DNA of 64,000 nucleotides, from assembly GCF_032118995.1 (NCBI RefSeq), contig NC_092661.1:18237185-18301184 (forward strand). Direction: 5' to 3'. Positions 1-64,000 of this stretch are shown one piece after another (the stretch's first letter is position 1; each line of letters begins with the position of its first letter). The position numbers and the translations under genes are program-made. This DNA is from Asterias amurensis. Its lineage: Eukaryota. The notes beneath the pieces are model-generated. The model saw nothing but the letters and a program-made list of their open reading frames with translations, had not been told where the DNA came from and did no database searches.

Positions 1-274
1 TGAACAAAGTTCATCAATCTCAGATAAGAAAGTAGAGGAAACTCCCACGATTGCTGAACTTAACTTCCTCTATAGTAGTATCACAGGTATTTGTGAAGGT
101 CAAAAACCCTAAAACAAATAGTTTGAATTGTTTCCGGAAATGCAGTTGTCTGTGATTGGAAGCTGTTAAGCAAACTAGAATTCCATTTACCCTTAGATAT
201 CCCCAAACTCCTCCTACCCCCCCCCCCCCCAAGAAAGCCACCATAGGGACTTGAAAGGACTTACCAGACAGCCA

Positions 275-390
275 AGCCAACAAAGACTACCATTGACCAC
301 TGCGCATCTTTAAAAGCAACATGAGTTTAAAAAGCCAACAAAGACTACCATTGACCACTGCGCATCTTTAAAAGCAACATGAGTTTAAAA
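275..390. repeat. Perfect tandem duplication of a 58-bp unit (agccaacaaagactaccattgaccactgcgcatctttaaaagcaacatgagtttaaaa x2).
   Basis: Direct reading: units 275-332 and 333-390 are identical. Confidence 0.95.
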
Positions 391-3300
391 AATACTTAAG
401 GATTTTGAAAAAATTGAAAACTTTGGATGCTAAACAGAGGTCACTCAGTTAAGTTTGGGTTAAAAGCAGAAAACACAGTTTTTAGTAGAGAATCTGTATC
501 TTCCCACAAAGACACCGTTTTCCTATTAGCTTATCCAATATCCAGTACAGGAAATTCCACCAGTAATGTACTACAGTGACTCAAATGTCTGTACTTGGGA
601 AGTCTTGCCAATAAAAGTTCCCCTGTCTTGATTCACTTTGACAACATGCCAAACCATTTAGTGTAATGTGTAAAAGAAGAACTGTCAAATGGCTTTACCA
701 TCGTGACTTCTGACATCTTGGTAAGCACTACAATGAACTTTCCACTTACTTTCCACAAACTTATTAATTTGTTAATTACAAATCTTTGTATAAAACTTGT
801 GCGTTTGTTTATTACTTATTGTTAATTACAACTGGGCTTCAAATTTACACTGGACCTGCAGGTTCCAGGTCAGTAAACATACGATCATACATGTCCAGTG
901 GTCTTGTGTTTTTTAACACTAAAATCTTGTTGTTGTCTTTAATTAATAAATATGTTCAATGTAATTTGCATCTAGAATTCAACGTGCATATTTTGAAAAG
1001 GTCGCTCCAGTGCTGAGAGAAACTAGTCCATTTCTTACCAGGCTCTTTCCACTAGGTAAATTCACTGGCAATCCTGACATTCCCCTCATCCCAACCTGTC
1101 TCGTTCAACGAGACATCTTCTTAAGAAACATCAGCAACCAAGAGAGGATGAACCGAAAAAATATGGAGGCTCTGATGTAAACTAAACACCAAGTATGCCG
1201 TGCACAGCACGCACCGGGCACACTGCCAAATATAGTCCGGTCTGAATGGTCCAGGCACGTTGTAGTGTTGTAACCCCCACTTACTGATGTCACTGCATTT
1301 GCCAATGAACTGTGAGTATAACAGGAATATAAAGCACTGAACCAAGTTTAAAGGAACTCTTTACGCTAAGTTGATTTGAATTTACTTTTTTGTTGTAAAA
1401 CTACACATGATCAGAATTCTCTTTTGATATTGTTCAAGTCTGAGTTTAAAAAGCATTTGTGAAGTTGATAAGATTGTTTATCTATGAAGTTAACCATAAC
1501 ATCTCAAATCAAATCGCAATAAGACTTCAGGGAAATCAGGTCTTTACGAGTGTCAATCATTATCCTCTTTCATGACCCAAAGTGACTCGGTTTGAGTTTC
1601 AGAAGGAAACTCTTAGTGATTAGATATAAAATTTGAGTTAGAACCCAAGTAATGATTTACGCAAGTTATTGCTTAGCAATTATCAGTTCCAGAGAAAAAT
1701 AGTAGACTGGTCCTTTAAAGAAACCCCTGCTGGTTGGCATGCAAGGTTATTGGATACTAGCCTTGGTCCAAGGGTGTTGTAATGAGAAGAATTAAACACC
1801 ACAGAGAATGTGTTTATGAGTTTCACAAGTCAGCTCTGATGGCTGATGATTCATTAAATATAATACTCACATCAAAATAACCATATAAAATATAATTAGC
1901 ACGGTAATGATGACAGCTCAAAAATAGCAAGCCTATTTATTTGGAAAGGACAATTTGAATGCTTTATTATTTTGATGTTAGTATAAATAAGTTATGGTGT
2001 CTGGTAGAAATGACATTTGTTCTATAGATTTTGAAGTGTAAATTGCATAAAGTTTTAAATAAAACCACAGTTAGATGGTGAGACAAGTAACGAAACACCC
2101 CCCATTAACACATAAATCTTACTGTATAATTCATATGTAATGGTTTAAATCATGCTGGTATAAACAACTCTGCGAGCTCAGCATAAAAGGGGCAGTGAGC
2201 CATTGGATTCGGGTTCATGGGATATTTAGTTTAATCCTATAAGATCTCATGATAGAGAGTCGACCAACTCAGACAACACTCAATGCCAGCCAGCAAGGAC
2301 TCAGTTGGCGCCAAATTAAACTAAGAGCAGAATTCACTCCCTCCGAAGAATAACTGTTTTCCCCTCCCCAGGATAGAAGAACTTTGACATATGAGAGAAA
2401 ATAATAACCTGAAACAAGACAAGAAGTATGATGAAAAGAGATGTGTTGCCTTCAGCCACCAAAACAAAATAGACACTGTGAATCGTCTGGAGTTGAGAAA
2501 CGCAGCTAGTTTGGGGCGATATGATTAGCCGGGGCTTTGATGGGTTTTTTGTTCTGGTTGCCCTAGCAGGAAGTGAGGAGGGACTCTCTATTGTTAAAGT
2601 TAATTTGTGAGAAATTAATCTTGACGGCGATGGTGGTACTTTGGCGTTAATGAAGGATTTGATGGTGAAAAATAGCCGCTGGGTGACACAGTTTTGATTT
2701 GGGGAAATCAGAGGAGATAGAACTTTCAAGAATTTGTTTGTACATCGGAATTTATCAGTAGGTATTATCGAAAGGTTACAGTTCTTTTTATTGAGAGAAG
2801 AGTTATACTTGCACTCACTAACTAGTTTAAGAATTCAAATTCCATCTTAATTTATCCCTACTGGATGATGTAAACTAATAAAACTGGTGCTAACCATGCC
2901 TTGGGCTTAATGGTGTGGGGAAGGCGACAGTTGCCTGTAAATGCCAACATATGAGTACACACAACAGTCAATATTGCAGTGGGCGTATCATTTGCATAAT
3001 TGGTCTGATACGGTGTTACAGTCTCCACTTCTATCACAATGCATTTATTACATTGCTGAGTTGTTTTTTAAATATTTCTAATTGAGTTGAAAAAAGGAAA
3101 ACTTCTATAAAGCAATGCATCATTCGATAATTGGGGTGGGGGCTGGGGGGTTATTTTCAACATAAAATTCTGCATAATGATAAGTTCAGATACATAATAT
3201 GAGAAATGCCAAACTCACAGTTTGCTAATTTGACTAAGACGACTGCAGGCATACATGTAATGTTTTATACTTGTAATGTTTTATATTATAACACCCCTTG

Positions 3301-3391
3301 CAAGTATTGTGCCTGCTCATTGGTTTAGAGCGCGTCACATGACATGTCTTAGTTTTGCTAGACGACGGCCGTGTGATAGAGCGTCGGTTTG

Positions 3392-3456
3392 CCATGCGCT
3401 AGTCCGAAGACTAGCACATGGCGCCGTGCGCTAGTCCGACAGACTAGCACACGGCG
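3392..3456. repeat. Two tandem ~33-bp GC-rich palindromic units (ccRtgcgctagtccgaMagactagcacaYggcg) inside a local GC-rich island (~3300-3500).
   Basis: Direct reading. Each unit is itself an inverted repeat (gcgctagtc / gactagc(a)c). Confidence 0.8.
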
Positions 3457-3673
3457 TGCATTACCCAGACGTCCGTTGCGTGTACGATGATGATAAATTA
3501 ATAGTCTGTAACCATTTCAGATTGTCCGACACTACATGCAACACAGTAGGTAAAAGTGTTTGCGTAGGTAAAAGTGTTTAATCTGTGTTCGCGTCGTCCG
3601 TGGATTGTAGCATTCAGGTCTGTAACTTAATAATAATAATACAGGTTTTAGAAATGTTTGGGGTGTTATAAAA

Positions 3674-3840
3674 CAAATATTGACTGCTTTTACTCGTGCA
3701 ATGGTTAAAAACTATGACTCCCTCGGTGATCCCCGGAGCGTTCTATTTTCCCTCGGCTTCGCCTCGGGAAAATAGAACGCTCCGTGGATCACCTCGGGAG
3801 TCATAGTTTTAACCATAGCACTCGAAGCAGTCAATATTTG
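3674..3840. repeat. 167-bp near-perfect hairpin (inverted repeat, ~85% arm identity by eye, with complementary-looking ctcg/cgag differences between arms).
   Basis: caaatattgactgcttttactcgtgcaatggttaaaaactatgactccctcggtgatcc... and its reverse complement, centred near 3757. Confidence 0.85.
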
Positions 3841-3842
3841 TA

Positions 3843-3936
3843 TACTATCAACCTCTCCCCATTACTCGTTATCAAGAAATGTTTTATGATAATAATTGTT
3901 TTGAGTAATTACCAATAGTGTCCACTGCCTTTAAAG
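3843..3936 (+). mobile_element. MITE family A, 3'-terminal ~95-bp fragment. It lies directly after a 167-bp hairpin.
   Basis: tatactatcaacctctccccattactcg...gagtaattaccaatagtgtccactgcctttaaag matches the A-family right end. Confidence 0.75.
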
Positions 3937-4587
3937 CCAACTAGAAATTACTCAGAAACTTTCAAGAATGCAAATACTACAACAGTGACCGGTATCTTGA
4001 TTTTTAATTAGCTATGATTCTTGAGATGCTAATTACCAAAAGGCCAACATACAACAGAAGCCTGTGCCTGCCAATTAAAGCAACAATTTGCCCCGAGGCA
4101 TTTATTGTTGGTGACAGATAACTGAAGATCAGAATCTCAAAGTTATCAGGCAAAAAGCTCCACTCTGTTTAGGATCATTACATTACTCTTTGCTTTATCA
4201 TTCCAGTTATTTTTGTTTCAAATTTGTCAATATTTTGAACATCTGTCATCCTGCTGCATGTCGGTCAACTATCTCAAAGACCATCAATTGTTGAATTAAA
4301 ACTTGGCACTACTTCCGTTCAATGTGATAAAAGGTTTCTATTGATGGACCGAAACATGGTACAAATAAATTAAGGTAGTTTAGCTACTACTCTAAAAAGA
4401 AAACCTGCAAATTAACAATTGAGTACCGAAAATGAAAAATCAATGTTACACATAAAAACATTGGGCCTCTCCTAAATACATCACTTATTTTTGTTACTGT
4501 GACAACAAAAAAATAACCATAAAAAAAGCTCCCCTCAAATTTGAAATTAAAAGAATAGTTTATTTGCCGCTAACTGCTGGGCAATCT

Positions 4588-4660
4588 CTGTGGTCTAGTG
4601 TGGTACGACATCTGCTTTAGATTGTCAAATGTCATGGGTTCGAATCCAGCCTGAGTAGGC
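4588..4660 (+). repeat. tRNA-like fragment (A-box-like TAGTGTGGTA and B-box GGTTCGAATCC) without a canonical cloverleaf.
   Basis: tggtctagtgtggtacgacatctgctttagattgtcaaatgtcatgggttcgaatccagcc. Confidence 0.35.
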
Positions 4661-4840
4661 TTATGCTTTTGGATTTTATCCACAGGAATTAGAAAAATAC
4701 TAAGTAAACAATGCTTTGCACACATCCGTGTATGGGCATACTCTTTATCCCGATGCAAATTTATCTATTAAATAATATATCTTGTAATGAAGTCCCCCTC
4801 TGACCAAAGGAAATTTTAAAATAATATGTTGAAATATTGA

Positions 4841-5250
4841 CAAACAATATAGATTCTGATTAGAATTCCAGATCTTGGATGGTTATATCAGACATGTATG
4901 GAGTCCTTTCTCAGCTAAACAAGAGTTTAATAAAAAAAACTATACGTGGCCGGATTTACAAATGATTATTTGTTTGTTTCAGCATGTGAAACACTATCTC
5001 CAACCATGTTTGCACTTTCAAGTATTTTACTCTGAGGTAATATGAGCACACAAAATAAACCAAGTCATTCACTTTCAATCTTAACAAGGAACTGAATATA
5101 TATTTCTCTGAACGAAAGTGGAAGACATGAGTAAAAAAAAAAAAACTCACAAAACTGACTTGTGTTTGACAAGTATTTGAAGTAACAAACAATATAGATG
5201 ACTAGAATTCCCGATCTTTGATGGTTATATCGTACATCCTTTCTCAGATA
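4841..5250. repeat. Pair of ~70-bp direct repeats (4841-4915 and 5184-5250) flanking ~270 bp.
   Basis: caaacaatatagatNctgaNtagaattccMgatcttNgatggttatatc...cctttctcag occurs in both copies. Confidence 0.7.
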
Positions 5251-6764
5251 CATGGTAAACCATTTTTTAAAAAGGATTACAAAGTTGTATGATATCAAAC
5301 CAGCATCACCCATAAATACCCCTTCTTTTCTCATTCAAGAAAGTATGTTTGGTTCTTTATATGAGACAGAAGACATGGGACTTCTTTACATACATGTCTG
5401 TTCATCACAGAAAAAGTGTCTCTTTTAGTCACACCCATCCCTCCAACAAGTTATCTGTATATTCCCACTTTTGAAAACCAAGCATTACGCTTTAAAGAAA
5501 AACTAAACATTTGAAAGATCCCAACTCCATAAAAGTTTGAAAATGACTTGTAAATTATTCCCTTCCCTATTGTGAGTATAGAGCAATGAGGTTTAAACTG
5601 TCAGGCATTAGTATTAGCACACTATCATATTCAAGGTCTATCCATCAGACTTGGATTTCAAGTACAATTATGTTTCTTAGTGGCCTTCAAAACAAATCAA
5701 CTGTGCACAATATACTCAAGTTGCATTAAAACCGAATGGAGTAGACAGTTACAAAATCAGGGGGGGGGGGCATTTTTAAGTAACCTTTTTTATGAAGACA
5801 ATTTTTGTTGGTAAGACCTTGCTTTAAGCCACATCGTCATCACAAACTTCCATCTTTCTCATCAAGGCAAGTTAAATTGATGAGCTCCAAGGCCACACAG
5901 TTCGAAGTTGATATCTCAACACATGGTTTATTTATTTTCATTATACCGATTACTTTCTGCTCAACATGGATGTAAACAAATTCTTCTAAAGTGCAGCTGG
6001 AGGTAGGATTGTTTCTGAGCAAAGATATTGGGTAGATGTGTAATCCAAGGAATTACACACACAAATAATTATCTAAATCTGGAAACTTACCTTAAGGGTT
6101 CATCCCAAAATAATTTAATTGTTTTTGTATAGTTAGTGTTTTGATTATTTGACAAACAAAGTCATCTGTTATATATATATATATATTTGTTGTATATATT
6201 CATAAAGTATAAATTAATCTTGTTTAAAGTTGTTTTTATAAATTCATCACTGTAACTATCTGATGTAAGTAACCCCCCCCCCTCTTTTTCCACATGTCCC
6301 TCATACCTATTTTTAAATCATCATACCTTTGATCTTGCTATTCTTATTAATTGACCATTGTTAGTTGCATCATGATGCAACTTGCTCTCTAATCCTACCC
6401 TTTCATGTCTCCCTGCATTGTTGTCGAACAATACATTTACCACTTTTATGGTCCAGTAACCCATCCTTTCATTCTAAAAATCCTTTGTGCTCGCCACTCT
6501 ACTCCTATTGGTTCATAGCCACACAGTGTCTCTGAAATAGAAACTTTGATTGGCTGTTATTTTCCCGCTTCTTTTGGATCCTTTTCTTAATCCCTTTCCC
6601 CCTCTCTTTTTCTATAAATGGATATGTATTTGTTTGTACATGTTTTATGCCTCTGAAGAAGGTCCGGTTTGGATCGAAAGCTAAGGCCATCTACCCTATT
6701 CATTATATATATATTTTTATTTATATGTATTCACTTGTCTATAATTGCTGTTGTTTCAACCAAT

Positions 6765-6872
6765 TGTACATATCTGCTTTGTCACTTTGTCAAGTAATCT
6801 TATATATATATATATATCTTATATATAAGATTACTTGACAAAATGATATATATATATATCTTATATATTTTT
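6765..6872. repeat. AT-rich palindrome with (TA)n: cttgtcactttgtcaagtaatcttatatatatatatatatcttatatataagattacttgacaaaatgatatatatatatatc.
   Basis: tcaagtaatcttatata ... tatataagattacttgac is an inverted repeat. (TA)7-8 tracts present. Confidence 0.8.
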
Positions 6873-9232
6873 AAATTATTGTATATTGTATATTTCTCTT
6901 AATATTTTAAAATAATCTCTTAATATTTTTATATGGAGCTGGTCTACTGTTGTAATTGCCTGCAAAGGATGATTAAAGTTTTTTTAATTGAATTGAATTG
7001 AATTGAATTGAATAAATATGATGTGCTTTTCAGTTTTATATAAATATTCAAGTGATTGTGTTATGGAAGCTCCAAAAATAGGGCCTTGTATATTTTATTT
7101 GACAAAAAATAATTTATTTAGTTGTATACAAGAAAATGACCAACACTTTTAAATTAAATTGGCTTTACAAAAGCTTATTTGTATAAAATTAAAACAGATG
7201 AATATTAATTATCAAAGTATTTTTTCAAAACTGAATTTGTTTGAGTTCTTGGGTTCCCTCAGCATGGGGAATAAGCCTTACTGACCACTGAGGTCTTGCA
7301 ATGGGGAACAAAATTGTTGTTGAAAAAGAAATATTACTCTGCAGGATTGGTATTGATATGAACGTCATACTCAGTGAGCTCTAAATTCCAAATGATCTTG
7401 ACTTCAAACAATTGTACATGATACATTTGACCAATATATTCATCTGTCTACCCAAACATTCCTCATCTGCCCATAGTGCCAAACATCTGCACAGATCTCT
7501 AAGTGCAGAGATTGCATCAAGGATGAAGACCTTCCCTGGCATCTCCAACAGTCGGACTGATTTTAACAGGCATGAGTCTGCTAATGGTTCCTAATAAAAC
7601 CAACTGTGCAATATCTTTATTTAATAATGACAGCTGCATGAGATGTGCTACCTCTGTCTGGTCATTGCACATGACGTTATAACTATGGCAAAGGTGAAGG
7701 ACTTTCAGTTCAGAAGACGAAACATTGGTTTAAAAAACAAAAACAATTGTGAATCACTAATTAGAAGAATCATAAATGTGTGTTTCAAATTAAAGTGGAA
7801 AACTTCAGGTAACCTTGTGATAAAATAAATATCCATGTAAGTAAGATGTATGCCTAAAGCTCTTGAAAACTTGATATAAACTTGTCAAATAAAGATGTGT
7901 TATGTTCCCTACAGTCTGCTCTGATCATACCACATTCAGTGATTAGGAAATAGTAGTTGATTAACCACACTAAAGAAGCAAATAAAAATTCAACAGCCTT
8001 CACATACTCGACCCTTCAATAGTATCACTAAGACTGGAAGTTGCTATGTCTGATTAGGGCGAAGGTACTTGATAGTGTATTAACACTAGCGATATTACAA
8101 ACACGCTTTACCAACAAAAATAATGTGCTCGACATTGGGACACAAAATATCAGTTGGCTCTTAAACTATTCTTGATGTACACACACTTTCAAAGGCACAG
8201 GGTTATTTTTGCAGGGAGGCACATGATATTGTTCAATAATATGCAATGTTCAAAGTATTCAAATCAAGTTATATTTACCTTGAATTTTACCACATTAATC
8301 TTGAAAATTCCACAGCTGACAAAATAACTCCAGAGCTATCCAGCCTGTCAACCCGCACACTCCTGACTGAACAACCCAACCCCTCAAATGAACTAGTTTA
8401 GTTCTCCGTTCCCTACACACATTCCTACGTTTATGAAAGGCGGTATCAGTTGCATGATGTTTGTATTAACACAAATCTTCAAATAAAAATGATTCCTGCA
8501 CACCGTTCAAATCAATTCTACGTGAAAACCCTAATAAGTACTTGTGTAGAGTATGTTGGTGTTTGGTCTGGTAGCTTTATTGGGGCTAAGCTACAAAGGA
8601 AGTTTTTGACAAATGGGTATATTGCAATGAGGGTTGGCCAAGGATGGTGGAAGTGTTCAAAGGTTATTCAATGCAATGATAACAAGAGGATACCATTGAA
8701 TGGACTTAAAATAAACACAAGCCCTGTATTTCCTTGATCCTTCTTTCTTTAGGATTCTTTCCTGTAATGTAATAAGGCTGAATAACTGTTGGACAATTGG
8801 TACAATCAATATGTTGTTAGTCACCCACAACAAGAAAATGAACCATGAAATGACCAACACACAATTGTCAATAGGTATTTAAAAAGTACATTGTATGACT
8901 TTACAGGATGGTTTAACAGATTTTAGGCATATTTGTTCGAAGTGACTGTGGTATTTTCAGTAACACTCAAAGTATCGAGCCATCATCAGCCAAGAAAGTC
9001 TCAAAAACCTGAAGATTTGTAATCAAATGCAGTTATCTTAATTTCTGTTACTTTCCATGAATTTCTGCGAACACAGACACAGACAGATGTTTTCCGTAGC
9101 ACATCTTCAAACTACAACATCCCTGAACTTCCGTAATAATGACAATTCCTCATCCATCCAGAGACCACAATTGTGGTTTTGTTTACCCCACTTAACTGCT
9201 TGCTCATCTTCACCTCCTCTAATATAAGATAC

Positions 9233-9450
9233 GTTTAAAGACACTGAACACTATTGGTAATTGTAAAAGACCAGTATTCTCACTTGGTGTATCCCAACAT
9301 ACGCATAAAATAACAAATCTGTAAAAACTTTGACTCGTTTGGTCGTCAAAGTTGTAACTTTGACTCGTTTGGTTGTCAAAGTTGTAAGAGAATAATGAAA
9401 GAAAAAACACCCTTGTTGTGCAAATGTGTGAGGCTTCAGGCTTGAAGTCT
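9233..9450 (+). mobile_element. MITE family A, 5' partial/degenerate copy with an internal 31-bp tandem duplication (ctttgactcgtttggtYgtcaaagttgtaa x2).
   Basis: Shares the left TIR and the first ~200 bp with the copy at 10143. The right half is diverged or missing. Confidence 0.7.
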
Positions 9451-10142
9451 TTTATCAAATTAAAGCATCCTTTCACAACTCTTCAGCCAAATTAATGGTA
9501 TACATTAATCTGGAGGAACTATTAAGAACTTTCAATATATATTTGGAATCTTTAAATTTCACAAACTATCTCACTTAACATGTAACCTGTGAACGCTGAG
9601 TGGAGAGTTTTTCCATTCATACTGTCTGACTGCAACATCTTTTTTCATCTCATCTGTCATCCATACCATACAAGGCTCTACTCAGCCGTCCCTGCTTACT
9701 GCATCTATCCAATGGTATGCCATACAACGTTTCTCCTGGGGTGGTGTGGTTTATAAGAATTTCTTAGCTCACGTTGTTGGCATTGGAACCTTAAACGACA
9801 TATTGGATTACTCTTAGGGATTAACAACATCGCTCTGGGTTTCGAATACAATTATTGTGAATATAAATCTTCTTGAGTATTCATGAAGTTGTAACTTACA
9901 AATTAATTCTGGCCGAAGACTGATTTCTGGGTTTTTCTTTAATTGGCACAGCTGCTGCAAAGCTGAGGGTGTTGTCTTCTTTTTAACTAGTTTTTTTGTT
10001 GTAATTTTGATGATGTTTTCTTTGTATTTATACATCTTGAAGTTTTTCGTCAGTCTTTTGGTTGTTTTAGTATTCAAATTTAGTTTGAATATCATAATTT
10101 TCATAATCAAAGTAAACAATGAGGCAAGCAGTAACTTGACTG

Positions 10143-10531
10143 TTTAAAGACACTGGACACTATTGGTATTTGTCAAAGACTAGCCTTCACAGTTGGTGTA
10201 TCTCAACATATGCATAAAATAACAAACCTGTGAAAATTTGAGCTCAATCGGTCATCGAACTTGCGAGATAATAATGAAAGAAAAAACCACCCTTGTCACA
10301 CGAAGTTGCGTGCGTTTAGATGGTTGATTTCGAGACCTCAAGTTCTAAACCTGAGGTCTCGAAATCAAATTCGTGGAAAATTACTTCTTTCTCGAAAACT
10401 ATGGCACTTCACAGGGAGCCGTTTCTCACAATGTTTTATACCATCAACCTCTCCCCATTACTCGTCAACAAGAAAGGTTTTATGCTAATAGATATTTTGA
10501 GTAATTACCAATAGTGTCCACTGCCTTTAAA
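10143..10531 (+). mobile_element. MITE family A, full copy (~389 bp). TIR TTTAAAG(G/A)CA(C/G)TGGACACTATTGGTAATT.
   Basis: 29-bp terminal inverted repeats. The internal conserved palindrome gatttcgagacctcaNNttctaaNNctgaggtctcgaaatc is present. About 8 further copies in the window. Confidence 0.85.
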
Positions 10532-11168
10532 AGATTATGTATGGGTTGCATTAAAATAAACCTTAAAATCAATTTCATGCTAAGGGTTCTAACAAACACC
10601 TTCAAAGAATGCAGATCTAAAAACTAAATGAAAAAAGTGTAACTTTACTTTCTTGACAGCATTAATTTGGGTTATAACTGGTAATGATTTTCTTTACAAT
10701 GGACTTTGTACAAAGGAATTCCATTTCAGCTCTATGAAGCCCAATGAATAGTCACAGCAATAGCCGTCTGATATTAAACACGGGAAATACCAAATAGTCG
10801 TTGAACAACAAGTATATCATTCACATTGGTTGACCCTGCAAATCTTTTCTCCTTTTCCTGTTGTGCCCGTTATTGACACTGCACTAGAGTCAACATCAAA
10901 GTGGTCTGCTAGAATAGAAAGGTATTGCATGCCATCTTTTACGTGATTGTGCGTTTAGGAAATCCGAAAAGAGCATGAACTTCACAATGGGGTAATTTTG
11001 ATCATGCAAAGCAACTTAGCATACACAAATTTTTGCTGAGGTGACAAAGGATGTATCTCAATTCTGACTTTAAGCCCAGCAAATAAAAGCATTTTTAATT
11101 GCGCCAAGATTGGTGAAATAATATGTAAAATAAGAAGATTTTTTGGGAAGTGCATTTCTCATTTTTTA

Positions 11169-11234
11169 AGAGCTCAGTTGGTAGAGTGCCGGAACGTTAA
11201 TCTGGAGGACAATGGTTCAAATCCCGCTCTAGTA
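11169..11234 (+). pseudogene. tRNA-Lys(UUU)-like pseudo-tRNA / SINE-like repeat (family T). Reads GAGCTCAGTTGGTAGAGTGCCGGAACGTTAATCTGGAGGACAATGGTTCAAATCCCGCTCTAGTA.
   Basis: The D-arm GCTCAGTTGGTAGAG and B-box GGTTCAAATCC are intact. The anticodon loop is cGTTaa (one T short of tRNA-Lys cTTTTaa). The T-stem and acceptor stem do not pair. Confidence 0.6.
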
Positions 11235-13614
11235 AATTAGTCTTAGCTTAAGGCCTAAATTGAAGAACCAAATGAAGGAAGCCAAAAGCAAATCTGAAAA
11301 AAAGTTGAACTGCATATGAACTTTCTATAACAAATGTCAAGAAAAGAGTAAAAAAAATCACTTACCAAAAATATTGATACTAACTTAGATGAAACCAAGA
11401 GCAATTTTGCACACGAGGTAACGTGTTACTAACACTTGCCAGAAGAAAAAACAAATAATGAATTACCTTGACTTTGACACCACAAGAAAAGGAGTTTATT
11501 TGTTTGAAGGGTAGGTTCCTATGGAAATTTAACCCCTACTGTCTGATGCGTATCCTGCACACGGTGGTTTCAGCTTTGTGGGCTGCCAAAATGTTTACAA
11601 GGGATGTGAGGTGAAATTTTGGTGTCAAAATGAGTAAGGATTGGAAACAAAAACCTGTGCTTCAAGTTTTCTCAACAATAGCTACGTTCAGTGTTTGTTG
11701 TTGGTAAATGGTATTCAATTAGAAGCAAATGCTGACCTGTCAATGTTTAACCAAATGAAAGGAATGATGACATTCATGGGTAAATCAGGAGAAACTACAC
11801 ATGAGGCCTAATGCTCAACTAATGAAAAATTACAAATAACGTTTAAAGCCACATAAGATTAGTGCTATCTAGTCTGAAGTTATAATAATATTCTCTTCCA
11901 GAATTTAAAGAAAATACAACAACTTGACGAATCGATATGACATATATAAAACACAAAATTGTTAGACCCATTTTGAAAGGCATCCACAGTTTACTAGTTA
12001 CTATTCTCCATTATTTGTTAATGACTACTTTACGTCCACAAACAAATAAGCAATAAAAGCAATTGCAAAGATCACACCACTTAATCAAAGTCAAAGACAG
12101 TCCAGGAATTAAAAGCAGACAAAGCACCAACAAAAACAACACACCTTTGGACCAATATAGATTCCACTATCAAAGCATTTCAACCAATTAATCAAAACTT
12201 TCATTAATTAGTTGTCAGTAGTGCATAAGTCATCCTTCTTGCTAGTACCCCAAGAAGCATAAATATATTGTCACCCTCTCTGCAGAATGCATGAAGTTAA
12301 AAAAAAGTTGAAAACATCTCATCAAGTCGTTTACCTGTCAAGAGGAGGCCCAGTGCTGTTAGATACTCCACACTCTCACAGATGTCTTCTGTTCCTACCA
12401 CAGACGTATGTCCCCCCTCAGAATCGATGGATCGATTGGCCTGCAATGAGCAATCAGCGACTGTGCCTGTGGTATGCGCAGTTTACTTGCCTCACCCGTC
12501 CAGACAACACCATAGTAAAGTTCAACTCTGCGCTCTCGTAACACACATCCAATGAGCATGAAAAACCAGGCCTTACAGTTACACACGCCTCAGTACCACC
12601 AATTCAATCGCACTATACCAGCAAACCTCGTGTGTGCGTTAGTCAGGCTGAGGTTATGTTACTCTTCAGACTTAGTGGTGAAACTTTACGGGCTCCCTCT
12701 ATCATGCTGATATTAGATAGTCTGTGTACATTAAAGGTGCTCCTCTCCTATAAACAACTCTTAAAAGAAAAGCACCATACCCATTTTCACAAAACAAGTT
12801 CACAACCTTCAGGGTATTAAATGAATACAAAGAGTGAGGTAATGGTGCAATGATTTTGACATGTTTTCTTCACAAAGCTACCAGCAAGCATTGGGGTCAA
12901 CTTGCTACAAACAACTCCTTTAACATACCATTAGAGCCATTTCCTGCAGCAGGGGTTCCATGAACAGAATGTCTGGGGTATGGATTCTAGTTCAATGGAA
13001 TCTAGTACCGTGCACGTTTTGAATGCCATCAAGGTTTTTTTTTTTTTCACCATTAAAATGTAAATGTATCACAAATGTTAAAGACACAATACCAGAGCCA
13101 TTGCATTGTGATTTTTACTGTAAAAAGTTTGTATACAATACTAAAATCTCAATTGAGTGGAGTTTTATTTTTTGCAGTCGTTATGTTTACCGGTACAAAT
13201 GTTTTACAAAATGTAATTAGTCCTCCTTCTTTTCTTTACAGCAGGTTAGAAACAGTTTTTTAACACAGTAACATCAGAATGTTGAAATGAAGTATATAAG
13301 TGAATGCATTATCTAACTTTTATCTTGATCTAAAACATTCACATGAATAATGGCTAAACCTTATCAGAAACCTGTGTTTAATGACCAGTGACTAACAGTA
13401 AGACATACCAACCATATTTTACTGCTGTTTGTTTTGCTGCCCTCTATTGCAGCAATAGAGACAGCTGGATTTAAAACAAATATAACACACCCGACTGCTC
13501 CGTAGTTTATATAGCCTACATAAAATGTGGTGGGTGACAGTTTAGTCCTTGTTAAAATGTACATAAGAAAATAAAGATGACACATTTTGTTTCATGGACA
13601 ATCTGTACTTCTTG

Positions 13615-13983
13615 TTTAAAGACACTTGTCACTATTGATAATTTTCAAAGACCAGTCTTCTTACTTGATGTATCTCATCATATGCATAAAATAACAAGCC
13701 TGTGAAAATTTGAGCTCAATTGGGCGTCAAAGTTGCGAGATAACTATGAAAGAAAAAACGCCCTTGTCACATGAAGTTGTGTGCTTTCAGAGGCTTGATT
13801 TCGAGACCTCAAATTCTAAATCTGAGGTCTCTAAATCAAATTCGTGGATAATTACTTCTGTATCAGAGGGAGCCGTTTCTCACACTGTTTTATACTATCA
13901 TCCATTCCACATTACTCGTTACCAAGTAAGGTTTTATGCTAATAAATATTGTGAGTATTTACCAATAGTGTCCACTGCCTTGA
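13615..13983 (+). mobile_element. MITE family A, full copy.
   Basis: Both TIRs and the internal palindrome are present. About 85-90% identical by eye to the other copies. Confidence 0.85.
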
Positions 13984-15067
13984 ATGTTAAATACCACAAG
14001 AAAGAAACTGTAGCTTCAAATGATAGCCACACAAAGTCATCACCAACATAGTTAAATCACCCTGGCATAATTATGATAACATGCCAGGTAACAAAATGAC
14101 GGAGTGGTTGCTAAGGAACTGTTATTTACAAAATTAAAGGGCTAGGATAACCCATTACTAAGTTTGTTGGTACGATCTTTAGCAGAGATGTTTATCAGAA
14201 TCAGCTAACATCAAGTAATTTCAATTGATTATACTAATTTTGTTTCTGGAAACGACAAAAGTCGGTTGTACTTCAAACAAGAATAAACATGTACATTAAC
14301 AGACCCGGTGTTCATGTATATGAGAGCTTTTCTTCCTGCTACTCCACAAGTACAATTTTTTTAAAGTGAGTCCAAAAATAAAGCAGTTAAAGGCCTACAT
14401 CTAAATATAACACATAGTTCATTCAACTGAGTTTATTTGATGTTGAGGGAAGAAACACTGCACAAAATAGAGGGTGTAATTCACTCTTTGCCATACTCTA
14501 GTTCTTATGATTGAGGCAATATTCATTTACGATACCCGCCCAAATCTAATTTGAGGGACGGAATGCAGGAGTGAGGTCCCTGGGCTTTTGAAGTCCAAGC
14601 CGGCTGGCAAAGGACTAGGGCCATATTCACTGCAGAGAAGAAACAGCTAATGCGTGGATTGCCTCAAGCATTGGCCATTTCATCTTGTATCCCTTAGTTG
14701 TTATCACTCTCTCTTCATAACTCAGTTGACATTTAGTTTTATGGTCCGACTCAACCCTACAAAGGTTAACCACAAGCTTTTATATAATAAAGTAAAGCTA
14801 TTTTTAGGTGTTCTTTGTATATTTTATCCTGGTCATTATTCACTTATTCCTTAAGTGTATCTTTCTCTCAGGTAATCAGTCAACTTTAGCCCCTGTGGAT
14901 ACAAAGGACATTTTTGGAAGTTCTTTTCCAATTACCAACAAGTTATTTTGAAATACTTCTCAGTAGGCTGTGTGTAATCAAGTTGAGCTCTCCAAACTTC
15001 AAATCAACTCGAAATTCCAATTTCAAAAACATATCAAGAACTACGAGTCCCATCCTGAACAATTGAC

Positions 15068-15185
15068 TAGAGCGGAATTTGAACATGTGTCCTCCGGATT
15101 AACATGCTGGCGCTCTACCAACTGAGCTACATTGTATCTAGCCCTAATGTTGGAGGTCTTCCTATTTGGTCAATATCTTTGTTGG
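15068..15185 (-). pseudogene. Family T tRNA-like repeat (best-preserved D-arm: TAGCTCAGTTGGTAGAGCGCC) plus a conserved ~55-bp flank.
   Basis: Minus-strand reading: gtagctcagttggtagagcgccagcatgttaatccggaggacacatgttcaaattccgctcta. The flank ctagccctaatgttggaggtcttcctatttggtcaatatcttt is shared with the copies at 40693 and 63344. Confidence 0.6.
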
Positions 15186-15837
15186 GGTGCTAGTCAAACT
15201 GTAGTGTAACCTCATTTCTAAGGGAAATTAGATCACTAATTGCATACAAATTGGCAATTACACAAGGACCTCCACTTAAGTGCCAATAATACGTTAATTA
15301 TCTTGACTCTTGGAATATAGGGGAACTTTGATCACTTTAGGGCAAAATGAAAATAAAAAAATTGGTCGTCACACCTGAAACACGATATATAATTTTGCTT
15401 CAGCTTATAAACTTTTAGCAGGACTATATAATGGAATGCCACGTAATCCACTTAATTTTAATAGCACAAAACGTGTCATAAAAATACAAAAAACTATATG
15501 CCTGATGGTGTGACAGGGGGCGGGGAACAATTTCAGTGTGATGTGCGTCAATCGCTCGATAGATCACCAATGATTTAAGTAACACCATCATATGACGTAG
15601 GTGGGGTACAGCCTTTCTTTCTTTTCTTAAGCTTATTATAGAGATTCACACCCTAAGTGGGCAAAAATAACGCTAGAGGGTCAAGTGACTGTGAATGCAA
15701 AATAATGGACCATTCACAACAGCCCACTGCCTAGGGTCTGGTGTAGGTTTGTAGCACGATACTTTAATCATAGAGAATATGGTGTGGCATTCCACATTAC
15801 TATTACAGAAGTTACACCAGGTTTTTAATGAACTGAC

Positions 15838-16050
15838 ATGGCACGCCGATTTGTGGAGTCAAATTCTTTACTCCATAAAATGGCTGACCGTATTAGTTCA
15901 CGACGGATAAGGAAAACCATGCATTTTTAAGTCATGCTTGTGTGGATCATTATATTCTACTTTTAAAACATCTTTCTAACCATATGATTTTTATAACAAA
16001 TGGCTTTTCATGGACCAACTCGACGAATCCAAGGCAATGTGTCCCTTTAA
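15838..16050. mobile_element. MITE family B, half copy (right arm only).
   Basis: Matches the right ~210 bp of B-family elements, including the gcaatgtgtccctttaa terminus. Confidence 0.7.
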
Positions 16051-16145
16051 TCTACAATGATTTTGGGTTCAATTCAACCATCAGGGAAACAATTGAGGTG
16101 GGTATGATGGACAAAGCAAGTAACAAGGGGAGAGGGGTATCTTCA

Positions 16146-16160
16146 CCCCCCCCCCCCCCC
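16146..16160. repeat. C15 homopolymer. One of seven or more G/C homopolymer runs of at least 10 nt (217-230 C14; 5760-5770 G11; 44292-44306 C15; 51620-51632 G13; 62124-62134 G11).
   Basis: Direct reading. Confidence 0.95.
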
Positions 16161-16799
16161 TAGTGTGGCCCGTTGGGGAGAATAAGAGTTACCTATTTCT
16201 CTGAGCAAGGCATGGCCGAGTGACTGAGCAAATGTGGCTCCAATGTAAATGTGAACTCGTTTTTCATTGGTTTTCAATCTGTTGTTTATATTTGAACATC
16301 ACTTAAATGGTGCACTCAATGACTGGAATACTCGGCTGAAACACATCATCCACATCCAACACATTGTAACATTCCTGCTTTGTAAGATTACAAATGTATC
16401 CGAGACAAATGTTTTCTGACAAAGCCTAGTATTATTTTGAAGAATAAATTTCTCATAATTATTAAAAGCGGTGTCCAGTAACTGGTAGACAGATATCAAA
16501 CCCTAAAGTGCTTACCACAAATAAAGTTTTAAGCTAAAGTCTTAGAAGTTGTGAAAGTAATGTTGATTGATTGTTGTGACTGAGCGGTTTAGAGTTCTGA
16601 ACTCAAGCTCTGGTGTTTCTACTCAGCAGAGTGTTGGAATGAGTCCCTGTTGTGGCACAAAGCTCAGAAATATATAATATTAATATTATAATATTAATAT
16701 TCTGCTGATGGGTGCCTTATGGTATAAAATAGTCTCTCCAGAAGAGAGATTATCGAACTTTGATTAGCTCTATTTCTGAAATTGTTGTAATATTAATAT

Positions 16800-18502
16800 C
16801 AGGGTTCGACCTTAACGCTGGTCCGCTGGCCAAATGCCAGTAGAAATCGCGGCGGACCAGCTGAAACACCTTGCCAACTGGTCCGGCTGACCAGTCAAAA
16901 ATATCGGCAGCGGTACTACAGAACTATGACTATTATTTAAATATTTTTAGGCTCGAACAAAACATAAAAACATTCACTCAAGGTTTGGATAAAACGTAAA
17001 AAAATCACCCGAAGTGCCGCTGAACGCAGGCAAACTTACACATGTACATGTACACACGGTGTACACACAGCGCAAAATCCCATCATGCAACGTAAATGCT
17101 TGTAGTCTTCGTATTAGTTCACGTGTGCCAAAAAGTGTAAGAAACATTGATCGCTAGAGGGCGTTTCAGAATATTCGATAGCGTGAGAATAGACGCCCTC
17201 TATTGGTGAAAGTACGCGATAGCTTACAAAACTAGCTTCAATCGCCTTGACAAAAGACCACAAAGCAAAACACATTCTGTCAGCAGCAGCATGGTCGTCG
17301 TCGTCAACGGAGCAGATTTCCGTGTGGGGAAAAGAGTCTAGCGTGTTTACGAAAAACGAGCGAGACGGTGAGGCTTCATTGAACAAAAATTACAAAGTTA
17401 GGATACTCTTGATGAGCAAAAAGGAGTATTTAATTGGGATTAGTATGGTTCTTCCGTCCTGATTTTGCTTAATTTTTTTTGTTATTTGGGGCTTGTTTTT
17501 TTTTTTGCGGGCGATCGGTGGGCGATCTAGTTTTGCTCCATGGTTTTATTGGTCAAATATAATGCGCGGTTGCTTCGTTGTTTTTTTTTGCGGGTTCAAA
17601 TTTCAAGAAATACTTGGGTTCTCGAATGCAACACCTCCATGGTTTAACAAAGGCGCAGTTGTTTTTGCTGCTTTTAAATGAATTTTTTCTTCACAAAACA
17701 GACAACGGCACCGACCATTCCGTACACATAATTAAAAAAATACCGTAAAACGCCGTATGCTTCTCCATGGATGTTGCAACTATTTTGATGTCTACTTTTT
17801 GTTGGTTTTTTTCTGGACGAAAGTGGGAAGATTTTGGGAACTTCGGTTATCGGTACGATGTATTGTGTTTATGAATACTTAATATTAAAAGTACAAACAG
17901 GCAATGTTTATACATGATAAAATAACTTAAGCGATCGCACGTAAACCCTCCCCACTGTAGATTTGAAGGCAATACATAAAAAGTTAATATTTTTAACAGT
18001 CGGTTTTAAAGTGTTTTTTTTTGTTAAGTAAAACAATAAAAACAAATTCATACAAATGTTCTTCGTACTTGAGAATACTTCGATGTCCAATGCTTACAAT
18101 AAACCGTAGACTAAAAAATTACCTAAATAAAGATCATGTTAAATTTTCCAATTTGCTCTCACAAATAATTTGACCTGTTTTTAAATTAGTTTTAATAAGA
18201 TTATTATTACTTTTTTTTAAGAAAAAATACTCTCAAATTAGTGAGCCCCCTTACGAACACAATAACTTGGTACACATAAATAAAGTATGGCTTCCAGTGC
18301 AGTTAAGTTGACGTTGCAATTCATGTTGAATTTTGAAATAGCGGCGATTAAAAATCGAGCAGTTGGTATACAACAGTATTTTTTTAGTTAAAAAAACATA
18401 TAAAAAAAATTGACGGACCAGTCAAAAACCTGGCGGACCAGTGAAAAATCAAGCCAACTGGTCCTGCTGGCCAGTTGAAAAAAAAGTTAAGGGCAACCCC
18501 TG
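16800..18502. mobile_element. Non-autonomous hAT-like DNA transposon (~1.7 kb). TIR CAGGGTTCGACCTTAAC / GTTAAGGGCAACCCCTG, with subterminal GGACCAG(T) repeats.
   Basis: Termini are imperfectly inverted (14/17). CAGGG start and multiple subterminal ctggtccg/ggaccag repeats at both ends. AT-rich flanks (possible 8-bp TSD attaatat/aatattat, ambiguous). No transposase ORF. The interior has GC-rich and poly-T segments. Confidence 0.65.
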
Positions 18503-18833
18503 AATATTATATTTAAAAAAATAGTAGATAAAAATATTACATTATGGCAAACCCTTCATGCACTCCACAATACAATAATCTTAGAACTGTTACATACCAC
18601 AATAATTCTTTCTCAGTTTTCTTAAATAGTTTCTTTTTCTTCATCACTGGACAAACTGATTCTCTTTAATCAGTTGGGCCATCTGCTCTGCATCCAAAAA
18701 TATGAGTTGAGTTGTAAACAATGTGACAGCACGAAAGATGGTCACCCCATCAAAATAAACACTGGCATATTTCAGTGATTTCTGTAATATGTTCCCACGG
18801 TCAAAAATTACTTTTCATTTAGCAATTTTTGAT

Positions 18834-19137
18834 TAAAGATGCTATGTCAGATTTTTGGCCGATTTGACCTAAAAATTTTGATTTAAAATTCAATAGGTAC
18901 TTTGATGGGCGTTGAGAAAGTTACAAGCTTTCATTTGAGCCATTGCTTGAAAAAGTCCGCCGAAATAAGGTGCTCAAAATTAGTTTTTGTCGGGATCCCG
19001 ACCATATATCACGTGACCATTTCTTATGTGTTTTATAAGAAACGTTTTAAATTTTTGTTCATGGTTCCTGACCATTGAAAGACTCAAAAAATAAATTTGT
19101 TAATGTTTGGGGCCAAAAATCTGACATAGCATCTTTA
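18834..19137. mobile_element. MITE family E (~300 bp). 28-bp TIR TTAAAGATGCTATGTCAGATTTTTGGCC.
   Basis: Perfect terminal inverted repeats. Single copy in the window. Confidence 0.8.
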
Positions 19138-20340
19138 AGTCTATGTAGAGACTCAAAATACAGTAATCATATTGAACCTTCAACACTATGCTGCATTTTA
19201 AAACTTAAGAACTAAAATTAATAACTTTTCCACAAATTCTTTGATAATGCTTCTGGCTCATTGATCATAAAAATGGCATCATTTTAGAAAACACCAGTAT
19301 ATCATCTGATAACAATGATTGTAATTTGGGGTATGCATAGCAGCAAAAACTCTGGTGTTAATTTTATACTTTTTGATATCTACATGTAATAACACTCACT
19401 CAAAGTTAATTCAACAAAAAGCTTAAATTGATTTATTTCAATGCAAACCCTGGATGGGTGTGTGCCTTTAAAACTAAACTCTCAGTCTTAATAAGATTTT
19501 TTTGCAGATGGTAAGATTTCAAATATTTCAATCAATTATTAGGTCATAATTTTGGGGATAAATACACTCAAATATGCCACTTTGCACTTTGCCAGAAATC
19601 GTTCAATTTACCAGCAAGTTTTGCCAATAAAGTCATGCTAATTTCTCTGATATCTGACAGGCAATACATCAACTCATTTTTCAAGCTGTTACATTTCCCT
19701 GTGGCTGAGCCCAATGCCATCTTTTTACCAATTCGGCCTATATCCCTTTGCTCTTTAGCTTTAAAAACTAACACAATACTACATGGTGCCTTTAAGATTG
19801 AAGTGTGAATGAAAAACTTCACTCATCCCACAAAAGGGAGCAATAACAAATTTAGTAACCCAAGGAATTTAGAAACCAGATAATGAATTGGAATCAAATG
19901 ACAGGATTACGCGTGTAGCATTTGCAGGACATGGGGAGAAATAACCCAGACTCATAACAGATGTTCTTGGCAATGCTCTTTATGTAACCAATGAACTGAT
20001 GTAATTTGATTAGCTATGCAATTACTTCCCAACAAATCAGCCGGAAAATCTTACCTTGGTGGGTTTCTAAGCGTGTCTGTAACTAGAGTACAAGTAGTGA
20101 AGGTTGGAGTAAAAAGAATACACATTTGACAATACATTCTGTTAAAAACAAGGGGTGAAATTAACCAGGGCTTCACGTATACTATTAATGTACCTGTATA
20201 ACCTACTTTTGTCCAGTAAGACTGGTTTTTGGCATTGCTGTTACCTCTGATTAGATTATGCGTAATGTATACAATATTTTTCTTACTGGTTTTCTATAAA
20301 GTTACAGTGGAACAAAAAGCTTGGCGAAGAGTGTTATTCT

Positions 20341-20362
20341 ACATACATACATACATACATAT
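20341..20362. repeat. (ACAT)n microsatellite, ~5.5 units.
   Basis: acatacatacatacatacatat. Confidence 0.9.
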
Positions 20363-20635
20363 AAGGCATTCATAAAGCACCACTACAACAAGAACCCAGC
20401 GCATTAGATTGGGTATAAATACCGTTTGATACACTTCTTATTTTCAACTGTTCATATTTTACCATTAAGTATACCGGTATCAGATAGTTCTTATTAGATA
20501 CATTCCACCGTTAACTTCGTTACTTCTGTTTACTCAAATGTAATGGCCTCAAGGCATGAAGAGCATAACATTGTTCAAATCCATCGCCATCTGAATATGA
20601 TATATAATTACATGAATACTTTAACTTTGAGTGCG

Positions 20636-21007
20636 TTAAAGGAACACGTTGCTATGGATCGGACGAGTTTGTAACCGTTTTTATAAAATGCATATATGGT
20701 TAGAAAGATGTTTTGAAAGTAGAATACAATGATCCATACAAATTTGCTTTAGAGTTGCGTGGTTTTCCTTTTACTGTGCGAACTAACACGCTCTGCCATT
20801 TATGGGAGTCAAAAATTTGACTCCCATAAATGGCCGACCGTGTTAGTCGACGAGGTAAAAGAAAACCGTGTAATTTAGAGGCATGTTTGTGTGGATCATT
20901 GTATTCTACTTTTACATCTTTCTACCCATATGCATTTTATAACAAACAGTTAAAAAACGCTTTTCAAAGACCAACTCGACCGATCCAAGGCAGCGTGTTC
21001 CTTTAAG
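20636..21007. mobile_element. MITE family B. The whole element is a near-perfect ~370-bp palindrome. TIR TTAAAGGAACACGTTGC.
   Basis: Left and right halves are reverse complements (..gaccgtgttagtcgacgaggtaaaag.. / ..cttttactgtgcgaactaacacgctc..). Centred on ggagtcaaaaatttgactcc. Confidence 0.85.
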
Positions 21008-24000
21008 TCTAAGTGTGTTGTATTAAGAAAACTCAACTTAAGTAATCTTACAAACATTTTTGTGACGCTATTGAGTTTACTATTTAGGAAAAAATTTAAA
21101 ACAATCTTTCCTTGCTTTGTTTTTCAAACCATCATTCACTCATTCATTTTTCTTGAAGTATAATTGGATTGTGCAAACATGTTCTTTTGGGAATTGATTG
21201 ATGTATCAACTTTTGCTCGCGTGCCTTCACTTGGCATTCTGAACTCTCAGTCATTAGCGGCCATACCCTTTTATCACAACGCAAATCCATTCTGGGACTC
21301 CTCAGTGTATTGAATTTCACTCGGGTCTAGACGCCAATAATAAAACTGAATTTTCCCCTGATATTTCAAACATCTGTGAATCCAAAGAGACTAGGTTTTT
21401 GTAACTGCTTGAAGGAATTGGTGAATTTATTTGTTGTTAAAGATTATATGACCATTCACTGTCTTGAAGTAAATTTAGACCTAATAGAAGATGTATTAGG
21501 CTTTAATAATATTTTTAAATGGTTTAATTTTTGTCAATGCCTCATCAAACATTTCCAAAATATTTCAAAAAGTGCAGAACATGTCCAGTCACTGATAACC
21601 ATTATAATAAAAATGTTATACTTTTCAGCAGACTCTAAGTTGAACTACCTTTGGTTTAACCACGCCAGTTTTAACTAAATCTTTACAGTACAGTTACGCA
21701 GAATTAGTTATCAGAAATTTTTGGACCTTTCAAAGTATTATTTTTTTTGCTGTTGTTGAGAATACCATATAATTGCAACAATGAAACCCTGTCTGAACAA
21801 AGCAAAGACATCAAACTTTCTCATGAAAAGCATCAGTATTCTCTCTGCAAAAACATGTGATGAGTTCACTGTGAATAGCAACGTCTTTGTTCGATATGAG
21901 CTGAATACAAGATCAAACAATGATGACAGGCTACCAATCTCTTGTAATCCTAATTACATATTAGCCTCAAGAAAAGGACAATTTTGAGAATGAAGTCCAG
22001 TACACTTTGTCCCTCTCTGTACAGGGGAAACACGGTAGATGCATGCTACAAAATGGATTGTCCACGGGCATACTACCAGCTAGTCAACTGACCACAAACA
22101 AAAAAGGACGCTCCAAAGTTGTTCTGGCCCTTAAAAACATCAACTGTTATTCGGTTTTGAGGAAATTGTATAGAGTGGTTAAACAGTTTTGGAGGAGAAT
22201 AAACTGACACAATTTTGTTTAAAGCTTTCAGAATAATAATATTAAGAGTGCTGTATCTACTGGCAAACTTTTGAAGCAGTATGAGACTTGAAGAACAGCA
22301 ATACAAAGAAAACATTATGACTTCAATCCCACAAATCTTCAATATTGGAAACATTCTTCACAATTCTACAGCTGTGAGGACAATAAATTTTGCACTTGAC
22401 TTACTTTTCCCGATTCGGCAGCAATCCTACGTTTCCCACGTCCACCCGATCCCGTCCGGGTTACAGGCAGATGAGCAGGAACTTTCTCAGTTGTAGACAT
22501 TTCTCTCCCCAAACCTCAAAACCAGATTCAAGATACTCTTGCAGTGTCGTTTAAGACTGTCTTGAAGGCAATGTAATCCAGCAGCTGATGTCCTAACAGA
22601 TGATGGCAGCTCAGCCTCTTTTACCACTGAATCCAAAGTTTCTTGTCCATCTAACCAAATTATAAAGAACCCAAATACTGTACCAGCTGGTCCTACTCCT
22701 TCCTCACTCCTCAATCCCAGAACAAATCTGTGTAACAGCAGGACTCACATTTATTGAGAGTGACCTTAATGGAATCAGTTCATGCCCCTCTTTCTCTCCA
22801 AGACACTCAAATCTCCAGAGCCAAATCTCCAGAGCCAAATCTCCGGGTTTTATTTAACAGGCAGGACTGCAAATAGTTCCCTGCTGTGTGATATTTGAGA
22901 CCCTCTTGGTATCACTCCCTTAGCGTTGTGTCCCTCAGTGAGCAAAAACCATACGCTCCCAAAGAAAAACTTGTTTTAATACTTGGTGCGTTCTATGTCA
23001 ATACTCAGTGGCTCATCAAGACAAATAAACTCACTGACTTTGGTACTGACCGTAGCACTTTCTTCTTAAACTATCTCCAACGACATCCTGCTCAATAACA
23101 ACAACCCTGCAACCCTTGTAATACCAATCTTTCCATCCAGGGATGTCCGATCCAATCAAAATCTCCCAGGTCACATTATCTCTCTTTATAATTTCACTTC
23201 TCCAGTTTTTTTATATCATTATTTATTTATTTATAGAGGCTACCCTGGCGGACCAATCAGTGAGTGGAATGTCCTTTTTGGGAAGTGAGCAGAGTTTATG
23301 GGAAAACTTCCTGGCGTCCCTGACATAGTGAATTATTTTGCTCTCATTTTTAGACGACCCTGATTTCTAGGGTTGTAAACAATTTGAATTACCGTCACAT
23401 ATCCCTCCCATACCCTGCTTGCTATACCTGGTCAGTCTGGTAACAGAATACTTCCAGACAAAAATTCTTCCGAACATCAGGACTAGATTGAAGCTAATTA
23501 ATTTCATTTCTGCATCTGATTACATTTGAAGTCCCTCGGATAAAGTGTAAGAGTATGTGATAGTCAGCTGCATGTGTGGCAGGGGTGGGGGGGGGTGACT
23601 TGTTGCATATCTTGTAGACTAAGGAGGAGGTGAAACTGAACAGTAACTCATTCCACTCTCTCAATGTGTGGATTCATTTAATCAAAGAAGAGGTTCACAC
23701 ACTAAGTGATTTCATAAATTTGAAATAGTGAAGATATAACCTTGAAATTTGTATATATAAATGCTGCAAATAATTTTTGTCAAACTTAGTTGTCTTAATC
23801 ATATCAACAGACTGGTTAAAAAAAAGGTGCTCGTAAATGTACTCTTTTTTTCATTACACAGAGTCTACCTAGAACTACTGCAGCGTGATAAAGCTTTCAT
23901 AAGCATCATATAAAAGAGAATCAGGGAGGGTCTTATGAAATAAAAAGGGAGAGGGTTTAGAAGTTTCTTTTTGGCTTTTATGTTATGATCCCATCTATAA

Positions 24001-24320
24001 CTGCCAGCAATGATGTCTTCAAGGTAAGGTCAAATAAAGTGTTAATAAGTAAAACATCAATGTCTGCTTATTTGAAACACTCCTTTACCTTAGCCTTGGA
24101 GTACTTTTCCAGAACTCATTTCTCAAGCATTCCACATTTTCTCCTAATTGTTCAAAAATGTGGAGACATAAGCTACTTGATTTGAATTTGCACTGCTGCA
24201 ACACTCCGCAATTCAATATTGGAGTCCAATGTGGACAATTATTGGATACTTCGTAGCAACGTTTCCAAATTAATTTCTCCCAACTCATTTGTCCAATCAA
24301 GGCAAGGTTGGTGTTAACAT

Positions 24321-24346
24321 TTTTTTTTTTTTTTTTTTTTTTTTTT
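24321..24346. repeat. Poly(T) run of 26.
   Basis: Direct reading. Confidence 0.95.
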
Positions 24347-25446
24347 CAATTTCATCTTGCTTCTCCTCGTACAATGGAACAGTCAAGATTTCACCTTGCA
24401 ATTATTTTCTGTGACAACGCATTCATATACATCCAATATTTGTATAATATAGTGTGGCCCCTCAGAAAGTTTATAATACTAATAAAAATTTAAATAAATT
24501 AAAAAAAAACTTTTTTTTATTTTTTATTTTATAACTTATATGCTCTTTCCCTGAGTAATGTAGCTGTTTTGACATAACCATTTTCTACTCCCCTTTTTCC
24601 CCTTTATGAGTTTTGCTGAAACATTTTCATTATCTCTTAAACGATCTTTCAAACATAGTCTCTAAACTCATCCTCCAACTAGTAATCCTGCCACATGGAC
24701 ACGTTATCTTCTCACTAACGCCATTGAATCTTAAACTGTCTTTTACCAAAACTTAACTTTTTTAAATTTTCTTTTTAAGAATCACACAACTGCAGGTATA
24801 GTTTCAGTGTTGAAAGAGTTCTTTCTAAAAATACATGATCCACCCATAGATCATCCCTTTCAGGAATTCTTCACTTGACTGAAATAACAGAGCGATAAAC
24901 AAGGTGCCGAGTCCTATCGCTTTAAGAAGATTGATCAGTCATTAACATGCCCCTACATTATGTCATAAATCCAAGACATCGGGAAAATTTGAACTTGGTT
25001 AGATCACTTCCTTCGTCAATGGTTTGTCTTACCCTAAAATATTACTTATGACACTGTGATGTTCCAGATTATAATAAAATTATTTCTAACATAGAGAACA
25101 TCATAATCATCGTTCGGGGACAGAAGAAATTTAAACAAAATTCCTTGACTTTAGGATGAGAACTTGGACTTAAAGAAAAAGACTTGCCAAAGGAGCTGAC
25201 ATTTTTATTCAGCTTGAACATTTAAAAAAATGTATGTGTTTTTAGCTCCAGATTTATAATTGTTCAGAGCCCAGTTTCGTAACTCTGTTACCAGTAAGCA
25301 AATCTTTGTGCTTCCCATAGCAGAAAATGAGTGCAAGCAGAAGAGTATTTCAATAATCATCAAAAAGATTTGACATTGATTATCTTGAATTGATATTAAG
25401 CTGTTTCATAGATGACCTGCATGTATAAGGTTTGCGGTGGTACTCA

Positions 25447-25837
25447 TTAAAGGAACACGTTGCCATGGATCGGACGAGTTGGTCTATAAAAAGGGTTTGT
25501 AACCGTTTTTTTATACAATGCATATGGTTGGAAAGATGTTTTAAAAGTAGAATACAATGATCCACACAAGTTTGCCTCGAAATTGCGTGGTTTTCCTTTT
25601 ACTGTGTGAACTAACACGGTCGGCCATTTATGGGAGTCAAAAATTTGACTCCCATAAATGGCCGACCGTGTTAGTCGACGAGGTAAAAGGAAAACCGTGC
25701 AATTTCGAGGCATGTTTGTGTGGATCACTGTATTCTACTTTTACAATATCTTTCTACCCATATGCATTTTATAAAAAACGGTTACAAACGCTTTTCAAAG
25801 ACCAACTCGACCGATCCAAGGCAACGTGTTCCTTTAA
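25447..25837. mobile_element. MITE family B, full palindromic copy.
   Basis: Same TIRs. The central ggccatttatgggagtcaaaaatttgactcccataaatggcc is a perfect palindrome. Confidence 0.9.
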
Positions 25838-26747
25838 TGACAAAATTGAGTCATGACAGTTGCAACAGCAGTAAAAGGGAATCGGTTCAATAAAACCATA
25901 CTGGCTGGTCCTTGCTCGATGTATGATTTAGTCAAAAGAAGCACAGATCCAAATAACAATGTCACTGGTATAATTCATCACCGTTTTCTCAAAGAGCCAC
26001 TTATGCCAAAATGGGCTGAGGATTATAAAAAATAAAAAGAGCATAAATTCACAATTAATTAGTTTTTTGTGATGTTTCTGAACAAGAACCAATATGAATA
26101 AGTACATTAGAAAATTTGTACTCACAAAAAATTCTCACAAAAAAAAATACTAAAAGAAATACTGAATGACTTTAAGGGTAATGCTTAACCATGCCTCAAG
26201 GAAAATGAAGAATTCTTTGAAATTACCTTCCACAGAGCCAGCTGGAACAAGTCATTACCAGTAAATACTGGTCTGAGTTTTGACAGTTTCCTTGTAAATG
26301 TTTTAAGGAAACACACAAATGTAAAATAAATTCAATTTTTCCAAGGCTATATGAATCTATGTTCAAATCTCCATAGGAATTGGAATGTTAATGATCACGG
26401 TGGAATAAACCTGGATGCTGAGGTCGGTCATGGCAACTTTTGACTAGTTGTGACCGGTCATAACCGTTGTGACCGGCCATAACTGCCTAAAAGCTGCCAT
26501 TTGCAAAAGCAAATAGGTTCTATGTTTTCCTAGCTCTATGGTTTACCAGAATATTACACTGTATGTTTAATACACATAAATGTAATAAGACCGTTGGGGT
26601 TTAGCACTTGAGGTCACCATCAACCATTTGAACATAAAATGGCTACATTACAACTTGTCTAATAACGCAACAAGCATGCTCCAATCTTTTCTTGAGATAG
26701 TACAGAAGTTATGGGCTGAACATTGCTAGTGGCTGTCACTGAATATG

Positions 26748-27143
26748 CCTTTAAAGACCCTGGACACTACTGATAATTGTCAACGACCAGTCTTCTCACT
26801 TGGTGTATCTCAACATATGCATAAAATAACAAACCTGTGAACATTTGAGCTCAATCAGTCATCAAAGTTGCGAGATAATAATGAAAGAAAAACACCCTTG
26901 TCACACAAAGTTGTGTGCTTTCAGATGCTTGATTTCGAGACCTCAGATTCTAAATCTGAGGCCACGAAATCAAATTAGCAGAAAATTACTTCCGTCTCGA
27001 AAACTACGTCACTTCAGAGGAAGCCGTTTCTCACAATGTTTTATACTATCAACCTTTTTCCAATTACTTGTTACCAAGTAAGGTTTTATGCTAAAAATTA
27101 TTTTGAGTAGGCCCAATTACCAATAGTGTGCACTGCCTTTAAA
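26748..27143 (+). mobile_element. MITE family A, full copy.
   Basis: TIRs cctttaaagaccctggacactactgataatt / aattaccaatagtgtgcactgcctttaaa. The internal module is conserved. Confidence 0.85.
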
Positions 27144-27957
27144 TGATGAATGAGTCTTTCCAATTATTACTACATACAAAATAAAACTAATATTAGTTTA
27201 GTTTCCCAAATAATATTGAAGCCATGTCCAGATCTTCATGCTCTACTTGCTACAAAGAATGTTAATGGTCACAGTATAAAATAACCTATGCAATCTGTGG
27301 GAGCGATGATGAGTGGGTATACTGGCTGTATGTTCATGTAATAAAGTGGAACATTCTTGGGGTTCCTGAAATCCCATGACTGTAAACTTATCAAGGAGTT
27401 GGAAAGGGGGGGTAGGGAATGGGGAGAAAAATTCAAAGATGATTTGTCATCTTGTTGTTGATTCAAACAAGATGCAGAGATTATAAGCCGATGTTGGCGC
27501 CATGAAACAAAATCATGGCACTGGCGTCTTTCTGGCTGACCTCGGATGCTGCAATGATTTTCATTTTCATACAAATAATTTTGTTGTTTAAACTTCAGGA
27601 AATGTTCTAGTAAGCCACAATATCAATGTGGGGGACAGACTAATTATTACATCGTGTATGAGCAGAACTTTCATCATGAGTGTTAATGGGTACATACATC
27701 CCATGGCTTTGCAGAGTATGGTCAGTGACTACTTACAAAACTTGGTAACCATCTATCTTAAACTTGGTAATACCTTTCAGACCTTGTGATACATAGCATC
27801 TGAGAAGTATTTCTTTTCAATACTGGATGCGGGAGCTCCAAGAGTAGAATTAGGACTGAGCAATTCCAATATTAAGACAGGTGTGGTTCAAAATGCAGAA
27901 AATGTTTGAATTGCTTATGTTTTGTTTTATGTTGCTGTTTCATAATATTCAAGATCT

Positions 27958-28204
27958 GGGCCCAATTTCATAGAGCTGCTAAGCACAAAAATTTGCTAAG
28001 CATGAAATTTCTTCCTTGATAAAAACAGGGTTACCATCCCAATTTCCATTTGTTGAACATTGCTTGTTACTGGTATTCAGCTGCTGTTTGCTTATCCTGA
28101 AAATCACGTGGAAATTTGGTTGGTAATCCGTTTTTTTTCTTCGAGGAAGACATTTTCATGCTAAGCAAATTTGTGTGCTTAGCAGCTCTATGAAATTGGG
28201 CACA
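27958..28204. mobile_element. MITE family D (~250 bp). TIR GGGCCCAATTTCATAGAGCTGCTAAGCAC.
   Basis: Terminal inverted repeats gggcccaatttcatagagctgctaagcacaaa / tgtgcttagcagctctatgaaattgggc. Confidence 0.8.
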
Positions 28205-28416
28205 AGTCTGCTTCCACAAACAAGATCTTCTTGATCGCATTAGATAGAGCTTGATTTAATAGATGATATTACTTGACATCTCATCCACCTTCATATGTTA
28301 TCCCTACTCTATAATGGATCTGCCTCACTGCTGCACGACCTATATGTCATTTACTTGTAATATTAAATGCATGACAATAATCAGCTGCTCAACTCCAACA
28401 TAAAAATCTGTGCCAC

Positions 28417-28600
28417 TTCTTCAACAGAGGGCAGCAAACAAGTCTTGAAAATTAAAACTTCTCATCCTATTCAAAAGTTTTTGGTAGAGGGCAGCAAATT
28501 CTTTTCCAGAGAATCACTAACATTATCTCATTCAATTCCACAAGGTTTCATCCAGTTTAAACCATGATCCATCTCAACAGAGGGCAGCAAACTCTTTTCC
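28417..28600. repeat. Three spaced direct repeats of (c)aacagagggcagcaaaNNcttttccag, at ~28419, ~28486 and ~28573.
   Basis: Direct reading; minisatellite-like. Confidence 0.6.
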
Positions 28601-29972
28601 AGTCTTTCAACTCTCGATACTTGAGAAACTCAAACAATATATTCTCATTCTATTCCACAAGAGGGAGGTTTTTAACCTTTATATCTGTAAGGCAATTTCA
28701 TCCCTATTGATCAGGTGAAGTGCCCGAACAGGTGTTTTAAAACAGTTAAGAATATACATTTTAATGCTATTTCATCTAGACAAAAAGATGAAAATGTATG
28801 AATTTAACTAGTAAAATGTAGTTGTTTTTTTTTTTTTTCAATATACAAAGCCAACTCCACATAACAAGTAGCGGTTGATATAGAACCAGTTAATTGACTG
28901 CAGTTTTTAACAAGTTCATGCCCATCACCCATAACACGTTATCACAGTCAGAAGCAACACCCACCATGTGCTTATTTAAGTTTACTTTCACTGCCTGCAA
29001 AACCCTTGTCTTTGGCAATTTAGAACCAGAAACAAGAAGAGCAAGACATGAATTATTCTAAGCTCCAAGGATCATGGTAAACACAAAAGTGAGGCTTTGA
29101 ATCCAGAACTGCCACCGAATATCACAATTCCTGAAGTACTTTGATAAAACCATCAACAATTTTCTTCTAGTTTTGGTACAAAGCACAATCTTAGACATCA
29201 AACAAATCATTGGCAAAGGTTGACAATTGCCTGCCAAGTGCTTACATCCCTTGATGTAAAGAAGAAATAATATTGATACTTGGTTCACACTATTTACCCA
29301 AACTGTGCTGCAAAGAAGTAAACCTTTCTGAAAGTTTTTAAGGCATTGAAACCCAACACATAGTGGTGGTCTCCAAAAAATGTTTGAGGAGTCTCAACAA
29401 TCATAAAAGTGACACTCATGAAGTTGATTACTGTACGAAACATTGCCACTGATATTGGTTTCAAACAAAAAGTTCACAGCTGAGAATGTAGCTTACCTCC
29501 ATATCCGATTCTTACGCTTGTGGTTCCCAGCAAATGATCACTGTACGATCAACGTCTGAATGTAAACTGTTTGGTAAACCTTGGGGGTTCTTTGTCAAAC
29601 AAGCCACCAAGTTCCTAATTGAATTTCCTTTGTCTTCCAGGTGAACCCATCTTAATTGGTCTTCTTCAGTGACCATGATTAATGAGCAGAGGACCGGCGA
29701 CTTAAAGGATGTTTTTCGTTATAGCGCGAGGTCACGTCATGACAGCAACGTAAAGATTTGTTTAGATCATGAATACCTTTGGCCCTATGTGCATGTAAAG
29801 ACATTAACCCCTTGAAGTGAAAATATATGATATTGATGGTCATGCACAAAATTCTTCATCGCTGAGAAGACAGAAACAACTCAATTAAGATTTTGAAATT
29901 GTAGAAAACACAGAAGAAACGCCCTCTGTAAAAAAAAAGTACAACAGTAACTCAATAAAACTGAGTACCTAC

Positions 29973-30191
29973 CTCGTCACAGGCGATGCAGCGAGGTAAT
30001 ACCAGCTCAGCGTAGTGCCGTTCACAGAAGATATGCCCGTCTTTATGGAAGTATGCTAAATCTACTAAAAGCTCATCACATGAGTAGCAGGTAAAACAAA
30101 ATGGATGCCAGCATAACGAGTCGTCCTCTAACAAGTCTGCATAGACACCCATATCACCCGCTTCAATCTCACCGCCACATTTAAAGCACTC
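29973..30191 (-). CDS. Internal coding exon, LIM domain 1 of the PET-LIM protein. Translation: ECFKCGGEIEAGDMGVYADLLEDDSLCWHPFCFTCYSCDELLVDLAYFHKDGHIFCERHYAELVLPRCIACDE
   Basis: Acceptor cctattttacgtag|GAG and donor GAG|gtaggt. The LIM signature C-x2-C...CWHPxCFxCxxCxELLVDLxYFxxDGxIxCxRHxAELxxPRCxACDE closely matches Prickle LIM1 (also Testin/LMCD1-like). It is 219 nt (73 codons) and contains ORF 29952..30152(-). Confidence 0.85.
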
Positions 30192-31253
30192 CTACGTAAA
30201 ATAGGAAATAATTGAAGAACAATCTTTAAATCTTATGAAAATATTCTCCTTTTAACCACTACATCATTGTCTGTCTCATTGTCATGTTTAAATCAATTGT
30301 ATTATTTCAGGCCTGGTACTTCACGAAGGCAAGGAAGGCGATTACCTCCTTTGCCCCTTGCCATTGCCTTGGTGCCCTTGAAATGCTCCAGTAGAACTTT
30401 ACAATTTCCTCATAGGGTGACATTTACCAAGGAGAAAATGCATTGGTGCCCTTGCCATTTCAAAAATGAAGCATACAGGGATGGATTTCACAAACAGTTA
30501 AGACTAGTCTTATCTTGAGTTAGGGCGAGTTACTCATCCTAACTTAGGACTAGCCACACGTTTTGTATATCTCTTAGGACTAATCCTAAGTTAGGTTTAG
30601 TCCCAACTCTTTGTGAAATCGACCACAAGTCATGTTTGTCCATATCTGGTTAGGCTATAGTCCGCATTTGGAAGTGGTACCTCTTTCTAATTTCTGAACC
30701 CCAGAACCCAAACAGCTTCTGTGACACATCTATTTGTATTTATTTCTATTTCTTTGGTGGAGAGGGTTGACAACTAAATCAATGCAGTCTAATTATTTAG
30801 ATAATTTAATTGGAAACGCTTTGTATTAGGAATGGAACCAAGTTAGGCTTGCACTATTAATAATCTCCTAATTTTGGTTTCAATTTATCCTTAAATGGTT
30901 ATTACCTTTCATAAAAGATGAAACATACTTGTTTCTAAAAAGGAATGTCTGGTATTCAACATTCCAATTCCTGAATGTTGTTGGAGAATGTTGTAACTGA
31001 ATGTTATTCCACAGTAATGTTTGCCATTTGGAGAATCATTACCCAGACATTTCCCCACAGGGCAATTCAAAAAAATTACCACAGAGCCCAAAATCTGCAA
31101 AACTCATCAGCAAAAGGTTCTGCTTTGTTGGTCATGTTTGCCAAGGAGTACTCATGTGGTATAATTTATTTCATTTGTTTTTCCACCATAGATCAAAGTA
31201 AAGTTGTATGGCACTCTGTGGAGATCATGGACATTCAAAGCACAAACTAAATT

Positions 31254-31353
31254 TTCATAATATCTCAAGAGAAGTCTTTCACATTACCTTCTGTAAACCT
31301 TGTAAGCTATTTGTAAATCTGTGAACTTTTTTTCTTTTTTTTCTGTTCCGAAA
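31254..31353 (+). mobile_element. MITE family C, 3'-terminal ~100-bp partial copy directly abutting the full copy at 31366.
   Basis: ttcataatatctcaagagaagtctttcacattaccttctgtaaaccttgtaagctatttgtaaatctgtgaacttttt... matches the last 100 bp of family C. Confidence 0.75.
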
Positions 31354-31365
31354 ATGTATAATGCC

Positions 31366-31728
31366 TTTAAAGCCATTGGACCCTTTCGGTAAACAGTGTT
31401 GTCCAAGGCCCACACTTTGTGGACCACAACTTCTATATCAAATAACAAACCTGTGAAAATTTAGGCTTAATCGGTCATCGGAGTCGGGAGAAAACCACCC
31501 AAACCCACTCTTGTTTCCGTGCGTTTCCCCGTGTCATGACATGTGTTTAAAATAAATCCGTCATTCTCGTTAACGAGAATTTATATTGTTTTGCTGTTTT
31601 CTTAAAAAGTAAAGCATTTCATGGAATAATATTTCAAGAGAAGTCTTTCACCATTGCCTTCTGTAAACCCTGTAAGTTATTTGTAAATCTGTGAATTTTT
31701 TTTTTTTTCTGAACCGAAAGGGCTTTAA
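31366..31728 (+). mobile_element. MITE family C, full copy. TIR TTAAAGCCATTGGACCCTTTCGGTA.
   Basis: TIRs ttaaagccattggaccctttcggta / (g/t)accgaaagggc(t/c)ttaa. Two more full copies elsewhere. Inside the PET-LIM intron. Confidence 0.85.
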
Positions 31729-31803
31729 GAGCTTTGCGTATCAGAGCTTTTTATCCACACTGTTGAACCTCATCCTCCTGTCATGCTTCCATATTCTACA
31801 TAC

Positions 31804-32040
31804 CTGATCTTCCTTAAGGTAATCTTTAACCCTTCCTGTTGAAAAGGCAACCTCATCTCTGAGCTCAATGAATTGATAGAAGCACTCGGTGGAGGCTGCA
31901 TCCAGGATGTGTCGACAGAGATCTTCTGACAGGTCCTGGTGAGGCATCTGAAGGATGATCTGCCGATCCCGATATTTCTCCCCAGCACTATGCAGCCTCG
32001 GGATTTGGTTGTTTGGAAGGGAATTCATGAAGTCTTCCAC
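31804..32040 (-). CDS. Internal coding exon, PET domain core. Translation: VEDFMNSLPNNQIPRLHSAGEKYRDRQIILQMPHQDLSEDLCRHILDAASTECFYQFIELRDEVAFSTGRVKDYLKEDQ
   Basis: Acceptor ttaattcccaaaag|GTG and donor CAG|gtatgt on the minus strand. Joined to the upstream exon it reads ...WVPQGLSPAK|VEDFMNSLP...S.GEKYR, which aligns with Prickle PET '[34 protein letters not shown]'. It is 237 nt (79 codons, phase 0/0). It lies inside the 175-aa ORF 31741..32268(-), whose upstream part looks non-coding. Confidence 0.8.
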
Positions 32041-32685
32041 CTTTTGGGAATTAAGGTCGTTAATATAGATAATTATATTTTGTATGTTTTGGTTGTCACG
32101 CCTTGAGCGCCTACTCTTAGCTGCATATGTGCACTTTGTAAGTTTTTTATTTTTCATATTTTTACTTTTAACAAACATAGGAATGATACAGTAAAACTTT
32201 GATACAGAAAACTTTTTCCAAAATTGATTGTGTCGATAGAGGGCAGCATTCTGTTTTATGGAGAGCATCTAGTGAATTGACTTTATTTATCTTGATGAAG
32301 AAAACACCTCTCCGTGCCATATAAACCGTCTTAAACCATGCATTAAGGTTCAAATAAGTATTAATTTATTATAGTACATTTTCCCCCACTTTTAAATTTT
32401 TTGTAAATGCTTGTACACTTAATGGCATTTCCCCCACACTGTATCAAGACTCTAACTTAAGAATTAAGTTCAACAAAGCTGTTAACTTTCCATAGAGTTC
32501 TAATGGGAGACTTATGGGAACACTAGGTGGCAGCAGACTGACCAGGTAAAACTCATCAATATTGGAGATAAGTGCACACACTCAACCTACACCTTGGCCA
32601 AACTACCCTGTGTGTCTCTTGCCACATCATGTCCTGTAGTCTCCCTATGTCTTAGATGAAATGAAAACAGACAAACATTGTTTAC
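32041..32685 (-). other. Intron (645 nt) between the two PET exons.
   Basis: GTAAAC donor at 32685 and aaaag acceptor at 32041. Multiple stop codons in all frames. Confidence 0.7.
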
Positions 32686-32866
32686 CTTTGCTGGAGAAAG
32701 CCCTTGCGGTACCCATGAGTAGCCAAGACTTAAGGCTCGTTCCTTGCTACGTACTAATTCATTGTGGTCTTTGGTATCTATGCCTAGACGTTCATATACA
32801 GTCACTAAGTTATCATGGATGATGTCATGGTCGTCTCGTTGACAACCACAAGCTGTACATGTACTC
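32686..32866 (-). CDS. Internal coding exon of a Prickle/Testin-family PET-LIM gene (start of PET domain). Translation: (x)STCTACGCQRDDHDIIHDNLVTVYERLGIDTKDHNELVRSKERALSLGYSWVPQGLSPAK
   Basis: Minus-strand acceptor ttatttcttgttctctcattatccag|G and donor AAG|gtaaac. The motif CxxCxCxxDDHD(I/V)(I/L) and ...Y.WVP.GL match the N-terminal PET region of Prickle/Testin proteins as I recall them. The exon starts at phase 2 (1 nt + 60 codons) and the open frame lies inside ORF 32587..33084(-). Confidence 0.75.
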
Positions 32867-33018
32867 CTGGATAATGAGAGAACAAGAAATAATGTATAAT
32901 GAGCTGATCTGCATACATACTGAATATGAAAAAAGGTACTACCTGTCAAAAAATAGTTGTTAGATGATTTACATAAACAAAAATATGTTTTAATAAGGAA
33001 ATCAATGTGTAGTGAAGA

Positions 33019-33122
33019 GGTTTTCAACTTGTGGTTTAATCCCAACGAGGCCTGGTTTTTGATAAAGTCGAGGTAAATTATCAAGAACCAGGCCTCGGAG
33101 GGTTTAAACCACTAGTTGAAAA
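33019..33122. repeat. Hairpin H1 (~100-bp inverted repeat) directly 5' of F1.
   Basis: ggttttcaacttgtggtttaatcccaacgaggcctggttttt ... aaccaggcctcggagggtttaaaccactagttgaaaacc. Confidence 0.8.
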
Positions 33123-33145
33123 CCGATTCAACACACTTTGATTCT

Positions 33146-33536
33146 CATTCATAAATACCTTTTCGGTCAAAAACATCAACACTTTTTGGTCAAAATGTAA
33201 AATAAATGCAAAAATTATAATTGTACAATGATTCCTTTCAACACAACACCCCTCCAGCTATGAAATGGTAAAGCCCTCCGTCGCCCTCGGGTAAACAACT
33301 CCTTTTAAGGGAATGCTGTGCGCGTCGCGCGTGTATCGCGTGATGTGGCACAACTGTTTCAGCCGTTGCTCTCGACCAATAGGAATGAAGAAACTGTCTT
33401 ATAAGAACAGGTGCAAGCTCGCGTGTCACGCCCATGTTTCAACACTTTTTACTGGTCATAAACAAAGGTTTATACACACCCACGTGACGTGCTCTCCACC
33501 AATAGGAATCGCGAAACTGTCTGAGGTATTTATGAA
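33146..33536. mobile_element. TIR element family F. Termini ATTCATAAATACC / GGTATTTATGAAC. GC-rich CpG core with E-box/CRE/CCAAT motifs.
   Basis: A second copy at 53388..53712 shares the termini and the 3' ~90 bp (aaaggtttatacacacccacgtgacgtgctctccaccaatagg...). In both copies it is immediately preceded by a ~100-140 bp hairpin (H). Confidence 0.65.
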
Positions 33537-36500
33537 CATTGATTTAATAAGCCTAACAAAACAATTTCAACACAATTGCTTTTTCCTGAGTATGAAAAAA
33601 AAGAAATATGCATCCTATGTTTAAACACAAATTAATATACTGCAACCATGGGCATATGGGGAATTTGGTTAAAACATAAGAACTAAATTTTAGTAACAGG
33701 TAAATAGTATTTGTTGCTTTCTCTGTCAAATATTTTTCTTCTTGCTATGCCCAGAATTCCCCAAATGATTTGCTCAAATTTGGGGCAGGACAGTTCCCCC
33801 CTGCCCCCTGAGTTTATACTCCTATAAATGTAACTAAAAAGTTTGGAGGAAGGGGAAGGAAAACAAACATGGGCAACAAAAATGTTAATGAGAATAAACA
33901 AAAGGACAAAACACTACTTGTTTATTGATATTTTACTAGTTAGTTTTTTTAAAACAGTTAATATTAAAAATTATCTTGTCTTTGAGTATTTCAACCTCCC
34001 TATAACTTTAACAAGAAAGAAAAGGCTTAACGATGTGACTGTGGGGAATTTGTTTTCAAAGGATACTTAACACTGGCAATTTTAAACCATCACTCATCTA
34101 AAGACTTAACTGAATCGACCAACCGCAAAGCCAGACTGATTACAAAACCAAATGTTAGTTACTTAAAATATCAGTCAAAAGTCAGGAACCATACAATGGT
34201 ATGTTATGAAGCAAGGAGTTCACTCAAAGATCCTCTATGCTCAGTTGAGGAGTCTACCAAGACAGATATAAACCATCAGACTTGAAATCCACTGGGACAA
34301 TTTTGAGCTTATTGGTTAAGACATTTCTGTTCAGGAAAAAATATCATACACATGTTGGAAATACGTATGTAATGTGTAATCATCAAACCAGATCAAAATA
34401 CCTCTTTGGTAAAGTGTTACAGCGCCCTCTTTTGACATTAAGAAGACAGTGGATGATCTTGTCACAACTTCTTCATAATCTCAGTGAGTCCTGTTTGAAT
34501 TGAAGGCCATACCTAAACCTGATATGAGGGTTGTGGTAGTGGTATCATGCTTACAGAGACAGTCTAATCAATTAATCAAGTAAAGTTTGATCAATTAAAA
34601 CTGGTGCAACATGGTTCAATAATGCAACATCAGTGAAACCAAATAAAATCCCACATTTTGTTGTTTTAGTTTGGAGATAAATATTTTGAAATTCAATGTA
34701 TCAATATTGTGATGAAGACAATGTTCTACCAAAGAACAGCCAAGCAAACCCTCTCCATATAACTTAATCCAGGTTTCTGCACTTTGTAAATCAAAAAGAT
34801 TCTGCCCCTGACCCTATAAGAACCCCATGCCAATAAGATGAGATGTCCCTTCACGAGGCGAACCCAACTGCCAAAAGCTGTCTCGTCTGACGATACAGAT
34901 GGCACTGAGTGAGGACAGATGTTAAGAGTGAATCAGAGCAGGATACGAAGAATGAAACAATCGTTGTCTGCTATACATGTGGGTCAAGCGAGATATCCAA
35001 TTCATTCAGCTGATCAAACTTTTCAAAAAGGGGGCAGCAGGGCTGTTGGTTTGACAGAGGGGTGAACAATTTAGGGTAGGATTTCTAAGAAACAAATGTT
35101 CCAGTGAATTGCTTTAAGAAGGTTGCAGTACTTTCTTTCAGCGAAAATAACAAAATCAATCCCATTTTGTCCGCAGTTATTGATTCTTTTCTACAAATGA
35201 GCAAATCGTCAAGACATGGGGACAAATTAATTTGATATGCAGACAATTTCCATTCACACAATGGTTAATATGATATTTCAGACGATGTTCCAATACAATT
35301 CACTTTTACATTTCATTTCAAATCTTCCGTTTTGAAGCAGGTAAATGACAGCAATTCATTGAACCATGATCACTGAGTACACTTAAATCAATGACAAGTA
35401 TTCTGTTTCCTTATTGGTTGAGCTGAAGTAAGATTTATAAATATCCTCTGTAACAAAAACTAATAGTACGTCTGTTTTTGTAGACAGATCCAAATAACGC
35501 CTACACATGTGCCAGGGATGCCAGTCTACTATAACTCACTTTATTCTGTTCCAATAATTCTATTATAAGCTAATGAGCAGGTTATTGTGTCAGGATATCA
35601 TTAGCTTTGGGATATCATATCCCTTGATGAAAAATGTTTCAAAGAAATAAAGAAATTCAAAATCCACTAAAAATTATTAAAATCAATGGCAAATATATTT
35701 TAAAGTTTCATTTTGGGAGCAACATTTTTGGAGGCTTCAACAATTACCAAGAATCTTGGGCCATGGGTTCATGGAGGATTTTTGACTATTGAAAATGTCA
35801 CGTAAAGTATTTATGGATGTGATGAAAAATGACATACCATCACATTTCAACAACAGGATGCGTGTGCTTGCGTGTGGGAGACATTGTGGTGAAATTTTAA
35901 GGTTGATATGTATACTACAGCGGTTTGTATCTACCCACAGGCAAGTGTAGAATAGACTAAATGATTACAACAACAAAACTTATGAGTGTAATATTTCATA
36001 AAGTTCATTGACATAAATCATCATTTAAATGTAAGGTTACATATCTCGTCTGTCACACTTGTCTTAGTGGGACAAACTACAAGTTTGGGAAAAGTTTCCG
36101 CATGGCGCCACCACTTTTGCATTCGATTTGAAATAATATAGTATCTAATTTACCTCAATGAGATATCCCTTTATGTAAAAAATGAGTGAAAAAGTGGGAA
36201 AGTAATCCTTAATGTGATTTGAGTTTGATACAAGTCACACTCAAGAAAAGTAGATCCAGTTATTGTAGGAGAGAAAGAGAGAGAGGGATATTATTTTGTA
36301 CACTAGTAGACCAAAGTCTTCTGCAATTATATTGTTTTGATCATGGTTACATTACTATCAACTCCATATTTCACATTTGTAACAACTAGGATTTGAAACT
36401 CTGCTTAGTGGAAATACGATATAGTAAGGTTTGTGGTAACACCATGCAATGATAATCTCTAAATGAGTTGGGGTGGTTCTGAAAAGATGGGTCACTATGA

Positions 36501-36652
36501 ATCTCATCTGATTCCGAAAACCACAACAAATATTGATAAAGCCCTACATAGATTACTTTAATTTCTTATAACCTAGTTAATGTCCCCCAACTTTGTTATT
36601 AAGGATTCTTTCATTCATCTGCAATGTACAATATAAATAATGGATGATAATG

Positions 36653-37008
36653 TTTAAAGGCAGTGGACACTATTGGTAATTACTCAAAATAATTATTAGC
36701 ATAAAACTTTATTTGGTAACAAGTAATGGGGAGCTGTTGATAGTATAAAACACTGTGAGAAATGGCTCCCTCTGAAGTAACATAGTTTTTGAGAAAGAAG
36801 TAATTTTCTATGAATTTGATTTCGAGACAACAGATTTAAAATTTGAGGTCTCGAAATCAAGCATCTGAAAGCACACAACTTCGTGTGACAAGGGTGTTTT
36901 TTCTTTCATTGTTATCTCGCAACTTCGAAAAACCGACTGAGCTCAAATTTTCACAGGTTTGTTATTTTATGTCTGTGACAATTACCAATGGTGTCCAGTG
37001 TCTTTAAA
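36653..37008 (-). mobile_element. MITE family A, full copy (inverted orientation).
   Basis: Reverse-complement match to the copy at 10143, including TIRs. Confidence 0.85.
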
Positions 37009-39761
37009 GGTCTTTGATTTACCATGGAGCAGTTTGTTGCTCCATGGATTTACAGAGCCAATCTGATCAGCCTAGTTTAATACAATGAAGGCTTTGGGCA
37101 AACCACAACAATATGGTTTTAATTACATCATACCACAATCTAAGTGACAGGAACATGTGTACTGGTGACATTTCAATATAACAGTTCGAAGTCATTACCA
37201 AATTAAGTCTACTGGCTGCGGTGTAATACATCAACGACTAGAGGTTGAGTTGACGTGCAAGACCAATGACAAATTTGGCCATTGTGGAAGGAGCTTCATT
37301 AATGGAAAACTAGAATATATCTTTCACCAATACTAAATGTAGATCATGTTACTGGAAAAACATTCATTCAAAAGCAGTTAACAGCAAGTGTGCATAAGGA
37401 ATTTCCAATATTCAGACATAAACATTGTTATGTTAAAATGACAGGTACTGGAATTCAAATCTTGTAATTGCACATTTTTTTATTACAAAATGTACTTAGG
37501 TCTCAAAGTTGATTATAAATATGATATTGGTATAAGAAGATGACACACTAATAAGTTTCCTGGTGGTGTTTTTCCACCAACCACATGAAAAGAAGAACAA
37601 AAACCAAGGTTTAAGACAGCATTCAATGCACATTATAAATTGCACCATGGACCCATACGTACGTATAAGGGTTGGGTTACAAGACACATTATCCAGAAAC
37701 TCACTTCATGAATTACACTTCGAAAAGGAATAAAACTTGAAAAATTTAGAACAACCAAGGTATTGTTATTGCCGAGTTGTATGGTCTCCTTCCAAGAAAA
37801 ACAAGTGGCATTAATTCTTAAAAAAGAGATAAATAAAGTTGACTTTATGAGAGACAAAAATCCAAATGCTGAGTTGATGGCTAAAGATTGTGTTGTTGGT
37901 AAAACTTAATATAAAAATGCACACGTTTCCTAGTTACTGATCACAAAAGTCATCTATCTCTACTTATTCTAAATTTTCCAGCCAATCAACTTTGATTATG
38001 GCAAATTAATTAAACATCCGCCGTTGGGCAGACTAATTCTGTATTCTCATTGCGGGGGTACCGTACCCTAACATGCTACCTGGCTGGGTTCCAATCAGTT
38101 GAACATTGGAAGAAAAACTTAGGCGGCATGTCATTTGATATAGATGAAGAGTTTTTCAAATTGGATTTGAAATGTTCATCATGTTTTGAATGCATCACAA
38201 ACCCCAAACCAGAATTAAGAAAGATCCTTATTAAACAGGGAACATGCAGAGCCCTGGAATTGAATAGCTGTTTGTGATGAGTTGCTTAAATTACAGCTAA
38301 ATGAAAGGATAAACTGACTCCCTGAAAAAGGGGGTATTTGATCTCTTCAATCAGACGGTTATTTCCTGGTTTTAAAATAGATGCGGATGTAAGGGTTGGG
38401 TGCACTTTACTTATAAGATACTTTCGATCAGTTTTTACTCTGAAATACAATCAAACTGAGGTATAAAAAAACAGGAAGTCATGTTTGTAAAAAAAATTTG
38501 GTTAATTCAGTTTGTTTTATCAACATTTCAATTTAATGTGAAAGTTTCGTAGAAAAACGGCCTAGTCCAAAGGGAAACTAACAACAACTAACATTTGGGG
38601 GATAGAAATGGTAGAATGGTCATAATTAACAGCAAGGTTTCTGCACTTGTCTTACATTCAGTAGCAGAACAATTTCCATTTTACTTTAGATCGGTAACAA
38701 TTAGCTAGCTTCAGACAAAATCTTACATGGAACGATCATACCAGCTCTTATAACCATGACAACCAACACTGTCAATGTGCAATTACACCAACAAAACTCA
38801 GCTGGTGGATTCGTAAAAAAAACAGCGTCTAAAAACAGCCACACTACACAATGTTTTTGATGATTTCTGAGTCTAAAAATAAAACCTCAGCTTGTTAAGA
38901 ATAGCTCGGTCTCTTGTTATGAGCGCGCGATGACGCACACATGTCAATTAAGTGGCTATACCAATGTCATGTTCCACAATGGTGATCCATGTATCTTTGA
39001 GGATGTGTGGTATCAAATATACATCAGATGACAAATCAAATGATTATGTCTACAACCTGGAAGGGGGTGGAAGGATGGAGTGGTCTAATTTCCATTGCTA
39101 GTCTGTCGTCAACATCTTACTGAGCATATTGGTATGGGGGATGGAATCTATTTTTCTTTCTGCTTCCTGAGGAGGTTGTCACAGCATTAAGTATGATCCT
39201 TTAACAGGATCTTAAGAAGTAGGCCAAGGTCTAGGGGATGTGCAGCAGCCCATGGGGGACCGATGGGGGTGTAGGGTGATCCTAACCTGGTTTGGTCCAT
39301 CAAAGAGAAAGACCCAATCACATCTTTTGTGCATTAAACAAATATTATGCTTCACAGCTGGAATAAGCAAGGTTGCGAATAGAAGAAGATTTTGTTCAAC
39401 ATGTTCCTCACCAATCACATTTAACTACTAAGCTTCTCAGTCCGAGACATAAGTTGTAAATTCAAAACACATGGAAAAGATTTCCCTGAAATGATTCAAA
39501 TACAACAGGATTGTTATTTTTAATTTATTTTTTGGGTCAGCTTAGATTTTTTTATGAATATATTTTTGAAAATAATGTTGATATAGATATCACTTTATCT
39601 TTTATAGTGTGCTTGCATGTTTCTAATGGTCCTTGGATTTGTGAAAAACATTTTAAGATGCCTTTCTTTTTAGGTAGTAATTTGCCAATTCCACATTAAG
39701 TATATGATATAAAAGTACATAAAATCAGCTCTCAGATTTCAGTACCTTTATTATTTATACA

Positions 39762-39996
39762 GGGCCCATTTTCATGGATCTGCTAACCGCTGAATTCTGC
39801 ACTTACGATCACCATTCTCCGCTTGCCTGGCAAGCAGCGAATTTCTGTGCTAGTGTTATAAGCATTGAACGCCTAGTAACGCGGAGTACGCCTGTGTACA
39901 AGCCAAAATTTCCCGTGCTTGACGTAAGCACAGAATTCGCTGTTTCTGTAAGCACAGATTTTTTGCTTAAGGTAAGCAGAGCTATTAAATTGGGCC
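39762..39996. mobile_element. MITE family D-related. TIR GGGCCCATTTTCATGGATCTGCTAACC.
   Basis: TIR plus internal similarity (gaattctgcacttacgatc..., ggtaagcagagc) to the copy at 54287. Confidence 0.8.
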
Positions 39997-40692
39997 AGAT
40001 GTTGAAGCGAACTCAAATGGTTTAACCAAGCTACAAAAAAGAGGTCAGCTAAAGCCCATTGCTTTAAACCATGTTTAAACAAATTCCCTTTACTCATCAT
40101 TAAGTCATTCAACACCAGTTGCCTTCTCATGTTTTGTCACCTTGTCAACATTTAAGGTGCATCAGTGTATTTGACCACATCAAAATGCTTCTTGATCCTG
40201 ACATTTAGAAAGACTAACGGCCATACAACCTCTGAAGAAAGAAAAACTGGGCCAGCTACGTGCTGATCATGACTTCAATTTGGCAATTAGAGTAATTATC
40301 ACCCAGCATTTATATGACCCCTCAACGAGAACAGGTGCAATGGAGACACAACAATGTCAAGTGTACAAGATAGATTTGAACTATGGAGGAATCAAAAAGA
40401 TAATGCTAAATGATACACGGTGACTTGGATTTACTAAACGTGGCACTCTAAACAAGTAGCGTAGGATACTGCATCTTTGTTAAAGTGTGCGGTAGATGGC
40501 TAGCAACAATGATGGCTTTCCAACTATTGTAAAACAGATAGTTTGATAACACCACGCTGAACAATCAACATGATTATTTTGTTTCTGGGACTATTTTGAG
40601 TCAATTTCTAACAAGATTATTTCTGATTTCAAACATACTTCATTTAAAATTTCTAATGGAGCTATCTTTAAATCCGGGTTGAGCAAAGGGAA

Positions 40693-40830
40693 ACGGAATT
40701 TGAACCAACAGAGCTATCTAGGCCTAATGATGGCGGTCTGCCTATTTTGTTAATATCTTTTTTCTGGAGTGCCAGTCAAATACCACACATGTGGCCGGGA
40801 TCACACCCAAGTATATGATATAATCTTCGA
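40693..40830 (-). repeat. Family T copy with an internal deletion of the tRNA-like part, plus an extended shared body (gtgccagtc...gggatcacacccaagtata...).
   Basis: ggaatttgaacc|aacagagctatctaggcctaatgatggcggtctgcctattttgttaatatcttt. The tail matches 63430..63540. Confidence 0.55.
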
Positions 40831-41648
40831 GGCTGCAGCCAGGGGATTATTTAAAATATCGCGCAAAAAACAAGTAACTATCTTTAGTGAAGAATGCACC
40901 ATCTCAATTTCTTTTATATTTTCCAGTTGCACTGGAGGCTAATGCATGTTATGAATTCTGAGTTTCAACCACAATGTGTATATAGCCTACATATCATCTC
41001 CCCAAAGTTAAACAAACATAACATTCCTTTCAAGAAACATCTTTTATTTATTTAAAAAATGGTTGACTAATTTATTTATAAAGCAGATCTAGGAAAATTG
41101 ACTACATGTAACTCCAACCAAGAACCATCTGGCATCAAGCTCAAAGATAATACTTGGATGACAATTTTAAATGAATTATGACCCATACTGCTTGGCATGG
41201 CTCTAGAGCAGGTTAGTTTACTCCAAGAACTAGCAGTTTAGACGGGAAATCTAGAAATACAAGTAACTGTAACATAACACGGAAGAAACATTCGCTTCAT
41301 AGATTATGTATGAACAGTATGTATCTAGGTTTTAATTTAATGTTACTTTGAGGAATCCATCCCTGAAATCCACTTCCTATTTGATTTTTTTGATTTTATC
41401 AAACCTTATTAGATTTTGTCAATCAGACCTGAGCCATCCAAGACAATTTAATAAAAAAGTTATATTGGTAGTACTTGCGAGATCAAAAGCTCCCTATCCA
41501 CCCAACCCCCACCCTGAATATTTTGTCAAGTCGTTGTGTGAAAAATAAACAATAACAAATTATTAAATAAATTAAAAGTTCATGATTTTAAACTGTCAAA
41601 ATACAACCATTTGATAATTCACAAATAGAGACAATGCCTAAAAGTTCC

Positions 41649-42024
41649 CCTTAAAGCCAATGGACCCTTTCGGTAAACACTATTGTCCAAGGCCCAGCCT
41701 TCGTGTATCATAACTTATATATAAAATAACAAACCTGTGAAAATTTAGGCTCAATCGGTCATCAGAGTCTGGAGAAAATAACGGGAAAACCCACCCGTGT
41801 ATCCGCGCGTTTCGCCGTGTTATGACATGTGTTTAAAATAAATCCGTAATTCTCGCTAACGAGAATTGATATTGTTTTACTGTTTTCTCAAAAAGTAAAG
41901 CATTTCATGGAATAATATTTCAAGGGAAGTCTTTCACCACTACCTTCTGTAAATCCTGTAAGTTATTTGTAAATCTGTGAACTTTTTTTTTTTTTCTGTA
42001 CCGAAAGGGTCCAATGGCTTTAAA
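41649..42024 (+). mobile_element. MITE family C, full copy.
   Basis: Both TIRs present. About 90% identical by eye to 31366..31728. Confidence 0.85.
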
Positions 42025-42180
42025 AAACCTACAACAAAATTGCTTAAAACTTCCTCACGATTGACTAATCTCTCTCAGACTCTCAATCCCTAATACTACA
42101 AAGCCCTCCTCATTTAGTTTTTCTTGGCAGAGTTAAAATGTATATAAAATCATTCAGCAAAGAAATATTAACTAAGAGTA

Positions 42181-42246
42181 AGAGCGGGACGTGAACCTGG
42201 GACCTCCAGATTAACGTGCCAGTGCACTCCAAATGTTTGTCCGAGG
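42181..42246 (-). repeat. Family T fragment (anticodon/T-arm-like part only).
   Basis: Reverse complement ...gagtgcactggcacgttaatctggaggtcccaggttcacgtcccgctct matches the T1/T2 core. Confidence 0.5.
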
Positions 42247-44636
42247 TTTGACGTTCATTTTTTTTTGAACAAGGAATAGCAGAACAGTAACCAACAAATT
42301 TGGACTTAGGATTATATTCCCATGCACAAATTGGCGTGTTGGGCGGTGAAGCAAATTTGTAACTTTGATTTTGATTTTACATCAAATTCACAAAAATAGA
42401 AAACAATTGCAGATAAAAATGTTTCAGATTGCACAGTAGAAATTTACAAACCATTCCTTAGATCAAGTCAATAACATTCGGAGGACCAAACTTTGGTTCA
42501 GAACGCCGAACAGTTTTGAAACATTCTTGGGGGGACCCCAGCTGATTACTATTATATTTTATGACATCAGTTGAGGAATCTAGTCCAGATGATACTATAC
42601 AGACGGTGTCACGCTAGATGCTTTTTGCAATTAAAACATCTACCATGAGGTTCTCAAGCAAGGCTTCTTCATCTTCAAACTCATCAACTCAACATTAAAT
42701 TCCTGCATCGCCAACCACTGTGCCATGTTGATGACACCCATCAACTGAACGCCTGCCTGCTAACACTCCTGAACCGTGAAGGGTGAAACGCTGGCACAAA
42801 TATGCTTCGGAATTTGATCAAAGTTACGAGACTGAGGAGCTGTCATCTGGAATGTATCGACTGGAATCAATTATTGCCTGCCAAATTCATAGCATAGTCT
42901 GCAAAACTGGACATTTTAATATTTTTAAAGAGAGAAATTGAGTAGGAAATAATTAATTTACTTTGCCATACAACCCAGATTTTTAAATCAGTGATGCAGC
43001 CATCAGTATCTGTAATTTTTTGTAAACGCATAAACCCTTACTCAAAACTACACTTAATAAATCAATTATTTAGAGATGAAGAGTGAACAAGGTCATTACT
43101 GAATACAAAAGTACTGTACATTACAAGAGTTTAAGCAAAGACAAAAAGAACAGGCTAAGGTTTTCATCTCAACTCCTTTACTTTTAAATCAAAATGAATG
43201 TTTTGGCCCTGGTGGAAATAAGTTGTTTGACAGTAGGCTTTAACGGCTACTAGAAATTTGAAAGATACTGCATTGCCTGGTTTAAACAATTACCCCACAC
43301 ACTCAACCTATTATCAAAGTAACTTTCTGAAGAGTTGGGAATAAATCAGCCTTAAATTTGATTAAAATCTCAAAGGAAAGGTTGGTCAGCAATCTCCACA
43401 TGGACACTTTGGTTTAATGGTTTAAGACCGCAGTAATCTTGACATGGAGTCTGTTAGATGTAGAATGACATGCTGAAGTTGGATTTATTGCAGGAACAAT
43501 AATAGAGGTAGGTAGAACGTGTAAACAAAATAATGATCAAAGCAATGAAATAATAAATCTTCAACAACTGAAGAGAAGCATGGTGCTTATAGAAATAACA
43601 CAATTAGACATACATGCAATTGACATACATACACTGTACATCCCAAGGACATTCTTGCCTATGCAAATTAATATTTGAAAGAGTAAAAAAAAATTATAAG
43701 CAAAATCAATAATGATGAATGAATCATGAAATGCGTGGTTTTTGTGAAGTCGAATGCCCCAAAAAGACACACCGCTGTGCTCTCAAATTGTATTATGATC
43801 TGGGTGACACTTTCTTTGATCAAATTACTGCATTCTTCCCAATTTAATATGATTTGCTGACCTTTCTGAGTTCGTAGCAGACTGTGGTTGTGACAGTTGT
43901 TTGGGAAGTTGATGTTCAAGGAATTGAATAATACACATGACTTTATCAGGCACTATTTGATTTTTGACTGACTAATTCATTAAAATTTAAGAAGGACATA
44001 TCAACAACGGATGAATGCGATTGAAGTTAAAACTTACCTCCACTTGTGAGGAGTAAATCCTAGGCATCGATCCCCGCAGCTCAGACATGGCTGGCCCTTG
44101 TCTACCTCCTCATAGGGGAACACCTAATGCACAATTAAACAATATCAAAACCTTGTGTTAACAAAAGCAACAGGGTTGAGGTAATGTTACTCATTTATCT
44201 CTATAATGAATTCAAGAAACACTAATTAGCCAACAATTTGAGCGTATTTTCCCACAGTTTGAACATTATACCCAGCTTTTGCACAGGGAAACCCCCCCCC
44301 CCCCCCACCATTCAGTTCTTAAAGTATCCTTTGATAAAGCATTAAAAGCAAAGGATGTGCTGTGTCAGTGAAAGCAAACAGAAAGAAAAGCAAAAGTCGC
44401 TTGGAAATCAATGTATAATCTTTCTCCTCAGGGCGGTAGTCTAAAAACAAATTTGTTGAACTGGACTCAGAAATAAGGTTAGGAGAAAACGGATTTGATT
44501 TTCTATATCGAGCTCATACCCTACCAAACCAATCAGTCAATCTAAAGTTACCAGGAAACTGGTAACCCAATATGATTGTTTAATACCCACACCAAAAACA
44601 GGAAATCAATTTTGATATGTAATCTATTGTGGACAT

Positions 44637-45022
44637 TAAAGGCAGTGGACACTATTAATAATTACTCAAACAATTGTTAGCATAAAACCTTACTTGCTAA
44701 CGAGTAATGGGGAGAGGTTGATAGCATAAAACGTTGTGAGAAACAGCTCCTTCTGAGGTGACATAGTTTTTGAGAAAGAGGTAATTTTGCGCGAATTTGA
44801 TTTCGAGACCTCAGGTTTAGAATTTGAGGTCTCGAAATCAAGCATCTGAAAGCATTTAACTTCGTGTGACAAGGTGTTTTTGCCTTTCATTATTATCTCG
44901 CAACTTCGACGACCAATTGAGCTCAAATTTTCACAGGTCTGTTCTTTTATGCATATGTTGATATACACCAAGTGAGAAGACTGGTCTTTGACAATTATCA
45001 ATAGCTTCCAGGGTCTTTAAAA
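44637..45022 (-). mobile_element. MITE family A, full copy (inverted orientation).
   Basis: TIRs and the internal palindrome are conserved. Confidence 0.85.
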
Positions 45023-45595
45023 CTGTTCGCTTTTAAGTATCTAGGAAATATTTGTAACATCTCAGTGAAATCAAGCCAGTTATCCTGAGACATAAATGTC
45101 AGTTTCGCTAGTCTGGCATCTGTGCTACAGATGTGCTTGTCATTTCCAAGGATTTCTTTTTGATAGCCAGGTTGTGATTTGTAGGTGGTATTAACTAGAG
45201 AAGGAGTGAATGAATGTGAATAACACCATCTGAAGATATCAAGTATTTACATGGGTCACTTGAGTCTGAATACTACAGGCTAGCTAGGTCGGCAAAGGAC
45301 AACATTTTATTTTAAAATCTGAAAAAAGTACAGAGGGGATGACATTGTGTAGAAATAGACAAATTTAGAAATACAACATTCCTGTTCTAGAATGAAGTAT
45401 AGTCACGTAGTAGGGAAATTCTTCTACCTTTAAAGTCACCTGGAAGTGGTATTTTTTCAAAATAAAGCTTTTGTCACTAATATATGTGTTTTGATGAGTG
45501 GAATGTGAATAAGCAGTTAACTAAGGTTTTAAAAAATCAGTTCTTATGTTATTTACAAATTTAAGAGTAGACCCCGACCCGAGAGGGCGCTGTTT

Positions 45596-45819
45596 GTGAC
45601 TTTAATCGAGGCAGACTTTGCCTGTAATGCGTAGAGTAAACACAATTGCAAAGTACATGTATTTTTTATTTTTTTCCGGCAATGCCGACCAGGTGTATTG
45701 CTGCTGAATGCAGAAAAACACTTTTTGAAATGTACCAACTCACGACTTGGACGTACATGTACTTTGCATGTGTGTTTACTATACGCATTGCAGGCAAAGT
45801 CTGCCTCGATTGACGTCAC
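45596..45819. mobile_element. ~225-bp palindromic element (MITE-like hairpin). It carries a short ORF that begins with a THAP-like MPxxCxAxxC(K/R)K motif.
   Basis: Arms gtgactttaatcgaggcagactttgcctgtaatgcgtagagtaaacac... / ...gtgtttactatacgcattgcaggcaaagtctgcctcgattgacgtcac are reverse complements. ATG at 45682 encodes MPTRCIAAECRKTLFEMYQL... Confidence 0.6.
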
Positions 45820-46490
45820 AAAAGGGGTAGGCGGAGTCAGCCCCCCAAACAACTTTATATATTTTTTAAACATATAAATCGTGACAAACAATTACTAAAA
45901 AAATTGTTTTATTGTTCGTAAGCATATACTCTTATGTTTGAAAGAAAAAAATTCTATTTCCAGGTGACTTTAAATTATCTTTGTAATTTCTACATAATAA
46001 CAGAGACAATCAGGGGTGAGAGTCATTACTAATGAAAAAGTCTGAAACTTGGATACATATTCAAACGTATGTTGAAATGATGCAATTTCTATCATTTGGT
46101 AACCCCTGGGGTTATAAATTCCAAGGAGCTTTTGGAAACAGTATCTAAAGCACTAGAGAAGTAGACCAATGAGCAGGATTTCTTTATTTGTGGAACAAAT
46201 ATTGTCTGATATTCTTCACCAGGCCGACATAAAAAGTCTGAATTCAGCCAAAAGTCTGAACAATTTCATCCCTGAATAATATTGTCAAGTTTTCTTCCTC
46301 TATGAACAAATTTGAGCTACTTGCATTCAAATACCTATTTCTTCCCCAATTATTTTGCCTCTTTAAAATCTTTTTTTTCTTCTTTTCCTTCTCATATAAG
46401 CCTTTTTTTTTTTTCTTCTCTTTCTCACCATTCAAGGTTTAATTTGCTTTGAGGAAATCCAAGACCAAGTCTCAGATGACCATCAACTTA

Positions 46491-46858
46491 CAGGAACACA
46501 TTGCCTTGGATCGGTCGAGTTGGTCTTTGAAAAGCATTTTTACCCATTTGTTATAAAATGCATGGTTAGAAAGATGTTAAAAGTAGAATACAATGATCCA
46601 CACAAATTGCGTGGTTTTCCTTTTACTTTGCGAACTGACATGGTCGGCCATTTATGGGAGTCAAAAATTTGACTCCCATAAATGGCCGACCGTGTTAGTT
46701 GAAGAGGTAAACGGAAAACCACGCAATTTTGAGTGAAACTTGTGTGGATCATTTAATTCCATTTCAAAATATCTTTCTAGTCATATGCATTTCAACAAAC
46801 GGTTACAAACGCTTTTCAAAGACCAACTCGACCGATCCAAGGCAACGTGTTCCTTTAA
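46491..46858. mobile_element. MITE family B, full palindromic copy.
   Basis: TIR caggaacacattgcc / ggcaacgtgttcctttaa. Central palindrome identical to the copy at 25447. Confidence 0.85.
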
Positions 46859-49800
46859 GGACTCAGAGAGGACCACAACTCAACAACAGACCACAGGTCA
46901 ATGAACCCAAGTTGATATCACGAAGGAATCCCTTTGTGAAGTAATCACCTCCAAGCACCACAACAGTAAACCATCAATAGGAAGACAATATACGTCACAC
47001 CAGCATAACTCATTCCAATTTATTGAACCCGGACTGATTTTGAAATGTGTACAGTAATTGAATTACCAGCCGTCATATTTGAACGGTCAGAAGATGAAAT
47101 TCCCTGATAAGCTAGGGTCCTAGATACTGGTGGTAGTGTGAGAAGGAATTTGTGATTGGACAAAGTACAGGACATATGATCGAATACTTCTTCTTTTTCA
47201 AATTGATTGTCCATCTGGTAGCTAATACTTGTTCGTTCTAATACCCTAATACATGTAATAACAAAGTACACTATTGGTAAAATGATATCATGTAATAATG
47301 ACCGCATACACGCAAGCACTCTTTTGCTGAAGTGTACTTTTACTCTGAGCCAGTCCACTGGGGCGGAGATATTGTGCGGCTTATTCTGCATTATGATTTG
47401 ATTTAAGCTATTGATAGTTTCACACAATAATCCAGAATTCATTGAAAACATAAGGGGTGTCATTATCATGATCAACACAGAGGATCCACCCGAGGATTTC
47501 CCAAAACAAAACAGAATTTCTCATCAAAGCCTCGGAGTCGGACGCTGCTATTCGAGTACCAACAGCTTACTACCCTCTTACCCTCGCTACCCTTTAGCTA
47601 AATGTCAACACGAATGTTGCTTACTCATGCCAACATTATGGTTCACGATAACTAGTTGCACCAGGTGAAAGAAAACACACAACACTAATGTTCCTGATCT
47701 TTAGATGTTGACATTTCTTATGAAATAATGATGACCAAAACATGCTGTTGGAAAGGTTGCCTTACAGTCAAGGTTCCGTAAGACTTTTTTGAGAGAGACA
47801 CTTTTAACAGTACTCTGATAACTCTGGTAATCAGTGTGTATATTTCATGGACCCCACCCCTCCTCCCAGTGTTCCATTCCAGTCCACCACACCCAAGTCT
47901 TTTAATAAAATCTCCACCATAGACATTTTCTTCAAAAATCAATAGGGGGTGAAGATAACTTGAGATTGTCCTGGGCACGGAAATAACCTGGACAGCATTA
48001 TTCATATGATACAATTCAGAAGTTTTCAATTGGCCCCCTAAATGCACCCACAATGGATTCAAGCATTCAAATCTTTAACACAAAACAGCAAAAGTTAAGT
48101 TTGCAAACTATAATCAACACAAGAAATAGGACAGACCAAAACAAATTAAATTTCTCTCTGATTACTCCAAATGAAGAAATTGTAAATGCTTGACATTTCA
48201 TCAACAGCTTTATCATTAGCAGCAATGGAGTAGCTTTCAGACATCAACAAATGAAGAAGCAATTTGAAGGATACTGACACATTGTTACCAGCATGAGTCA
48301 GGAATATGTATTAGTACAAGCATTTATCATGATATCTGGCTGGCTGAAGTCATCTTCTTATAGGCCTTACAGTAATTCAAACCCAACCTGATCAACCTTA
48401 GATCCAATGTCACCATTTTGTCGCCAAATGAATAAAAGATCGCTCCAAGACATTTAAAGGCTTGGATGATTGATTAGGCATGCAATTTCACGGAGGCAAC
48501 TGCTTTCCTTGCCCAAACCTTGACCTTCATACTGCTTAAAAAACGGTCCAAAAGACATCATCATGTTTTAGTAGAAGAGGCCTAATTGTCCATTCAATAC
48601 TGACAGTCCACACCAGGTGGATCTTTATGTAGTAGAAAGTATAAACCATTAATAAATAAAAAGTCTGCAAGATGAAAAATGACAAGCGAGGTTCTAGCAG
48701 GAGGATGAACCATGGGATGAGTAAATTGATGATGCACAACTGGATGCATTCAGCCACAGAGGCAGTTTTTATTGGGCAGCGACAGATTAACTGTTTGATG
48801 AAACTGCTCCTCAATACCAAGCAAAACTTGCTAACTTTAAGACTATTCATTCCAAAGTATCTCCATTTATTACATTTAAAATCCCCATAAAATGGATTCA
48901 ATACTAAACAGAAACATAGCTTTTAATATATTGCCAATTAAAATGATTAATATTGTAAGCGTTTCTGCCATAAAGTTATATCCTTAGCACCTCAGATACA
49001 TAGCACAATACAGTTTATCAATTTCAAAGTGAAGTATCAGTGTTGAACTGAAGAAAAAAAAATCTTTTAAAACCCAAATCAAACCCCAACCCATTGTCAT
49101 GTTGTGGTTCTTGGTTCAATCATTCCCAATCAAAACATTACATGGTCATTCAAGAGTGCATCTTAACAGATGCTCCAGTCCAGTGTTTTTGAAATCCTCC
49201 ACACAGCACCTTAGGGCTATATCTCCTGGAAATCATTAAAGCACATCAGCAGATGAAAACAAGGAACGCGACATTAACAGTCAGGGTGCTCCTTTAACAT
49301 GATATGAAGGTTACTCCCCACCCCCCTAAAATAAAATACAAATCTGGTCAAGCTTCTGTAGAATACCTGGGGGTACTCAATATCTCATTTCAATAATATT
49401 TGGTTTGTGGAGGTCATCCGATCCTCACAAATCTATGTAAGGTCTTGTCAACCTGTCCCCCGGATAATTACATTTTCACCACGTACCTATTGATTGAATT
49501 AATACTATGTATAGTGACTGCCATACAGTGGGACAGTGTAAGATGGGTCTAGAAAAAGTGTTGGTTAGAGTATTTAGGTTTGTAGGGTAGTGAGATTGTG
49601 ACGTGTTGTATATCATGCCCGGAGGTGGATCAAGCAATGATCAGGGTATCAGATGAGAACGCTATAACTCCCTGCTTCGCTCTCGTTATCATTTAGAGAG
49701 CTTGAGAAATTGGTGTACAGAGAAAAATAAGATCAGATGACTGCTTTGGGGACGGACGTTGGAACAAAATCAGAGTTTGACATCCTGGACACTGTAAGGA

Positions 49801-50825
49801 GTATGATTGGGGTTTAACAACTCAGTCGGTGTCTTTCTTGTTTTGGAGGTTAGCGTGTCAAGATGATACGATCGGGTGACTAGTTGGGGAATAGAGACAT
49901 TGAAGCAACATTGAGGGTTAGACTTTCAAAGGACAGTTAAAGCATGGTTAAATATAATATGACTGGGGGAAATTGTGTGTACTAGAAATCCAAACATGCT
50001 CTTTAAACTAGATGTGTAAACTTCATGTACAGTTTTATCCCCTTGCTTTGAATATATGAATTTCTTTCTTCAGCTTTTGTCAGTTTGTTTAATTAGATTT
50101 CCAACAGCAAGTGTTTGGGATGTACATGCATTTTTAAAACAAACTCGGCCCATTCCCAAAACCCATGGCCACAACAACATTTAAGAGATAAAGATTAAGG
50201 CAAAATTTAATTCACTTTCTCTGTGAACTAAACTTAAAGATAACTCCATCTTGATTCCCGCTTCAACTAAAGTAATTTATGTTCCTTCCATTTTCATAAG
50301 ACACAAGGAAAGGACAGAAGGCTTAAATCTTCCTTCACACTTGATAAGTGCATAATCTACCATAGGGAATTCACTGTAATGGACTTGTTCTCACTATGTC
50401 ATAAACTTCAATAAAAACTGAAGACAGTTCTTAAAGAAACTTTAAGACAAATGTGTTGGTTGAGGACAGAAGAAGATTTTATTTACTGCAGAGAAAACGG
50501 ATTTTGATAACTGCCTAGATTGCCCCACATACAAATCTAAGCAGCACTAAGAACTTAACACCCATCAATATCTATCACAAGCAGATCCTCAAATACTGTT
50601 GGCCTATCTTTTATTTTATTGCGAACACTATTGTGTGTAAGTTATGAATCGTGGAAGAAAACGTTTGAGACCAAGAACTGAAGATCATGTTATTTGATTG
50701 AAGTCAGGAAACTAAATAGCATGTCAAAACAGAAAGTTGATTGGATTGGCCTCACACTTGGAAAGGAATGTTGGAAGTTCTGTCTCAAGGCATTTTTCAA
50801 GAAGGTGTGATTTCAAAGAAACACA

Positions 50826-51190
50826 TTTAAAGGCACTGCACACTATTGGTAATTACTCAAAACAGTTGCTAGCATGAAAGCTTACTTGGTTACGAGCAAT
50901 TGAGAGCTGTTGAAGTATCAAACATTTTGAGACACGGCTCCCTCTGAAGTAATATAGTGGCTGAGAAAGAGGTAATTTCTCACCTAAATATTATAAGACT
51001 TCAGGCGGCCTGAAGCCTTTTAGGCATCTAAAGGCACACAAATTTGTGTATCAAGGGTGTTTTTTCCTTCAATTATTTCTTGCAACTTCAATGACCAATT
51101 TAGATTTGTTATTTTATGCATTGTTGAAATACACCAAGTTAGAGTACCAGTCTTTAACAGTTATACTAAAGGTGTCCAGTGCCTATAATG
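50826..51190 (-). mobile_element. MITE family A, diverged copy (inverted orientation).
   Basis: The TIR tttaaaggcactgcacactattggtaatt is recognisable. The internal region is more diverged. Confidence 0.7.
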
Positions 51191-53228
51191 GAAATGTGTT
51201 GTTCCATACTACTCCTGGCTGAGGGGATGTGTGATCATACAATATAGTACCTCTATAGTTATTTTGTTCCTTTGGATCCAGTGTCTGCCATGGTCATAGT
51301 CGTTTTCTAAAGTCAGTGACCCAATCAATCATGGCATGAACCATGTGGTAGACCTCCTGTGGGATTGGATGGGTCATACATGGGTCACAATCAAATGTTG
51401 ACATACCCCCAACCATTATGATACATCATGCTATAAGAGAAGCTTGTGTGGATTTTCATTATTGATCATTGTGTGATGGATCGGCCCTAAGCTTTAGACA
51501 GATCATTCATACTTAAGGCAAGTCTGCTCCCTCTATATAGCCCCATATAGGACTCTTCCTCTGTAGTATTATAGTTAAATATAGGTGTAAAACCTCCAGA
51601 GCTAATCCTAGAGAAACAAGGGGGGGGGGGGGCGTCTGAGGGTCCATTTGTAAACTTTCAATTCACCTCTTTGTGCTCACTTGTTGCCTTTTCAAAAAAA
51701 AAAAAATCATGGACAATTTAAGAAATCTGTTAGTTAGAAAAGGGCTGAATAATGACATTATCTGCTTGTTTCAATTATTAAAACATACAGAACTACTACA
51801 AATACAAGCTGTTAGGCTTTGAATTGATATCTTTTCCATGTTTCGACCTACAAATACAAATACTCAAGTCAAACCATTGGTTGCATATGAATGGTAAAAT
51901 CATTTCAACTCCAAAGATGATTCTATTACTGCTGCCTTTTGTACCACACCGGGATAGGTATAACCGAAGGGCTACACAGAGTTCAATAAACTCACAACGG
52001 CATACATATTTGGAAGTCGGCTCTCTAGAATGCAAATCAGATGGCCTTGGAAATTTCAGAAAGAATTCCTTGAAATTTTTAAGAGAAATTGCTGAATGAA
52101 AGGATGATACTGTACACGAGAGGCTTGAGCAGCAGCAGCAGTATATAACAGATGAGAACAGCAACAGGGGTAGATGATGCAACAGCTAGGCAGGCACAGC
52201 AGCATGGGGGTAACAACAGCTGAGATAACAGCCTCTGAAATCATCTTGAGCAAACTAAGCAGCAACTTGTCTAACTACATATCTTTTCTTCATCTTGCAC
52301 AAATATAATCCCTCCTAACCTGTCAAGGATAAGTTTTTTCTACAGTGTTATTTTTCACTCCATCTTGATTTTTCATCAAATAGAGATTAAAGTGCCAAGC
52401 CTGATTTGCAGATAAATTTACCAAATGATGAAAAAACAACACTGATGTCTGAAGATTTGATTCAGAAGCAAAAACATGACGTAGTACCGCCACATTGAAA
52501 GGTCAGCTCTAAGAATAATTTTAAAAACCTGTAGATTTTATAGAGGGATTTTCTTGTCTCTTCAAAATGGATTGTGAGGCCTAAGTAGTATTTGTGAGTA
52601 AAATCTGATGACTTGAGTACTTTGTGACAGTTGGGGTTGCCCTTTTCACCCAACTTTCAGGCTTTGTGGCATTGTGAAAGCATAAGCCTGAAAAGATTAA
52701 TATTGGAATTTTGAGATTTTTTTAAAAACCAAAATGAAAGCACAATAACCTCCAACTCCTCCAGTCTTTCTTTATAACTGAGCAGTTTGTGGTCATAACA
52801 AGTCGGCCAATGCTTCTTTATCTGTGTTTGGGGCCAATTAGAGACACCTAGCCTTGTTTATAGCATTACTTGGAAGGTTTAAAACCAACTGTAAAATGAT
52901 TAACCCAGACAAATGACCTTAAACATAACAAAACAAAACCACTTTATAGACACCTGTCCTTCTCTTCCACAAAATGCGAACCCCTACAGTTGTAGTGACA
53001 TACTCCAGGCATGAAGTCAACTGAAATCATTATTGGTAGGTGTACATGTATGTGTTCCTGTGCAGAAAAAAACTCATGGTTCATAATCCACAACACTATC
53101 CAGACTTCCTCAACCAGTGATCTTTGTTCAGAAGGTTTTTGCTCAAGATGGGAGGGAAATCAAAGTGTCTTTAACTATATTATCCGGGAAATGTTCGTCC
53201 TATAACTATAAAAAAAATAAGGGAATAA

Positions 53229-53372
53229 AAGGGCAGCGACGAGTTTTTCAACGTACATTTTAAGTCGGCAGGGTCGGCGGCCGTGTGATTAAAGGCCCGA
53301 GCCAGAGGCGAGGGCCTTTATCGCACAGCAACGACCCTGCAAGATTTTAAACGGACGTTGAAGAACGAGTCA
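53229..53372. repeat. Hairpin H2 (nested inverted repeats) directly 5' of F2.
   Basis: gacgagtttttcaacgtacattttaagtcggcagggtcg ... cgaccctgcaagattttaaacggacgttgaagaacgagtc, with an inner aaaggccc...gggccttt stem. Confidence 0.7.
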
Positions 53373-53387
53373 CTACTCTTTTATTCC

Positions 53388-53712
53388 CATTCATAAATGC
53401 CCTTTTGTTAAAAAACGGAAACAAATACAGTTATAGACACTTTAACAATTGAAAATTCAAGGTTTTATTAATTTTGTTCCAAAACTTTGTGAAGAATCTG
53501 TTCGAGGCGCGTGGGTTGTGTGTATGCGCTCGCGCTAAGATTACACGCTGACAGCTATGATTTGCGCGTTTCGCGTGATAATCTTGCGCGCCCGACACGC
53601 GGAAGCCAGCTCAGTGTGCATAAACAGAGCTCCAGTGTGCATTAACAAAAGGTTTATCACACCCATGTGACGCGCTCTCCATCAAGAGAAACTGTCTGGG
53701 GTATTTATGAAT
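53388..53712. mobile_element. TIR element family F, second copy.
   Basis: cccattcataaatgccc ... ggggtatttatgaat. The GC-rich centre is diverged from the copy at 33146. Confidence 0.65.
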
Positions 53713-54286
53713 ATAAAAATAGCTCTTGCAAACTGCTTACAAACTAAACGGACCTTTGGTATAGCTGGAAAACACAGTTAACAGCCTTACGACCCTAGCA
53801 GAGTCTTTCTCAAAGGCTAAACGACAACACAACCAACTCTAACTGTGCTAAAACTAATTGCTGTTTCAATTATATAGGGGTGGGGTGGGAATATCAGTAA
53901 AATTCACTTTTGTGGATGTATTACACAATCCTCTTGTAAAAAAACAAAGCCATTAAAAATGCCATCTCAGCAAGTTGAATTTGAGACACAGCCATAAACT
54001 TGCCAGCCATACTGGTGGGGACACACACATACAATAAATCTGTCAAATGACTTGATACGATGAAAGTCATACATAACAGACCGTCATAATTCAGGCTAGT
54101 CACTATAACAGCTGAATCTCAAACAACAGAGTCTTCATCTTAGGGAACCCTTAAATGACATCGAGACATCTCTGTACACCTTTCAATCATTTCAAACAGA
54201 CTATCAAACCTTTATGGATGAATGTTAATACAAGCCATAATATGGGAACCATTTTCGGCCATTCTCCTTGTACGAGTGGACTAACA

Positions 54287-54536
54287 GGGCCCAATTTCAT
54301 GGCTCTGCTTACCGCCGAATTCTGCGCTTACAATCGCAATTCCCCGCTTACGTGCAAGCGCCGAATTTCTGCCCTAGCCTTGTAAGCGTAGAATGCCTAG
54401 TAACGTGGAGTACACACGCGCAGAAGCCCAAATTCGCCGCTAACCTGTGAAATACGCTTGGGGTAAGCACAGAATTCCCTGCTTCTGTAAGCGCCGATTT
54501 TGTGCTTACGGTAAGCAGAGCCATGAGATTGGGCCC
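54287..54536. mobile_element. MITE family D-related, full copy.
   Basis: gggcccaatttcatggctctgcttacc...ggtaagcagagccatgagattgggccc. About 80% identical by eye to 39762..39996. Confidence 0.85.
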
Positions 54537-54910
54537 AGTACACCCATGGTGGTCATTACTGGTGATTTTCTTCCCCCATGAATTCATTCATGTAAAGTTT
54601 CAGCTGCTCCTAGAGACACAGGGGGCAAGTCATTATGAAGAATAAAATAAATATCTGATTACAAAACCATATTTTGATCCAAGAGTCAACATAATTGCAA
54701 CATGAATGCTGTACTGATGATAAAACCATGTTGTAATATAATCAGATTTTAAACACCATACACTTTTCACCTTTTAAAGCTACAAACAAAACTATCAGTC
54801 ACGTATCGTTTGGGTATATTGTTACATAGCCTTTAAGAAGTGCCAAATCATTGCACATTTTGTAACCTCCTTGAACAAAACAGCAACAAGCAACTTGTTT
54901 TCCAAATTGT

Positions 54911-55245
54911 TTTAAAGGCAGTGGACACTATTATTAATTACTCAAAATAATTATCAGCACAAAACCCCACTTGGTAAGGAGTAATGGGGAGAGGTTGAAG
55001 TGACGTAGTTTTCAAAGTAATTTTCCACGTATTTGATTTCGAGACCTAAAGTTTAGAATTTGAGGTCTCGAAATCAAGCATCTGAAAGCACACAACTTCG
55101 TGTGACAAGGGTGTTATAGTTATCTCGCAACTCCGACGACCAATCGAGCTCAAATTTTCACAGGTGTGTTATTTTATGCATTTGTTGAGATACACCAAGT
55201 GAGAAGATTGGTCTTTGACAATTACCAATAGTGTCCCGTGTCAAA
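54911..55245 (-). mobile_element. MITE family A, copy with an internal deletion (inverted orientation).
   Basis: TIRs and the gatttcgagacc...ggtctcgaaatc palindrome are present. About 50 bp shorter than full copies. Confidence 0.8.
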
Positions 55246-56571
55246 TTTGTTACTAAATTTTCGCAAGGTTCTCACAGGGGTTTATCACGAAGAACATCAA
55301 ACACATAAATTTGTGAAGTAGAGAAAAGGTTCTGCTTAGCAGAGGCAATCACACAAAAACATTTAGTAATGAATACTGTTCATGGCTGGTTCCTGGTCCC
55401 TTTTGATAGACCCTTTCTTTTTCAATCGGTAGCTCTATATGAGTGACTAGGTGTTGTACCACCCCTTTGTAGGAGGTGATTATTTGTGCACACTTGTAGA
55501 TAATGTCAAGGAGGTGTTTACATAGGCCTTTCATAAATAAGTGACTATGCAAGAATAACATCAATTGGGTCAATCAGTGCATGTACATGTCTGAAAAAGC
55601 AATAAAAATACCTGCTACAATTCTTCAACAAAGGACTAACTGTACATTCTCTCTGTCTGCTGCCCGGGATTATTATTTTAAAGTGGAATAATATTTCATC
55701 AGGAATGGAATGGGGACATGGTAGAGTAACCATAAAAGGTTAGTCAGCATTATACAAACAGTCTGTATGATTGTTGTACTCCATAATGACCCTAAGTTTT
55801 AATTAATTACATCATTTAAGTCTAATTTTACATCTTGCATTCAAAATCAAATAACATCTTATGAAAAATAAATTACGATTTTCATACAGTTTTCACTGAA
55901 GTGACTAACACATATGTTGTGATTAAGATTCTGATAGTGATTCACTGATACACAACCAAAAGCCTTCCAGATATTTTGCCATTTTCAATTCCAAATGTAA
56001 ATTTGTCTTCTGACATGCCGGGAGGCAAGGTGGGTGAGAGAGGGGCTATCTCTGGGCTCGTAACTCTCCTCTCCAAAAATCCAATGCTTTCCAGTGAACC
56101 ATCATCAACCTTTGGTCATATCTTATCCCAAAAATGGTTTGTCCATTCTTGGTTTAACATATAGCACCTGAGGGGGGAGATGGGACCCTCCGTGCCAGTG
56201 CATATTAAAAAGCTATTTCAGAGTTCTATTTCATTAGCAAGTGGTCAGATGAATTGGTATTCTATTTGTCTATCTCATACAGTGTTAGTTTGCTTTGGGG
56301 AATGTTATGCTACTGATTTCCAGGATTCACTATGCAAGACCATAATCTTAAGCTTTGCTAATTGATTAGGTCCCATGTATCTCACCAGAAGTGAAGAGTT
56401 CCCCATGATCTTTGTTTTAACCAGAATATGGAAGACAAATGTGCAGTGAATTTGCTTTAACTAACAAAAACACAAGAGCTAAAAACCGCTTGAAAAAAGG
56501 GGAGCAAATTTGCCTTTTCAATAAAGAACTCTCCAAAAAAGATTTCTTAAAAAATATCTCATTGTCTTTGG

Positions 56572-56946
56572 TTAAAGCCATTGGACCCTTTCGGTAAACA
56601 GTATTGTCCAATGCCCACACTTCGTGTATCACAACTTCTATATCAAATAACAAACCTGTGAAAATTTGGGCTTAATCGGCCATCGGAGTCGGGAGAAAGT
56701 AACGGAAAAACCCACCCTTGTATCCGCGCGTTTTGCCGTGTCATGACATGTGTTTAAAATAAATCCGTAATTCTTGTTAACGAGAATTGATATTGTTTTA
56801 CTGTTTTCTCAAAAAGTAAAGCATTTCATGGAATAATATTTCAAGAGAAGTATTTCACCACTACCTTCTGTAAACCCTGTAAGTTATTTGTAAATCTGTG
56901 AACTTTTTCTTTTTTTTCTGTACCGAAAAGGTCCAATGGCTTTAAA
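56572..56946 (+). mobile_element. MITE family C, full copy.
   Basis: Both TIRs present, with the internal poly-T near the 3' end. Confidence 0.85.
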
Positions 56947-59759
56947 AATGTACTTAACTTTATCATAAGTCTGCCTTGGCTTCAAATCAACAATATTGTG
57001 CCAACAGTTGAACCACTTGAACATAGCAATAGAGCAAGTCATAGGTGAACAGTTACATCTCATATAAAAATCACTGTTGCTTGCATCTCTTTTCCATAAA
57101 AATAACATTAAATCTTGGATTCTTGTCAATTCAACCACAAACATACTTTCTAATGTCATTTTCAACCAAGCAATTCCTAATAACTCACCACTTGCGCAGC
57201 AGTTAAAAGACAACATCTCTTTGCACTCAACACTGAACTATACATATGTCTGTGTCTGGGTTTTACTTAAGTGTCTGACTATATTGGATGACCTCTTTTT
57301 CAAGAGCCAGACAAACCAGGTGTAGACATATGGATGCTGCCAAGTTAATTTCTGGTGATAGTAGGCCTATACAAACTGTGATAACTTGACATTATTCACT
57401 TGCTCAAGGCTGTGTTTTGATACCATGACATGTTGTATCAAATTGATTAGAGAGTGTGTATTGTACCCAGTTGGATATTTCACCAACTGGTGAAGAAAAT
57501 TACTTTCATGACAATCGAAATGCCACTGGAAAATACATATGTCATGTTCCTATTCTTGTGTGAATTTAAAAAGTAATCACAATCTAAACTAGACCAGATT
57601 GTAATATCTGACACAAGTATTTCAAAGTCGTTTTCAAGTCTACTTCAGGCCTGTATGTTTTGTTTTTGAAAGGGCAAGGGCACCAAGGCATTTTCCCTTT
57701 ACCAAGGGGCATGAGGAGATTGTAAACTTCTACTGTAGAGCATTTGAATGGCACCAAGGCAATGGGCAGGGGGTATGGAAGCATTCGCCTTCATTGCCTC
57801 TGAAGTATCAGGCCTGCTACTTTGTGCAAAACAAGATCCATCACACACACAAAAACACTGCTCAGCAAAACCCCTTTGGATTTGTCAACAAGAGGTGGCG
57901 GTAAAAGATGAAGGTTCATTGAAAGGTCTACTCAATTTGCCCTCCTCTTCACCCTGAGCCGATAGAGAAATTAATACCAGGAACACACATCAAAGGGAAA
58001 GACTGATAGTAACATGCTGCTGAGAGCAATAAACACCTTCTTACTCACTCCCCCACCAATTCCAATAAGAGAAATTTAAATCAAACCTGACTGCAATCTA
58101 GCCAGGCTTTCCTCTGTAAAGTTCACAACCTTATTAAGGTTGTATCAAGTTAAATTTACCTCCAAACCAGTGACAAACAAACATCTTCACTTAACCCATT
58201 AAATAATCCTCAAAGTGACAAATTTCAATCCCTTCTACGGGGGTGGTTAATGTCCAGTCATCAAAACGTCTTCACTTGTATGTTCAGTTCAGAATGTTTG
58301 ATCTTATATCACACAATTTCAACTTGTTCTTTATAGCTTGCAACAACAACTTCTATCTTCGTGCTTGGTAAGTTATCTCCTTGATACTCAAGGAGGAAGT
58401 TGAACAAGGAAAGGGATGAAAAACAATATTGGAAGTTAACTAGACTTGAAGGTGGGAATACAAAGCAGGTTTTATGGTGACACTACAAAAATAACACCAT
58501 GAGTTGATGGTTTGGAATTGTTACACCATCAGTTCTATTCAACACCAACACAACTCACACATTATTTCCATGGTGTTACTCAAACACGACAAGATAACTA
58601 AGACATTACAAGACTAACCTAGAAGGGCTCAAATTCATATCCAAATTCTTTTCCTTTGACTTGGAGCATGGAGCATGCTTGGAGTGACTCAGTACTAGAA
58701 ATCAACCCACGCTTGGCTGGACAGACACGTTTTATTGTTTTTTAGTGGAGTTGAGTTGCCACACTGATGGATACATGATTTCGGGGATTGGGGGAAATCA
58801 CTTAAAAAATCATGAAGAAGATATGATGAGCAACGTGCAAAACTTCTATCAGGAAAGTTTTCATTTTTCTCTTACTGGATGGGTCCTAAACACAACACTT
58901 ACAAAATTTGATTACAGTATCTCATTGTCAAATAGGTTATCAAAATGGCAGTCATTATGAAGACATGAATCCTATTAAAGAAAGAATGTCATCCTTGAGA
59001 GAAAGAAGTGTTGTTTCTGTTATATCACAGACTATGCTTCAATGGTATTCATTATGGTTTGGTAGTTAAACCCTACATTAAACCCTAAGTATTATTTACA
59101 AATGTCATCACCTATGCTGTTAAATTATTCTGTCAAGAATATAAATAGAAAAACCTGGGGTGGAATACTATCCAACCCAAACCCAACACAATACTTTGAG
59201 AAAGTATCCTTTGAGATAAACCTTTTCCAAACTTGAGTCCACCAGACAAACTTTTGCAAACAAGTTCAATACTTGTTATCATTACTGATATTTGTTGATT
59301 TGTCTTTTCCAGGAAATTGGACAGATAAGATGCCAATCTATGGCACTAAATGACAGTCACTAAGTAACTAGAATCAGCCAACACTCCACAATAAGTTACT
59401 GGCAATTAAACATCTTTGATGATACAGAAACAACTTTGAAAACTTCGACCAACCAAAAACTTATTTATAACCTCCTTGTTAAAAAAGAAATTCACACAAA
59501 AACAGAAAAGCTTTCAGGAAAATTACTGGCCAGACTTCCAACATCACTTCGCAACCATCAATCCAATAAAACAACGTAAAAGCAAGTGACTAAATACATC
59601 AATAAAAATGTCAACCATAAAATCTCTTCCAGTGAAATAAATCCAGACTCTTTTACCTTGTTCTTGGAGAACAGTCCTTTCATTCCGCACTTAGCCACGT
59701 TTGATGCCTTGTCTAAACTCCGATACAAAGTAATAATTCCTTTTGATTACCAAATCCAA

Positions 59760-60060
59760 TCTTGTATCCCCTGGTGGTGCGGCGCGGTCCCGCAACTAGC
59801 AATAAGACTCACCAAGTGAGACCAGTGCATCATCTGCCGACTCTATTCGGTGTGACTGACCGACATTTCCAAACAGTTAAGAGCACTTGCTGCTTGGGGC
59901 CTGGGCTACATGCCAAAAGCAGAGGCACTCCAGTAGTGGTATGCGCTACAAAGCAATCAGAGTCAGGCATGTGGGCAGTGTACTGCAGACATACTGCGGT
60001 TTTGTTAGAATGCTGGTGGGTACGGACTATTCCAAACTAACATGGGGGTGGCACATGAGT
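59760..60060. other. Local GC-rich (~55% by eye) island of unknown nature, with overlapping plus-strand ORFs of 77-92 aa.
   Basis: Base composition contrasts with the AT-rich flanks. No recognisable protein or ncRNA signature. No splice-consistent exon found. Confidence 0.3.
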
Positions 60061-60314
60061 CACAGCAACTTTTATTCATTAGATGTGGAGCCTATGTTGG
60101 CTAAATTGCACATCATCCATTTCGTCAATTGTTTTAGGAATGCTACTCTTTGAAAGGAATTAATCCATCAGATATGTTGTTTTAATAGATGGAAGTTTAA
60201 CATGGGGATAAAAAGTATTATTTTTTGGTTTTACCCATATACATCAATGTGTGTTAGCAATATACTCAGTGCTTTCCCAGTGTCTGTAGTAGAAACAAAT
60301 CATAGGCATATTAC

Positions 60315-60378
60315 TAGGGTGGGATTTGAACCCATGACCTTGCAATTCTAGAGCATTGTCTTACCAACTAGCCCACCC
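60315..60378 (-). repeat. Second tRNA-like degenerate unit (B-box GGGTTCAAATCCCACCC; D-loop-like TAGTTGGTAAG).
   Basis: Reverse complement gggtgggctagttggtaagacaatgctctagaattgcaaggtcatgggttcaaatcccaccctag. It does not fold into a cloverleaf by hand. Confidence 0.4.
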
Positions 60379-63343
60379 AGATTGCCCAGTATAGTTAGAG
60401 GCAGCGCGAATCCTATATGTTGTTCTTGTTGAAACTATCACTTTAATCGTTAAGAAATACTTTAAAATGCAAACATACATTTTCTGAAAATACAGTATTC
60501 CAAGTTTTCAAAATATTTGTTTCATACCTTTTCAATTTTTTTTGATGGAAAACAAGTACACATGGTTAACATTTTGTAAAACTTACCCAAAATTGACTCA
60601 TGTTTTGATTTTTGAATTGTGATACATTTTACAGTCCTAAATAATAAAACATGCCAGGGTGTTCAAGGCCTAAACCATGGTTAGTGTGACCATGATCTAC
60701 ATTCTGTTCATTAGAGACCAAGCCCAGACTATCTTACAAATATCTGGCTCCAGACTATTGATTTTAAAACCCAGACTTTAATCAAACATTCTCTTATTAA
60801 TGAGTGGTTCCTTTAAAATCATACATTTCATTTTTGATTACAAAATTATTTTCTGGTGGGGCTGGGGGCATATGAAAGTGGAGTTTTGAGAAAGAGGTTA
60901 GGAAAAGGGGACTATGGCTTGAGTATTTTGGGGGACAACTTCAATCTTCAGGAGTGGCTTCACTTTTGTTCCTCACAGACACAGTTTAGAAATTATAATG
61001 TATGGTACTTTTGGGGTATTATGAAAAACCGATGATCAAAACAAAGGGCAGGATCCACTGTGCTGCAGATGAACATGTAGACTTGAACTTTACATTGTTC
61101 CCATGATAACATTGTCCAAGAATCGTTTATGTTATTTTATATGTCAAAAAAGTTCAGAAGAGTTATTACAAAATGAAGAATTCAAAACTACCAACGGATT
61201 CAAAACATGAAAACTTTCACCAACATCACAGATGACGAACTAATGCAAACTGTCACTTTAAAAAAATTTCAGCACAATGAAAAACAATCCAGACATGTTC
61301 AGAATGAACACAAACATGGACCGTCCTCTCTCTTTAACAATTGAGGAATGGTGATAAGCAGTGTGTTATGATGTTTATTTGGTGTAACAACTAATTTATT
61401 CTACTTTTTCCAATTAAGTTGCATCACCTTCAGGAAGATTGCCCAGTGATGCAGAGACAGTGCCCAAGGGTAACACTCTTTTTTTTAGCACTCCTGCCTT
61501 GTAGCTATAATAAGTGGCTGTCCTTGATGGGGGGAGGGGGACTTGAGCTATCTGTGGTGGAATATTGTGGGAGCTTGCCTATCTCAAAATCACAATACAT
61601 ACTTGTTTTCCTATTCAATAATTGCTGAAGTATCAGTTACAGATTTAGTGTTAAAGCTTTGCACTGTATTCCACACCCACATTGTAGAACTCCTATATAT
61701 TTGGCTTCAATGACATAGAACCGAAAACAGTTTTACTTGACATACACCTTACCCAATATACAAAAATACTTTTGATATATTTTAACAATTATTCTAACCA
61801 CATTAATTAAAAACCGGAAATGATCAATAACAGCAAAATGCTTTCATTTTAAAATAGACAGTTTGAAGTAGGACTTTGATAAATATTGTGGCCGGTAACG
61901 AGCTACCCACACAGACTCGTGATAATCGGTGCTGAAACCTATCACTGCTGTAATATTTCATCCCTGCTGTGGATCATTAAGGAGTTAATGAGCTGATGAT
62001 AGTTGTTATGACATACAGAACGGCACCACTTCTTCCAAAATGCGCAGGCACAAAGTTTATTAGAAACTATCAGAGGTCAATGACACAGGAGGATGATTGG
62101 GGGTGGAGTTTGGGGTTAGGGTTGGGGGGGGGGGTTGTATGGCCCCCAGGTGGATAGGGCTGATCTAACCACAGATCCTCTGTTTTTAAACAAAATATTA
62201 CCACGTGGGGTGGGGTATGGTATGAATTTCAATATCCAAATCTGCAAGTTAAGGGAAATGACATTATTTGGGGAAGTGTAAATAAACTTCAATCTACAAG
62301 TTTTCACACTTTTTGTTATGGGGTTGTTATTTTCAACAATAAATAACAACAAATAACGACAGTGTCTATAATGGCAAAATCTCACAGATTGTGCAGTTGT
62401 AGCATAAACCATAGAGCATGTCCTTGCTCTATGCATAAACTAACTGGTTGTGAATTTGATCCAGTAATCATACATGATTTGTCATATATGACCAACTAAA
62501 AAGAAGCAAATCGTGTTTCAAGAACATAAAGCCACATGGTCAAAACATTAAACCTACTTTAAATCATGAAAACCAAAGGGAGGGGAACTCACATTCTATC
62601 TGTGTATTTTGATAACTCTGCCCTATATAACGGCAGGTATGATCCAGAGTCCCAAATAAACAAAACACGTACTCTGAAGCTGGCACTATCCAGGGTATTC
62701 TTAAGGGGACTTCCCCCATTAATGAATTGATGGATGATCTAAAAAACGATTCAAACTTTTATTTTTCTGCAAATAAGGAAGAAGAAATTAATTTGAGACT
62801 TCTGATATGTTTTTATTTGGTTGATCTTTGAAGCAGGATTTGTTTGATTTTGATGGAATGATTCCAGTGACTAATATGACATGTTTTTCAGTTGATTTTT
62901 TTTTCATTTATGGACGATGACATTTACGATTCATAAAAAAAACTGCTGGTTTGATTTTCTCCAAGTTAATTACAGTTCTCAAAAGGAAAATTCAAAGCTT
63001 AGAAATGAAGTTAATTTCACAAACATCACGATACTTTATCCTCACACTTAAGGATACTGATTAAGTTTGAAAGACAAAACACTAACAACATTATCCTAAG
63101 GACCATCACTCATGAAAAAGGGTCCAAAGAATTAACTTAATACTGTCATCTCAAATGTATGTTGTACGGAGCAAGAACATTTCACTGATTTACAAAATTT
63201 CCCCTAAATGTTGCTATCATTCATTGACATTTGTGGTAAATTTAAAGTAAATTTTTTTCAGATAATAAACCACAAGGGAAAACTGACCCGGTAGATATTA
63301 ATTTAACTTTGAGTTGAACAAAAGCAAATTGACAAGAGCGGGA

Positions 63344-63540
63344 TTTGAACCTATGACCTCACATTAATGTGTCGGCGCTCTTCAAACTGAGCTATCTTTC
63401 CCTATGTTAGCAGTCTCCCTATTTTTCAATATCTTTATACAGTGCCAGTCCGAAGACATTCAACCTGTAACTGCGATAGAGCCAGGGATCACACCCAAGT
63501 ATACTTTACAACCAAGGACTTCGCAGCAGAGGGATCATCT
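63344..63540 (-). repeat. Family T copy: tRNA-like unit plus ~150 bp of shared body.
   Basis: Reverse complement atagctcagtttgaagagcgccgacacattaatgtgaggtcataggttcaaatcccgctctt. The body shares agtgccagtc and gggatcacacccaagtata with the copy at 40693. Confidence 0.6.
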
Positions 63541-64000
63541 TCAGGGGATGTGCCTTTTTATTTCAACTATCAAACTTGTGATAATCCATGGGAAACTAAC
63601 TGTGGGTTTTCTTTCATGAGATTTGATTCGCTTGTATTGAACAGAAGTTGTATACAAATACTCTTCCCATATGGGATTCTCATGCCAATGTTCTTCCTTT
63701 TCAAAGTACTGCAAACCGCCACTAATGTAATAACACCTGTTTGTATTACAAGTGTCATAGCCACAGTCAATACGCGGGGGTCTCTTGAAATCAACCCTAT
63801 CCAAATGAGACTCAACCCCCAAGAAATGAAAACACACTTATTTGCCAGTGGGATGACAACCTGTATAGATGTCATATTCTGATTGGTACAGCTGGATGTA
63901 CTTTAAGAAATGCCACAGGTTTGTCATTGTTGCCTGAGTCAAGATGCACTAAATCTGTTGAGGGTATAGTAATGATTTTGAAATTAAAATAAATAAATAA

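Follow-up and report, generated by a model that had tools for sequence, protein, structure and literature searches.

The stretch of Asterias amurensis DNA analysed here (64,000 nt; the window) in all likelihood carries the 5' half of a single intron-rich, minus-strand protein-coding gene which is the Asterias orthologue of Drosophila Limpet; on the basis of sequence comparison, we put the probability of this reading at about 93%. Five coding exons were located in the window. They encode 250 amino acids, in which a short N-terminus is followed by a Cys-rich motif, PET and a first LIM domain (LIM1). The main features, in window coordinates, are the following.

59683..59657, minus strand: coding part of exon 1b, an alternative first exon (ATG AAA GGA CTG TTC TCC AAG AAC AAG, i.e. 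MKGLFSKNK)
44123..44038, minus strand: exon 2, 86 nt (VFPYEEVDKGQPCLSCGDRCLGFTPHKW plus AG; acceptor cattag, donor GTAAGT)
32866..32686, minus strand: exon 3, 181 nt; second half of the Cys-rich motif (CTACGCQRDDHD) and start of PET (LGYSWVPQGL)
32040..31804, minus strand: exon 4, 237 nt; main body of PET
30191..29973, minus strand: exon 5, 219 nt; LIM1 with 8 of 8 zinc ligands, phase-0 end at ...CDE, donor GTAGGT
Within 30192..59656, minus strand: introns 1b-2 (15.5 kb), 2-3 (11.2 kb), 3-4 (645 nt) and 4-5 (1,612 nt)
1..29972, minus strand: most of intron 5, with interspersed repeats and a candidate alternative terminal exon, without a LIM2 exon
28775..28767, minus strand: coding part of the candidate alternative 3'-terminal exon, ATG AAA TAG (ATGAAATAG), after acceptor ...ttgtctag

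Exons 3, 4 and 5 had been proposed in a first-pass annotation, and their borders, frame, splice sites and phases proved exact, as judged from the open spliced frame and from alignment blocks of a cDNA-like contig (see below) which end at the junctions. Joined, they measure 637 nt and contain, from base 2, an open frame of 212 amino acids; AG is found at each acceptor (...TCCAG, ...AAAAG and ...CGTAG) and GT at each donor (GTAAAC, GTATGT and GTAGGT). The PET-LIM nature of this minus-strand gene was likewise confirmed by Pfam searches of the 212-aa peptide, in which PET (PF06297; residues 40-132) scored 74.3 bits (E = 8.7e-21; gathering cut-off 25 bits) and, directly C-terminal to it, LIM (PF00412) scored 30.5 bits (E = 4.3e-7; gathering cut-off 22.9 bits). 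The LIM1 ligands encoded by exon 5 are spaced as C-x2-C-x23-H-x2-C-x2-C-x2-C-x17-C-x2-H, and the peptide thus displays both marks of the PET-LIM superfamily, a PET domain above cut-off and an adjoining LIM domain with eight zinc ligands. Four of the motifs named initially (CTACGCQRDDHD, YSWVPQGL, LPNNQIPRLHSAGEKYR and CWHPFCFTCYSCDELLVDLAYFHKDGHIFCERHYAELVLPRCIACDE) are literally present, whereas the stretch rendered as 'EAxG.G' actually reads DEVAFSTGRV. The top database match reached E = 1.4e-100 and is therefore far beyond chance; a PDB sequence search with the window peptide returned generic LIM matches alone and no solved PET domain.

The three exons had also been taken for the only clear coding content of the 64 kb, with all others undetectable by eye or outside the window. 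Nothing other than this gene appears to code: the ten longest other open frames gave zero Pfam matches, and tRNA and Rfam searches of the window gave no matches. Exons for LIM2 and beyond do lie outside, behind a large intron. However, two further exons of the same gene, exons 1b and 2, are inside the window, and only exon 1a is absent from its N-terminal part. Exon 2, found via tblastn with sea-urchin and sea-star orthologues (88-100% identical), codes for the first half of the N-terminal Cys-rich motif and is linked to exon 3 by a split codon, AG/G (Arg), completed at 32866. The nine codons of exon 1b are followed by a GTAAAA donor and preceded by an in-frame stop 24 codons upstream, with no ATG between; both A. 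amurensis isoform X3 (P0127) and A. rubens XP_033635668.1 (P0129) begin with the encoded residues (9/9), and in A. rubens (locus L002) the annotated CDS opens with the same sequence. The second alternative first exon, 1a (MADGGGSFQSSSSERFPATKRRKKK; MADGGG...KKK), was absent from the window by tblastn, motif search and blastn of the 5' region of the cDNA-like contig, and lies beyond position 64000. Matches to KRRKKK at 46369-46422 were dismissed as low-complexity chance matches to exon 1a. The introns between exons 1b and 5 are rich in three interspersed repeat families.

Splicing is supported by RefSeq models and by the cDNA-like contig of a close relative (L001, JACSEG010000576.1). This contig is intronless and aligns to the window in four abutting blocks (95.5-98.4% nucleotide identity) whose ends coincide exactly with the borders of exons 2-5, contig positions 1222-1307 corresponding to exon 2 and adjoining the exon 3 block. 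It contains a 563-aa orthologue with a PET head and six LIM domains in one frame, so that, judging from this relative, head and FHL-like tail would share one transcript; the contig itself could be transcript-derived or a processed retrocopy in a genome assembly. Between window and contig, 17 of 20 differences fall at third codon positions (16 synonymous and 3 nonsynonymous codons). That the window copy is a pseudogene or retrocopy was rejected: it has introns and an unbroken frame, and most substitutions are synonymous.

RefSeq already contains models of this gene for A. amurensis, A. rubens, Acanthaster and Patiria. Exons 2-5 encode 241 amino acids which match A. amurensis XP_071800854.1, XP_071800855.1 and XP_071800856.1 (isoforms X1, X2 and X3) at 100% identity; from these proteins the window showed no detectable difference over the shared part, the X3 N-terminus included; relative to these models, the window is without exon 1a of X1 and X2 and without all sequence past LIM1. 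The A. amurensis proteins are 558-574 aa long (orthologues up to 575 aa). The A. rubens locus (LR699102.1; L002 and L003) is colinear with the window at about 93-97% nucleotide identity, including introns and repeats. Exons are 99.2% identical between the two (5 synonymous and 1 nonsynonymous differences) vs about 93-97% for introns, and the 252-aa A. rubens protein XP_033635668.1 ('prickle planar cell polarity protein 3-A-like') is one residue off, H to R. The exons 2-5 protein is 93% identical to that of Acanthaster planci.

In orthologous loci, splicing joins exon 5, across about 32-35 kb of intron, to exons coding for five more FHL-like LIM domains. Searches of the window with full-length orthologues (tblastn, E up to 1000) and with six-frame LIM regular expressions recovered LIM1 only, with no LIM2-6. 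Assignment of LIM2-6 to the gene is thus made by orthologue and not from the window sequence itself, because these predicted domains lie outside the window. Window positions 5722..1 are colinear with part of the A. rubens locus (L003), whose LIM2 exon begins 4,779 nt further on; the counterpart of this exon, starting with CTGATCTTTTCTCAAGAG (LIFSQE...), would lie some 4.8 kb past position 1 of the window. In A. rubens the acceptor cctacag is followed directly by CTGATCTTT, coding for LIFSQEYVRAMDGSFH; it is canonical and in phase 0. The next exon had been expected to begin with IFA(D/N)ECTEAEGRHWH (IFADECTEAEGRHWH), a prediction which fails, since proteins 100% identical over the part encoded in the window continue with LIFSQEYVRAMDGSFHPGHF. 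Nor did the anticipated three-LIM protein materialize: orthologues carry six LIM domains. By Pfam, the full-length A. amurensis orthologue comprises PET, six LIM and LIM_FHL2-3_N and ends right after LIM6; the best PDB matches of its LIM2-6 region are domains of FHL2, FHL3 and SLIM (5.9e-24 and weaker).

This architecture equals that of Drosophila Lmpt (in its D. sechellia form, P0078): PET, six LIM and LIM_FHL2-3_N. In a neighbour-joining tree of the PET-LIM1 region, the window sequence falls inside a Limpet-type clade together with a Terebratalia 'limpet' and insect Limpet, with 92-100% bootstrap at echinoderm nodes; the tree is a simple one (165 columns, 200 bootstraps), and its deep Limpet/Prickle split has 64% only. 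Drosophila Limpet has PET and six LIM domains and occurs in PET-containing and LIM-only isoform classes (PMC6337844). The hydrophobic-W-hydrophobic-P motif which opens PET is SWVP in the window and TWVP in flies (PMC6337844). As in the Asterias gene, several Drosophila isoforms arise from alternative first exons; the part encoded in the window is ~40-42% identical to the fly protein, and intron sizes and isoform sets differ. Vertebrate FHL1, FHL2 and FHL3 have no such head of Cys-rich motif, PET and LIM1, and this head is the sole part coded in the window.

A Prickle identity, emphasized in the first-pass annotation, would make the product a core component of planar cell polarity, in which PET and three LIM domains precede a long C-terminal tail. 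The PET-LIM1 region is indeed 39-43% identical to true Prickles and shares with them the LIM1 pattern CWHPxCFxCxxCxELLVDLxYF, and many orthologues are automatically named 'prickle 3-like' or 'prickle-like protein 3' in RefSeq. The N-terminal Cys-rich motif, which we had considered as a Testin/LMCD1 marker against Prickle, was rejected as such given that it also occurs in some true Prickle isoforms; it separates neither Testin nor Limpet from Prickle. On the other hand, the Prickle signatures DDDSGCALEEY[AT]WVPPGL, HDNEVRYC and CGRHHAE are not in the window, which has LGYSWVPQGL, HQDLSEDLC and CERHYAE instead. Moreover, Prickle LIM2 starts with IIFADECTEAEGRHWH, whereas the Asterias orthologue continues with LIFSQEYVRAMDGSFH. 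Orthologues run to six LIM domains and stop after the sixth; the Ptychodera Prickle used as a control (XP_070559466.1) has PET and three LIM, and together with Molgula Prickle and shark Prickle1/2, all with three LIM and a long tail, it forms a separate clade with its own PET, LIM1 and LIM2 signatures. Finally, both the hemichordate Ptychodera and crinoids possess a true Prickle paralogue in addition to a Limpet-type gene, and it is the Limpet-type sequences that the window joins. The gene belongs to the Limpet group, and we regard a Prickle orthologue as extremely unlikely.

Also very unlikely is orthology to Testin, suggested by the A. amurensis name 'testin-like'; Testin has a Cys-rich region followed by PET and three LIM domains, in about 420 aa. 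The head of Cys-rich motif, PET and LIM resembles that of Testin as described in PMC5436826, and LIM2 of the full-length orthologue matches the solved Testin LIM chain 2xqn_T (5.8e-20). Yet Testin stops at three LIM domains and about 420 aa, while the orthologues reach 558-575 aa and six LIM domains with an FHL-like tail. Three unnamed proteins with PET and three LIM (P0175, P0194 and P0193; 400-432 aa) branch outside the Limpet clade, at 32-35% identity.

A further alternative divides the locus into two genes. In this view the PET-LIM1 part is a short gene which terminates with the ATGAAATAG exon, the FHL-like part is transcribed downstream from a separate promoter within the 32-kb interval, and the long product would be minor or artefactual. 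It draws on the A. rubens annotation, where a 252-aa model is accompanied by separate FHL2-like models (287/298 aa) 32 kb downstream, on the recurrence of shortened PET-LIM1 models in many phyla, and on the LIM-only isoforms of Drosophila Lmpt (PMC6337844). It has to contend with the single 563-aa frame of contig L001, which unites the PET head with six LIM domains, with full-length models in A. amurensis, A. planci, Patiria, sea urchin, sea cucumber and crinoid, and with the donor that follows CDE and the acceptor of the LIM2 exon, both of them canonical and in phase 0. We consider two genes improbable, though the two views are compatible in that short and long isoforms may coexist.

Returning to a single Limpet-type gene, the exon at 28775..28767 is the exact counterpart of the last coding exon of A. 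rubens XP_033635668.1; its sequence is conserved in the window, and the A. rubens locus has the same ATGAAATAG terminal exon. In A. amurensis it would yield a candidate 252-aa isoform restricted to the PET-LIM1 part and ending CDE-MK, as predicted from sequence. Whether such a short form (Cys-rich motif, PET and one LIM, without the FHL-like tail) is a real and widely conserved Limpet product is doubtful, although possible. If so, termination would take place just past the conserved phase-0 CDE exon boundary, by the alternative terminal exon ATGAAATAG in Asterias and by donor read-through (CDE followed by V...) in other phyla, and the short form could regulate the full-length scaffold or compete with it. 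A real short isoform would add modestly to the biology of LIM proteins.

The protein itself would be a zinc-finger scaffold, with two zinc ions per LIM domain and each LIM serving as a protein-binding surface. Through alternative promoters, and possibly the alternative terminal exon, the gene would produce isoforms that include or lack the PET head or the FHL-like tail. We take C. elegans LIM-9 to be a member of the Limpet family; nematode matches share the same architecture. LIM-9 (FHL) is an M-line protein that binds CPNA-1 and has been placed with UNC-89 and UNC-96 (PMC3583664), and Limpet isoforms vary between fly muscle types (PMC9636386). The analogy with these nematode and fly proteins makes it most likely that the Asterias protein works as an adaptor in cytoskeletal structures of muscle and integrin adhesions.

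Beyond correct annotation, the significance of the locus is small. Introns of this gene are very long (about 11-35 kb), and the A. planci gene spans 126.7 kb; gene models are therefore split or truncated right after LIM1. A single orthology group bears three misleading automated names (prickle-like 3, testin-like and FHL2/3-like) though it is of Limpet type. For A. amurensis, RefSeq lists XP_071800854.1 and XP_071800855.1 as 'testin-like' X1 and X2, and XP_071800856.1 as 'four and a half LIM domains protein 3-like' X3.

Concatenation of the minus-strand exons 32866..32686, 32040..31804 and 30191..29973 (exons 3–5) gives 637 nt that are open from base 2 and code for a 212-aa peptide (STCTACGCQRDDHD...PRCIACDE). 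This continuous frame, together with the AG ahead of and the GT after every exon, bears out the three-exon splice with canonical sites proposed in the first-pass annotation. The PET-LIM assignment was likewise upheld by Pfam matches above cut-off for PET (E 8.7e-21, 74.3 bits, cut-off 25) and LIM (E 4.3e-7, 30.5 bits, cut-off 22.9), and by a Lytechinus pictus protein matching at E 1.4e-100 in the first homology search. The three-exon observation is therefore real and far beyond chance. All motifs listed earlier were found except 'EAxG.G', where the actual sequence is DEVAFSTGRV. LIM1 is complete in the window, with its eight zinc ligands; the window product comprises a Cys-rich motif, the PET domain and this LIM1.

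N-terminal exons had been considered undetectable by eye; two were found, one of them 11 kb upstream of exons 3–5 on the minus strand by tblastn with the first homologues. Exons in the window, and a candidate mini-exon discussed below, are as follows (slash, exon boundary):

59683..59657, minus: exon 1b, exact match to the MKGLFSKNK N-terminus of one sea-star isoform; GTAAAA follows
44123..44038, minus: exon 2, acceptor cattag/GTGTTCCCC, donor /GTAAGT (sequence read)
32866..32686, minus: exon 3, acceptor TCCAG/, donor /GTAAAC
32040..31804, minus: exon 4, acceptor AAAAG/, donor /GTATGT
30191..29973, minus: exon 5, acceptor CGTAG/, donor /GTAGGT
28775..28767, minus: candidate mini-exon, ...ttgtctag/ATGAAATAG, conserved; counterpart of the last coding exon (MK and stop) of the 252-aa A. 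rubens RefSeq model

Exon 2 codes for VFPYEEVDKGQPCLSCGDRCLGFTPHKW plus AG, and its frame continues at 32866 through the split codon AG/G (Arg). Since an in-frame TAG lies directly upstream of its acceptor, it is not a first exon. A homopolymer of about 15 G is found at about 44285-44300 (minus), roughly 170 nt upstream of this acceptor. Exon 1b has an in-frame stop 24 codons upstream. The genus has two alternative first exons, one of them inside the window; neither the second alternative N-terminus (MADGGGSFQSSSSERFPATKRRKKK) nor LIM2–6 was detected in the window by permissive tblastn, six-frame LIM regular expressions or blastn with the cDNA-like contig.

A profile search returned 482 proteins, the top match being Acanthaster planci 'prickle-like protein 3 isoform X2' (564 aa, 93% identity, 100% coverage). 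Its 90% cluster includes Asterias amurensis, A. rubens and Patiria miniata proteins. Over the 241 aa from exons 2–5, the window is identical to A. amurensis XP_071800854/5/6 and differs by one residue from A. rubens XP_033635668.1, by 17 from Acanthaster and by 19 from Patiria. Colinearity of the window with the A. rubens PET-LIM1 locus (L002) extends over exons, introns and repeats, at about 93–97% nucleotide identity (exons alone, 99.2%). The gene, being in RefSeq for the same genus, is already known.

Splicing was further assessed with JACSEG010000576.1 (L001), a 6,753-nt contig of a public genome assembly that carries an intronless 563-aa orthologue differing by three residues in the shared part. 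Its layout (1.1-kb 5' UTR, 1,692-nt CDS and 3.9-kb 3' region) is that of a whole orthologous mRNA. Four blastn blocks, of 95.5–98.4% identity, abut exactly once chance extensions of 1–4 nt are trimmed:

L001 1220-1308: window 44123..44038
L001 1306-1490: window 32866..32686
L001 1485-1726: window 32040..31804
L001 1724-1944: window 30191..29973

Be it transcript-derived or an intact-frame processed retrocopy, L001 records, on these alignments, a spliced mRNA with the exon 2–5 junctions. Over 723 coding nt the window and L001 differ at 20 sites, 17 of which are third codon positions, with 16 synonymous and 3 nonsynonymous codons; the comparison with A. rubens gives 5 synonymous and 1 nonsynonymous. 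As judged from these codons, the substitution pattern shows purifying selection on the reading frame.

The gene had been called Prickle/Testin-type; the PET-LIM part of that call stands, but by architecture, signature residues and tree the gene is of Limpet type rather than Prickle. The full-length A. amurensis orthologue (P0128) matches Drosophila Lmpt (P0078) exactly in architecture, both having PET, six LIM stretches and LIM_FHL2-3_N, whereas a true Prickle, that of Ptychodera, has PET and three LIM domains. Among solved structures, the best matches to the LIM domains at the C-terminal end of P0128 are FHL2, FHL3 and SLIM domains. True Prickles have DDDSGCALEEY[AT]WVPPGL, HDNEVRYC, CGRHHAE and IIFADECTEAEGRHWH, where the window and its orthologues have LGYSWVPQGL, HQDLSEDLC, CERHYAE and LIFSQEYVRAMDGSFH. 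In an exhaustive representative search, Ptychodera and a crinoid each had a separate Prickle paralogue. An NJ tree built on PET-LIM1 places the window with A. amurensis in a Limpet-type clade, alongside Terebratalia 'limpet' and insect Limpet; echinoderm branch order matches taxonomy (92–100% support) and the deep Limpet/Prickle split has 64% support.

The N-terminal Cys-rich motif (C-x2-C-x3-C...H.W...C-x2-C-x-C....H) is usually described for Testin and LMCD1. It was dropped as a Testin-specific marker because true Prickle isoforms from a hemichordate, a crinoid, sharks and an ascidian (P0141, P0145, P0153 and P0172) have it too; it is therefore not diagnostic and, from its distribution, seems ancestral to all PET-LIM proteins. 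Drosophila Limpet, built of PET and six LIM domains, has isoform classes that contain PET and others that are LIM-only, and a Hydra 'Prickle 3 like' protein shares the Limpet architecture of PET and six LIM (PMC6337844). Automated names within the one Limpet-type group conflict ('prickle-like protein 3', 'prickle planar cell polarity protein 3-A/B-like', 'testin-like', 'four and a half LIM domains protein 2/3-like'), and isoforms of one gene can bear different ones.

In A. planci the gene takes up 126.7 kb and its product is 575 aa long. A. rubens annotation holds two models, a 252-aa PET-LIM1 protein (L002) and an 'FHL2-like' one (L003) whose start lies 32,256 nt downstream from the donor of exon 5. 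L003 1-5192 is colinear with window 5722..1, and the LIM2 exon starts in phase 0 at L003 9971 (cctacag/CTGATCTTTTCTCAAGAG...), which in the A. rubens alignment places it ~4.8 kb past window position 1. As had been suggested, LIM2 and later exons thus fall beyond the window, separated from exon 5 by a large intron; the anticipated LIM2 start, IFA(D/N)ECTEAEGRHWH, fails, the orthologues having LIFSQEYVRAMDGSFH instead. As the downstream neighbour, outside the window, both A. rubens (L003 26331-28214) and A. planci have a large NACHT/WD40 (NWD1-like) gene, which shows conserved synteny.

Sea urchin, bivalve, gastropod, spider and centipede annotations include models that end soon after the 'CDE' closing exon 5, with tails mostly starting with V. 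This V, seen in homologues P0001, P0047, P0052, P0071, P0074 and P0054, comes from reading on through the donor GT; the same in the window (29967-29972, minus) would give CDE-VGTQFY and a stop. The recurrent stop fits a conserved phase-0 intron. Behind such models there may be a genuine short isoform, or else an annotation error that recurs because the intron is very long. The candidate mini-exon lies 1.2 kb downstream of exon 5, with ATTAAA right after its stop. A conserved PET-LIM1-only isoform is the sole mildly novel possibility at the locus.

LIM domains are double zinc fingers serving as protein-binding modules, and we take nematode LIM-9 (FHL) to be a member of the Limpet family. LIM-9, an M-line protein, is a binding partner of CPNA-1; like UNC-89 and UNC-96, it has been positioned downstream of integrin-adhesion components (PMC3583664). 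In the fly, muscle types differ in the Limpet isoforms they express (PMC9636386), and the related Testin uses its PET and LIM1-2 parts for contacts within the molecule and in dimers (PMC5436826). On this background, the echinoderm protein is expected to be a muscle or adhesion-site scaffold, with isoforms that would differ in the PET head.

The window has a GC content of 36.5% without notable shifts, and no tRNA genes or Rfam families were found in it. Its two longest stop-to-stop frames contain exons 3 and 4; the next ten have no Pfam match. The introns carry three interspersed repeat families (about 300–390 nt, both orientations), all also present in the A. rubens loci:

Family 1, ~390 nt, plus: 10143-10531, 13615-13984, 26750-27140
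Family 1, ~390 nt, minus: 36652-36971, 44636-45021, 50826-51089, 54899-55242
Family 1, partial copies: 3813-3947, 9234-9439
Family 2, ~390 nt: 25447-25841, 20667-21010, 46478-46862, 15830-16054
Family 3, ~300-370 nt: 31365-31722, 41651-42026, 56572-56871

Family 1 has at least nine copies (~83–92% identity), including one ~500 nt upstream of exon 2; it occurs in both L002 and L003 and has no tRNA-like head detectable by ARAGORN. Family 2 is a long near-perfect hairpin (arms 25507-25641 and 25644-25778, 88% complementary, 2 nt apart) that matches its copies both ways, and looks MITE-like. Families 1 and 3 have a 143-nt module in common. One family 3 copy sits within the 1.6-kb intron between exons 4 and 5 and accounts for the duplicated 'ttcacagatttacaaata...' at about 31700 and 31320. 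A perfect tandem duplication (58-nt unit, 2.0 copies, 100% match) occupies 274-391.
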